Part shown: in pieces, positions 1 to 64,000 of the stretch
How positions within the stretch are numbered: the first letter of the stretch is position 1
Layout of the letters: each line of letters starts with the position of its first letter
Origin: Mobula hypostoma
Lineage: Eukaryota
Assembly: GCF_963921235.1 (NCBI RefSeq)
Contig: NC_086097.1
Span: forward strand, 21,764,001 to 21,828,000
Reading direction: 5' to 3'
Length of the DNA: 64,000 bases
Made by a program: the position numbers and the translations under genes
Notes under the pieces: model-generated
Database searches by the model: none
What the model saw: only the letters and a program-made list of their open reading frames with translations
Told to the model about the DNA's origin: nothing

Positions 1-786
1 GACCAGTTTAGATCCTCAAAGATCTTGACACCCAGGAACTTGAAGCTGCTCACCATCTCCACTTCTGATCCCTCTATGAGGATTGGTATGTGTTCCTTCG
101 TCTTACCCTTCCTGAAGTCCACAATCAGCTTTTTCATCTTACTGATGTTGAGTGCCAGGTTGTTGCTGTGGCACCATTCCACTAGTTGACATATCTCACT
201 CCTGTACGCCCTCTCATCACCCCCTGAGATTCTACCAACAGTGGTTGTATCATCAGCAAATTTGTAGATGGTATTTGAGCCTTGCCTAGCCACATATTCA
301 TATGTATACAGAGAGTAGAGCAGTGGGCTAAGCACACTCCCCTGAGGTGCGTCAGTGTTGATCGTCAGCGAAGAGGATATGTTATCACCAATCCACACAG
401 ATTGTGGTCTTCCGGTTAGGAAGTCGAGGATCCAATTACAGAGGGAGGTACAGAGGCCCAGGTTCTGCAACTTCTCAATCAGGATTGTGGGAATGATGGT
501 ATTAAATGCTGAGCTACAGTATAGTGGATGGACAGCATCCTGATGTAGGTGTTTGTGTTGTCCAGGTGGTCTAAAGCTGTGTGAAGAGCCATGGAGATTG
601 CGTCTGCTGTTGACCTATTGTGACAATAGACAAATTGCAATGTGTCCAGGTCCTTGCTGAGGCAGGAGTTCGGTCTAGTCATAACCAACCTCTCAAAGCA
701 TTTCATCACTGTCGATGTGAGTACTACCAGGCGATAGTTGTTAAGGCAGCCCACATTATTGTTCTTTGGCACTGGTATAATTGTTA
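1..786 (-). mobile_element. Rex1/Babar-clade LINE reverse transcriptase fragment (degenerate, runs off window edge)
   Basis: Minus-strand peptide TIIPVPKNNNVGCLNNYRLVVLTSTVMKCFERLV...[30 protein letters not shown] is typical of Rex1/Babar RT. Confidence 0.85.
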
Positions 787-960
787 AACTTATCTTATAT
801 GTTGAAATCAAGTTTGCATGCACTACTTGTGCTGGCAGCTCGTTCCGCACTTTAACAACCCCCTGTGTGAAGATGTTTTCCCTCATGTTCCCTTTAAACT
901 TTTCACCTTCCATGTCTTACCCATGACCTCAAGTTGTAGTTCCACCCAATCTCAGCGGAG
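787..960 (-). mobile_element. CR1 LINE fragment
   Basis: Peptide GEKFKGNMRENIFTQGVVKVRNELP matches the CR1 ORF2 C-terminal FFTQRVVxxWNxLP motif. Confidence 0.7.
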
Positions 961-2194
961 ATTGAAAAATATTTGAAAGATGGAGAAACTGAGCATTCTG
1001 GGCAGATGTGGGGTTGAGGTTTGGGGTAGGTCAGCCGTGAGCATGGCTGAAGGGCCTGGTGGCTACAACTCCACCTCTGACATCTTTGTGTCCTGGCCAG
1101 CAAAACCCAACTCCTATAAATGAATTTAAGTGCTGTACAGTGTGTATCCAGTACTCTAAGTACATAGGTCTTCCTTCTGTGTGTGGGATGTCTTGCTGTT
1201 CTTATACGTATACGTATACTTATACTTTATACTTTATTGTCGTCAAACAATTGGTACTAGAACGTGCAATCATCACAGCGATATTTGATTCTGCACTTCC
1301 CACTCCCTGAATTACAAATATTAAATATTAGAAATATTAGAAATAGTTAAAATTAGTAAATATTAAAAATTTAAATTATAAATCATAAATAGAAAATAGA
1401 AAAATGGGAAGTAAGGTAGTGCAAAAAAACCGAGAGACAGGTCCGGATATTTGATTGCAGGGGATCGCTCATGTCTGCGTGATCCCTGGCTATTTTGCTC
1501 CCAAAACCCTGCTGGTTTCTCCCTTTCAAAGTTCAAAAGTTCAAAGTAAATTTATTATCAAAGTATAGTGCCTTGTAAAAGTACTCAGCTCCCAACCCTT
1601 TGTTCACATTAGTGAGTATTACAACCAAGGATTTCGATTAATTTAACAGAAATTTTTAAATTTGTGAATCACATGCCCCTTTTTTCACAGTAGAGCTCCC
1701 AAACAGGGAAAATTGTAAAGCATGAAAAACTAAAAATTCGAAAACTGTAATGTCAGCAATTCAAAAGTATTCATCCTACCTTGCTTCATACTTAGTTGGA
1801 CTACCTCTTGCAGCTATTACAGCCAGAAGTCTTTTTGAATAAATCTCTATCAACTTTGCACAACGTGATGGAGCAAGATTTGCTCATTCCTCCTTGCAAA
1901 ATTGCTGAAGCTGTGCAGGGTTAATTGGGGAGCTGTGGTGGACAGCAATCTCGAAGTCTCCCCAGAGACATTTGATTGGGTTGAGGTCAGGACTCTGACT
2001 GGGCCACTCAAGGACATCAATTTTCTTCATTTGAAGCCACTGCATAGTTGCTCTGGCAGTGTGCTTTGGGTCGTTGTCCTGCTTAACGATGAACTTCCTC
2101 CCCAGTTTAAGCTTTCTGACAGAGTCTAGCAGGTTTTTATCCAGGATCTCTCTGTATTTAGCACCAATCATCTTCCCATCAATCCAACCTGATA

Positions 2195-2320
2195 GAATGA
2201 ACAACAGAAAAATCAAGGGCTACGGGTAAGCCTAGGTAGTTCTAAGGTAAGGACATGTTCGGCACAGCTTTGTGGGCCGAAGGGCCTGTATTGTGCTGTA
2301 GGTTTTCTATGTTTCTGTTT
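2195..2320 (+). mobile_element. CR1 3' terminal fragment nested in the Tc1 element
   Basis: gggccgaagggcctgtattgtgctgtaggttttctatgtttct tail, near-identical to the 3' ends of the CR1 copies at about 41100 and 50230. Confidence 0.75.
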
Positions 2321-2329
2321 TTAAGAAAG

Positions 2330-2773
2330 TCAATCCATGGCCTCATCTGCTGCTGCACTTTAACACTTTATATTCCATTTGGGTAGCCTCCAACCTGATG
2401 GCATGAACATCGATTTCTTAAACTTCCAGTGATGCCTGTCCCCCTACCCTTCACCATTTCCCATTCCCATTTCCCCCTCTATCTCCTTGCCTGCCCATCG
2501 CCTCCTTCTGGTGCTCTCCCCCCCATCTTCTCTTTCTTCCATGGTCTTCTAAACTGTCCTATCAGATTATCAGATCCCACCCCCCTTCTTCAGCTCTTTA
2601 TACCTTTCACCAATCAACTTCCCAGCTCTTTACTTCACCCCTCCTCCATTCATACTCTGACCTCTCCTCTGTCTTTCCCGTCCTGATGGAGGGTTCGGCC
2701 TGAAATATTAACTGTTTGCTCTTTCCCATGGATGCTGCCTGAGATGCTGAGTTTCTCCAGAATATTGTGTGTG
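2330..2773 (+). mobile_element. Penelope-like element 3' fragment (GIY-YIG C-terminus, pyrimidine-rich UTR, degenerate hammerhead-bearing terminus)
   Basis: Encodes IFHLGSLQPDGMNIDFLNFQ*, the PLE endonuclease C-terminal LxxLxPxGxN motif. Followed by cctgatggagggttcggcctgaaa and the gatgctgcctga...ccag..ttgtgtgtgtt terminus seen throughout the window. Confidence 0.75.
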
Positions 2774-3981
2774 TTCCCATCAATCTTAACCAGATTTCCA
2801 GTCCCTGCTACTGAAACACATCCCCACAGTATGATGCTGTCTCTACCATATTGTACAGAAGGGATGGTATGACGTGGCTGATGCACAGTATTAGTTTTAT
2901 GATACATAGACATAAGACACAGTGTTGAAGCCAAAATGTTCCACTTACCTTCTTCCACATCTTTACAGTATCTTCTTAGTTACGCTTTGCAAAGTCTTTA
3001 CAGGCAAGGATATGCTTTGTTTTTTAGCCACGTCTTCTTCCTTGCCACTCTTTCATAAATATCATTTTTTATGCAAGGCCTTAGACATTGTGGAGCCATG
3101 AACTTCATCTCCAGTTGCAGCTACTGACTTTTACACCTCACTCAGAGAGACTGTTGGCATCACAGTAGCCTCTCTTACAAGAGCTTTTCTTCTCTGGCAA
3201 CCATGTTTAGAGGGGCAGCTTGACCTAGGCAGTGTGACTGTGGTTTCTTATTTTTTCCACTTTTTCATGATGGACTGCACTAAGCTCCAAGCTATGTATG
3301 TTCAGTGCCTTTAAGATGGTCTTGTACTGCGCCCTTTCCCCTGATCTGTTCTTCTCTATTATCATTTCCCTGACTTGCCTTGAATGCTCTTTTGTCCTCA
3401 TTTTGAATTGGTCTGTTGAAAATCTATCATACTGTTGGACCTTACAGAGAGAGGGAGTATTTATTCAGGTGATCCTCCAATTTTCTGCATCAACCAATTG
3501 GGTGAGTTGGTAAGGTGATATATAGTATTTCACCTGAGGAAAGTTGGCATAGTAATTACAGAGGGGATGAATACTTCTTCAGCTCTCGATTTTGGTTTTT
3601 AATTTTTAGTAAATTATTGACAAATTTTGGAACTTTTCTTTTTGATTTGACAGGATGCACAATCTTTTACAGATTAGCTCAAAATAATACCGCAATATTT
3701 TTTAAATTTAGAAAATGAGACAGTAAAATGTGGAAAATGGTTGTGGGTGCTGAATTCATTTTCAAGGCACTGGAGGTACTATATGTTACCACATGCTAGC
3801 ATTTACAGGAAAAGATAAAGAAATGCAGTAGAATCTATGAAAAAACATACATGAATTAAGACTGACAAACAACCAATGTGCAAAATAAGTCAAACTGTAC
3901 AAATACAATACAAATATTACTGAAAAAATGGTTTGTAGAGTCCTTGATAGTGAGTCTGAGACCTGGGTGTCATTATACACC

Positions 3982-4678
3982 AGTCATTGAAAGTGGGCAT
4001 GCAGGTACAGCAAGCGGTGAAAAAGGCGAATGGTATGCTGGCATTTATAGCGAGAGGATTCGAGTACAGGAGCAGGGAGGTACTACTGCAGTTGTACAAG
4101 GCCTTGGTGAGACCACACCTGGAGTATTGTGTGCAGTTTTGGTCCCCTAATCTGAGGAAAGACATCTTTGCCATAGAGGGAGTACAAAGAAGGTTCACCA
4201 GATTGATTCCTGGGATGGCAGGACTTTCATATGAAGAAAGACTGGATGAACTGGGCTTGTACTCGTTGGAATTTAGAAGATTGAGGGGGGATCTGATTGA
4301 AACGTATAAGATCCTAAAGGGATTGGACAGGCTAGATGCAGGAAGATTGTTCCCGATGTTGGGGAAATCCAGAACGAGGGGTCACAGTTTGAGGATAGAG
4401 GGGAAGCCTTTTAGGACCGAGATTAGGAAAAACTTCTTCACACAGAGAGTGGTGAATCTGTGGAATTCTTTGCCACAGGAAACAGTTGAGGCCAGTTCAT
4501 TGGCTATATTTAAGAGGGAGTTAGATATGGCCCTTGTGGTTACGGGGGTCAGGGGGTATGGAGGGAAGGCTGGGGCGGGGTTCTGAGTTGGATGATCAGC
4601 CATGATCATAATAAATGGCGGTGCAGGCTCGAAGGGCCGAATGGCCTACTCCTGCACCTATTTTCTATGTTTCTATGT
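3982..4678 (+). mobile_element. CR1 LINE, 5'-truncated, young (open 199-aa ORF2 C-terminus plus 3' UTR and tail)
   Basis: ORF 3987-4586 has LYKALVRPHLEYCVQFWSP, LGLYSLEFRRLRGDLIETYKI and RTRGH...FFTQRVVNLWNSLP. Ends in a ttctatgtttctatgt tail. Confidence 0.92.
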
Positions 4679-5104
4679 TAAAACCATTTCAGGAGCCTGA
4701 TGGTTGTAGGGTAATAACATGATAGTGTGGGACCTCCTGCCCAATGGTGGTAGTGAGAAGAGAGCATGGCCTGGATGGTGGGGGTCTTTGATGATGGATG
4801 ATGGTTTCTTCTGGCAGAGCTCCATGTAAATGTGCTCAATGGTGGGGAGAGCTTTGCTTGTGATGGACTGCCATATAACGTGCCCATTGAAGTGATCAAG
4901 GTTCAAGATTGTTTATTGTAATACGTCAATACACAAGTGCAAAGGAGAATAAAATGATTGTTACTCTGGATTCAACGCAACATAAAAAAACTCAATAATC
5001 ATAAAAGACACAATGAATATAAAGATAAAAGCAATCCAGTAAAACATAATACACAGAAACTGCTGAGTGTGGATGTACAAAAATAATATTCCCTTATATA
5101 CTGT

Positions 5105-5958
5105 CGCGGTGAGGCGACGCTGGAGTGCCCTCTCCAGGGCGCAGACCTGGGCAAGGTTATATGGAAGACCAGCAGTTGCCCATGCTGCAAGTCTCCCCTC
5201 TCCACAACACTGATGTTGTCCAAGGGAAGGGCAAGGGCCAATACAGCTTGGCACCAGTGTCGTCGCAGGAGTTGTCAGAACGAGGTTGAAAGTAATGTCG
5301 GACTGTCTTAGAGACTCCAGCTCAGGATTTGTCCTCAGGGTTTACTCCAGAAGCCTTTCCTATCAGTGGGTATGGCCGCAAGGCAGCGGAGGTTTGAAAT
5401 CAGGGTTTCCCTCTGAGATGGACTGCCTTCCCAGGCTGATGAGCTCCATCTACCCAAAGCACTGGTTTTAAGGCGCCAGGACCTGCCTTCGCCCCGTCTC
5501 CTGTCAGTAGAAACAGTTCTGCTGAGCTTAGAGGCTAAGCCACACAAGGAGGCCAGGAGCTGGACTTGGTTGTCAGAGGCTATTTGAGGCGCATGCCGTG
5601 AGGAGCACTTTTAAATATTGGGAGCTTGTCCCCACTACCACCCCTCAGCTTGACAACCTTGGAGCCAAGATGGGAAGACATCGCAAGCGATTGCTCTCAC
5701 TGGAGGCTGGAACTACGCAGAGGTCTAAAAAGAGGAGAAGAGAAGCTGAGGCTTGCTGCTGAAGAAAAGTGCACTCGTCGGAAAAACAGCACCAAGACAA
5801 CACTGGAGGACAGTGCCTTCAAGTGCAGTCGCTACAGTCGAGACTGTCACTCCCGTGTGGGCCTCTACAGCCACAACAGACGCTGCTGTAACACAGACTG
5901 AAGCAAGACTTTCCAGGCGCAGGTCCATGGTCTCACAAGACTAACGGATGTTACCACC
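5105..5958 (+). mobile_element. Bipartite non-autonomous RTE (BovB/AviRTE-like) element: 5' UTR-like segment joined to ORF C-terminus and 3' end
   Basis: 10-bp TSD tatatactgt (5095-5104 and 5959-5968). The 3' part encodes WEDIASDCSHWR...EEKCTRRK...FKCSRYSRDCHSRVGLYSHNRRC, the RTE C-terminal zinc knuckle. Confidence 0.8.
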
Positions 5959-7050
5959 TATATACTGTACATGGACTGAAGCGAGGTGCAGAAGGCATAA
6001 CAGTATAAGAACCAGCACTGTCAGGCTAGGTAGTAGCATCTTCCCCCAGGTTGTTAGACCTCTTAACATCCTGCTGCCACCCAGCACACACATACTGAAT
6101 GCCCTGTTGCTCTCCCTCCACCACCCACTCCCCAACTCCCCAACTCCCCAACTCACAGACGCACTCTCATCCTGCACTTGTCACTTTTCATCTTTTATTG
6201 TTGCTGTTAAGCATATTTATACTACTGCCAAAACATCGACTGTACTTTTTTCCACAGGTGCTGCCTGGCCTGCCGAGTTCCTCCAGCATTTTGTGTGTGT
6301 TGCTCAGATTTCCAGCACCTGCAGATTCTCTCTTGTTTATACTACTGCTCGTTTTATTCTATATAATGATGGTTCATTGAGCTGTACGCATGTGCATGGT
6401 TGAATGACAATGAACTTGAACTTGAGATGATCAAGTGACAAAGTGACTCTTGGCAAGAGGAACTCTTCTCGGTGCAATGGGGCAGATGAAAACGCAGTAG
6501 GCCAGTGACTGTGTCAGCGTGTATCAGGTGTGGAGTGTATGTGTAGAGTGGCGGTGGATGGGGGTGCTGAATGGTTGTGGAGAGCAGTGGCTGTTGTAGT
6601 GGTGGTGGGTGAGTTAATGATTGGAGGTGTTGATCAGCCCGACGGCTTGGGGGCAGCAACTGATATTTATTGCTGCTCTGCATCAACACGCTCAAGATGC
6701 TGAGAATTGATTTCCATTGTGGCACTTAACAGCCACTTGTGTTATCATCTCCTCCAGGTGCTCCAGAACATTTAGTAGCTTCTGAAGTGAAGTAGCTTTT
6801 AATTAACACTTCACACAAAAACAACACCCAGACTTGTGCACAACAAGATCTCACATGGATAGTAGCTAAGTAACAGCATTACAGAAAGTAGAGGAACTTT
6901 TGGCCCTTCTTACCTGCTCCGCCAATCAATGAGATTCATTCAAAGGGGTGTGGGCTTTGCCTGTCGAGCCAGCATTTAACTGTCCATAGCAACACACACA
7001 AAATGCTGGTGGAGTTCAGCAGGACAGGTAGCATCAATGGAAAAGAGTAA

Positions 7051-7782
7051 AGGCTGATTTATACTTGTGTGTCAAATGTACGCTGTACCCACGCCAACCC
7101 TACGCTGTAGCCTAACGTGCACCTCTCTCAAAGTGTAACTACGCGTCGCGGCGACGCAGACCGAACAACTGTGATTGGTCCGCTTGGTAGCATCGCATTT
7201 CCTCCTACGCTGCAATAGCTTCTCATTGGGCGACTGAAAGGCAGGGATGGAACTCTGGCTGCAATGCTTTCCATAAAGCTTTACAGACCTCCGAAATTAT
7301 GGAGGACCCTGTGCTTGACGCCAGTTTGTAGCTAGCTGCTACAGCCTGTTGACTTCCACCTGAAGCTAAAACTCGAATGGTGATTGCCATTCTCTGAGTA
7401 TACTGTGCGTACACTGAGCGTACACTGATGCAAAATAAATGGTTGGAGACGATGAACCAAGTCGTCTAATCTACCTGCTGACATCCGAAAATATTTGAAA
7501 TGCACTTCCTCATCCATGTCTCTCAGTGGCCGGACAAGCACAGAAAATTCACCCTCCTCCAGTTTCAGTTGAGATTGTTTAAAGTTTGAGTTTCTTTGTG
7601 TTGAGTTTCAACACGAAGAAACTCAACACAGTGGCATAGAAACCCCACCGCCAACTAACGTTTTGGCGGTGAATTGCAGAATGACGCAGACACACCAACG
7701 CACAAGTATAAATGCTCACAACAGCGTAGCCCACTTGCGTAGGCTACGGCGTAAGCTAGTACACACGAGTATAAATCAGCCT
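7051..7782 (-). mobile_element. PIF/Harbinger non-autonomous deletion derivative (732 bp)
   Basis: 22-bp TIRs aggctgatttatact(t/c)gtgtgt (21/22 match) and TAA TSD at 7048-7050 and 7783-7785. Minus-strand remnants [15 protein letters not shown] and [36 protein letters not shown] resemble the Harbinger transposase N-terminus. Confidence 0.9.
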
Positions 7783-7974
7783 TAAACAGTAGTTGTTTCA
7801 GGCCCAGACTTCAGGACTCAAACTGTCCATCTCCAGTTGTCCTTGATGAGCTCCCTCCTTGAACCACTGCAGTACATGAGATGTGGGTTGAGGTGTAGTG
7901 CCTCATGCTGATAGGGAGAGTGGAACTCATAGTACATTTATTATCAAAGTAAGTACCATAATATTCAATTCTAT

Positions 7975-8495
7975 TCAGGAATAATCCAGTCTGTTCTCTG
8001 TTCGTCCATCACTGTCTGGCTTGGATCAGCTACCAGACAAGACAAGAATATACTCCAAAGAACCGTCAGGGCTGCAGAAAGGATTATTGGTGTGAAGCTG
8101 CCCTTGATCCAGGACTTATATGCATCTAGAGTCAGGAAGCGAGCAAGCAGCATCATTGTAGACCCATCACACCCTGGACATCACCTGTTCCAACTCCTTC
8201 CTTCTGGTAGGCGCTTTAGATCACTGTATGCCAGGACAAATAGGTACAAGAACAGTTTCTTTCTGTATGCCATCAGTCTTATGAACACTTGAATTTTAGT
8301 CTATTATAAACCAAGTCCACCTGTACGTACACAGGTACACCTCATTGTATATAGTCCATGATTATTTGCACTATTGTTTTGTTTGCTTTTTGATTCTGTA
8401 CAGTGAGAGCTCAGGGAAACCGGCATCAAATTCCCTGTACAGTATGTGTCCACATACTTGGCGATAATAAAGGATTCTGACTCTGATTCAGATTC
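7975..8495 (+). mobile_element. Rex1/Babar LINE 3' end
   Basis: Peptide LPLIQDLYASRVRKRASSIIVDPSHPGHHLFQLLPSGRRFRS...NSFF, followed by aataaa and a gattct-repeat tail. Confidence 0.85.
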
Positions 8496-10172
8496 TTCTG
8501 AATGTTACCACATATCACCTTGAGATTCATTTTCTTGCTGTCACTTTCAGGAAAATAAAGAAATAAAACAGAATTTATGAAAAATTAATACATAATCAAA
8601 GACTGAATACAGTCAATTTGCAAAAGAAGATAAATTGCAAATCTTGGAGGCTCTGTACCCAACGAATCACTCTCTCTCTCTCTCTCGTTGGTGGAGAGTT
8701 TGTTGCTGATTCTCAGGTTGGAGAACTTGGGGAAAGAAAAATAATGCGACAGACTTTATTGTTGCAAATCAGTGAGTTGTTTTGTTAGTCTCCCCTCGCG
8801 CTGTGAAAAGCGACACCTCCTTTTCCCTTTATTGGGGGAGAGAGAGCCTGTGGCATGTCGAACTGACGGGTGAATGATTAGTTTGTGTTGGACTGTAGAT
8901 CATGATCTCTCTTGGAGGCTTTGCTATTGATTGCCTGGGTGGTGGAGGGTGCTGATGCTTTTTTGTAGAAGTGGGTTGGGGAGGGTTATTGCTTTGATGC
9001 TGCTTGTGCGTGGGAGGGGGAGTAGGGGGGCTTTGGGATTCTAACATTTTAACTGTCACTCATTCTTTGGGGCATTTTCTGTTTCCGTAGATGTTTGTGA
9101 AGAACAAGAGTTTCAGGATGTGTATTGCATACATTTCTCTGATAGTGCATGGAAGTTTTGAACTATTGAACTCAAAAACAAGTAATACCAAGAGCATGAG
9201 TTGCAGAGTCCATGAAAGTGAGTCTGTAGATTGTTGCAGTGAGTGAAATTATCCACATCAGTTCAGGAGCCTGATGGTTGTCGGGTAACAGCTAATGCTG
9301 AATCTGGTGGTGTGGGACCTAAGGCTTCTGCCAGTCCTGCCAATAGTAATAAGAAGAGAGTCTGGATGGTGGGGTTGGGAGGGTCCTTGATAATGGACGC
9401 TGCTTTGTTGTAGCAACACTCCATGTAAATGTGTTCAATGGTGGGGAGAGCTTTACTTGTGATGAACTAAACTGCATCTAGCACTTTCTGTAGGAGTTTT
9501 CCATTCCTTGGAAATTGGTGTTTTCATACCAGGCCATGTTCTAGCATTTTGATCCAACTACTGTGAAAAAATGATGTATTTCCAAATCAGGATGGTGTGT
9601 GGCTTGGAGGGCAACTTCCTTGTCATTGCTACCCTTGTCCTTCTAGTCGGTAAGGGCTGTGGATTGGAAAGTGCTAAGAGCTGTTGATGAGTTGCTGCAG
9701 TCATCCTGTAGATGGTGCAATTGCTGCTAATGTATCTCACAGGTGGAATGAGTGAATGGTTATGGAGGGGTGACCTGTCGAATGGACTAAACACACAAAA
9801 TGCTGGAGGAACTCAGCAAATCAGATAATTTGTGTGTTGCTCAAGATTTCCATCATCTCTTGTGCCTATCCAATGGGCTGCTATGTCCTGTATAGTGTTA
9901 AGTTTCTTGAGTGTTTCTGAAGATGCCACATTCAGGCAATTGGAGAACACTCCATCACTTGATTTGAGCCTTGTAGATAGTGACTAGGCTTTGAGGAGCT
10001 AGGTAGTAAGTTTTCCACCACAGGATTCCCAGTCTCAGACCGATGATTGTAGTCACTTGAGTAGTGCTCAATTGTGAACCCCAGGGTATTGCCCTGGGGA
10101 TGGATGATTGGGTTGTTAGAAGGCTTACGTTGCATTGGCCTTCATTAGTCAATGGATTGAATTGGAGTGGCA

Positions 10173-10752
10173 AGGTAAGTTTGCAGCTGTAGAAAACCCT
10201 GGTTACACCACGCTTGGAATATTGTCTTCAGTTCTGGTTGCCTCATAGGAAGGACGTGGAAGCTTTAGAGAGGGTGCAGAGGAGATTTGTCACGATGCTG
10301 CTTGGATTAGTGAGCATGTGTTATGAGGATAGGTAGAGTAAGCTGGAGATTTTCTCTTTGGAGTGAAGAAGGATGGAAGATGACTTTATAGAGGGGTTGG
10401 TATAAGATGATAAGAGCCTTAGATCAAGTGGATAGCCAAAGACTTTTTCTCAGGGTGGAAATGGCTAATATGAGGGGTCATAATTTTTAAGGTGATTGGA
10501 GGAAAGTATTGGTGGGATATCAGAGGTAGTTTTTTTTATGAAGAGAGTCGTGGATGCATGGAACACCCTGCTGAGGATGGTGGTAGAGGTAGATATACCA
10601 TGGGGCATTTAAAAAACTCTTAGATAGGCACATAGATAAGAGAAAAATGGAGGGCTATGTAGGAGGGAAGGGTTAGATTGATCTCAGAGTAGGTTAAAAA
10701 CATGTGGGCTGAAGGGTCCGTACTATGCTGTAATGTTCCATGTTCTGTTCTG
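10173..10752 (+). mobile_element. CR1 LINE 3' fragment, degenerate
   Basis: Nucleotide similarity to the other CR1 copies (cttggaatattgt..cagttctggt, agagggtgcagaggagattt) and a tgttct tail. Confidence 0.8.
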
Positions 10753-10887
10753 CAATGGTGATACCATTGAAAGTGAGGGAGTGAATTTCTCTTGAACGGC
10801 TAAACAGCTGCACAGGCTACCCGAAACGTCAACTGTTTATTCCCCTCCATAGATGCTGCTTGATCTGCTGAGTTCCTGCAGCACTTT

Positions 10888-10919
<32 letters not shown>

Positions 10920-11170
10920 TGCTAAAGATTTCCAGCATCTGTAGAATCTCTTGTGTATATGAATTTTCTCCTGTTGGATCTTGTCACTGCCTGATTCTTG
11001 TGCGGCGTGAATGTTACGAATATCACTTGCCACCTATCAGCCTTGTTGCATGTGGATGCACATGAGAACTGCTTTGTTATCTGAGGAGTTGTAAGTGGTG
11101 ATGGACGTTGTGCAATCATCAGCAAATATCCCCATTTCTGGTGTTACATCCACTCTCCCTCCTGATGGTG

Positions 11171-11456
11171 GGCGGTATGGTGGCGTGGCGGCTAGTGTAA
11201 TGCTTTACAGTGCTAGCAGTCAGAGGATTAGGGTTCAGTTCCAACCACTGGCTGTAAGGAGGTTGTATGTTCTCCCTGTGATCATGTGGATTTCTGTTGG
11301 GTACTCCACTTTCCTCCCATATTCCAAAGGCATGCAGGTTAGGATTAGGGAGCTGTAGGCATGCTATGTTGGCACCAGAAGCTTGGCGACACTTGCAGAT
11401 GCCCCTGGCACATCTCGGACTGTGTTGGTTGTAGACACAAATGGCACATTTCACTG
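11171..11456 (+). mobile_element. tRNA-derived V-SINE (HE1-like)
   Basis: Degenerate A/B-box head, then the V-domain-like tgtatgttctccctgtg...gggtactccactttcctcccatattccaaag. Related copies near 14855, 15100, 26570, 27530, 31875, 35505 and 37633. Confidence 0.7.
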
Positions 11457-11458
11457 TA

Positions 11459-12005
11459 CACTCTATGCCCACTTTACTAGGTACAATACATCCTGTATCT
11501 AATAAAGCGGCCACTGAGTGTATGTTCATGGTTTTCTGCTGCTGTAGCCCATCCACTTCAAGGTTTGATGTGTTGTGCATTCTGCATACTATTGTTGTAA
11601 TATGTGATTATTTGATTTACTGTCGTTTTCCTGTCAGCTTGACCAATTTGGCTATTCTCCTCTGACCTTCCTCATTAAGAAGGCATTTCACCCACAGAAC
11701 TCCTGCTCACTGGATTTTTTTGTTTTTTTTTGCACCATCCTCTGTAAACTCTGGAGATTCGTGCATCAAAATCCCAGGAGATCAGCAATTTCTAAGATAC
11801 TCAAACCGCCCCGTCTGGCACCAACAATCATTCCATGGTCAAAGGCACTAGATCATATTTCTCCTCCATTTTGATGTTTGGTCTGAACCTCTTGACCATG
11901 TCTGCATACTTTATGTATCGAGTTGCTGCCACATAAATGGCTGATTGGACATTTGCACTAATCAGCAGGAGTACAGATGTACATAAATAACATGGCCACT
12001 GAATG
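11459..12005 (-). mobile_element. Non-autonomous Tc1-like element (CACTCAGTGGCCACTTTATTAGG TIR family)
   Basis: TIR-like ends flanked by TA; the interior is the reverse complement of the copy at 45841-46410. Confidence 0.75.
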
Positions 12006-12267
12006 TATGTTTTGATGTTTCAATATACATGAGACAAATAAAGTTAATCCCTCATCTATTGAGCAGTCCCAGTGATTTCAGCTTTATGTACTTGATGAAA
12101 GAGAACTAATGGCCTTGCTGGCAGGGGAATTCCAAAGGTTTCCAACCCTGTGAGTAAAGTCTCTTCATTTCAATAATGGTTCTCCATGTATCCCCAGCAA
12201 ACACCCACTAGCAAATTTCTACTGCCGTGCAATAGAGAGTACTCTGCCTTGTTGCATGACTGTCTGG

Positions 12268-12836
12268 TGGTTGATTGTTTGTCCTTCGTTGACGTCGATG
12301 AGGACCTCAACACCATTATGATGGTGTCGAGACTAGCGCGTGATTTGGATTTAAGTGAGGGAGAGTTGCGCAGCGTCAGCCTCACTCTCTCTTCCCAATT
12401 CCCATCTGGATCCAGTGGCATGACAGAGTCTAGACGGCTGGAGATGGGACTAGGCGCAGTGGATGACCAGGACGTCTTCTGTGTCTTGTCGTGCTCTACA
12501 TGTTCCACGACGCTTGCAGCGACCGCCTTCTTGACCGTTGGACCTTCCATAGGTCTCATCCGCTCAGTCCGCCGGAGTCTGTCTTCACATGCTGGGATAG
12601 ACAACCCCCTATCACACCGAGGGTTTGAGACCCGTCGGCTACCCTCACCTGGTTTAGCCGGCTTGTCGAAGCCGTTGCCCGGGGTGTGGCCGCTGTCGCA
12701 TGCAAACAGCTACGGGGAGCCACAGGTGAGAGCTGAGTGCCAGGTGGGGACCAAAGGTGGACTAACCGCCCTGAATAGGACACGACATGTTACCCCACCA
12801 GAGGTGCTACCTCTCCCTGACACCCCATACACCCCA
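12268..12836 (-). mobile_element. RTE-derived non-autonomous element, copy 1 of tandem pair
   Basis: Minus-strand 3' end ...cgaaggacaaacaatcaacc is an RTE-type tail. Highly similar to 12903-13410. CpG-rich, suggesting a young insertion. Confidence 0.7.
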
Positions 12837-12902
12837 CACCCATACTACTATACTAGTCCCATTCTCCCCATTAGGGTATGTAGTCTCAATGCCTTGGTAG
12901 GT

Positions 12903-13410
12903 CATTATGATGGTGTGGAGACTAGCGCGTGATTTGGATTTAAGTGAGGGAGAGTTGTGCAGCGTCGGCCTCACTCTCTCTTCCCAAATCCCATCTGGAT
13001 CCGGTGGCAAGACAGAGTCTAGACGGCTGGAGATGGAACCAGGTGCAGTGGATGACCAGGACGTCTTCTGAGTCTTGTCCTGCTCTACACACTCCACAAT
13101 GCTTGCAGAGACCGCCTTCTTGACCGTTGGACCTTCCATTGCTCTCGTCTGCTCAATCCGCCAGAGTCTGTCTTCACATGCTGGGATAGGCAACTCCCTA
13201 TCTGGACCCGTCGGCTACCCTCACCTGGTTTAGCCGGCTTGTCAAAGCTGTTGCCCGGGGTGTGGCCGCTGTCGCATGCAAACAGCTACGGGGAGCCACA
13301 GGTGAGAGCTGAGTGCCAGGTGGGGACCAAAGGTGGACAAACCGCCCTGAAAAGGACACGACATGTTCCTCCACCAGAGGTGCTACCCCTCCCTGACACC
13401 CTATACACCC
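12903..13410 (-). mobile_element. RTE-derived non-autonomous element, copy 2 of tandem pair
   Basis: Direct repeat of about 12314-12836 with scattered substitutions and a short deletion near 13203. Confidence 0.7.
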
Positions 13411-13744
13411 CGACTGGTATAAAGGCACCGATGCTCAGTACCAATAAAGCTATAGAGGGTTGTAAACTCAACCAGCTCCATTATGGGCACAACTCTCCCT
13501 ACCATCAAGGACATATTCAAAAGATAGTGTTTAAGAAGGTGGCATCCATTTTGAAAGAATTTACCACCCAGGACACGCCCTCTTCTCATTGCTGCCATTA
13601 GGGAGGAGGTGCAGGAGCCGGAAGACATACACTTAGTGGTTTAGGAACAGCTTCTTCCACTCTGCAGTCAGATTTCCGAACGGTCCATGAACACTACCTC
13701 ACTATTTTGCTTACTTTTTGCACCATTTCTTTGTTTTTAATGTA

Positions 13745-14197
13745 CGGTGGATTATAGTTAATTGGGCAATTGGTTTATCGGGGCAGCCGCTTATTTGGGA
13801 CAATTCTTAAAGAACAGAAACAGAGAAGTAGCCAGGAGTCCTTTCATTTATTTGGGACAATATGCCGTTTAATTGGGGCCGGAGACTGTTCGAAACATTT
13901 TCTAATTAGTGTCAGTCGCATGCACATCGTGTGGCCGTTAGACACTACACCATGCTGAGAGCAAGCAGTGTTTTAATAGCATCAATTGTGTGTGTTTGTG
14001 TTCAAAAAGCAGCGATTTTTATCACTTGTAGTTGGCGAGAAATAAGCTGTAATTCAGAACTGCTTTGCTCACTGCAGTTTCAAGCATTCAGACTTGGAAA
14101 TGCCAGAAATGGCTGGAAGTGAAAATGAAATGGTTTTACCACTTCACCAAGTTAGGAGCTGAAAAAAATTTTAAGGAATCGACAATCACCTTGAATT
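13745..14197 (+). mobile_element. pogo/Tigger-like DNA transposon remnant
   Basis: TA followed by a c(a/g)gtggatt..gttaattggg terminus. The frameshifted peptide AIFITCSWREIS / VIQNCFAHCSF resembles the pogo transposase C-terminal W..V....I.NCF motif. Confidence 0.6.
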
Positions 14198-14510
14198 TTA
14201 CCTTTGGTCCCGACCAGACACGCGGCTCTCACCTGTGGCTCCAAGTAATTGTTTACATGCGACAGTGGCCTTAACCCCATTACACCACTCCAACAGGTGG
14301 GCTAAGCCAGGTGAGGGTACCTGGCGGGTCTCATACCCCTTGAGATAGAGATATGCCTGTCCTAGCATGGGAAGTCAGCTTTGTCGGACTGCACAGATGA
14401 GATCTACAATGGCCAGGAAGGCGGTTCTGCAACGCTATGTCAGAGCGAACGGCATGATGAGGCACAAAAGAAGTCCTGGTTATCCATTTCAAACAGGGAA
14501 GACCCCAGCT
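14198..14510 (+). mobile_element. Diverged relative of the RTE-derived element at 12268-13410, opposite orientation
   Basis: cctttggtcc...ctctcacctgtggctcc...catgcgacagtggcc...ccaggtgagggta matches the reverse complement of about 12640-12760. Confidence 0.65.
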
Positions 14511-16822
14511 GTGCCACAGTTACCTGCTATGACCTGTACAGTATATGATTCTTGATCCACAGCAATGTGATTGACTCTTGAGGTGCCTCTCAGCTTTGGG
14601 AGATGCTCTTCGTTGGCTGGGTTGGGTGGGTGGGTGAGTGGGCAAGGGGTGGTGATATCTGGACTGCATTGCCTCCTGCTGGAAGGGTGTGATGGGGTGG
14701 TCACCTCTAATGACCATTGGCCAGGCCCCTGAAGAGTTGGAATTAACAGTCACTGAAGCTCTGGCCAATGCACTTAGATTTAATAACCTCTATCAAGAAC
14801 AGACTCTGGAGTCTTTGATCAATATCCTTTGGGTGGCCATATAGAAATTGGCCAATGACCTGGATTGAATTCCTCTGCTGTCTGGAAGGAGTTTATACAT
14901 TTTCCTCGTGACCACATGGGCTCCCTTGGGTGCTCCGGTTTCCTTCTGCAATGCAAAAATGTACGGGTTAGGGGGTTAATTGTGAGACATGGACTCACTG
15001 GCACAGAAGGGCATGTTACCGTGGACATGGTGATGAAGACAAATTAGATACGGGCTTGCTTGCATACTTATCTATCTACCTATCTATTCAAAAAGGTAAT
15101 TTAAAAGATACAGCATTGCAACAAGCCCTTTTCGGTCCTCATCACCCAGTTGTATCAATGTAACCGATTAATCTTCTGAGCCCGTACGTCTTTGGAATGT
15201 GGGAGGGAGCCGGAACACCCGGAGGAAACCCCATGCAGTCACGGGGTGAACATTCATACTTATTACACACAGCAGTGGGGTGGAACCCAGGTTGCTGGCT
15301 CTGTGATAGTGTTATGCCAACCACCATACTACCGTGCCAACACTGATCTGGTCGCCACTGTGTCCATTATAAGTGCAGTCATGTTAAAGTTAGACCTATT
15401 CTTCCCATTATGCGCTCCTTTGTGACTCTCGGTTCTGTAAAAGATTCACCGAGAACACCTGCCCTCAAATCCATTTCGTTCAGAGCAGATGCTATAAGGA
15501 GATTGGACAAGCTACATCATTTTCTCTGCAGCGGCAGAGGCTGAGGGGAGACGTAATAGAAGTTTATGAAATGATATGTGGCATAGACAGAATTGACAGC
15601 CAGTATCTCTTTCCCAGAGTCAATAGTCTAATACTGGATGGTCAGTGGGCAGGGTGGGGGTGGGTGGGGAGGAGGGTTCAAGGGAGATGTGGGAAGCAAG
15701 TTTTTTTTTAATATATACACAAAGAGTGGTACATAGCTGGAATGCACTGCCAGGGATGGTGGGAGATGTTCAAGAGAATCGTAAGTATAAATTGATTGGT
15801 TTATTACTGTCACATGTACAAAGTTCAGTGAAAAGCTTGTCTTGCATTCTGTTCGTACAAATGAATTAATTACAAAATACATTGAGGTAGTACAAAGTTA
15901 AGTAATAACAGAATGGAGAACGAAGTGTTACAGTTACAGAGAGTGCAGTGCAGGGAAACAATAAGGTCCACAGAGAATGGAGAGATACAGACCATGTGCA
16001 GAATCAGATTCATTTATTTGTGGAATGCATATCGAATCATACAGTGAACATAAGCAACGCAATTTAAGGATGTACTGGGAGCAGCCCATGAGTATCGCCG
16101 CACTTTCTGGCATGCCCACAATGCTTAGCAGAACAACACAGAACACAAGAAGCAACAAAACAACAACAGCAAGATCCTCCCTCCCACTCTCCCACACACC
16201 CTGACAGTCCTGCAGTCCTGGGATTGGCCTCCTGGACCGCACTGTACTCACAGACAACGAGCTTCTGACTTTCCTACTGGACACTCAGACATGTGGACCC
16301 AATACTTCCTCCTTTGGGCCTCGACTTCTGGACTTCCAATCGACCTTTGGGCTTCGATTTTTGGTACTGACCCCAGGACTAACCAATGATGAGACCCCAA
16401 ACTCCAGGCCTGCAAGTCCAGACTTGCCAGTAACGGGACCCTGAATTTCAGGCCTTGAAGCAGCGGATGGACAGGATTAGTGTCATTTGGCATCTTTAGC
16501 TTAATTAACTCAGTTCAACATCATGGGCTGAAAAGCCTGTTTCTGCGCTGTCCTGTTTTATGTTGTACATTCACAAAAAATTGACAATTTCAAGTTTAAG
16601 TTCGTTTAATTATCATTGAACCGTATAAAAATATAGCCAAATGAAGTGTTCCTCCAGGGCCAAGGTGCAAAACACATTACCAGCAGCACACAGCGCATAT
16701 AGCACAAATGGTTACAATAGCAGAAAAACATAGTCACAAAAAAAATAGCTTAAGTCCCCGAGTAGCATGTCCTGTAGGTTGATGGTGCAGGGGATGTTGT
16801 CAAGAGGACTAGAATATAAAAT

Positions 16823-17577
16823 TGAAGCCCCTTTTTACTAGGTGTCTCTCGAAACACAGCTCATTAGCCCCTGGACTCAGTGGGGGAAAAAACCACCTTT
16901 CTCGAACTCTGTACGTCTAGGGTCACTCTTACTTGGGTCCCACCAGACTGGAAAGTTGGAATGCCTTGACCACCCGACCCGCAATCTGAGTGAATACTGT
17001 GTAAACATTGCCCACGTGCAATTATCAGTCAGCAAGGAATAACAGATCGTACACTGCAGGCAATTATAAAGAAGGTGTATTTATGAATGTCAGCTTAATC
17101 AAATAGTTATTAAAGAAGAAAGAAAAAAATAAGGCCCATTATAAATTACAGTCAAATGTGCACAAGGTTGGAGCACATATCTTCCAAAAGCTGGATGTGT
17201 CCTTGCGCTCACGGTGCCAACTCCTATTCACCGATCACAAGTAGAACTTCCCATCTCAGACTACATTGAGTCACACACTCCGGTTGGATCAAATCCTACC
17301 ACCACTTCTCTCGATCTTCTCTCTCCAGCTCCCACTGAAAAGACACCAAAACACCCCAAAGTCCGTCATAAAACTTGTTCGCCCAGCTTTCTCTAGAACC
17401 TTCTCCCAATGCTGCCATCCTGATTGGCTGGACCCAACATTCCTAAGCATGAACATCACAACTCCTTATCTTTAATGGTAGCCCAAACACTATCAGCAGA
17501 AAACACGGCTTCTACAGAAAACCATTAAATGCAATACCCTACAACATTAGCAGTAAAATCTTAACCAGAGCGTTACA
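16823..17577 (-). repeat. 3' LTR of the Gypsy element (about 755 bp)
   Basis: On the minus strand it begins TGTAACGCTCTGGTTAAG immediately after the polypurine tract tggtggagggaagtg (17578-17592) and ends ggggcttCA. Its first ~85 bp recur at 22028-22111. Confidence 0.8.
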
Positions 17578-20500
17578 CACTTCCCTCCACCAAAAATCAT
17601 GTCCTCATAACTTTGAAACTTATTAAACCATCATTAATAATACAATTTGCAAAGAAATTTTGTGATGTCAAGACCTCCAACCCTTTTGTGAATGATAGTG
17701 ATGTATCTCACTAGGGGGATAGACACAACATTCTGTTCCCCTGGTGCATCATGAACCAGCCTGTCTGGGAGTTTCCTGACTCGTTGAGACCTTCTTATCC
17801 CACCTTCAGCTTCTTCAACCTAAGAACTCCTGGTGATCTTTCTTGTCTTCTTGGGGATGCCTCCCCTGTCTATTACTCTGGCAACTCGCATCTCCTTGTC
17901 ACTTGACTGAGCTCAGCTTCATCCCCAATAACTTTGGAGTCCAGCTTCCCTTCATTGTCTAACATCGAGTCTACCTGTACCTCTCTCCACTACATTTGCA
18001 TCAGCGTGGTGAGGTTCAGGAATATCGTCATTAATTACTGGGGAGTTTGCACAAGGTAAGGTATACCACACCCCCATTTCCTCACTGCTGAGTTCATACA
18101 GCATTCAGTGGTTGGGTCCCTCTCAGTCTCCCCACTGATTGCCTTTCTGTTCTTCCCCTTCGGTGTAGAGTCCTCCTACTAGATGTAGGGTCCATGTTAG
18201 GCTCTGGGTCAACACGTAACTCCTGCTCCAGAGGTAAAAAGTGATTCTGACAGGCTCATTACTATCTTCTGGCACATTTGGCATGTAATTCTCCACTACG
18301 TAAAGTGTAGCCACCCAGCAGTCAGCCAACGTATGTTTCCCTAGTAACTCCAAATTCCTTATGAGTACTCTGTCTCCAGGCATCAGCTGGGAGAACCTAA
18401 TTGTAGCAGTGGACCAGATGCCCAATTTGCTGACTCCATTTGCTGTCCTTGCTATATCCAGGGTTCCAAGCATATCTAGCAAAGTCCAGTTGAACCTCTC
18501 AGGCTGGGGATTGCGCTATGGATGATAAGGAGTGGTCCTTAACTTATACTCCTAGCATGCCCAGTAACTCATGTATGAGCCTACTCTCAAAATCTCTTCC
18601 CGAATCATTGTGTATCTGTCTTGAAGGTCATAATGGAACAAAATACTTTTCCTATAACACTTTGACCATGGTAGACGCTCCCTGATCCTTTGTAGGGAAA
18701 GCTTGAGCATATCTGGTGTGGGGATCAGTAATAATCAAGACATTTGCAGTGCTGCTGGAATCGGTCTCCATGGCAAAGAAATCCTTACATACTAAATCAA
18801 GTGGCTCTGCACCCTGGAAATGGAATAAGGAAGCGACCCTTGTCGGCAGCATCTTCCTCCGAATACATCGAATGCACGACTTACAGTAGTCTTCAACCTC
18901 AGGCTTCATTCGGGGCCGGTTGAACCGATCCCGAGCTGATCAATAGGTGTTGTCAAACCCCAAATGACCTGAATCATCAGCACAATCCTTCGATGTTTCT
19001 CAGGCAAAACCAACTGGGAACGCTGAGGCCAGTCTGGAGGAGACGTGACCCAGTACAGAACCTGGTTCCTTAACTCCACTTTGTTCCATTCTCTCACAGC
19101 AGGGGCATAGTCTTTTCATCCTTGGCCATATCCCCTTTCTGCCACAGCTGACCAGACAGCACCTATACAAGGGTCATCTTGCTGAGCTGCCACCACTTCC
19201 CCAGGACCAATGCAGGCAACTGCTTTGTATTCAGGGCAGTCACGTTGCAGAAAGCTTGTGGAATGACAACCAGAAATGTTGCACAGCTGTATCCTGCCGC
19301 AGCCTTGCCTCTGGTTTCCCGGTGGTGGAGAACTGGCACATCGCTTTAATTCCAGAGACAGGAACACTCTTACACTCTCCATCCATTTCCTGCCCTTCCT
19401 GTGAACATTGGGACAATGCATCGACATCAATGTTCTGGCTCCTTAGCCAATACTTCAGGCTGGAATCATAGGCAGACGACGCTGCCGACCAACAATGGCC
19501 CTGTGGCATCTAGTTTCGCTGAGGTCAGGATACAAGTCAATGGATTTTTTTTTTCAGTCCTCACCTCGAACTTGGCACCATATAGACAGGCATTTAACTT
19601 ATCCACCACAGCCCATTTCAATGCCAGAAACTCCAATTTGTGCATGAGGTAGTTTTGGTCGGAGGGTGATGGACTCTGGCTGACAAAGGCAACGGGTCTC
19701 AACCCTGTGCCCTGATCCTGATACAGAACACTCCCTAAGCCTTCTCGGCTGGCGTCTGTATGCAGTGCAAATGGCAGTTGGGGGTTTGCAAAGGCCAACA
19801 CAAGTTCTTTATTCAGTAGCTCATTCAGCACCTGGAAGGCCTCTTCACATTTTGCTCCGAAAGGCTCCAAAGGACTAAGCTGAACTTTACCATCTCCTTC
19901 TTTTGTCCTTCTCCCTTTCTTCCCCAAGGGAGGATAACTGCACAGAACCTGATTCAAAGGCTGGCTTACTTTAGGGTAGTCCTTCACAAATATCTGGTAG
20001 CACCCACAGAATCCAAGGAATGACCATAGAGCACTCACATTCTTGGGCCTTTGCCATGTGGTCACCGCCTCTATCTTGGACGGTTCTGTAACTACTCCAT
20101 CCTGTGGGACTATGACCTGACGTAGTTGACAGACGTCTTGCAAAACTGGCACTTATCCAGTGACAGTTTCAACCCTGCAGCTTTCAGACGGCCTAATATC
20201 TTCAGTAGCCTGGACCCGAGCACTATTGTGATCATCCAGGCACACTAGCACCTCAGCAACTTCATGTCCCCAGCAGTCTTCGCCATGACACGTTGGAAAG
20301 TAGCTGGTGCTCCTGATATGCCCTGGGGCATTCTTTCAAACTGGAAGAATCCAAATGGATATATGAATGCCGTCTTCTCCTTGTCAGTCTCACTCATGGG
20401 TATCTGATAATACCCGCTCCTTAGGTCCAGCACACTGAACCACTTCGCTCCATTCAAGCAGGCCAGTGCGTCCTTGATCTGCAGAACAGTATATTGGTCG

Positions 20501-21084
20501 GGAACTGTTCGTCAGTTCAGAGTCCAATAGTCAACACACATTCGTACCTTCCCATTCTTCTTCCTCACCACCACTATGGGTGACACATAGGGACTCCATG
20601 GCTCAGTGATATTCCCTGCTTCCTTCAGTTTCAGCAGGTGCTGCCGAACATCCTCCAGCTCTGCTGTGCTAGTCGTCGAGACCTCTCTCTGAAAGGGGTG
20701 TCCTGTCACTCGATGGTGTGGTGAGTACTCTTGGAACAACCCACATCAAACTTGTCAGTAGAAAGGACATCTTTGAACTTTAATATCTTCTCTGTCAGTC
20801 TCCTTTTCTGACTCTCAGGTACCGGGAAGTCACCAAATTTGAGTGACTTGGCTATCAACTTTCCTGATCCAGGAGATTGTCTCTCTCCTGGTTTTCCTAA
20901 CAGGAAAACTAGACATTACGGGCACTGGAAAAAGCTGTGTCATCAGCATCCCCTGCCTGGGGGTGACCTCTCTCTCTCCGAGGTGTTCCACACAATCACT
21001 GTCATCCTGTTTACGTGGATAGCTGACCTCTTTGCAGTTCAGGCCTCACCAGTACCCAGTGTGATCAGTTCAACTGGCCCCAGA

Positions 21085-22027
21085 TGAAGCTTGAAGTTGA
21101 AAGTACTGTAAGTCGTGCATTCGATGTATTCAGAGGAAGATGCTGTCTACGAGGGTTGCTCCCTTATCCCATTTACAGAGTGTGGGGCCACTTGATTTGG
21201 TGTGTATGAACTTCCTCTCCAAATAGCCTGATTCCAGCAACACTGCGAATGTCTTGGCTATTACTGATATGCCCAAGCCTTCCCTACAAAGGATCAGATG
21301 GCCAAAGTGTTATGGGAAAAGTATTTTGTTCCTTATGGCCTTCTAAGATGGATGCACAGCAATCAGGGAAGGGATTTTAAGAGTAGGCTCATACGTGAGG
21401 TACTGGGCATGCTTGGAGACAAGAAGTTGGGGACCACTCCTTATCGCATTCAGGGTAATCTCCAGCCTGACAGGTTCTATCGGACATTGCTAGACATGCT
21501 CAGAACCCTGAATATCAGTAAGAAGAACAAATGGAGTCAGCATATTGGGCATCTGGTCCACTGCAACAACTCTACACAGAATGAAGCTACTGGATACTCG
21601 CCTTACTATTTGATGTTCAGGCGCAAAGCCTGTAGATCTCTTGTTTTATGACTGGCAGGGAAGACTTGCCACAAAAGACCTATCTTTAGCGTCTGACATG
21701 AGGAAGGAACTGCAAAAGGCTTATGAACTAGCAGAGGTCTCTGCTACCAAGCAACATCAAGGAAACAAGAGGAGATATGATCAAAAGATTAGGTTCTCCC
21801 AGATGATGCCTGGAGACAGAGTACCTATGAGGAACTTGGAGCTACTAGGAAGCATCAGTTGGCTGACCACTGGGTGGCTATGCCTTACGAAGTGGAGAGG
21901 CAGACGCCAGTTGTGCCAGTTTTCCGGGTGAAGACAGAAGATGGGAATGAGTCTGTCAAAATTCTCCACTGGAATCACCTTTTACCTCTAAGGCAGGAGG
22001 TACATGTTGACCCAGAGTCTGACATGC
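21085..22027 (+). mobile_element. Inverted second Gypsy integrase segment
   Basis: ORFs 21298-21651 (HSNQGRDFKS...TTPY..QGN.Q.DRF.RTL) and 21641-22071 are homologous to the minus-strand integrase at about 18120-18900. Confidence 0.85.
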
Positions 22028-22111
22028 CAGCAGAACACACTGCTTCTGCAGAAAACTTTCAAATGAACTAACCTACAAAATTAGGAATAAGATCTTAACC
22101 CGGGTGTTACA

Positions 22112-22712
22112 AGAGCAAGAATGTAATGTTCGTACTTTATAAAGCACTGATGAGGCCTCACGTGGAGTATTGTGGGCAGTTTTGGGCCCCCTATCTTAGA
22201 AAGGATGTGTTGAAACTGGAGAGGGTCAAAGTAAGTTCACAAAAATTATTCCAGGATTGAATAGCTTGTCATATGAAGAGGGTGTGATGGCTCCGGGCCT
22301 GTGTTCACTGGAATTCAGAAGAATGAAGAGTGACCTCAGTGAAACCTATCGAATGGTGAAAGGCCTTGATAGAATGGATGTGGAGAGAATGTTTCCTATG
22401 GTGGGAGAGTACAAGACCAGAGAATACAGCCTCAGAATAGAGGGGCATCCTTTTAGAATGGAGATTATCAGGAATTTTAGCCAGACAGTGGTGAATCTGT
22501 GGAATTCTTTGCCATAGGCAGCTGTGAAGGTCAAGTCTTTATGTATATTTAAAGCAGAGGTTGATAGATTCTTTATTGGTCAGGGCATGAAGGCTTCTGG
22601 TGAGAAGGCAGGAGACTGGGGTTAAGAGGAAAATTGGATCACGCATGATGAAATGGCAGAGCAGACTTAGTGGGCCAAATGGCCTATTCTGCTCCTGTAT
22701 CTTATGGTCTTA
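22112..22712 (+). mobile_element. CR1 LINE 3' fragment (host of the Gypsy insertion; short 5' stub at about 16801-16818)
   Basis: ORF 22257-22517 has SLEFRRMKSDLSETYRMVKGLDR...VVNLWNSLP; ends in a tcttatggtctt tail. Confidence 0.85.
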
Positions 22713-22879
22713 ATGCAAGATCTGCTATTTAGATAACCCCAAGAGGATGCAGTAAGCTTTGATAACAATGGAATCTCCATGGGCCTCACCTTCTCCCTGC
22801 TCTGCTTCCTTCCAAAACTTCAAAGGCACGTCTAAGGTCAGTCCGAGGATCAGAAGTCCGCATTGCCACGCCCCACTAA

Positions 22880-23280
22880 GACCATAAGACCATAAGACAT
22901 AGGAGCAGAATTAAGCCATTCAACTCATCGAGTCTGCTTCACCATTCAAGCATGGCTGATATAATGTCCCTCTCAATCCTATTCCTCTATAACCTTTGAC
23001 GCCATTACTAATCAAGCACCTATCAACCTCTGCTTTAAATATACCCAACGAATTGGCCTACACAGCCATATGAGGCAATGAATTCCACAAATTCATCACC
23101 CTCCGGTTGAAGAAATTCTTCCTCATTTCTGTTCTAAAGGGATGTCCTTCTATTCTGAAGCAGTGCCCTCTGGCCCTTAGCTCCCCCACTCCAGGAAATC
23201 CCCTCTCCACATCCACTCTATTTAGACATTCCAATATTCATAAGCTTCAGCGAGATTCCCCCTCGTTCTTCTGATCTCCC
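22880..23280 (-). mobile_element. CR1 3' end, minus strand
   Basis: accataagaccataagacataggagcagaatt is the reverse complement of the CR1 tail; gaattccacaaattcatcaccctc is the WNSLP region. Confidence 0.8.
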
Positions 23281-23860
23281 AAAGAGTGGAGAGTTCTGAT
23301 TGTGAATACGGGCAATCAGTGAGCCTCTGCTCTGATGTTGCCTGGAGTTCAGGGGCTGTGCGATTGGAGTGCTGCCTTTTAATTATTGTTTCTGCTGACA
23401 TTGTGCTTTGTGGTGATAGCAGTGATAATGGCAAAGTCAACAAAAGGCTGTTGTTCCAAAGAGGCTCACTTTGCAAACTCGTTATTATTTTCAAATCCCT
23501 GTGGAATTGTCCAAGAGACTTTAAGAATGTAGGCATCGACCTGAAGAAAAAAATAATAATCACAGGGACTAAAACAGAAATTGACAGGATTTTTTCACCC
23601 AGCATCCTTAAACCCTCCGATGTTAATGGTTTTCGTTACAATAATATTACTGGTGGGGAGAAGGGGGTGTTTGAAGGTGAGCATTCTGACTGGCTGCATT
23701 ACTGTCTGGTGTGGAGGCACCAGTGCCCAGCATCAGGAAAAAGCTGCAGAGGTTGTAAACTCAGCCAGCTCCATCATGGGCACTAGCCTCTTATCCATCG
23801 AGGGCATCTTCAGAGGGCGCTGCCTCACGAAGGCGGCATCCTTCGTAAAAGACCCCCACC

Positions 23861-24201
23861 CTCGAAAAAATTACTTATAATTTAAGAGATAAATATGATA
23901 CATTTTTGAATATTTGGCGCCCATATTTACAAAAGATAGGATGGCATATTTAGTTGCTCCAATGATAAAGATGTTGGTCCCTTGGGGAAAGTAATAAATA
24001 AATATACTAAATTTATTTTGAATCCCATGGAGCATGTGGAAACTTTCCAATATCCAGGCAGTTCTCCTTTCTTCTTTTCTTTTCTTTTTTTTCAGGTAGG
24101 TGTATATATCAGGGGGAAGGGTTAAGGGGAGGGGGGAGGGTAGATATTATCATTCTATGTAATCATTTCGAAAACTCAATAAAAATTATATTAAAAAAAA
24201 A
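23861..24201 (+). mobile_element. L1-clade LINE 3' end with poly(A) and 15-bp TSD, nested in a Rex1-derived repeat
   Basis: Encodes LEKITYNLRDKYDTFLNIWRPYLQKIG, like the fish L1 ORF2 C-terminus. AATAAA and an A-rich tail. TSD taaaagac(c/t)cccacc at 23846-23860 and 24202-24216. Confidence 0.8.
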
Positions 24202-24665
24202 TAAAAGACTCCCACCACCTAGGACATGCCCTCTTCTCATTACTACCATCAGAGAGGAGGTACAGGAGCCTGAAGACGCAACCTCAACATTTTAGGAGCA
24301 GCTCTTCCCCTCTGCCACCAGATTTCTGAACGGTCTATGAACCCTTCAACACTACTATTTTACTCTCTTTTTATTAATTTATTTAAAAATATTTCCTATT
24401 ATAAATGATGGTAATTTTTTACGTATTGCTCTGTGCTGCTGCCACAACACAACAAATTTTACGCCTACGTCAGTGATAATAAACCTGATTCTGATTGTCA
24501 ACGGGGTTTAGAGGTGAAAAGTCACACTTTATGGAAAGCTTGTTACCTTATTCATCTGCATTTAAAAGATGGCAGGGTGGGGTGGAGGTGGGGAAGAGTC
24601 ATTGGTTAACCAAGGATTGTCAGCATGGCTTTGAGAGACCCTGTCTGACAAATTTGATAATTTGA

Positions 24666-24825
24666 TGCAACACACACACAAAATGCTTTGAGGAACTCAG
24701 CAGGTCAGACAGCATCTATGGAAATGAATAAACAGTTGACGTTTCAGGCCGAGACCCTTCATCAGGACTGAGAATGAAGGAGGGAAATGCCAGAATAAAA
24801 AGGTGGGGGAAGGGGAAAGAGGCTA
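24666..24825 (-). mobile_element. Penelope-derived short repeat (pLTR-like) carrying the hammerhead motif
   Basis: acacacaaaatgct..aggaactcagcaggtcag.cagcatctatgga...cttcatcaggactg. The same family occurs near 2680, 6235, 6990/7790, 9790, 10820, 24925, 25750, 29112, 31684, 36820, 38075, 39669, 47541, 53805, 55930, 58527, 60720 and 61310. Confidence 0.8.
24733..24770 (-). ncRNA. Minimal type I hammerhead ribozyme motif in a Penelope-derived repeat (best-preserved copy)
   Basis: Minus strand reads CAGTC CTGATGA A GGGT-CTCG-GCCT GAAA CG TC AACTG. It has the CUGAUGA/GAAA/UH core, a stem II hairpin, stem I CAGT/ACTG (core-proximal pair mutated) and a palindromic ACGU in place of stem III. Confidence 0.65.
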
Positions 24826-25696
24826 ATTTGATTAAACATTTGGAAGTGATGGCAGAAGTGTTATCAATGACAGTTGTTCTCCATAGTTGTTAGCTGGCCT
24901 ACTGAATGTTTTCAGCAAATCGTAAACACAGGATTCCTCAGATGCTGGAAATTCAGAGTGACACAAAATGCTGGAGGATCTCAGCAGGTCAGGCAGCATC
25001 TATGGAGAGGAATAGATAGTGGATGTTTCAGGCTGAGATCCTTCATCATAACTTACCTCTTCCTAGAGATGCTGCCTGGCTTGCTGCGTTCACCAGCAAC
25101 TTTGATGTGTGTTTCATGATAAAGGGTGTTGGCCCTTCAATGACAGGAAATTGAGCGCACAGCCACTAATGAACAGGATCAGAAATGCCTGCAATCTTAT
25201 GTTTCTACACTCATAGGTGTTTGCAGGATTTGAACCCATGGCCTTCTGAAATTGCATTCAAAATGTCCTGATGAAGGGTCTTGGTCAATGTACCCTCTAA
25301 CTTGTAATGACCAATGTGCACAAAAATCTTGTGCTATACAATTTTTTACCCAATGACAACAACAGGTACTCTCTGAATTTTTAAGTGGAAGTAAACCTGA
25401 AGTTGTTCTAAGCCATTCCGCTTCAAATGAACTAGAATTTTTTTTTGTGCTTCACGCCCTTTGCTTCTTTGGAATTCTTCATAGTGAATCAATAATTTCT
25501 TCAATAAAAACAGTGTAAATAAGTCGGTTCTAAAACCTGCAGACAAATCTTCGTGAACTCACATTGTCAACAACGTCTGCGTCAGAAACCGGAAAAGGAC
25601 ATATGATTGTGTATGATCGTGAAATATACCTAACACACCAACGATGTAGAGGGTGACATTTTGTGCACTAGTAGTAAAAGGTGGGGGGGGGGGTTG

Positions 25697-25697
25697 T

Positions 25698-25729
<32 letters not shown>
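25697..25729. repeat. (TG)n microsatellite (another at about 10888-10919)
   Basis: Directly visible. Confidence 0.9.
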
Positions 25730-25731
<2 letters not shown>

Positions 25732-25983
25732 ACGTACACCTTAGAGGGACATTGGTCTCGGCCCAAAGCAACAACTGTTTAGCCCTTTCCATACATGTTA
25801 CCTGAACTGCTGAATTCCTCCAGCATTTTGTGTGCTACACTAAATATCTCCAGCATTTTCCACTTTTATGTATTCTGATAAACACTTGTCAACACATTGA
25901 TCAAATGAGGGAGGAGCTGTGGCAGGACATAAAAGTACTAAAAAACAATAACAAAAATAATAATATTTCACTCTTTATTCCAG

Positions 25984-26133
25984 ATCTCTCAATATCTGGG
26001 GAAGCTCTACAGTGAGATGATCTTTGTAAATGGATTTGTGCATTGTGATCCACACCCAGGCAATGTGTTAGTGAGAAAGTCTCCTCAAACCAACAAGGCT
26101 GAAATTGTGTTGCTGGACCATGGCCTATATCAG
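25984..26133 (+). CDS. ADCK1: ADCK1 internal coding exon (150 nt, phase 0/0): ISQYLGKLYSEMIFVNGFVHCDPHPGNVLVRKSPQTNKAEIVLLDHGLYQ
   Basis: Acceptor ctctttattccag| and donor CAG|gtaagc. Contains the ABC1/UbiB kinase catalytic loop HCDPHPGN and the DFG-equivalent LLDHG. Closely matches the vertebrate ADCK1 segment as I recall it (LGKMYSEMIFVNGFVHCDPHPGNVLVRK...AEIVLLDHGLYQ). Confidence 0.95.
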
Positions 26134-26244
26134 GTAAGCTCTCAAATCACTTTGTTGAAAACCATGGCACCAAGACAGATGGGTCAAGAGTCGGAAGGCC
26201 ACAGGCTCAAATCCTGCAATCTTATTTGGAATATTATATTCAGT

Positions 26245-27085
26245 TCTGATTGCCTCATTGTGGAAAGGATGTGGAAATTTCTGAGAGGGTACAGAGGAGA
26301 TTTACCAGGATGCTGCCTGGACTAAAGAGCATGTCTTATGAAGATAGGCTGAGTGAGCTAAGGCTTTACTCTTTGGAGCGAAGGAGGATGAGAGGAGACT
26401 TGATAGTGTTGTACAAGACGATGAGACATAGTTAGAGTGAATAGCCAGAGTCTTTTTTCCTAGGGCAGAAATGGCTAATGCAAGGGGTGTAATTTTAAGT
26501 TGGTTGGTTGAAAGTATGTGGGGGGTGGGTTTGTTTTAATTAGTTTTTTCAAAAAATTGTGATACACCGCGGTATAGGCTCTACCGGCCCTTTAAGCCAT
26601 GCCGTCCCAGTAACCCCTGACAAACCCTATTAGCTCTAATCTAATCACGGGACAATTTACAATGACCAATTAACTTACCTGGTATGTCTTTGGACTATGG
26701 GAGGAAATCGACACACCTGGAGAAAACCTGTGCGTTTCACGGGGAGGACGTACAGACTCCTTAGGGACAGTGCTGGAAATGGACTCTGAACCTCAGAATG
26801 TCCCGCGCTGTAATAAGATTGGCACTCCAGTGTATGTCAGAGGTAAGTTCTTTACAGAGAGAGTGGTGGGTGCGTGGAACGCTCTGCCAGGGGTGGTGTT
26901 GGAGTCAGATACGTTAGGGGCACTTAAGAAACTCTTAATTAAACGGGCATATGGATGATAGAAATAGGGAGGGTTCTGCAGGAGGGAAGTTAGATTGATC
27001 TTAGAGGAGTTTAAAAGGTTGGCACTACACCATGTACCAAAGGGCCTGTGCTTGCTGTAATGTTCACTGTTCTGGGTTCTATATT
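26245..27085 (+). mobile_element. CR1 3' fragment interrupted by a minus-strand V-SINE (about 26560-26830)
   Basis: ORFs ERVQRRFTRMLPGL...LYSLERRRMRGDLI and VRGKFFTERVVGAWNALP, with the SINE V-domain reverse complement between them. Confidence 0.8.
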
Positions 27086-28049
27086 TGAGTGTAGAACCAC
27101 AGAATTCATGCATCTCTGGTCCTGCTCATTTGAGGCCACTCATTCAATTGACAAATTCCTAAACCCGTCAATTCCCTTCTTAATCTCACCACTCCTTTAA
27201 TTCTCTCTTTTCCATCAATATGACCAAGCTTTTGGGCATCTGAAATGATTTCACACAGCTTTACAGAATTAGAGAAAGTTGCAACACTGAAGAGGCTGTT
27301 GGGCCCATCTTGGCTGTGCTGACTAAAATGAATTACGGAGCCTACTATCGTCCCCAAGGTGTGGGTCCACAGCTCTAAGCCCATGCCTCTCCGGGGATAC
27401 GTTGCTGTATTATGAAGAACATGACATAGACAGGAGCAGTGGCTGTAAGGTCTGAATTATAAGATAAAAGATAAGAAACCTCAAAACATACAGAGAAACA
27501 TGGCATTTTCTCTCAACAACTAACACAGTCTGAGGGGGCAGGCCGCAGGTGTTGCCACGATTCTTGCTCCAACAGAGCATGCCCACAACTTAATAACCTA
27601 ACCCGTATGTCTTTGTGACGTGAAGGAAACCAGAGCACCTGGAGGAGATGTACAGACTCCTTAGAGACGTTGATGGGAATTGATCCCTGATATTACAGCT
27701 GTTAAAGCATTACACCAACCATTACACTACTGTGCCTCCCTAATTAACTAATTAATTAATTACATGCTGGGAGCACAGATCTGAAAGTGTTCACTTTACC
27801 TGGAACCATACCATATGGAACATCAAGGTAAACCTCTATCTAACGTTGTTCAGGAAGGGAAATTTGCTATCGGCGCCCAGCATGCCCCATCTGTAACTCC
27901 GCACTCCAATGCAGTTGACTTGTAACTGAGTTCAGCTTCAGCTTCTTTCAAACTGTATTAAGGAACTGGAGCTGGAACTGGATGAATTGTTGCTCATTCG
28001 GGAGACTGGGGAGGGGGTGGGGTGGTTAATTGACTGACATACAGAGGGT

Positions 28050-28505
28050 TTGTTATACCCAAAATGCAGGACGCCGGTAACTGGGTGACTGTCTGGAGGG
28101 GGAAAAGGGGATAGGCAGGCAGCCACTATGGCCGTTCTCCTCAAAACAGGTCCACCGCATTGGATACACTTGTAGGGGGTGGATGAAATAGCAGAGGAAA
28201 GCCACAGCAGTCAGGTCTCCGTCACTGAGTCTGGCTCTGTGTTTCAGAAGCGACAGGCGGAGAAGAGGAGTTCAGTAGTGATAGGGGATTCCATTCCATT
28301 GTTAGAGGAACAGACAGGAGATTCTCTGGATATAAAAGAGACACACAGATGGTATGTTGCCTCCCACGGTTTCAGATTCTCGATCAGTGGTATCTCTTCA
28401 GGGGAAGGTATGTTCTGTACGAAAAGGATGGGTTTCACCTGAACTCAAGGGGTATTAATAAGCTTGCGGACAGGTTTGGTAGAGCTGTTAGAGAGGGTTT
28501 AAATG
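28050..28505 (+). mobile_element. CR1 ORF1 (SGNH esterase-like) remnant
   Basis: Peptides VVIGDSI, MVCCLP and YEKDGFHLNSRGINKLADRFGRAVREGLN match the GDS and DGxHL motifs of the CR1 ORF1 esterase domain. Confidence 0.75.
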
Positions 28506-30026
28506 GACACCTCTCTATTCTGAGGTTGTGCCCTCTGGTCCTAGGTTCCACCCCCACTACAGGAAACATCCTCACTATGTCCACTCTATCTAGGACCTTA
28601 AATATTCGACGGGTTTTGACAATTGTAACTAAACCTTGATAACTTGGAAAATTTTACAGAGGATTCAAAGGCATGGGGAGTGCAACAGAATTGTTTGCTC
28701 AGGATGATGTCCAAGTGAAGATCTTCGCAACAAGATCTTAGCAGCAACTTCCTTTCTCTGATGAAACATAAACGCTGTGTCTCTCTGCATGGATGCTGGC
28801 TGACCTGCTGAGCATTTTCAGCATCTCGGAAACACTGAGAACAGACAGAGGCCCTTCAGCTCACTGTTTCCATGCTGAGAATCAAGAATCTGCTTACACC
28901 AATCCTACACCAAGCTGATTTTACTCTCCCCATGTTTCAGGATCACATTAAAGTTTATAGCCATGTAAACATGTGGTATAAATGCCATGAAATTTCCCTT
29001 TGTACATCAGCAGTACAGCACATTACAAACATGACAAGTTGTGTATACTTAAATGACACAAAGCGTACACCTGTGCAAAGATAAACATAATGATGCAAGT
29101 GCAACGCGCAGACAAAATGGAGGAACTCATTAGGTCAGGCAGCATCTATGGAGGGGAATAAACTGTCGATGTTTCGGGCTGAGACTCTTCATCACGTTGA
29201 CTGCTTATTCTGCACCACAGGTGCTGTCTATTATGCTGGTTCCTTCAGCACGTTATGTGCATTGCTCAGTTTCCAGCACCTGAAGAATCACTTGTGCTTG
29301 TGATAATGATACGAGTGGATGTTGAGACACAGAAACAAAATACAGTATAGCCTGAGGTAGGGGGATGGGTTTTAGCCATTTTCGAACCTACAGCTACCCT
29401 TGATTCCCCAACTCACCTTCAAATTTGAGTTGCTTGGGGCTTCTTACTGTAGCAAAATTAACCTGCCTCCAATTTCTGTTTATAATTCAGATTTCCAGCA
29501 GCTACAGATCTTTAATTAAAACAGGAAATGCTAGGAATTCTCTGCAGGTCAGGTGGTACCTGTGGAGAGAGAAACAGTTCACGTTTCAGGTCAAAGATCT
29601 GGCAGCTCTTTAGGTTTTCATTGACTGCTGGGGCTGATGCTCATCCCACAGATATAAAAAGTACCATTTTAGTCCTGTGACAAGAGAAACACGGTAGATC
29701 CATCAACACTTGGTTGTTGGGCTTTCATCGTCTTTTCAGTTTCTGACAGGCCCACTGTGACGAGCTATTTATGGACATTGGAAAGACAGTAGGTTTGATG
29801 GATTCTGTTTTTGTAACTTCTATTTATTGTGTTCTAGGCTGTTTTAGACAGCAGTTATCTCTGCACAGGCCCATGCTCTGAGGTGCTAAAAAAATGGCCA
29901 GCTCACAACCCCACGACCGGTTTGCATATTTTGGTGCTTCCTCTTTACCAGGAATCTCTCCCATAAATCTCAGCTCAACCTGAAATCTGCTCACCTTTCA
30001 ATTACATCATCAAACATCAGTAGAAG

Positions 30027-31613
30027 TCCAACACACTATCCAATGTGACACAGAACCCACCCTCCAACACATTATCCAATGTGACACAGAATTCACACTC
30101 CAACACACTGTCCAATGTGACACAGAGCCCACAATCCAACACACTGTCCAATGTGACACAGATCCTACAATCCAACACCCTATCCAATGTGACACAGAGC
30201 CCACCCTCCAACACAATATCTGGTGTGACACAGAACCCACACTCCAACACACTATCCAATGTAACACAGAGCCCACACTCCAACACACTGTCCAATGTGA
30301 CACAGAGCCCACACTCCCAACACACTATCCAATGTGACACAGAACCCACACTCCAACACACTATCCAATGTGACACAGAACCCACCCTCCAACACACTGT
30401 CCAATGTGACACAGAGCCCGCACTCCAACACACTATCCAATGTGACACAGAACCCACACTCCAACACACTGTCCAATGTGACACAGAGCCCACAATCCAA
30501 CACCCTCTCCAATGTGACACAGAGCCCACCCTCCAACACAATATCTGGTGTGACACAGAACCCACACTCCAACACACTGTCCAATGTGACACAGAGCCCA
30601 CACTCCAACACACTGTCCAATGTGACACAGAGCCCACACTCCAACACACTATCCAATGTGACACAGAACCCACACACCGACATACTATCCAATGTGACAC
30701 AGAGCCCACACTCCAACACATTATCCCAGGTGACACAGAATTCACACTCCAACACATTGTCCAATGTGACACAGAATTCACACTCCAACACACTGTCCAA
30801 TGTGACACAGACCCCACCCTCCCAACACACTATCCAATGTGACACAGAACCCACCCTCCAACACAATATCCCATGTGACATAGACTCCACCCTCCAACAC
30901 ACTATCCAATGTGACACAGAACCCACACTCCCAACACACTATCCAATGTGACACAGAACCCACACTCCAACACACTATCCAATGTGACACAGAGCCCACC
31001 CTCCAACACAATATCCAGTGACACAGAGCCCACACTCCAACACACTGTCTAATGTGACAGAACCCACACACCAACACACTATCCAATGTGACACAGGGCC
31101 CACAATGCAACACACTATCCAATGTGACACAGAACCCACCCTCCAACACAATATCCCATGTGACACAGAGCCCACACTCCAACACAATATCCAGTGTGAC
31201 ACAGAACCCACACTCCAACACACTGTCCAATGTGACACAGAACCCACACTCCAACACACTATCCAATGTGACACAGAACCCACACTCCAACACACTATCC
31301 AATGTGACACAGAATTCACACTCCAACACACTGTCCAATGTGACACAGAGCCCACACTCCAACACACTGTCCAATGTGACACAGAGCCCACACTCTAACA
31401 CACTATCCAATGTGACACAGAATTCACACTCCAACACACTGTCCAATGTGACACAGAACCCACACTCCAACACATTATCCCATGTGACACAGAACCCACA
31501 CTCCAACACAATATGCAGTGTGACACAGAACCCACACTCCAACACAATATGCAGTGTGACACAGAACCCACACTCCAACACACTATCCAATGTGACACAG
31601 AACCCACACTCCA
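30027..31613. repeat. Minisatellite, 36-bp unit (CCAACACACTRTCCAATGTGACACAGARCCCACACT), about 44 copies
   Basis: Direct tandem periodicity; ORFs in several frames show 12-aa repeats (TQNPHSNTLSNV). Confidence 0.97.
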
Positions 31614-34364
31614 TGCTATCGATTGTTTACCTACTTTATTCCATTGCACCGCTTTTGCGATTGGTGTGACAGAGGCTTGAAAGTCACACACACAAAATGC
31701 TGGAGGCACTTAGTAAGTCAGTCAGCATCTATAGACAGGACAAATGAGTCAACGTTTTGGGCTGAGACCCTTCGTTAGGACTAATGGTGTACTGTACGCC
31801 AGGTTTGCATGATTTTCAATTTGCTGCACAGATCTTCTTTAAACTTGAAGTGCATGCCCTCTATCTAGTATTGGGACCGAATGATAGTGTAGTGATTAGC
31901 GTAATGCTATTACAATGCTAGTGACCTGGGTTCATTTCTGCTGCTGCCTCTAAGGACTTTGTACATTCTCTGCATGCCCACATGGGTTTCCTCTAGGTGC
32001 TCCAGATTTCCCTCACATTCAGAAGGCGAATGGGTTAGTGAGTTCATTGCTCACTCGGGTTCAATTGGATGGCATAGGCTCATAGGGCTGGAATGACCAG
32101 TTACAGTGCTGTATCTTTAGAAAAATACAAATTAATTATTAGACATTTTGGGGGCTGGGGAAACATATCAGCTATTCATCTGTGCGCCTCACAATTTTAT
32201 AAACCTTCCTTACAATGAACATTAGTTGAGGCCATTCAGAGCGCTAAGTCAACGCTGGCTCTCAGACCAATCCCATCAGACCCATTACAGCACCAGCGAT
32301 CCGCGCTTAATTCCACCGCTCAAAGGCATGTATGTTCTCTCTGTGATCATGTGCTCTGGTTTCTTCCCACATTCCAAGGACATACGGGTTTATTGTTCAC
32401 ATGGGTGTAATTGGGTGGCATTGTTTTGTTGGCCTGTGTCTTCAGATTAAGAAATAATCCCCCCACTTATTTGCAGGCAACTTGTTCTGTCTCACCTTCC
32501 CATTATTGCCCCACTGCTTCCCACGTCAACCACCAATACTTGGGGTAATCTAGCAAATTTACCTTCCAGCTAGCACATAGGAGGAAATTGGAGCACTTGG
32601 GGTAGTTCCACGCAGTCACAGGAAGAACATGCAAACTCTGCACAAACTGCACTGGAACCTTCTCTCTCCTACATAAATTATAGGGAAATATATGGAAAGG
32701 TTGGATCGGTGAGGACTATTTCCTGAAGCGTAGGAGAATGGGGGGAGTTTTGATAGTGATATACAAAGTTATGAGATATAGATAAAGGAAATGCAAGCAG
32801 GTTTTCAGCACTGAAGTTGGATGAGCCTAGAACTAGAGGCCATAGGTTAAGGTTCAAAGGTGAAATATTTAAGGGAAGCCTGAAGGAAAACATACTGTGA
32901 GTGTGGAATGAGCTGCCAGTAGAAGTGGTGGATAGGGGTTCAGTTGCAGCATTTAAGAGAACTTTGTACATGGATGGGTGGGGTATGGAGAGTTTTGGTT
33001 GAGGTGCAGGTCAATGGGACAAGGTGGAATAATGGTGTGGTATGGACTAGATGGGCCGAGGGGCCTGATCTGTACTGTAGTGCTCTATGGTCCCATGATT
33101 TGCCTTGAGGGCAAAGACTGAAATACATACCAGCACAAATGCAACAGGCTGCAGGGAGCAAGGTGATGCAGCCAATAAATCTGCTGTCTTGTATCTCCGG
33201 GATTCACCTTCGATCCTGTTCTTTCTAAGATGCTACTTTGGCATCAGCTAGGAAGTAGCCTGTATCACAGAGAGACAAAATACACTGTCCAACAGAGCCC
33301 AGGGAATCATTGCCCTCAGAAGTGTGAAGGGAAGATTAGCTCCTTTTGTCACATACATCAAAACATCGAAACCGACAGTGAAATACGTCACTTTGTGTCA
33401 ATAACCAACACAGTCCAAGGATATGCTGGGGCAGCTTCCAAGTGTTGCCATGCTTTTGGTGTCAAGACAGCATGCCTACAATTTACTATCTCTAACCCAT
33501 GCAGCTCTGGGACCAGAGGGCACAGCCTCAAAACAGAGAGACATACATTTAGAACAAAGATGAGGAGGAATTTATTTAGCCTGAGGGTGGTAGGGAGACT
33601 ATGGAATTCTTGCAACAGGTGGCTGTGGAGTCCAGATCACTAGGTGCATTTAAGGTAGAGGTTAATAGGTTCTATATTAGTCAGGGCGCAAAAGTTTATG
33701 AAGAGAAGGCAGGGTTGAGAGGGAAATGGATTAGCCATGATGAAATGGCAGAGCAGACTTGATGGGCTGAATGGCCTGATTCAGCTTCTATGTCTTATGG
33801 TCTTATGAGAACATACAAACGCCTTACAGACAGTAGTAGGAATTGAACTTTGATCTCACAGCTGGCACAGTAAAGCATTACGCTAACCTTCACTATACCT
33901 TGCTGCCTCGTGTGTAAAACCTAGTCTATTTTCCTATTTCTCCGTGGAAAGTGGAGTTTCCTCTTTCTCCCTGTAATCACATGAGTTTCCCCCAAGTGCT
34001 CCAGTTACTTCCTACATCTCAGCAATGTGCGGGTCTGCAGCTGAATTGATCATGTGAATTGCCAATAGTGGTTTTGCTGATGGGAAATGTAATGTGAGTA
34101 AAATGGGTATTTAATGGGCCTGGTGACCTAATGGAACACACACAAAGCTGGAAGAACTTAGCAAGTGTGGAGAGAAATGATCAGTTGATGTTTTTTTCCC
34201 CCCATGAGCCTTCATCTGTACTGCTGATGTGGAGGGCCCATTTCTATGCTGTATGAGTCTGCTATATCTATGTCTATGTTGTAGGGGATTGATTTTTTAC
34301 AATGCTAAAGCCATTGGAGGAACAGTGGGCTGTGGCCTCTTTCTAGAGGTAAGCCACAGATCAT

Positions 34365-34850
34365 ATATTTCATGAAAATGTTTCCAGGAATGAAAGGATT
34401 ATCATATAAGGAGTGCCTGATAGTTCTGGGCCTCTACTCACTGGAATTTAGAAGAATGGGGAGGGTGGGGGTGGATCTCACTGAAACCTACCAAATGTTG
34501 AAAGGCCTAGATAGAGTGGATGTGGAGAGGATGTTTCTTATAGCAGGGGAGTCTAGGTCCAGAGGGCACAACCTCAGGATAGAGGGGCATCATTTTAGAA
34601 CGGAGATGAGGAGGAATTTCTTTAGCCAGAAGTGGTGAATCTGTGGAATTCATTGCCACAGGTGGCTGTGGAGACTGGGTCATTGGGTGTGTTTAAGGTG
34701 AAGGTTGATAGATTCTTGATACGTCAGGGAATGAAAGGTTACGGGGAGAAGACGGGAGAATGGATTTGAGTGGGAAATGGATTAGCCATGATCAAATAGC
34801 AGAGCAGACTTGATAGGCCTATAGACCTAATTGTGCTCGTATGTCTTATT
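34365..34850 (+). mobile_element. CR1 3' fragment
   Basis: ORF 34372-34638 has LGLYSLEFRRM...SRGHNLRIEGHHFRTEMRRNFFSQ. Confidence 0.85.
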
Positions 34851-35397
34851 AGATTAGATGATTAGATTCAACTTTATTGTCATTGTGCTGAGTACAAAGC
34901 CAATGAAATGCAGTTAGCATCTGACCAGAAATGCAAAGAATAGTGTTATTTACTTTTTATACACAGTTATTTTGTAAGTGCTACAGCACACAAATATAAA
35001 AGTACTGAGACAGTACAATATGGGTACAATACTGCTTAACGCTGTGATGAGAGGTTCAGCAGGGCCACAGCCTCAGGGAAGAAGCTCTTCCTGTGCCTGC
35101 TGATGCGGGAGCGGAGGCTCTTGTAGCACCTACCGGATGGGAGGAGAGTAAAAAGTCCATGGTTGGGGTGAGATGCATCTTTGATAATGCTTTTCGCCTT
35201 GCCCATATGATTATGATAGATGTTCTCAATGGTGGGCAATTGGGTGCCGATAATCCGCTGGGCAGTTTTCACCACACGCTGGAGTGCTTTACGGTCCGAT
35301 ATGGGACAATTGCCATACCACACTGAGATGCAGTTGGTGAGTATGCTCTCAGTGGTACAGCGGTAAAAGTCCGTCAGTATCCCGGGACAGAGGTGAG
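34850..35397 (-). mobile_element. Rex1/Babar LINE 3' end nested in the CR1 tail
   Basis: Peptide WYGNCPISDRKALQRVVKTAQRIIGTQLP...HPNHGLFTLLPSGR...SFFPEAVALLN; the CR1 tail (cttatggtcttatgg) resumes at about 35398. Confidence 0.85.
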
Positions 35398-38300
35398 CTT
35401 ATGGTCTTATGGCCGAATAACTTTGAACCACAAGCACTGGCCAATGAAACCAACATATTTATACATAGCTCTTTCATGCCTGCTACCAAACATGAAACAG
35501 AGAGGACCATGGCGTAGTGGTTATCGGAATGTTACTTCAGTGCAAACAGGCCAGGATCAATTCCTGCCACTGTCTACAAGGAATTTGTATGTTCTTCTTA
35601 TGACTGCATGGGTTTCCTCTGGGTGCTCCAGTTTCCTCCCATGTTCCAAAGACGTACAGGTTAGTAGATCAATTGGTCACATGGGTGTAATTGGGAGGCT
35701 GAGACTCATCGTGCCAGAAAGGCGTGTTACCCTGCTGTATCTCAAAATAAAAGTTAAACAAGCACACTGTACAGTAAATGTGAGAGAAGAAATGATTATT
35801 GAACCAGACTCTCTGCCCCCTCCCCAAAAAAAACTGTTCTGAAAAGCCAATTACCTTGGGACAACTTTATTTTAGCAGAAAAGGTTGCTGTGGTTCCTCA
35901 GTGTTCCGGACATTGTACACGTCTGAGTGGGAGTGCAGTTTATGAAATGTTTCCCTCAATAGCTCTTCAGCATCTCAGCTCACCTCCTCTGGCCGATGGA
36001 ATTGTTTACCGCTCAGCTGTCACTGCACATTGACTCAGCCACTGTGTTACAGTACGGTTGAGTGACATATGACACCGTGTGTTAAATTGACCTCCCTGCT
36101 TGTGAACATAGCCTGATCCGAGCTTCTATTTTCATTGCTTTTAACTTCACTGGCTTTCCTGACAATAAAAAGCATGGATTCGTTTTAAGGTGCTTGTTAT
36201 CTGTCTTGTGTTAAAGGCATCATCTCCAGTCTCCACAGAGGGATCTGAAAGCCTTAGGATTTTCAGGAATTCCCCAACAAATACCTGCTGTCTTCCTGAC
36301 TTTTGGAATGACGAGGTTTATTTGAATGGACCTTGATGCCTGCCTGAATCTGACACCTGCCATGCATTCCCTGAGGTTATTTGATGGGATCAGGGAATTA
36401 TTGTCAAATTTTCTCTGTGAACCTGGCTCCATCTGGAACATGAAGGGGTGAGTAAATATTTCAGGGAGAGGCTAATGATTCCACCCAGAGTTGTAGAATC
36501 TAAAGACCACAGTAGGAAGCTATCATAAACATAAGAGAGGTAATTTCCCACTCCCATTCCCTCTTCTTCTATTCTCCACTCTGGGCTCCTCTCTTCTCCT
36601 CATCTGCCTATCACGCCCCCTGGTGCCCCTTCTCCCATGGTCCACTCTCCTCTCCTGTCAGATTCCTTCTCCAACCCTTTGCCTTTTCTACCTATCATCT
36701 CTCTGCCTCTTACCTCCTCCCCCACTCACCTGGCTATACCTATCGCCTTCTAGCTTGTACTTCCTCCCCTCTCCCACCACCTTCTAATTCTGCCTTCTGC
36801 CCCCTTCCTTTCTAGTTCTTTTCCATAGAAGCTGCCTGACCTGCTGAGTTCCTCCAGCATTTTGTGTGAGATTCTGTATATGCTAGGAATCTATGCTTTT
36901 ATCACTAGTCTCTTACATCCCAGGTACTTCCTTGCATTTCCTCCTCTTGTACAGCCTCCAACGCCCAAGTGCAGTTCCGAGAAATGTGCACAGCATTCCT
37001 GCTGAGTCACAGCCAGTGATTCATAAAGGTTTAATGGGAGTTCATGCTTTTTTATTCAGTGTGCTTACTTACAGACCTTTTTTTTAATATATGTGGTTTT
37101 ACTTACTTGTACTGTCAAGGATTTGCGAATGTGCACCCAGGTCACTCAGCACACTGTGGAGAGATAGTGCAAATTAATGTTACTTTGATAAAGTTCAAAG
37201 TTCAAAGTATATTTATTATCAAAGTATGTATACTTTATGCAACCTTGAGGTCCATCTCCTTACAGGCAGCCGCAAAACTAAGAAACCCAATGGAACCCAT
37301 TGAAAAAAGATGACAGTCAAACACTCAATGGGCAGAGGTTAAAAAGCCATGCGGACAATAACAGCAAACAAATAGCATTCAGAGCTGAGGTTCACAAAAG
37401 TGAGTCACAGACATGAAGCCAGGCCTGTCTGCAGCTCGTTCAGGAGCCCATAGTTGTAGGCCGCAGCCTCAGATAACGGAGCAGCAAACTGATCCAGCCA
37501 TTCTCTCGCCTCGAGCCCTGACACACCCTAACCTTTTCAATCTGGCTCAGTGCTGAAAACATCCAAACCTTGCATTGTTCCTTGCTCTTGGACCCATTGA
37601 TTTGTACCGTCTCTCTACATTGTACCTCCACTAGGGGCAGCACGGTGGTTAGCATCAGTTATCGGACAATCGAGGTTCAATTCCTGCTGCTGTTTGTACG
37701 TTCTCCTTGTTGGTTTCCTCCTGGCACTCTGGTTTCCTCCCACATTCCAATAGAGGGTCAGAGTCAGTGAGTTGTGGGCATGCTACGTCGACTCTGAAAA
37801 CGTGCCTGCCCCCAGCACATCTCAAACAGTGCCTCAAGTTTCACTGAATATTTCGATGTATATGTGACAAAATTAATCTTTTAACATTTTCTAAGGTGCA
37901 CCACTTCATTATGAACTCCCTCAAGCAGAATTTTCCTTGTGTTTGCCACGTTCTCCTGTATATTAGCTGCCTCTATATTGCCTCCCTGGCTCAGTTTGGT
38001 ATCATTAGCAAACTTTGTTTGGGTTATTTCCAAATCTAGGCTGTCTAGCCTTCACAAGAGAAAAACATAAACGTAAAAGATGCTGCAGAGGCTGGAAATC
38101 CAGAGTTACGTCCACAAAATGCTGGAGGAACTCAGCAGGTCAGGAAGCATTTATGGAGAGGAATGAACAGTCAAGCCTTTGGTCCAAGACCCTTCATCAG
38201 GATGTGAAAGGAAGAGGAAAGGAGTGAGAATAAACAGGTGGTGAGGGGAGGAAGAGGAAGGAGTACAAGCTGGCAGGGCCGAGGTGAAGTTAGGTAAGGG

Positions 38301-39222
38301 GGCAAGTGGGTAGGCTGAGGAACCTTCACAAGTGAAACATTGATTCAAAACTGATCCTTGAGGGGACCCCATTCAGAAAGGAATCTACCTCTCTCTCTCG
38401 ATACAATATTCCACCTGAGTTTCAAACTTTAAAGTAAATCTATTATCAAAGTACATATATGTCACCATATACAGCCCTGAGGTTTATTTTCTTGTGGGCA
38501 TACTCAATAAATCCATAATAGGATAATAACCATAATAGAATCAATGAAAGACTGCACCAACTTAGGTGATCAACCAATGTGCAAGAGACAACAAACTGTG
38601 CACAGACAAAATGGAGCAAAATGATAATAAATAAACAATAAATATCGAGAACATTAAATGAAGAGTCCATCAAAGAGAGTCTATAGCTTGTGGGGATACT
38701 TCAATGATGGGGCAAGAGAAGTTGAGTGAAGTTATCCCCTTCAAGAACCTGATGGTAGTAACTGCTCCTGAACATGGTGGTGTGGGTCCTGAGGCTCCTG
38801 TACCTGCTTCCTGATGAAAGCAGTGAGAAGAGAGCATGACCTGGGTGGTGAGGTTACCTGAAATGTGTGCTGCTTTCCCGTGACAACGCTCCGTGTAGAT
38901 GTGCTCAATCGTGAAGAGGGCAGTTTGTGGTGCTGAGAGATGCTGTTTGCTGATACTCTTGAGAACTGTGCTAAAGGTGCTATATAATTACACGTCATTG
39001 TTTTCTGCTGACAGACTGACTGGGCGTCCCTGTGTTTATTTCAGGTTCATTCTTCTATTTGTTCCTCCTTGTGTTCTCGGGGGATGTTCGATAGCTGGTT
39101 TTCATCAACAAATCCAGCAGGTGTGAACCCAAAGATCTGAAACTCAACACTTGAAATATTGTGTAAATTGACAAGTGGGTCATCCTTACCTACTCCATTT
39201 ACTTATCCTCCATCCTACTAGG

Positions 39223-39940
39223 TAGAACATAGAACATAGCACAGTACAGGCCCATTGACTCCAATATTGTGCTGACCTTTTAACCTACTCTAAGATCACT
39301 CTAACCCTTCTCTCACACTTAGTCCTCCATTTTCAATCATCTGTGTGCCTACCTAAGAGTTTCTTAAATGTCCCTAATGTATCTGCCTGGCAGTGCGTTC
39401 CACAAACTCACCACTTTCTGTCTAAAAAAGCATGCCACTGACATCATCCCTCTATTTTCCTCAAATCACCTTAAAATTATCTCCTTAATATTAGCCATTT
39501 CCACCCGGGAAAAAAGCCTCTGGTTAGGCTCATGGTCTATGCCTTTTACAACCTGTACATCTCTATCAATTCACTTCTCATCCTCCCTTGCTCCAAAGAG
39601 AAAAATCCTAGCTTGCTTAACCTATTTTCACAAGCCGTGTTCTCTAATCTAAGCAGTATCCTGGTAAACACAAGGAAACCTGCAGATGCTGGAAATTCAA
39701 GCAACACACGACGAAGGGTCTTGGCCCGAAATGTCGACTGTACCTCTTCCTATAGATGTTGCCTGGCCTGCTGCGTTCACCAGCATTTTTTTTTTGTGTG
39801 TGTTGCTTGAGTATCCTGGTAAATATCTTCTGCATTCTCTCTAAGAGAGTCTACATCCTTTCTTTAATGAGGTGACCAGAACTGAACATAATACTCTAAG
39901 TGTAGTCGAAGCAGGGCTTTATAGATCTATAACATTACCC
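39223..39940 (-). mobile_element. CR1 fragment, minus strand, interrupted by a Penelope-derived insert at 39669-39809
   Basis: tagaacatagaacatag tail and reverse-complement CR1 body; 14-bp TSD agtatcctggtaaa (39655-39668 and 39810-39823). Confidence 0.8.
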
Positions 39941-41269
39941 CTTGAACTGAATATATATGACCAAGAACCACATGATATCTTACAGAAGTATACAGCATGG
40001 AAACAGGTCCTCCAGCCATTAAGTCAGTGCCAACCATCAGGTACCCATCAAGAAATCAATGAAGTTATGAGAGGTGCAAATAAGGTGAATAGCGAAGGTC
40101 TTTTCTCCAGGGTAGGTGTGCCTACTCTGGCTGCTCTGGAGAGCAGATCTCAGGACCCAATCTGGTTCGGAATCCTGTCGTTTGCTCCTATTGTTTGCAT
40201 GATGTGTGTATGTTATTTGTTCCTTCTTTCTCAACCCAGTGGTTTTGGTCTTTCTTTTTTAAATTTTTTTTTTGAATTTCTTGCATTGTAGCTGCCTGTA
40301 AGTAGATAAATCTTAAGGTGTATAATTTATACATTTGATAATGAATGTACTTGAATCTTGAATTTCTAAAACAAGAGGACAAGAGGTCATAGGCTTAATG
40401 TGAGCGTAAAGAATTAAAAGGGACATGAGGGGCAACTTTTTCCCACATAGAGGGTGGTGAGTATATGGAATGAGTTGCCAGAAGATATGGTACAAATATC
40501 AGTCTCCTCTCCATAGACTGTCTATTCTTATTGCTGACTTGATGAAGTAGCCAGCAGAATAAAAGACCCCACCTACCCCAGTCATTCTCTCTTTTCTCCC
40601 CTCTTCCACTGGGCAGAAGATACAAAAGCCTGAAGGCACGTACCACCAGGGTCACAGACAGCTTCTACTCCACTACTATAAGATTGTTAAACAGTTCCTT
40701 AGTACAATAAGATGGACTCTTGACCTCATAAAGTACCCCATTATGAATTTGCACCTTATTCTCTGCCTGCACTCCACTTTCTTCGTAACTGTAACCCTTT
40801 ATTATGCATTTTGTTATTGTTTTAACTTGTACTACCTCAATTGGTGCTTGGAAGTAGGTACAGAGGAGATGCCGGGGTAACTTTTTAAAAAAATTATACG
40901 CAGAGAGTGGTGAGTGCGTGGAATGGGCTGCCAGCGGAGGCGGAAACGATAGGGTCTTTTAAGAGACTCCTGGATGGCTACATGGAGCTTAGAAAAATAG
41001 GTGGCTATGGGTAAAGTCTAGGTAGTTCTAAGGTAGGGACATGTTCGGCACAGCTTAGTTCCAAAGGGCCTATATTATGCTGTAGGTTTTCTATGTTTCT
41101 AATTGTCATGAATTAATCAGTATGAACGGTATGCAAGGCAAGGTTTTCATTGTGCCATGGTACATGTGGCAATAGTAAATCAATCTACCTCACCATGCTC
41201 TTTGTATTTCATTTCACTCCCTGCTCTGCACTCTCTCTGGAACTGTTACACTACATTATGTAGTAATAT

Positions 41270-41845
41270 AGGATGTAATGCTGAGGGTTTATAAGGCACC
41301 AATGAGGCCTCACTTGGAGTAGTATGTGCAGTTTTGGACCCCTTTTCTAAGAAAGGATGTGCTGACATTGGAGACGGTTCGGATGAGGTTCACAAGAATG
41401 ATTCCATGAATGAAAAGCTTATTGTATGAGGGGCGATTGGTGGCTCTGGGCCTTTAGTCACTGGAAGGGGGGTGGGAGTGGAGTCTCATTGAAACCTATT
41501 GAATATTGAAAGGCCTAGGTAGAGTGGATGTTTCCTATGGTGGGGCAGTCTGGGACCAGAGAGCACAGCTTTGGAGTAGAGGGACCTCCATTTAGAATGG
41601 CGATAAAGAGGAATTTCTTCAGCCAGAGGGTAGTGAAACTGTGGGTTTTTTGCCACCAGCAGCTGTGGAGGCCAGGTCACTGGGTGTAGTTGAGGCAGAG
41701 ATTGATAGATTCTTGGTTAATCAGGGCATGAAAGGTTACCGGGAGAGGTAGGACAATGGGGCTGAGAGGGAAATGGATCAGCCATGATGAAAAGCACAGC
41801 AGACTCAATGGGCCGAATGGCCCAATTCTGCTCCTATGTCTAATG
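41270..41845 (+). mobile_element. CR1 3' fragment
   Basis: Collinear with the CR1 copies at 22112 and 34365. Confidence 0.8.
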
Positions 41846-43431
41846 ATGTTATTCTGCATTGTGTTTTCTTTATACTACCTCAATGTACTTATGTATGGAA
41901 TGATCTGCCTGGATAACATGCAAGCAGAACATCTTCATTGTATTTCGATGCATGTGACTGTAGTATATCAACACTAATGACAATACCCAGAAAGACCGTG
42001 GGAAGGACTTCCAGAGGTTAGGTTCCAGACAACCGAAGACATGGCCACTGATGGCGGGGTGAGGGAAGAGGGCAGAAACCTTAGAAGTTTGCATAACTGT
42101 AGCAGGTTCCAGAGGCACAAGAGGTAAGGCTGTGCCAGGATTTGAAAATATGGATTGAAGTATAACGCTTGACCTCCTCCCATGTTTCCTGATGGACGCA
42201 GTGACTAGAAGAAACAGTCTGGAGAGCTGCTGAGAACAGAAAGTGGAAAGAGAACAGAGATTAACTCCCTTTTCTTCAGCTTCTGAACATTTCTCTTTCC
42301 TTTCTAGAGTCCTAGAGCAATACAGTACAGAAACAGCCCCTTTGGCCCATCTGCTGTCTCTGGACATGTATCTGACAGTCGGGTGAAGCTCGCTGACCTG
42401 CCTGTTTCCATGACATTCACTGAGAAACAGGCGTCTGTTGACCTAATCAAGTGTCCTGGCTGAATTGCCAGCTGCACTCGCCTGTGTTTAAAAACATGCA
42501 GATGTTCCTCTCATTACTCGCATGCTGTTGGGGTGATCATTCAGCCGTAGTCAGTGACCATGGGGATTTGTGCATGTGCTGATCCGCAGTTTGTCTTTGG
42601 AAGGTGTTCCTGGCTGCTGCTGACCTGACGAGACTCAGCGTGAGCAGGAGCATGTTTTCCCCTGTGCCCGAATGCTGGTCTGTGCGTTCCGCCGCATCCA
42701 GCGTCAATCGCGCAGCTGAGGCGGTACCATCCGACCAAGGACACCAACCTCCTATGCAGGAGAGTTGTTTTGCAAACTCAGCTGCTGAGGCTCCTGATGC
42801 GGTGAGCTGCACTGCAAACATTTCCTTAAAGCATTCCTGAAGCTAAGCCTTTGGTCGTCTTTGGTAATGTGGCTGTGTCAACTTGTGTTTGGTAACTTTT
42901 TTTTAATGACATGTATACGACATTTTATTGGATTAATCTGTTGTTGGTAAAGGTCTGGCCTCTATCTTATGCAGTTATCATTAACATACAGGTTGTCTAG
43001 TTGTTACCAGGTTCCCTTTGTTCCCCCTGACATCCCACATTCTCATTGTGGGAGTTAACTGTGTGCGCACTGGCTACCACTTAACAAAAGATGTACAGAA
43101 CTGTGCAAAAGTCTTAGGCACATATATGCTCTGTACCGCTGCCACACAAAAACATGACAGATGTGAGTGATGATAAACCTGCTTCTGAGGACAAGGAGAG
43201 GGGTGTCGTGGTTGGGAAAAGGGAAGGGAAAGGGGAGAAAGCAGGAAGTGCCAGAGAGACATTCTATAAAGATCAATAAACCGATTGTTTGGAATCAAAT
43301 GACCTTGTCTGGTGTCTCAGGGCTGGGTGTGCCTGCATCTGTGTGCCACCTGCCACTCCTAGCACACCTTCTCTGCCACCTGTCTCACACCCCTCCTGTG
43401 GCACTCCACCCTCACCATTCCCAACATTCTT

Positions 43432-43848
43432 TAGAAACATAGAAAACCTACAGCACAATATGGCCCTTTGGCCCACAAAGCTGTGCCGAACATGTCCTTA
43501 CCTTAGAACTGCTGGGCTTACCCATAGTCCTCTATTTTTCTAAGCTCTATGTATCCATCCAGGAGTCTCTTAAAAGACCCTGTCGCTTCCACCTCCACCA
43601 CCGCCACTGGCAGCCCATTCCACGCACTCACCATTCTCTGCGTAAAAAACTTACCCCTGACATCTCCTCTGTACCTATAGTACTTCCAAGCACCTTAAAA
43701 CTATGCCCTCTCGTGCTCGCCATTTCAGCCCTGGGAAAAAGCCTCTGATTCTCTACATGATCAATGCTTCTCATTACCTTGCACACCTCTATCAGGTCAC
43801 CTCTCATCCTCCGTCGCTCCAAGGAGAAAAGGTCGAATTCACTCAACC
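43432..43848 (-). mobile_element. CR1 3' fragment, minus strand
   Basis: ORF 43628-43846 has FSLERRRMRGDLIEV...TRGHSFKVLG; tagaaacatagaaa tail. Confidence 0.85.
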
Positions 43849-43989
43849 GAGGTAGAGTTTATTCCTGCCAAATTTATAAACTCGCTCTCTGCTTCACGTT
43901 GACAGATATAGTATTGTGCAAATCTGAGGCACCTTAACTATGTATATGTGCCTAAGACTTTTGCACAGTATTGTACTATGTTTGTTAAG

Positions 43990-45097
43990 GCATTTAATAA
44001 GATTTTCCCTAGAGAGAGTTATTCAGAAAGTCAAGGAGGCATGTGATCCAGGGGAATCTAACTGTGTGGATTCAGAATTGGCTTGCCCACAGAAGGAAGA
44101 AGGTGGTTGTAGATGGAGTGTATTCTGCCTGGAGGTCAGTAACTAGTAATGTTCCACAGGGATATGTTCTGATAACCCTGCTCTTTCTAATTTTTATAAG
44201 TGACTTGGATGAGGAAGTGGAAGGGTGGCAGATGACATGAAGGTTAGTGGGGTTGTGAATAGTGTAGAAAGTTGGTGAGATGCAGAGCTGGGCTGAGAAG
44301 TGGCAGATGCAGTTCAGCCTGGAAAAAGTGTGAATTGATTCACCTTGGAATTTGAATTCAAAAAAACAGGGCTAATGGTAGGATTCTTAACAGTGTGGAG
44401 GATCGGAGAGATCTTGGGGTCCATGTCCATAGATCCTTCAAAGTTACCGCATAGGCTTGTTAAGAAGCCAAATGGTGAGTGGACCTTCATTAGGTGGGGG
44501 ATTGCGGTCAAGAGCTGAAAAGTAATGTTGCAGCTCTATAAAACCCTGGTTAGACCACATTTCAAATACCGTGTTGAGTTCTGGTCACCTCATTATAGGA
44601 AGGATGTGGAAGCTTTAGAGAGAGTGCGGAGGAGATTTACCTGGATGCTGCGGAATTAGAGAGCATGTCTTATGAGGGTAGGTTGAGTGTCCTAGGACTT
44701 TTCTGTCTAGAGTGAAGGAGGACGAGAGGTGACTTGGCAGACGTATACAAGATGATAAGAGCTATAAATGAAGTGGATAGCCAGAAATTTTTCCCCCCAG
44801 GGTGGAAATGGTTAATATGAGAGGCTTTAAGTTTAAGGTGATTGGAGGAAAGTATAGAAGGGATGTGAGTGGTAGGTTTTCACACACAGAGTGGTGGGTG
44901 TGTGTAATGCATTGCCAGGGTGGTGGTCGAGGAAAATACATTAGTAACATTTAAGAGACTCTTAGGCGCGTTGATGATAGAAAAATGGAGGGCTATGTAG
45001 GAGGGAATAGTTAGATTGATCATAGAGCAGGTTAAAAGGTCAGCACAACATTGTGGACTGCAGAACTTGGACTGTGCTATAATGTTCTATGTTCTAA
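43990..45097 (+). mobile_element. CR1 LINE RT-to-3' fragment, degenerate
   Basis: Peptide [30 protein letters not shown]...[10 protein letters not shown]; tgttctatgttct tail. Confidence 0.85.
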
Positions 45098-45840
45098 AGC
45101 TAAAGATAGAAACCTGGCACCAGATAAACAAAGCAACTAGGAAGAAGCTAATGTTCATTAACATCTCTGTCTAGACCCTTGTATGTTCCCCATAAGGTTT
45201 GAGCTGACTATATGCTAATATTGCCTTACATATACTAATTTTATTTTACTAGCCAATGAATGAATCTTGGCTAACATCCAACCGCAATGGGGGAGGTGAT
45301 TTTCAAGTGATGCTGCAGGATATTTTGAGTTCAGGAGAACAGGCTCTTGGTTTAACACCCCTTTCTAAAGACTGTGTACGGAGAGATCATGGGACTTGAA
45401 CCCATGACCTTCTGATCCAGACACCCACCGAGACAAGGTTGGCATCAAGCACCAAGGAGCTGTTCTCTTGCATTGTTTCAGGAAAGGCTAAGGCAGCCAT
45501 TGTAAAGAGATTTATCTTGAAGGTAAACGAGATTGTTGTGAAACTGTTCTTGGATTCCTGCTGTCATAGTATAAACTCAGTGGCCACTTTATTATGTACA
45601 AGAGGTACCTAATAAAGTAGGCACTGAGTGTAATAGCAAAATGGTGCTTATAAGATCTAGGCTCCAACTCTGAACAAACATAATTAAATTGTAGCCAATT
45701 TTAATCTTGCATCAATATCCAAGCGCTTAGCAGTTGATGGATATACTATGACAGACTTGGAACTTTTTACATAGATTGTCTGAAAGATTCTGTATATTTC
45801 AATCAGAAACACCTCAGACATTTGCAAGAAAACTAACATA

Positions 45841-46410
45841 CACTCAGTGGCCGCTTTATTAGAAACACCTGTACACCTGTTCGTTAATGCAAATATCTAA
45901 TCAGCCAAACATGTGGGAACTAGGTCAATACATTAAAGCATGCAGCCATGGTCAAGAGGTTCAGTTTTTGTTCAGACCAAACATCAAAATAGGGAAGAAA
46001 TATGATTTGAGTGACTTTAACCTTGGAATGACTGTTGGTGCTAGATGGGGTGGTTTGAGTATCTCAGAAACTGCTGATCTCCTGGGATTTTCACACACAG
46101 TCTCTAGAGTTTACAGAGTATGGTGCGAAAAAAAGACAAAAACTCCAGTGAGCAGCAGTTGTGGCTGAAAATGCCTTGTTAATGAGAGAAGTCAGAGGAG
46201 AATGGCCAGACTGGTTTAAGCTGACAGAAAGCTGACAGTAACTCAAGTAACCATGTGTTACAGCACTGGATTGCAGAGGAGCATCTCAGAACACACAGAG
46301 CATCAAAATGTGAATTGGATGGGCGATAGCAGCAGAATGCACACAGGGTTGTGCTCCTGTGGCCACTTTATTAGGTACACTCCTGTACCTGATAAAATGG
46401 CCACTGGGTG
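45841..46410 (+). mobile_element. Non-autonomous Tc1-like element with transposase N-terminal remnant
   Basis: TA|cactcagtggccgctttattag ... gataaaatggccactgggtg TIRs. Peptide GKKYDLSDFNLGMTVGARWGGLSISETADLLGFSHTVSRVYR is the Tc1 HTH region. A TIR-only mini copy lies at about 45575-45630. Confidence 0.85.
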
Positions 46411-47210
46411 TCATGGCAAAATGGTGATGATGTCATCATTTGTGTAGGCAGAAACTCCTTGCATTTAATGTTGGCAGCCATGAGTTGGGGAGCCAATCTA
46501 GAACAGCATATGTCTTTGAAATCAATGCTGATGGACAGATTTATTTGAAGTTATACATGAACTTTTAAGGTTCATTGCCTGAGTGAGAATGTTTTCATCT
46601 GGCCAGAAATCCTAAAATAGGGGCTATCAGTGTTCCCCTTATTACTCGTGGATCTGACAGTGAATTGAGCAGCACTTTGTTTGTCCACATCAGAGGAGCA
46701 GAAGTTAGAACAGATATGATATGGGAAAATGGCACAGAAGCATTTGAGGGAATAGCTTCCTCAGTGGGTCAAGAGGAAGACAAAATGGTACCAATGAAGG
46801 AGCTATGATTAGATAAAGAAGGGAGGGGAATCGTGAACACTGAAGTGGATTAGTTTTGCACTCTGTCGATGCACAGTAGAGCCTCTCCTGAGTGGTTGCA
46901 TCATGGTCTGGCGTGGAAGCCCCAATGCCCAGGAACAGGGAAGGGTACAAATAGTGGTGGATAGACCCCACTCCATCCCAGGCAAAGCCCTCCTCTCTGT
47001 TGAGAACACCTACAAGAACTGCTGCCACAAGAAAGCAGTACTCATCATCCCAGACCCCTCACCATCCAGGCCACATTCTCCAGGTTCAAGAATATTTATT
47101 TCCCCATCAGGCTCCTGAACCAGTGTGGATAGCTACATTCACTCCAACACTGAACTGATTCCGCAACTTATAGACTCACTTTCAACAACTCTCCAACTGT
47201 TGTTCTCAGT

Positions 47211-50200
47211 ATGCATTTAAAGAAGCGGCAGATGCAATACAGTGTCGGGAGGTGCTTGGTCATGCACTTTGGTAGAAGCAGTAAAAGTATAGACTACTTT
47301 CTAGATGGAGGGAAAATTCAAAAATTCGAGGTGCAAAGGGACTTGGGAGTCCTCGTGCAGGACTCTTTAAAGGTTAATTTGCAGGTTGAGTCAGAGGTGC
47401 GGAAGGCAAATGCGATATTAGCATACATTTTGATAGAACTAGAATATAAAAGCAAGGGTGTTATGTTGAGGCTTCATAAAGTACTGTTGAGGCCACACTT
47501 GGAGTATTGTGAGCAGTTTTAGGACCCTTATCTATGAAAGATGCTGAAGATGGGTCTTGGCCTGAAACATCAACTTTTACTCATTTTTGTAGATACTGCC
47601 TGACCTGCTGGGTTCCTCCTGCATTTTGTGTGTGTTGCTAAGAAAGGATGTGCTGAAAATGGAGAGGGCTCAAATGAAGTTCATGAAAATGATTCCAAGA
47701 TTGAAAGGCTTGTCATATGAGAAGCGTTTGATGGCTCTGGGCCTGTACTCAATGAAATTCAGAAAAACAGGGGGTCACCTCAGAGAAACCTATCGAATGT
47801 AGAAGGGCCTCGATACAGTGGATGTGGAGAGGATGTTTCCTATGGTGAGGGAGTCCAAGACCAGAGGACACAGCCTCAGTATAGAGGGTCGTCCTTTTAG
47901 ACTGGAGATGAGGGGTAATTTCTTTAGCCAGAGAGTGGCGAATCTGTGGAATTTGTTGTCACAGGCGACTGTAGAGGCCAAGTCATTTAAGGCGGAGGTT
48001 GATACATTCTTGAGTAATCAGGGCATTGGGAAATGAACCTGGTAAGGTGTCAGATCTCTCAGTGGGAGAGCATTTTGGAGATAGTGATCATAATTCTATC
48101 TCCTTTACAATAGCATTGCAGAGAGATAGGAACAGACAAGTTAGAAAAGCATTTAATTGGAGTAAGGGGAATTATGAGGCTATCAGGCAGGAAATTGGAA
48201 GCTTATATTGGAAACAGACGTTCTCAGGGAAAAGTACAGAAGAAATGTGGCGAACGTTCAGGGGATATTTGTGTGGAGTTCTGCATCGGTACATTCCAAT
48301 GAGACAGGGAAGTTATGGTAGGGTACAGGAACCGTGGTGTACAAAGGCTGTAATAAATCTAGTCAAGAAGAAAAGAAAAGCTTACAAAAGGTTCAGAGAG
48401 CGAGGTAATGTTAGAGATCTAGAAGATTATAAGGCTAATAGGAAGAAGCTTAAGAGGGAAATTAGGAGAGCCAGAAGGGGCCATGAGAAGGCCTTGGCAG
48501 ACAGGATTAAGGAAAACCCCAAGGCATTCTACAAGTATGTGGAGCAAGAGGATAAGACGTGAAAGAATAGGATGTATCAAGTGTAACAGTGGGAAAGTAT
48601 GTATGGAACTGGAAGAAATAGCAGAGGTACTTAATGAATACTTTACTTCAGTATTCACTATGGAAAAGGATCTTGGTGATTGTAGTGATGACTTGCAGCA
48701 GACTGAAAAGTTTGAGCATGTAGATATTAAGAAAGAGGATGTGCTGGAGCTTTTGGAAAGTATCAAGTTGGATAAGTCATTGGGACCGTGTGAGATGTAC
48801 CTCAGGCTACTGTGGGAGGTGAGGGAGGAGATTGCTGAGCCTCTGGTGATGATCTTTGCGTCATCAATGAGGACGGGAGAGGTTCCGGAGGATTGGAGGG
48901 TTGTGGATGTTGTTCCTTTATTAAGAAAGTGTGTAGAGATAGCCCAAGAAATTATAGACCAGTGAGTTTTACCTCAGTGGTTGGTAAGTTGATGGAGAAG
49001 ATCCTGAGAGGCAGGATTTATGAACATTTGGAGAGGTATAATATGATTAGGAATAGTCAACATGGCTTTGTCAAGGGCAGGTCAGCCTTACGAGCCTGAT
49101 TGAATTTTTTGAGGATGTGACTAAACACATTGATAAAGGAAGAGCAGTAGATGTAGCGTATATGGATTTCAGCAAGGCATTTGATAAGGTACCCCATGCT
49201 AGGCTTATTGAGAAAGTAAAGAGGCATGGGATCCAAGGGGACATTGCTTTGTGGATCCAGAACTGGCTTGCCCACAGAAGGCAAAGGTGGTTGTAGACAG
49301 GTCATATTCTGCATGGAGGTCGGTGACCAGTGGAGTGCCTCAGGGATCTGTTCTGGGACCCTTACTCTTCGTGATTTTTATAAATGACCTGGATGAGGAA
49401 GTGGAAGGATGGTTTAATAAGTTTGCTGATGACACAAATGTTGGAGGTGTTGTGAATAGTGTAGAGAGCTGTCAGAGATTACAGTGGGACATTGATAGGA
49501 TGCAAAACTGGGCTGAGCAGTGGCAGATGGAGTTCAACCCAGATAAGTGTGAGGTGGTTCATTTTAGTAGGTCAAATATGATGGCAGAATACTGTGATTA
49601 AGAAGGCATACGGTGTATTGGCCTTCATTAATCGTGGAATTGAATTTAGGAGCCGAGAGGTAATGTTGCAGCTATATAGGACCCTGGTCAGATCCCACTT
49701 GGAGTACTATGCTCAGTTCTGGTCGCCTCAATACAGGAAGGATGTGGAAGCCATAGAAAGGGTGCAGATGACATTTACAAGGATATTGGCTGGATTGGGG
49801 AGCATGCCTTATGAGAATAGGTTGAGTGAACTCGGCCTTTTCTCCTTGGAGCAACAGAGGATGAGAGGTGACCTGATAGAGGTGTATAAGATGATGAGAG
49901 GCATTGATCGTGTGGATAGTCAGAGGCTTTTTCCCCCCCGGGATGAAATGATTGCCAAAAGAGGACACAGGTTTAAGGTGCTGGGGAGTAGATACAGAGG
50001 AGATGTCAGGGGTAAGTTTTTTCACTCAGAGAGTGGTGAGTGCGTGGATTGGGCTGCCGGCAACGGTGGTGGAGGTGGATACGATAGGGTCTTTTAAGAG
50101 ACTTTTGGATAGGTACATGGAGCTTAGAAAATTAGAGGGCTATAGGTAAGCCTAGTAATTTCTAAGGTAGGGATGTGTTCGGCACAACTTTGTGGGCCGA

Positions 50201-50357
50201 AGGGCCTGTATTGTACTGTAGGTTTTCCATGTTTCTATGAATGGATATGAGGAGAAGGCAGGAAATTGGGACTGAGAGGGAAGATGGATTAGCCCTGATG
50301 AGATGGAAGAACAGACTCAATGGGCCAAATGGCCTAATTCTGTTCCTATATCTTAAG
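47211..50357 (+). mobile_element. CR1 (outer copy: 47211-48025 and 50238-50357) containing nested inserts
   Basis: Peptides RDLGVLVQDSLKVNLQV...LRPHLEYCEQF and FFSQRVANLWNLL. Its 3' UTR (cagggcat|gaatggatatgaggagaagg) is split by the inner CR1. Confidence 0.8.
48026..50237 (+). mobile_element. CR1 LINE (inner copy, about 2.2 kb): endonuclease end, RT, 3' end; frameshifted with an internal deletion near 49590
   Basis: Motifs HFGDSDHNSISF, NYRPVSFTSVVGKLMEKI, SQHGFVKGRS, SGVPQGSVLGPLLFVIFINDLD, KFADDT and LVRSHLEYYAQFWSP; ccatgtttctat tail. Confidence 0.92.
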
Positions 50358-50691
50358 GTATGTATGTACGTATGCATTCATTTTGCACAGAAAATGAACC
50401 TCAGGGTTGTATATAGTGATATTGTCATCATCATCATTATTATGTGCATGTCGTATGATGTGGGTGATCATGGTCTTTCCAAGACCATGATTGTTCTTGG
50501 CAATAGGCTGACATATACGTACTTTGGTAATAAATTTACGTTGAACTTTGAAATGGGAGTTTTCTGGCGTAAGTTTTATATCTAGATTTGAAGTATAAAG
50601 CAAAATCAATTTTTTGGATTTTTTTTTAGATGGATTGATGTTCAGTTGCAATTGTTATCTGGACTTCCTTTTAATTCTTGGTTTTGTTCAG

Positions 50692-50889
50692 ACCCTGACA
50701 GACGAGTTCCGTCTGGATTATTGCCGTCTGTGGCGCTCTCTAATCAAAACCGACATGAAGGGCATTGAGACGTACAGCCGACGGCTGGGAGCTGGCGATT
50801 TGTATCCACTCTTTGCCTGCATGATAACAGCCAGATCCTGGGCATCCATAAGCAAAGGAATTGACCAAGTACCAGTCAGCGAAAACGAG
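50692..50889 (+). CDS. ADCK1: ADCK1 next coding exon (198 nt, phase 0/0): TLTDEFRLDYCRLWRSLIKTDMKGIETYSRRLGAGDLYPLFACMITARSWASISKGIDQVPVSENE
   Basis: Acceptor ttcttggttttgttcag| and donor GAG|gtgagc. In frame with the previous exon and continues the recalled ADCK1 sequence (LTEEFRLNYC..W..LI..DM...LGAGDLYPLFACMLTARSW). Confidence 0.95.
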
Positions 50890-53800
50890 GTGAGCAATAC
50901 TTGAGAAAGTTTATGATTGGCCTTTAACACGGCATTGACAAGATGCTTCAATGATCCAGATCTACTCAACTGTAAGTAAAACCTTTGCTATATTCACATT
51001 GAAATCCTGATTCGTTGCTATGTGTATTAAGTCCTACTGCAGCAATAGAGCACAAACATCTAAGCTTAAAGATGAACTGAAAACAATTAACTGACGGTAC
51101 ACAATGCCCCTTGCTGTACAGAGTGAGTGTTGCGTTGGTGACGGGACTGCTGATTGGATGAGATAGAAAACTGAGGCTCTTGTCTGCCAATCGAATGAAA
51201 CTCTTTCAAAAATGTGCAGAGAGACATTAACCTTGGTCTGGTAGCATTTCTCCCTCAGCCGTTCTGTCAACCAAGTTGTCCGTCATTGTTTTAAAATCAT
51301 ATTTGAGGATTTCTGGCTAGCAAGGCCAGCATTTATTGTGCATCCCTAAGATTTTTTAAGTAATTGGGGCCTTGGGCTCCTGCTGATGTTGGGGCCCTTG
51401 CTTTGCACAATTTGGCTGCCCTACTTGCCAGGCTTCAAAAGCACTTCACATGCTTCATATAAGGATCAGGAAGAGTATGGTAGAAATGCCAAGTCATTGT
51501 TTTAACCCAGCAGTGGTGCTTTCTTGGCAGAATTATGACTTGGAACGGGGAGCAATGAGAAAGTGCTTTTTTATTCGAGGCTGTATGTCAGACCCAACTG
51601 TGAATCTTACGCACTGCTTGAAACTCAGAAACCTTGCCTACTAGCAAACAGGCCTCCACACTGAAGCTGCCATTATAATGTAGTGCTACAGGTACTCCCT
51701 GCATTACTATGGTTGTCACAGATGTCACTGATGTTGTACAAACTCATTATCCTTTTAACCCTGCCTCTTGGATAGCTGACTTTGACTGTAGAGTTGCGGA
51801 TGCAGAGCTGTGCAATACTATCTGACCAATTGCAGTGGCTTTCAGCTTTGTTCTGGGTGAATTCTGATTCTGAAGCAGATTGAACAAACTTTTTGTTTTC
51901 CTTCTCCTAATCTGACCCACATATTACCACCAACTGAAGCATTAAGATAAAGAAAGCCACACATCTGCGTGTGTTATTTTAGGGTGAAATGAATGAGATT
52001 TATGGATGAAGTGAGATTAGTCAAAAATAGCAATAGCCATATTGTCCAGTTTCTGTACTATATTAGGATATAAAAGGGGCAAATGGATCTGCCTGTAAGA
52101 CCTTCTAACAGGCCAGTGCTCAGGCAGCATTATGTAAAGGCCTCAGGTTCCCTTGACTGACACCTTGCAGGAAATGATATATGTATGTATGAATTAAAGA
52201 CCACTCGGCCCCTCAAGCCTGGTCTTTAACTTCTACTCTGCATTCTCATTGAAATACAGTAACCCTTATTTATCAGAATCAAATTTATTATCACTGACAT
52301 ATGACCTATGTCGTGAAGTTTGTTGTTTTGCAGCAGCAGTACAGTGCCACACAAAAATACTTTAGGTTACAATAAAATAGATATAAAAATGTGGTGTAAA
52401 AAGAGAACAAAATAGAGAAGAAATGTCAAAGGACCTTTCAGCAATCTGATGGCAGAGGGGAAGAAGTTATCTTCCTACCTCTGGGTCAGAACTTTTCAAT
52501 AATTTCTTTCACTGGACCTTAAGGAAGAGAATTCCAAAGACTCATAACCCTTGAGAAAAATATTTTGCTTTATTGTTGTCTTAAGTAGGCTACCCCTTAT
52601 CCTTAATCAGCCCTCCTTGGTTTAGATTCTCTTAGAAGATGGAACATTCTCTCTGCATCCACCCAGTCGAGACTCCTCAGGCTCTTGCACTTTCCAATCA
52701 CATCAGAAGGTCAACTTTGTGGGCCTCCTTCTCTTGGATCACGAGTCAGATCTATGGGTTAGGAGTGTGATAAGATTGGTATGTCACCAAAGACTTTAGG
52801 AAATCTCTACAGATGTACTATGGAGAGCATTCTAACTGGTTGCATCACCGCCTGATATGGAGGTATCACTGCACAGGATCATTGCAAACTCAGCCAGCTC
52901 ATCATGGGCATTGCCCCCCCAAATATGAAGTCACTGTCAAAAGGTGATGCCTCAAAAAGGCAGCATCTATCATGAAGGACCCCCCACCCAGGACATGCTC
53001 TCTCCTCATTGCTATCATCAAAGAGGAGGTACAGAAGCCTGAAGACATAGACTCGACATTTCAAGAATATCTTCTTCCATTTCACCATCAGATTTCTGAA
53101 TGGACAATGAATCCATGTACACTAACTTGCTATTTTTTTCTGCTTTTGATCTCTTTTTGAATTACTTATCAAATTATTTTATATATATTCCTTATAATAA
53201 TTTGTAGTTTTCATCATTGTGTATTGCAATGTTCTGCTACTGTAGAACAAGTTTCACGACATGTGCTGGTGGTAATAAGCCCAATTCTGATTCTGAAAGT
53301 GGCCACTGAGTGTATGTGCCAAAGTGTGAGCTGATCATACACAAAGCAAGCCCGATCCAACCCAGCTCATTGCTGCTAGTCTCATTCATCAGTAAAGTGG
53401 TGGAACCCATTGGCCACCTACCATATAACCTACACATCAGTACCCAATTTGTGTTTCACCAGGACCACTTGGCTCTAGACCTCATCACAGCCTTGGTCCA
53501 GACATGAACCGAAGTACTGAATTCTGGAGGGGAGGTGAAAGGAACCACCATTGACATCAGGGCAACATTTGTTCAGGTGTGGCATCAAGTAGAAAGCACT
53601 TAGATAGGAACATTGAAAGGGCAGGTTCTGGCAGAATATAGGATGGACACAGGAAATCGGGGCTAGTTTCGAGAGCATCATGGATGAGTCGGGCCAGTGG
53701 ACCTGTACCCTTGCTGTATTGCTCTGTGACTCCAAGAAATCCTGATAAAACTGAAGTCAGTGGATACCCAGTGGTTGGAGTCAAACCATGCACAAAGAAA

Positions 53801-56671
53801 AACAAGAAACACACAAAATGCTTGAGGAACTCAGCAAGGTTAGGCATCTTCTATAGGGGAAATGAACACTTGATATTTTGGGCCGAGACCCTTCACCACG
53901 ACTGGAAAGGAAGGAGGCAAAAGCCAAAATACAAAGCTTCTTACTTCATCTCCCTTCCCACCTTCCGGCTGGTATTCCTTCCTTTCCCCCACCTTTTCGT
54001 TCTGGCTTCTGCCCCCCCTTACTTGCCAGTGCTTGCGCAATGTCTGTACATCATTCCTGCCAGTGTACTATCTTAATCCTTTCTTTGTTGCACCTTCTAA
54101 AGATACAGTAGGTATCCTGTGTCTGATCGTGGCATCGTTGACAGGAGTTCAGTGTGTGATGGAATACTTCCCACTGGCCTGGATGAATGCACTTCCACCA
54201 ACACAGGGCAACACATCCGACTTGACTGGTATTCCACCCGCCACCATTCCCTACACACCAGAGAACTGTGGATACCATCTACAACATGCACTGCAGTTAC
54301 TTGCTTGGGCTTGTTTTACCCTGATAGCATCTAACAGACCTATGACCTCTGGCACCACAACACACAGGGGCCAGCAGGCAAATGGGAGCATTAACATGTT
54401 CCTCTGCAGGTCATATACCATAAAAATCATATACACTTCTGAACAACCATTGATAGCTTCACTCACCTCAACAATGAATTGACTCCATAATATATCAAAT
54501 TACTTTCAAGGACTCTACAACTCATGTTCTCAGTTTTTATCTATCTACCTATTTATCTGTTCATTTATCAATTTTTGAGATTCAAAAATTCAAAGCACAT
54601 TTATTATCAAAGAATATATAAAATTATACAACTTGAGATTTGTCTGCTTGCAGGCAGCCACAAAATCAAGGGACCCAAATAACACAATTTAAAAAAAAGA
54701 CCAAAAACCACTGCTCAGAGAAAGAGAGAAAAAAAAACACAAATCATGCAACATGCACACCAATAGCACTCTGAACCAGACTCCCCAGGACCGCTCCCAG
54801 AGCAGCTGCAGTCGGCCCAATCCTCAGCCCCAACTCATCACACCAGCGGAGCAAAAACGCACAACAGCCACAGCAGTTCACAGAACCACAGAGAAGGAAT
54901 GAACATTCGTGGGAGAGTGGGTGAAATCAGCCCAACCCTATTTATTTATCTGTCCTATTATTTATCTACAGTATTTATTGATTAATTGAGCGATTGATTG
55001 TATTTGCACAGTTTGTCCTCTTTCACACATTGATTACTTATCAGTCTTTGTGTGGAGCTTTTCATTGATTCTATTGTATTTTATTGTATTGTCATACTGT
55101 GAATGCCTGCAAGAAAATGAATCTCAGGGTAGTATATGGTGACATCCATATACTTTGATAATAAATTTACTTTGAACTTTGATGCTGACTGGGAAGTACA
55201 TCACCATTCCTTCATTATCACTGGGTCTCGTCCTGGATCTCCCTCCCCAGTAGAATAATGTGCCTCCCTTCAACAGAGGACTGCAGTGATCTAAGCAAGC
55301 GACTCGCCACCGTCTCCTGAAGGGCATTTGGGAATGCTGCAACCCTCCCAAAAATGAATCAGTCAAATCTCTCTTCCAAGAGCATTGCCCCATGGATCTT
55401 GATGGAATTTTGCTGTGGCAAACTTGAGGTTATTAAATGATGAGAGCATGTGTATCTCTTGGTCTGCAGTGTCTCTTTCTGATTGATAAGCATTGCTTGA
55501 GAAACATTGTGTCCTGAAACGTTGGGAACACAACCTCCTTTAGGGACCTTTTCTGCAAGAATGGGTCTTCTCAATAAATCAGTATGCAATGTGCCTGTCC
55601 CAGACAGACAGGCACACTGCGACTGGATGAGAGTTTTAGCTCTTCATTGACTTTCTGACCACTTCAGGAGTCTGCAGCGAGCATTGTGGTGACTGGCTCG
55701 TTCTCTTCCTCATAAATTGATTTTGCTTTGGACAGAGTTATCTGCAGCAAAGCAGCGCATTGTGAGTTCATTAAAACATCAATAGCAATAAAAGAAGTAA
55801 CCCTTTCTTGGCAGAGAGAGAAAGGTAGACTGCAAAGAGTGCTGAAGTCAGAAGCTGAGCATCTATAGACCTAGGGATAAGAGAGGTAGAGCCAGTACAG
55901 ATAGAGCTGTTAAATAAAAGCACACTACCACAAATGCAGGAAATCTGAAAATTAACCAGAAAAGTGATGGAAATAACTTGCAGTTCAGGCAGCATCTGTG
56001 GAGACAGAGGCAGATAAAAACTGTCAAGCCAATAACATGTCAGGACAATAACAACTATGGAAAGTTAAGCAATTTTTATTTTGCAGGGAAAGGAGGAAGG
56101 AGAGAGGCCAAAAAGGAAGGTCAGTGACCCAGGGTTCCAAGTTCCAAGTAAATTTATTATTAAAGTACATATGCAAATATCGCCATGTACAACCCTGAGA
56201 TTCGGTGCAAGGTGAGAGAGACTGAATGGCAAAAGGCACATAGGTACAAGGTCAGTGAGTCATAGAAAAGTACAGCACAGAAACTTGCCCTTCAAGCCAT
56301 CTAGTCCATGCCAAACCATTTAAATTGCCTACTCCCATCAACCTGCACCAGGGACCACAGCCCTCCATAACCCTACCATCCAGAATAGCAATCAACAGAA
56401 GAGAATCAGGCAGAAGATAGAAATGCCTGAGAATACCTACCCCCCAGTCTCAAGGGTCCATGAACCCATGAAAAATACCTCATTATTCCTTTTTTTGTTT
56501 GTGTAATTTACAATAATATTATGTTTTTACACTGTACTTGATCAGCAAGGTGATCAGATAGGTGAGTGATAATAAATCTGATTTGGACTCTGTGATTCTG
56601 AAGAACAACTTCTACCCTGCACCTTTTATGTCCTAAAGATGAACACTTTGTCTCTTCGTCTATCTCTTAGC

Positions 56672-59600
56672 CCATCAGACATCGGAGCAGAATTAGGCCA
56701 TTTGTTCATGCTCAATTTATTTTTACTCTCAACCCCATTCTCCTGCTTTCTCCACAAAAACTTTGACGTCCTTAATAATTAAATACATATCAACCTCCTC
56801 TTTAAATATACCCAATGACTTGGCCTCCGCAACTGTCTGTGACAATGAATTCCACAGATTCACCACCCTCTGACTGAGGAAAATTCCCTCTCATCTCTGT
56901 TCTAAAGGAACATCCTTCTATTCTGAGGCTGTGACCTCTCCCATTATTAGAAACATCATCTCCATGTCCACTCTATCTAGGCCTTTCAATATTTGGTAGG
57001 TTTCAATGAGATCGCCCCAGCATTCTTCTAAACTCTCACAAGTACAGGCCCAGAACCATCAAATGCTCCCCATACATTAATCCTTTCAATGTCCTCTGGA
57101 CCCCTTCCAATGCCAGCACATCCTTTCTGAGATAAGGGCCTAAAGTGGCTCACAATGTTCCATGCGGTCTGACCAATGCCTTCTAAAGCCACGTTGTGAC
57201 CCTTGAAGCTGCCTGCACTGCACTTTCTCTGTAACTGCAACTCTATACTCTGGCATCCTGTTTTTCCATTTTATACTTCTGCAATGTACTTAGATATGGA
57301 ATAATCCATATGAATGGCAGACTAACAAATGCTTTTCACTGTAACTTGGTACATAGGACAATAATAGACCAGTTATAAAAGGATGGAGGCTGCGACATGA
57401 TATTCAGTGTGCTGTTGTCTCGTTCACTGAGATCATGATGGGTCTTTTACCTCAGTGTCACTTTGTTGGACTGGCTCCATGTTCCTTGACATCTAAAAAT
57501 CTGTACATCATAAGACATAGGAACAGAATTAAGCCACTCGGCCCATCAAGTCTGCTCCACCAGTCCATCATAGCTGATTTATTATTTCAACCCCGTTCTC
57601 CTGCTTTCTCCCCATAACCTCTAACCCCTTACTAATCAAGAAGCTATCTATAATATACTGCTTTAATATACCCAATCATTTGGCTTCCGCAGTTGTCTGT
57701 GGCAATGAATTCCTCAGATTCGCCAACCTCTGGCTAAGGAAATTTCTCCTCACTTCTGTTTTAAAGGGATGTCCTTCTAGTCTGAGGCCTCTGGTTCTAG
57801 ACCCCCCCACTTTAGAAAACATCCTCTCCATTCGATCTAGGCCTTTCAGTATTCAATAGGTTTCAATGAGATCCCCACTCGTTTTTCTAAACTCCAGCAA
57901 GTGCAGGCCCAGAGCCATCAAGTGGTCCTCATATGTTAACCCTTTAATTCCCAGAATAATTTTCATGAACCTCCTCTGCACCCTATAATGTGATGTAAAA
58001 GAACAAATAGGCTAGTTTAAGGAAAGTGTAATTGAGAATCCCTATCCAGGTTCTGTAGTATTTAAAGGTAACCTTTTGAAGGGTATTGGGTATATGCCAG
58101 AGAGGGGAAAGTTGCTGGGTTATGAGAAGTAAAGGGCAATAGGACTAAGATTTCAGAGAACCAGCAGCAGGGTAATGGGCTAAGTGGCCTTTTTCTATGC
58201 TGCATTATTCTGTGATTCTACAAGGTCAGTGCAACCCTGATCCTCTTTATTGGGATTGATTAGCTAGTAAAAAATAGGCGCAAAAAAATCAGAGAAAGGA
58301 CTGCTGTTTTCTTTTGTGTTTTATTAGTCCTTTTAAAAACTGGCTGCACATAATGATGAAGCAACGATTGAGTCATTTCCCCTGTCTGTCATCTCTGGCA
58401 ACCACACTGCTATAAGTGGCTAAGATTGATTTTATGGACATAATTTCTGTGTAACTAACTTCCACACGTGCCTTCAAGTTTCAGTGATTACGATGGTCAC
58501 TGAAACATAAAGACAAATAACTGTTGACACAGGAGATTCTGCAGATGCTGGAAATGAACAACACACACAGAATGCTGGAGGAAATTAGGAGGTCAGGGAG
58601 CATCTGTGGTGAGAAATCGACGATGTTTCGGGCCGAAACTACTCAGGGTATTGGCTCGAAACATCAACAGTTTATTTCCCTCCATAGATGCTGTCTGATC
58701 TTTTGAGTTTCTGCAGCATTTTGTGTGTGTGTAGACAAAAGATTGTTTATGAGACCAACCATTAAATTGCAAATTACAGCTCATCACGTTATACGAAGAA
58801 CATTAGAACATTACAGCACAGTAAAGGCCTTTCGGCCCATGATTTTGTACCAACATTTTACCCTGCTCTATGATGAATCTAATCCTTCCCTCTCACATAG
58901 CCCTCCATTCTTCTATCATCCTAGAGATTTTTTTTAAATGTTCCTAATGCCTCCACAGCACTCCTGGCAAGGCATTCCACACACCTACTATTCTCTTTAA
59001 AAAAAAATCTCCTCAGACATCGCCTCTATACGTACCCCCCCATCACCTTACAATTCTGCCGCATCGTATTAACCAATCTTGGCCTCTTATCACCTTGTAC
59101 GCCTATATCAGTTCACCCCTTGTACTCTTTTGCTCCAAGGACCAAACCCCTAGCTCACTCAAACTAACCTCATAAGATAGGCCTCTCCACCACAGCAGCT
59201 CATAAGTCAGATGCACGGCTGCGAACCAAGTTGCCATAGAACAGAACTCGCGGCCTGGCAACGCTCGACAAATCCATGGCATCAGTCTCCCAGACACTCG
59301 TTTGTGTATATGGGCTGTATATAAGACCAAGTAGCCGTAAGACAAAGAAGCAGAATTAGGCCCGATGGCCCACTGAGTCTGCTCCGCCATTCATCATGGC
59401 AGATTTATTTTCTTTCTCAGCCTCCTACTTTCTCCACATAACACTTGACGCCCTTACAAATTTTACTAAGCAAGAACCTATCAAGCTCTGCTTTAAATAT
59501 ACCCAGTGACTTGGCCTCCATTGCCATCTGTGGCAAGGAATTCCACAGATTCACCACCCTCCAGCTAAAGAAATTCCTTCTCCTCTGTTCTAAAAGTATT

Positions 59601-59680
59601 TCCTTCTGTCCGAGTCCTGGGCCCCTCTACCATAGGAAACACCCTCTGCATGTCCAGACTATCTCGGTTTTTCATTATTT
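56672..59680 (-). mobile_element. Cluster of minus-strand CR1 3' fragments (about 56672-57185, 57508-57990, 58797-59180, 59335-59680)
   Basis: Each begins with the reverse-complement tail (agacat..ggagcagaattaggcc or agaacatt) and contains the reverse-complement WNSLP region. Confidence 0.75.
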
Positions 59681-60527
59681 GGTGGTCATAAACTGGGTAT
59701 GATCTGCCAACTGTATATTTTACTAACAAAATAAACTAAATGAATGTGCATTAAAATCAAATGGAAAGGAGGGTAGTTAGCATTAGGAATTTAACCTGAG
59801 ATATGGACTGTGCTGGTCACTGGCGGGTCGTCAATGTTTCTGTCTGGAGATGACTACTCAGTTGGAACAACAGAGCACAGGGGCTCACTCATCAGCTGGG
59901 TTTAGTCTCCTGTCAGGTGAATGGGACAGAAATTTAGCTGGAACAATCAGCATGAACTCAGTGTCACACAGCTAGTGTGCCTGAGGAGTTTACTTCGAAG
60001 TGACAGTACGTAGAACACAGGGAACAGGCCTTTTGGCCCATGAAGTCTACGCCAAACCTAATGCCAAATTAAACTAAATATTTTCTACTTGAACGTAATC
60101 CCTACCCCTCCATTCCCTGAACATTAATTTATCTGTCTAAAAGCCTCTCAAATGCCACTTTTGTATCTGCTAACACCCATCACCCCAGAAGCCCACCACT
60201 CCGTAAAAAAAAACTCGCTTCACACATCTCCTTTAAACTTTCCCCCCTCACCTAAAATGCATGTCCTCTAATATTTGACATTTCAAAGCTGGGACAAAGA
60301 TTTTGACTGCCCACTTTGTATGTCAGAATTTTCTGTCCAGTCTCCCCTGAGTCACTGATGCTCCGAAGAAGGCGGTCCAAGTTAGCACTACCTCTAAACA
60401 TATGGGTTTAATCTGGGAAGAGCTCGTCGGAATCCAGGCTAGGGCACAGAGTTTAAGAAAGTGAGCCTTCAGTGACTTGCCCAGTGTGCTGCTTTATTTT
60501 GAAGCTCAACACATCGTTGTGCTTATT

Positions 60528-61446
60528 CATTCAGTGGCCAGTTTATTAGGTACACCCGTACATTTGCTTGTTAATGCCAGTGTCTAATCAGCCAATCACA
60601 TGGCAACAACTCAATGCGCAAAAGCATGCAGATATGGTCAAGTGATTCAGTTTTTGTTCTGACCAAACATCAGAGAGGGGAAGAAATAGAACCTAAGTGA
60701 CTTTGACCTGTGGAATACAAGAAAACCTGTAAATCCAAAGCAACACGCACAAAATGCTGGAGGAACTCAGCAGGTCAGGCAGAGGAAAGAGTATAAGGCT
60801 GAGACCCTTCATTAGGACTCACTTCAGGAATGATTGTTAGTGCCAGATAGATTGGGTATCTCAGAAACTGCTCACCTCCTGGGATTTTTAAGCACAAGTC
60901 TCTAGAATTTACAGAGAATGATGTGATAAACAAAAAAAAGTGGCAGTTCTGTGGGTGAAAATGCTTTTTGAATGAGTGAGGTTCGAAGAGAATAGCCAGA
61001 CTCATTCAAGCTGCCATGAAGGTGACAGTAACTCAAATAACCCCATGTTACATCAGTGGTATTTGTATTTGATCCTCCACAACATTCTGCGTGGGAATTT
61101 AAACTGGAGGTAGTTTTTATGAGGTTGAGTTGCGAGCTTGACATCAACCCGGCACGGATGGAGAGCGCACACGGGGGCGGTCTGTCACTGGATCGAACTC
61201 GGGAACCTCCGTTCTCAAGCCCAGCGCTGATCTCACTGCACCACCAGCTGACCTGGGGGCAAACCTCGGTGTGGATGGGCTACAAGCAGCAGAAGGCCAT
61301 GAACATTTGAGTCCTGAAGGAGGACCTTGGCCCGAAATACCAATTGTTCACTCTTTTCCATAGATGCTGCCTGGCCTGCTGAGTTCATACACTCATTGTT
61401 CACCTTATTAGGTACAGGAGGTTCCTAATAAAGTGATCACTGAGAG
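60528..61446 (+). mobile_element. Non-autonomous Tc1-like element (same family as 45841-46410) with three nested inserts
   Basis: cattcagtggccagtttattaggtacac ... cctaataaagtgatcactgagag|ta; the interior is collinear with 45841-46410 apart from the inserts. Confidence 0.8.
61058..61253 (-). mobile_element. tRNA-derived SINE of a family distinct from the V-SINE
   Basis: Minus strand reads GGTCAGCTGGTGGTGCAGTGAG (A box) ... GAGTTCGATCC (B box), then a unique body and a caaatacaaatac tail. Confidence 0.7.
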
Positions 61447-62969
61447 TATATCACTGCAGCAATGCTGGTCTGCCAACAGGTGAAATTGCAGTACATAAAA
61501 TCCGCCTGAGGTCAGATAGATTTTCACTGCTACTGGTGAGAGATGTTTCACTTTGCCTGGTGTAGGCTGCAGTCCTTAATGCGACAGCAGCATGAAATGC
61601 CTGGGCTGATTTCTGAATTTTAAGTTAAGAAGGCTTTAGGCATTTTTCAAGTGTAGAGGATGCGATTAGAACTTCTACTGCTGTCCGAGGATGTTCTATC
61701 TGGTGGAGTGCACCTCCTTGCTGATAAATAGGGCATGCCTGAAGTAGGGTCCATCCACTCCTACAATGGAAGTGGCATTAATACAGAAGCAATGCCTTTC
61801 ATCAGCCCACTGATGCCTTTCACTTATTGAAGACGATCTTGAAATGGCAATAAAACCCTCTTCAAAAAAGACAGCACAAGCACCCCAGTAAGAGTCAGGA
61901 GCCATTTCAAAGTGGAAAATGCATTAAAGATTTCTTTTGTCTTGCACATACCTCTGTAGAACTACCAGTCTCTTTTATGCGCTGTGCAGTGTTCCATACA
62001 CTAAACAGAAAAAAGGCAGCTTTTATGAGACCATTTTTCAATTGGTTTCATTATCGTGAACATTGGGTAAGTGCTCAGACACCGACAGCATAGACTCATA
62101 GGTTGGTGAGGCACTTTGATATTCAAAAGGAGGGAGTGTATTGGCAAGCAGCTACTATCATCAAATCTAGCCTCTAACCCCCACCCCCGCTGTGCCTCGC
62201 ACATATTAGATAAAGCTTTTAAAATTCACTTATTAGATAAAGCTTTTTGTTTCAAGTTTTATTATTTTAAGTGTAAGCTCGATCTTGAAGGCAGAGTACA
62301 GGGTTAGTGGCAGAATTCTCAGCAGTGTGAGGAAATAGAGGAACCTCGAGGTCCACGTTCATATATCCCTCAAAGTTGCTGCGCAAGTTGATATGAGAGT
62401 TAACAAGGTGTGTGGTGTGTTGGCTTTCATTAGTTAGGGGGATTCAGTTCAAGAAAAACGGAGCCTAGTTGGGAAGGAAGGGTTGGATTGATCTTACAGT
62501 AGGTTAAGAGGCTAGCACAACATTGTGTGCTGAAAATCCTGTACTCTGCTACTGTTCTATGTTCTATCCCCCTTACGGCGTGGTGCCAAATTTTGTTTGA
62601 TAACGCCTTATAATTTTTTTAAAGTTCCTGTTTTGCGATCTGGCCGTACCCAGGACAGCCAGCCCATCGCAAATAGTGCTCGAGAAGATGATTGGGAGCC
62701 AAATTGTTTAAGTGTCGTAGGAGTTGCTCTTCATCTGTGCGATGAGGGAATTCAATCTTGCATTTGACTTGTGCCTTGGAGATGGTGGAATGGCCCTTGT
62801 ATGTCAATGTTGCAGGATACCCAGCCTCTGACCTGCTCGTGTAGCTATTTATGGCCCAGATCAGTTTGTCGTCCCTGGTGACCCTCAGGTGAGGAACTCG
62901 GTAATGTTAATGCCATAGAATGTGAGAGGTAGATGGTTTGATCTACCGTAGTGTGGCATGAGTATAATT

Positions 62970-63660
62970 TGCCACTGATCAAAGTACAAAGTAGAAAGTA
63001 AATTTATTATCTAAGTACATATTTCTCACCATAGACAGCCCTGGGATTTGTTTCCTTGAGGGTATACTCAGTAAATCCAAGAACCATAATAGAATTAATG
63101 AAGGACTGCACCCAACAAGACAGACAAGCAACCAATGTGCGAAAGATAACAAACTGTGTGAATATCTCAACAATAAATATCGAGAACGTGAGATGAAGTG
63201 TCCTTGAAAGTGAGATTGTGGGAACATTTCAGTGATGGGGCAAGTGAAGTTATCCCATGGGTACAAGAGCCTGATGGTTGAGGGGTAATAACTGTTCCTG
63301 AGCCTGCTGGTGTGAGTCCTGAGGCTTCTGCACCTTCTTCCTGATGGCAGCAGTGAGGGGAGACCATAACCTAGGTGATGGGGTCCCTGATGATGGATCC
63401 TGCTTTCATGCGACAGCGCTTCAAGTAGACGTGCTCAGTAGTGGGGAGGGCTTTACCTGTGATGGACAGGGCCATGTACACTACTTTTTGTAGAATTTTC
63501 CGTTCAAGAACATTGGTGTTTCCATATCAGGCCATGATGCAAACAGACTCTCTACCACATATCTATAGAGGTTTGTCAAAGTTTTAGAAATCATGCTGAA
63601 CTTCTAAGGAAGTAGAGACATTACTGTGCTTTCTTGGGACTTACACTTACGTGCTGGGCC
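62970..63660 (-). mobile_element. Rex1-derived non-autonomous repeat (abundant family; other pieces near 3780-4880, 9170-9540, 13420-13740, 23680-24495, 38420-38920, 52780-53295)
   Basis: Shared blocks aagtaaatttattatc, gagcctgatggttg.ggggtaataactgttcctga and cttcctgatggcagcagtgag, which are the reverse complement of the Rex1 ...LPSGRR... 3' region. Confidence 0.65.
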
Positions 63661-64000
63661 GAGACCATGGCCCTCTGAAATGACGACAGTCCATGACCCT
63701 CTGAAATGACAAGAGACCATGGCCCTCTGAAATGACGAGAGACCATGGCCCTCTGAAATGACGACTGTCCATGACCCTCTGAAATGACGAGAGACCATGG
63801 CCCTCTGAAATGACGACTGTCCATGACCCTCTGAAATGACGACAGACCGTGGCCCTCTGAAATGACGAGAGACCGTGGCCCTCTGAAATGACGACAGACC
63901 GTGGCCCTCTGAAATGACGAGAGACCATGACCCTCTGAAATGACGACAGACCGTGGCCCTCTGAAATGACGACAGACCGTGGCCCTCTGAAATGACGACA
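63661..64000. repeat. Minisatellite, 26-bp unit (GACCRTGRCCCTCTGAAATGACGASA), at least 13 copies, continues past window end
   Basis: ccctctgaaatgac recurs every 26 nt. Confidence 0.95.

What the first reader, a model, noticed from the sequence alone, without database searches (positions are those of the whole stretch)
24733..24770. High-copy Penelope-derived repeat carries a minimal, probably dimer-dependent hammerhead ribozyme
Seen: about 20 copies of a 100-200 bp repeat. Combining the copies at 24733(-), 29163(-), 31745(-), 39708(+), 10822(+) and 47543(+) gives the consensus CAGTC-CTGATGA-A-GGGTCTCGGCCC-GAAA-CGTC-GACTG. This reads as 5-bp stem I, CUGAUGA core, one extra A, 4-bp stem II with a CUCG loop, GAAA, and a loop-less palindromic ACGU before the GUC cleavage triplet. 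Many deviations from consensus are CpG-type transitions. Known: Penelope-like elements carry minimal type I hammerheads with palindromic stem III that are thought to cleave as dimers. Inference: this is an elasmobranch PLE/retrozyme-like family amplified to SINE-like density (about one copy per 3 kb here), so introns are littered with potential self-cleaving motifs.
Basis: partly seen in the sequence, partly recalled or inferred. Interest (0 to 1): 0.7.

Follow-up and report, generated by a model that had tools for sequence, protein, structure and literature searches.

The report
Decayed Penelope retrotransposon ribozymes in ray
This is a real but already-known type of minimal self-cutting RNA motif, left as mostly broken end-pieces of a Penelope-like jumping gene scattered through the introns of a ray gene.

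Summary
The repeat is real: 26 profile hits at 23 loci in 64 kb, none in the reversed window. PLE origin is now evidenced. One copy runs upstream into a GIY-YIG C-terminal remnant in Neptune register. The family also shows 5' truncation, head-to-head inverted partners and an optional 35-45 nt tail. The host is a ray and the window lies in ADCK1. The copies are decaying: the core is no better conserved than flanking sequence (p=0.34). Only the cited copy keeps core, palindrome and stem I, it has a mismatch beside the cut site, and it is antisense to ADCK1. It is not a tandem retrozyme, and intron cleavage is unlikely here. Cleavage and dimer dependence were not tested. Two unexplained leads: 5' ends pile up inside the hammerhead, and inverted arms come from different subfamilies, hinting at two RNA templates per insertion. 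Verdict: new member of a known kind.

The parts
24733..24770 (-). Minimal type I hammerhead (stem I 4/5 bp, CUGAUGA, extra A, 4-bp stem II with G-U closing pair, GAAA, palindromic ACGU, predicted cut after C17 at 24738); best-preserved copy, antisense to ADCK1
24667..24823 (-). Whole 157-bp insertion carrying the cited motif: pyrimidine-rich pLTR stub, hammerhead, short 3' end
24658..24666 (-). Candidate 9-bp target-site duplication, downstream copy (score 9, just under the cut-off of 10 that no random pair reached)
24824..24832 (-). Candidate 9-bp target-site duplication, upstream copy
2333..2775 (+). Longest copy: ORF 3' end, pyrimidine-rich pLTR, decayed hammerhead (2678-2714; A9>G), short 3' end
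2364..2432 (+). 22-codon remnant plus stop, matching the C-terminus of a Neptune/Naiad-type GIY-YIG endonuclease; broken on its 5' side
36516..36871 (+). Long pLTR copy with the hammerhead deleted internally
38060..38316 (-). pLTR copy with G12>A and A15.1>G, long tail, 17-bp TSD with 2 mismatches
24918..25115 (.). Head-to-head pair: minus arm with long tail, plus arm of another subfamily with short end; junction in stem I
29100..29308 (.). Head-to-head pair: minus arm starts at motif position 7-8, plus arm at 29 with long tail; weak 8-bp TSD candidate
39655..39823 (.). Head-to-head pair: inverted long tail joined to a plus copy starting at motif position 8; 14-bp exact TSD
58522..58733 (.). 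Head-to-head pair joined inside the motif; arms of different subfamilies; weak 7-bp TSD candidate
47544..47639 (+). Only sense-strand copy with all core positions, but no stem I 5' strand and non-palindromic ACAU; inserted in another repeat
6227..6345 (+). Truncated copy with long tail and 11-bp exact TSD
31684..31780 (-). Copy starting at the hammerhead 5' edge; G5>A and G12>A
53806..54010 (-). Copy with three core changes and an inverted upstream pLTR segment
61309..61391 (+). Copy starting at the hammerhead 5' edge; A9>G and U16.1>C
25984..26133 (+). ADCK1 exon (host gene; AG/GT boundaries)
50668..50889 (+). Next ADCK1 exon (tblastn span; the 5' edge includes some intron overhang)

Best explanation
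The repeat is the 3' end (pLTR plus tail) of an endonuclease-bearing Penelope-like retrotransposon, probably Neptune clade, in a myliobatiform ray. SHOWN: the master sequence carried a minimal type I hammerhead on the ORF strand, about 250 nt after the stop codon, and the genomic copies are short 5'-truncated insertions decaying by CpG loss. INFERRED from published PLE work: reverse transcription starts at one of two sites downstream of the hammerhead (short end or +35-45 nt tail) on uncleaved RNA and usually stops early, often inside the hammerhead. In the active element the motif would cleave after GUC only weakly, by pairing its ACGU palindrome with a second copy and probably with help from the element's protein. 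The intronic copies here are fossils with little or no effect on ADCK1 pre-mRNA.
For: Consensus fits the published min-HHR consensus. Continuous homology runs from the hammerhead up to a peptide remnant whose spacing matches Neptune EN C-termini; that motif occurs once in six frames, 0 of 100 shuffles. Loose ends in 4 of 4 public runs (1233, 117, 157, 93 contigs) supply an open in-frame stretch that places the conserved Glu in register. Published PLE signatures are present: 5' truncation, 4 inverted 5' partners, long tail in 7 of 26 segments, TSDs at 3 of 22 loci vs 0 of 150 random pairs. Neutral decay: core 14/142 vs downstream 108/830 non-CpG changes, Fisher p=0.34. Copies span the cut site, as expected if unprocessed RNA is the template. 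Strands are 13:13.
Against: No RT or full ORF is in the window. Two protein database searches and Pfam did not link the remnant to any PLE protein; the link rests on a by-eye register match to a published alignment and a motif I derived from it. Nearest-neighbour energies disfavour the double hammerhead (-19.9 vs -33.7 kcal/mol best cofold; two monomers -25.4). No compensatory base-pair changes could be shown. The neutrality test is small, and the sense/antisense split of near-complete copies (3:7) leaves room for weak purging.
Confidence: 0.85

Rival explanations
1. Many copies derive from a short non-autonomous master (hammerhead plus tail, 100-140 nt) mobilised by the PLE protein, a SINE-like derivative, not from random truncation of full PLE RNA. 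Compatible with PLE origin.
For: 9 of 24 by-eye 5' ends lie at motif positions 1-8 (p about 2e-4) and 19 of 24 inside the motif.
Against: Ends are spread over positions 1-39 and five copies extend 35-345 nt upstream; no shared upstream head or tRNA gene.
Confidence: 0.2
2. A non-LTR retrozyme family replicating through circular RNA from tandem arrays.
For: Retrozymes are reported as PLE pLTR derivatives and were found in the one chondrichthyan sampled in a 2026 preprint.
Against: No head-to-tail array of the unit in the window; the two same-strand copies 284 nt apart are separate insertions and the partner has C3, 16.2 and 1.1 changes; the motif is minimal, not canonical; copies span the cut site and do not start after it.
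Confidence: 0.07
3. The intronic copies are live self-cleaving elements that affect host pre-mRNA.
For: One copy is nearly intact; near-complete copies are 3 sense to 7 antisense, which could reflect purging but is not a significant skew at this n.
Against: The near-intact copy is antisense to ADCK1; the only sense copy with a full core lacks stem I; min-HHR monomers showed no cleavage in vitro in the defining paper; no excess core conservation.
Confidence: 0.05
4. A LINE or SINE 3' tail stem-loop that resembles a hammerhead by chance.
For: Rfam gives no hammerhead hit; fold z-score of the cited copy is only -1.04.
Against: All conserved core letters, the extra A, G10.1-C11.1, the palindrome and stem I are in the consensus; upstream homology leads to a GIY-YIG-type C-terminus.
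Confidence: 0.03

Closest known systems
Minimal hammerhead (min-HHR) of metazoan PLE pLTRs (Cervera & de la Peña 2014, PMC4209133)
   Same: CUGANGA, extra nucleotide between 9 and 10.1, G10.1-C11.1, GAAA, palindromic 15.2-16.2 with no helix III, NUH, short helix I; mostly solitary motifs near truncated PLEs; opposite-strand neighbours also reported.
   Different: Helix II is 4 bp, short against the 5-8 bp of most listed examples; no cartilaginous fish among the rows I saw of Fig. S3 (part 2 of 3 of the supplement; a term search of that file found no shark or skate).
Neptune-clade EN+ Penelope-like elements (Craig et al. 2021, PMC8557442)
   Same: C-terminal GIY-YIG ending with E-x3-I-x2-L-x4-P-x-G-[LM]-N spacing, then pLTR with hammerhead; 5' truncation, inverted 5' copy, tail at one end.
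   Different: RT, linker Zn-finger and full ORF not seen; microsatellite targeting not evident in the TSDs found; clade call rests on about 17 residues.
PAc / Poseidon of Anolis (Frangieh et al. 2024, PMC11167929)
   Same: Two 3' ends downstream of the hammerhead; copies made from RNA not cut by the ribozyme.
   Different: Other clade; PAc ORF starts in the hammerhead, which could not be determined here.
Non-LTR retrozymes (PMC7229834; bioRxiv 10.64898/2026.07.22.740005)
   Same: PLE pLTR-related, type I hammerhead, high copy number.
   Different: Those are tandem arrays, mostly with canonical hammerheads, that yield circles; here dispersed truncated or inverted copies.

Membership tests
min-HHR (PLE type I) | CUGANGA and GAAA core with NUH triplet | tested here: met
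   Consensus; intact in 2 of 26 segments
min-HHR (PLE type I) | Extra nucleotide between 9 and 10.1; G10.1-C11.1 pair | tested here: met
   Consensus vs paper; cited copy has G-U
min-HHR (PLE type I) | No helix III; palindromic 15.2-16.2 | tested here: met
   CG in the CpG-corrected consensus; states CG 5, CA 8, TA 3, TG 1, GC 1, so the CG rests on CpG correction
min-HHR (PLE type I) | Helix I closing the motif | tested here: met
   5 bp in consensus, 4 of 5 in the cited copy
min-HHR (PLE type I) | Compensatory covariation in helices | tested here: inconclusive
   One family, few copies; pattern scans of viral and metagenome contigs gave 0 loci
min-HHR (PLE type I) | Self-cleavage as dimer or with protein | not testable with these tools
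   Only nearest-neighbour energies, which disfavour the dimer fold
EN+ PLE (Neptune) | C-terminal GIY-YIG endonuclease directly upstream of the pLTR | tested here: met
   C-terminal remnant only: register match to published alignment, motif 1 hit vs 0 of 100 shuffles, in-frame Glu from loose ends in 4 of 4 runs; database searches silent
EN+ PLE (Neptune) | Telomerase-like RT and linker Zn-finger in the same ORF | not testable with these tools
   No full copy in the window, no genome held
EN+ PLE (Neptune) | Hammerhead in pLTR on the ORF strand | tested here: met
   Copy 2333-2775
EN+ PLE (Neptune) | 5' truncation, inverted 5' copy, 30-40 nt tail at one end | tested here: met
   4 pairs, tail on one arm in 4 of 4
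EN+ PLE (Neptune) | Partial tandem pLTR-ORF-pLTR | not testable with these tools
   No full-length element in the window
Non-LTR retrozyme | Head-to-tail tandem units each with a complete hammerhead | tested here: not met
   Window only: no such array
Non-LTR retrozyme | Circular RNA | not testable with these tools
   Only contigs of guessed RNA runs available
Rfam hammerhead families | Covariance-model match | tested here: not met
   No hammerhead family among 14 matches at E<=10

The most novel reading that the evidence does not exclude
Each two-armed insertion is made from two different PLE RNAs at once. A dimeric PLE protein primes both strands of the cut target, one at the short start site and one at the tail site, each on its own RNA, and the two cDNAs meet head-to-head inside the self-complementary hammerhead. 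The same complex would hold two ACGU palindromes together, so the minimal hammerhead would act as an in-trans dimer sensor inside the RNP and as the cDNA joining site. Support: tail on exactly one arm in 4 of 4 pairs; arms are not nearest neighbours in 3 of 3 testable pairs; 3 of 4 pairs join inside the motif on both arms; one pair has a clear TSD around the whole unit, two have weak ones. Successive insertions or later gene conversion are not excluded.
Probability: 0.25. Interest if true: 0.65.

Novelty: new member of a known kind. Interest (0 to 1): 0.3.

Why it matters
The motif class and its link to PLEs are published, so the core finding extends them to a batoid genome at high density. 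My ten paper searches found no description of this family, but repeat libraries, subscription journals and the 2026 preprint's supplements were not seen. The useful part is statistical: a family this dense, with distinguishable subfamilies, would allow a direct genome-wide test of how PLE inverted ends form (one template or two) and whether minimal hammerheads are purged from sense-strand introns, both open points in PLE biology.

Tried and rejected
Whole genome not held. Rfam: no hammerhead hit. Degenerate motif scans: 0 loci in viral contigs and metagenome contigs. Protein searches with the ORF remnant: no candidate; one hit that is a repetitive spurious protein, rejected; Pfam 0 families; exact strings absent from the Craig supplement. 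The protein-language-model atlas was not searched for the remnant, so that route is open. Earlier scan findings: none. Cleaved-RNA template model rejected: no 5' end placed exactly after C17, nearest at 29, 35 and 39. Single-cDNA fold-back for inverted arms is disfavoured because arms belong to different subfamilies; distances for subfamily-B rows are inflated by a one-column misalignment, but nearest-neighbour identities rest on shared diagnostic letters. TA at 15.2-16.2 (3 copies) is not claimed as covariation; two-step CpG decay could give it. RNA runs carrying the family are guessed RNA, contigs only, and say nothing on cleavage or strand; part of the laid contigs belong to another repeat at 2250-2316, and summed depth is no copy number. 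HE1 SINE / HER1 LINE (names recalled) could not be compared: the search gave no usable sequence.

Full report
Observation. An iterated nhmmer profile of the repeat's 3' part gave 26 hits, 13 per strand, weakest E 1.4e-7; three are inverted partners of neighbours, leaving 23 loci, one per 2.8 kb. The reversed window gave none. A longer profile added an inverted tail at 39663-39708 and a 22-nt fragment at 25265 (E 0.028). I aligned 26 segments to the cited copy (this set drops the weak 24870 hit and adds the 25265 fragment). A plain majority has A at 31 and 34, so the palindrome and the first stem I pair depend on that correction. Contigs from four public runs laid on the diverged copy at 2250-2850 show the consensus letter at positions 2 (281/390 depth in X1), 12 (201/318), 30 (2015/4407), 33 (1879/4454) and 34 (2526/4631); position 31 was not among the 40 rows shown of 78, and depth over the 5' half was low.

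Host. The exon at 25984-26133 is ADCK1 (Pfam ABC1); its closest named hits are myliobatiform rays at 96-98%. A second exon lies near 50668-50889, and no other exon of three of the four reference proteins maps in the window; one isoform also hits 54651-54899. By inference the window is ADCK1 intron on the plus strand, and the cited copy is antisense to the pre-mRNA.

The motif. Cervera & de la Peña 2014 (PMC4209133; I read parts 1-3 of 4, searched one of two supplement files, and read its part 2 of 3) define exactly this anatomy: CUGANGA, one extra nucleotide, G10.1-C11.1, GAAA, palindromic 15.2-16.2 with no helix III. They report thousands of mostly solitary motifs in coelacanth and Xenopus, no cleavage for a Schistosoma monomer and low cleavage for dimers. 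The consensus here meets each feature; helix II is short (4 bp). Rfam has no matching model hit. ViennaRNA prefers an inactive rod for the monomer (-12.7 vs -10.5 kcal/mol for the hammerhead-shaped fold) and does not favour the double hammerhead (-19.9 vs -33.7 best cofold; cited copy -8.1 vs -27.3). This ignores core tertiary contacts, so it neither proves nor excludes activity, but it counts against spontaneous cleavage.

PLE origin. The copy at 2333-2775 continues upstream through a pyrimidine-rich region shared with 36516-36871 and 38060-38316 into a 22-codon frame ending in a stop at 2430-2432. Its spacing matches the C-terminus of Neptune and Naiad GIY-YIG domains in Fig. S2 of Craig et al. 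2021 (PMC8557442; passages, supplement parts 54-55 of 59), and not the shorter Penelope/Poseidon ending; this comparison was by eye. A motif derived from that alignment hits once in six frames, here, and in 0 of 100 shuffles. The window copy is broken just upstream, but loose ends at 2362 in all four runs (1233, 117, 157 and 93 contigs) give a stop-free stretch in the same frame that places a Glu four residues before the conserved Ile, as in Neptune. Since the domain ends the ORF, Neptune fits better than Naiad (N-terminal EN). Against: database searches did not recover a PLE protein, and no RT was seen. The insertion signatures listed by Craig et al. are present: 5' truncation; four head-to-head inverted partners; a 35-45 nt tail scoring above the 99th percentile of 500 random windows in 7 of 26 segments, two of which supplied the query; TSDs scoring 10 or more at 3 of 22 loci vs 0 of 150 random pairs, plus a 9-bp exact candidate around the cited copy.

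State of the copies. Ten segments span the motif (an eleventh alignment, 56034, is dubious). Only 24760- and 47549+ keep all 12 scored core positions, and only 24760- keeps stem I and the palindrome. Non-CpG change is 14/142 in the core and 108/830 downstream, p=0.34 (21 of 26 rows; the reference row and four rows with flank-driven alignments were dropped). 51 of 104 motif substitutions are CpG transitions (22 rows). Near-complete copies split 3 sense to 7 antisense, too few to show purging. No head-to-tail array of the unit exists, so the retrozyme definition in the 2026 preprint (10.64898/2026.07.22.740005; parts 1-3 of 5; supplements not seen, and they may list this family or its clade) and in PMC7229834 (passages) is not met in this window.

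Mechanism. Frangieh et al. 2024 (PMC11167929; parts 1-2 of 4) show for an anole PLE that reverse transcription starts at two internal sites that explain the tail, that both target strands are cut and extended, that the protein is predicted to be a dimer, that the hammerhead needs the protein to cleave, and that uncleaved RNA is the main template. The window agrees: two 3' end classes and copies that span the cut site. I infer the same cycle here. The hammerhead was functional or at least maintained in the master element; the intronic copies are passive.

Unexplained. 19 of 24 5' ends, placed by eye, fall within motif positions 1-39 and 9 within 1-8 (approximate p 6e-4 and 2e-4; four segments ending downstream or ambiguous were left out). 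The stem I 5' strand follows a polypyrimidine tract and CAG, like a splice acceptor; in D. virilis Penelope an intron end maps to helix I. In 4 of 4 pairs only one arm has the long tail (one short arm scored 24 against a cut of 25), and in 3 of 3 testable pairs the arms are not nearest neighbours: 25058+ is closest to 39713+, 58645+ to 10820+. That suggests two template RNAs per event, the novel case, but n is small and only one pair has a strong TSD around both arms.

Verdict. Observation confirmed; interpretation partly supported. New member of a known kind. Ten paper searches (listings only unless cited above; PMC6155905 passages) found no description of this family in rays, but repeat databases were not available. 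Interest 0.3.

Noticed in passing
window 25984-26133 and 50668-50889 (+): Two ADCK1 exons separated by a 24.5-kb intron; closest named proteins are from myliobatiform rays.
   Followed up: yes
window 54651-54899 (+): Matches the C-terminus of one annotated ray ADCK1 isoform at 77% but not the other three references; possibly a repeat-derived alternative last exon.
   Followed up: no
window 24771-24800 (-) and equivalent in other copies: Polypyrimidine tract plus CAG overlaps the stem I 5' strand, like a 3' splice acceptor; several copies begin at or just before this AG.
   Followed up: partly
window 36516-36871 (+) and 60712-60820 (-): Internal deletions remove all or the 3' half of the hammerhead, possibly RT slippage across the hairpin.
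   Followed up: partly
window 24667-25290: Cluster of five or six family pieces within 620 bp on both strands, including a weak plus copy at 24870-24923 and a 22-nt fragment at 25265.
   Followed up: partly
window 18123-21651: Degraded LTR-retrotransposon-like pol pieces (RT_RNaseH_2 at 19469-20152) with an internal inverted duplication (18549-18888 / 21104-21418).
   Followed up: no
window 48014-50097, 3960-4586, 479-916: Degraded LINE reverse-transcriptase fragments (RVT_1 at 49212-49598 and weakly 482-916); CR1-like by my recall only.
   Followed up: no
window 45569-45635, 11454-11525, 46356-46407: A short palindromic repeat family scoring weakly against miRNA models; probably a MITE-like element.
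   Followed up: no
window 30027-31613 and 63662-64000: 36-bp minisatellite (44 copies) and 26-bp minisatellite (13 copies).
   Followed up: no
window 12314-12613 / 12903-13202: A local direct duplication at 92% identity, 589 bp apart.
   Followed up: no
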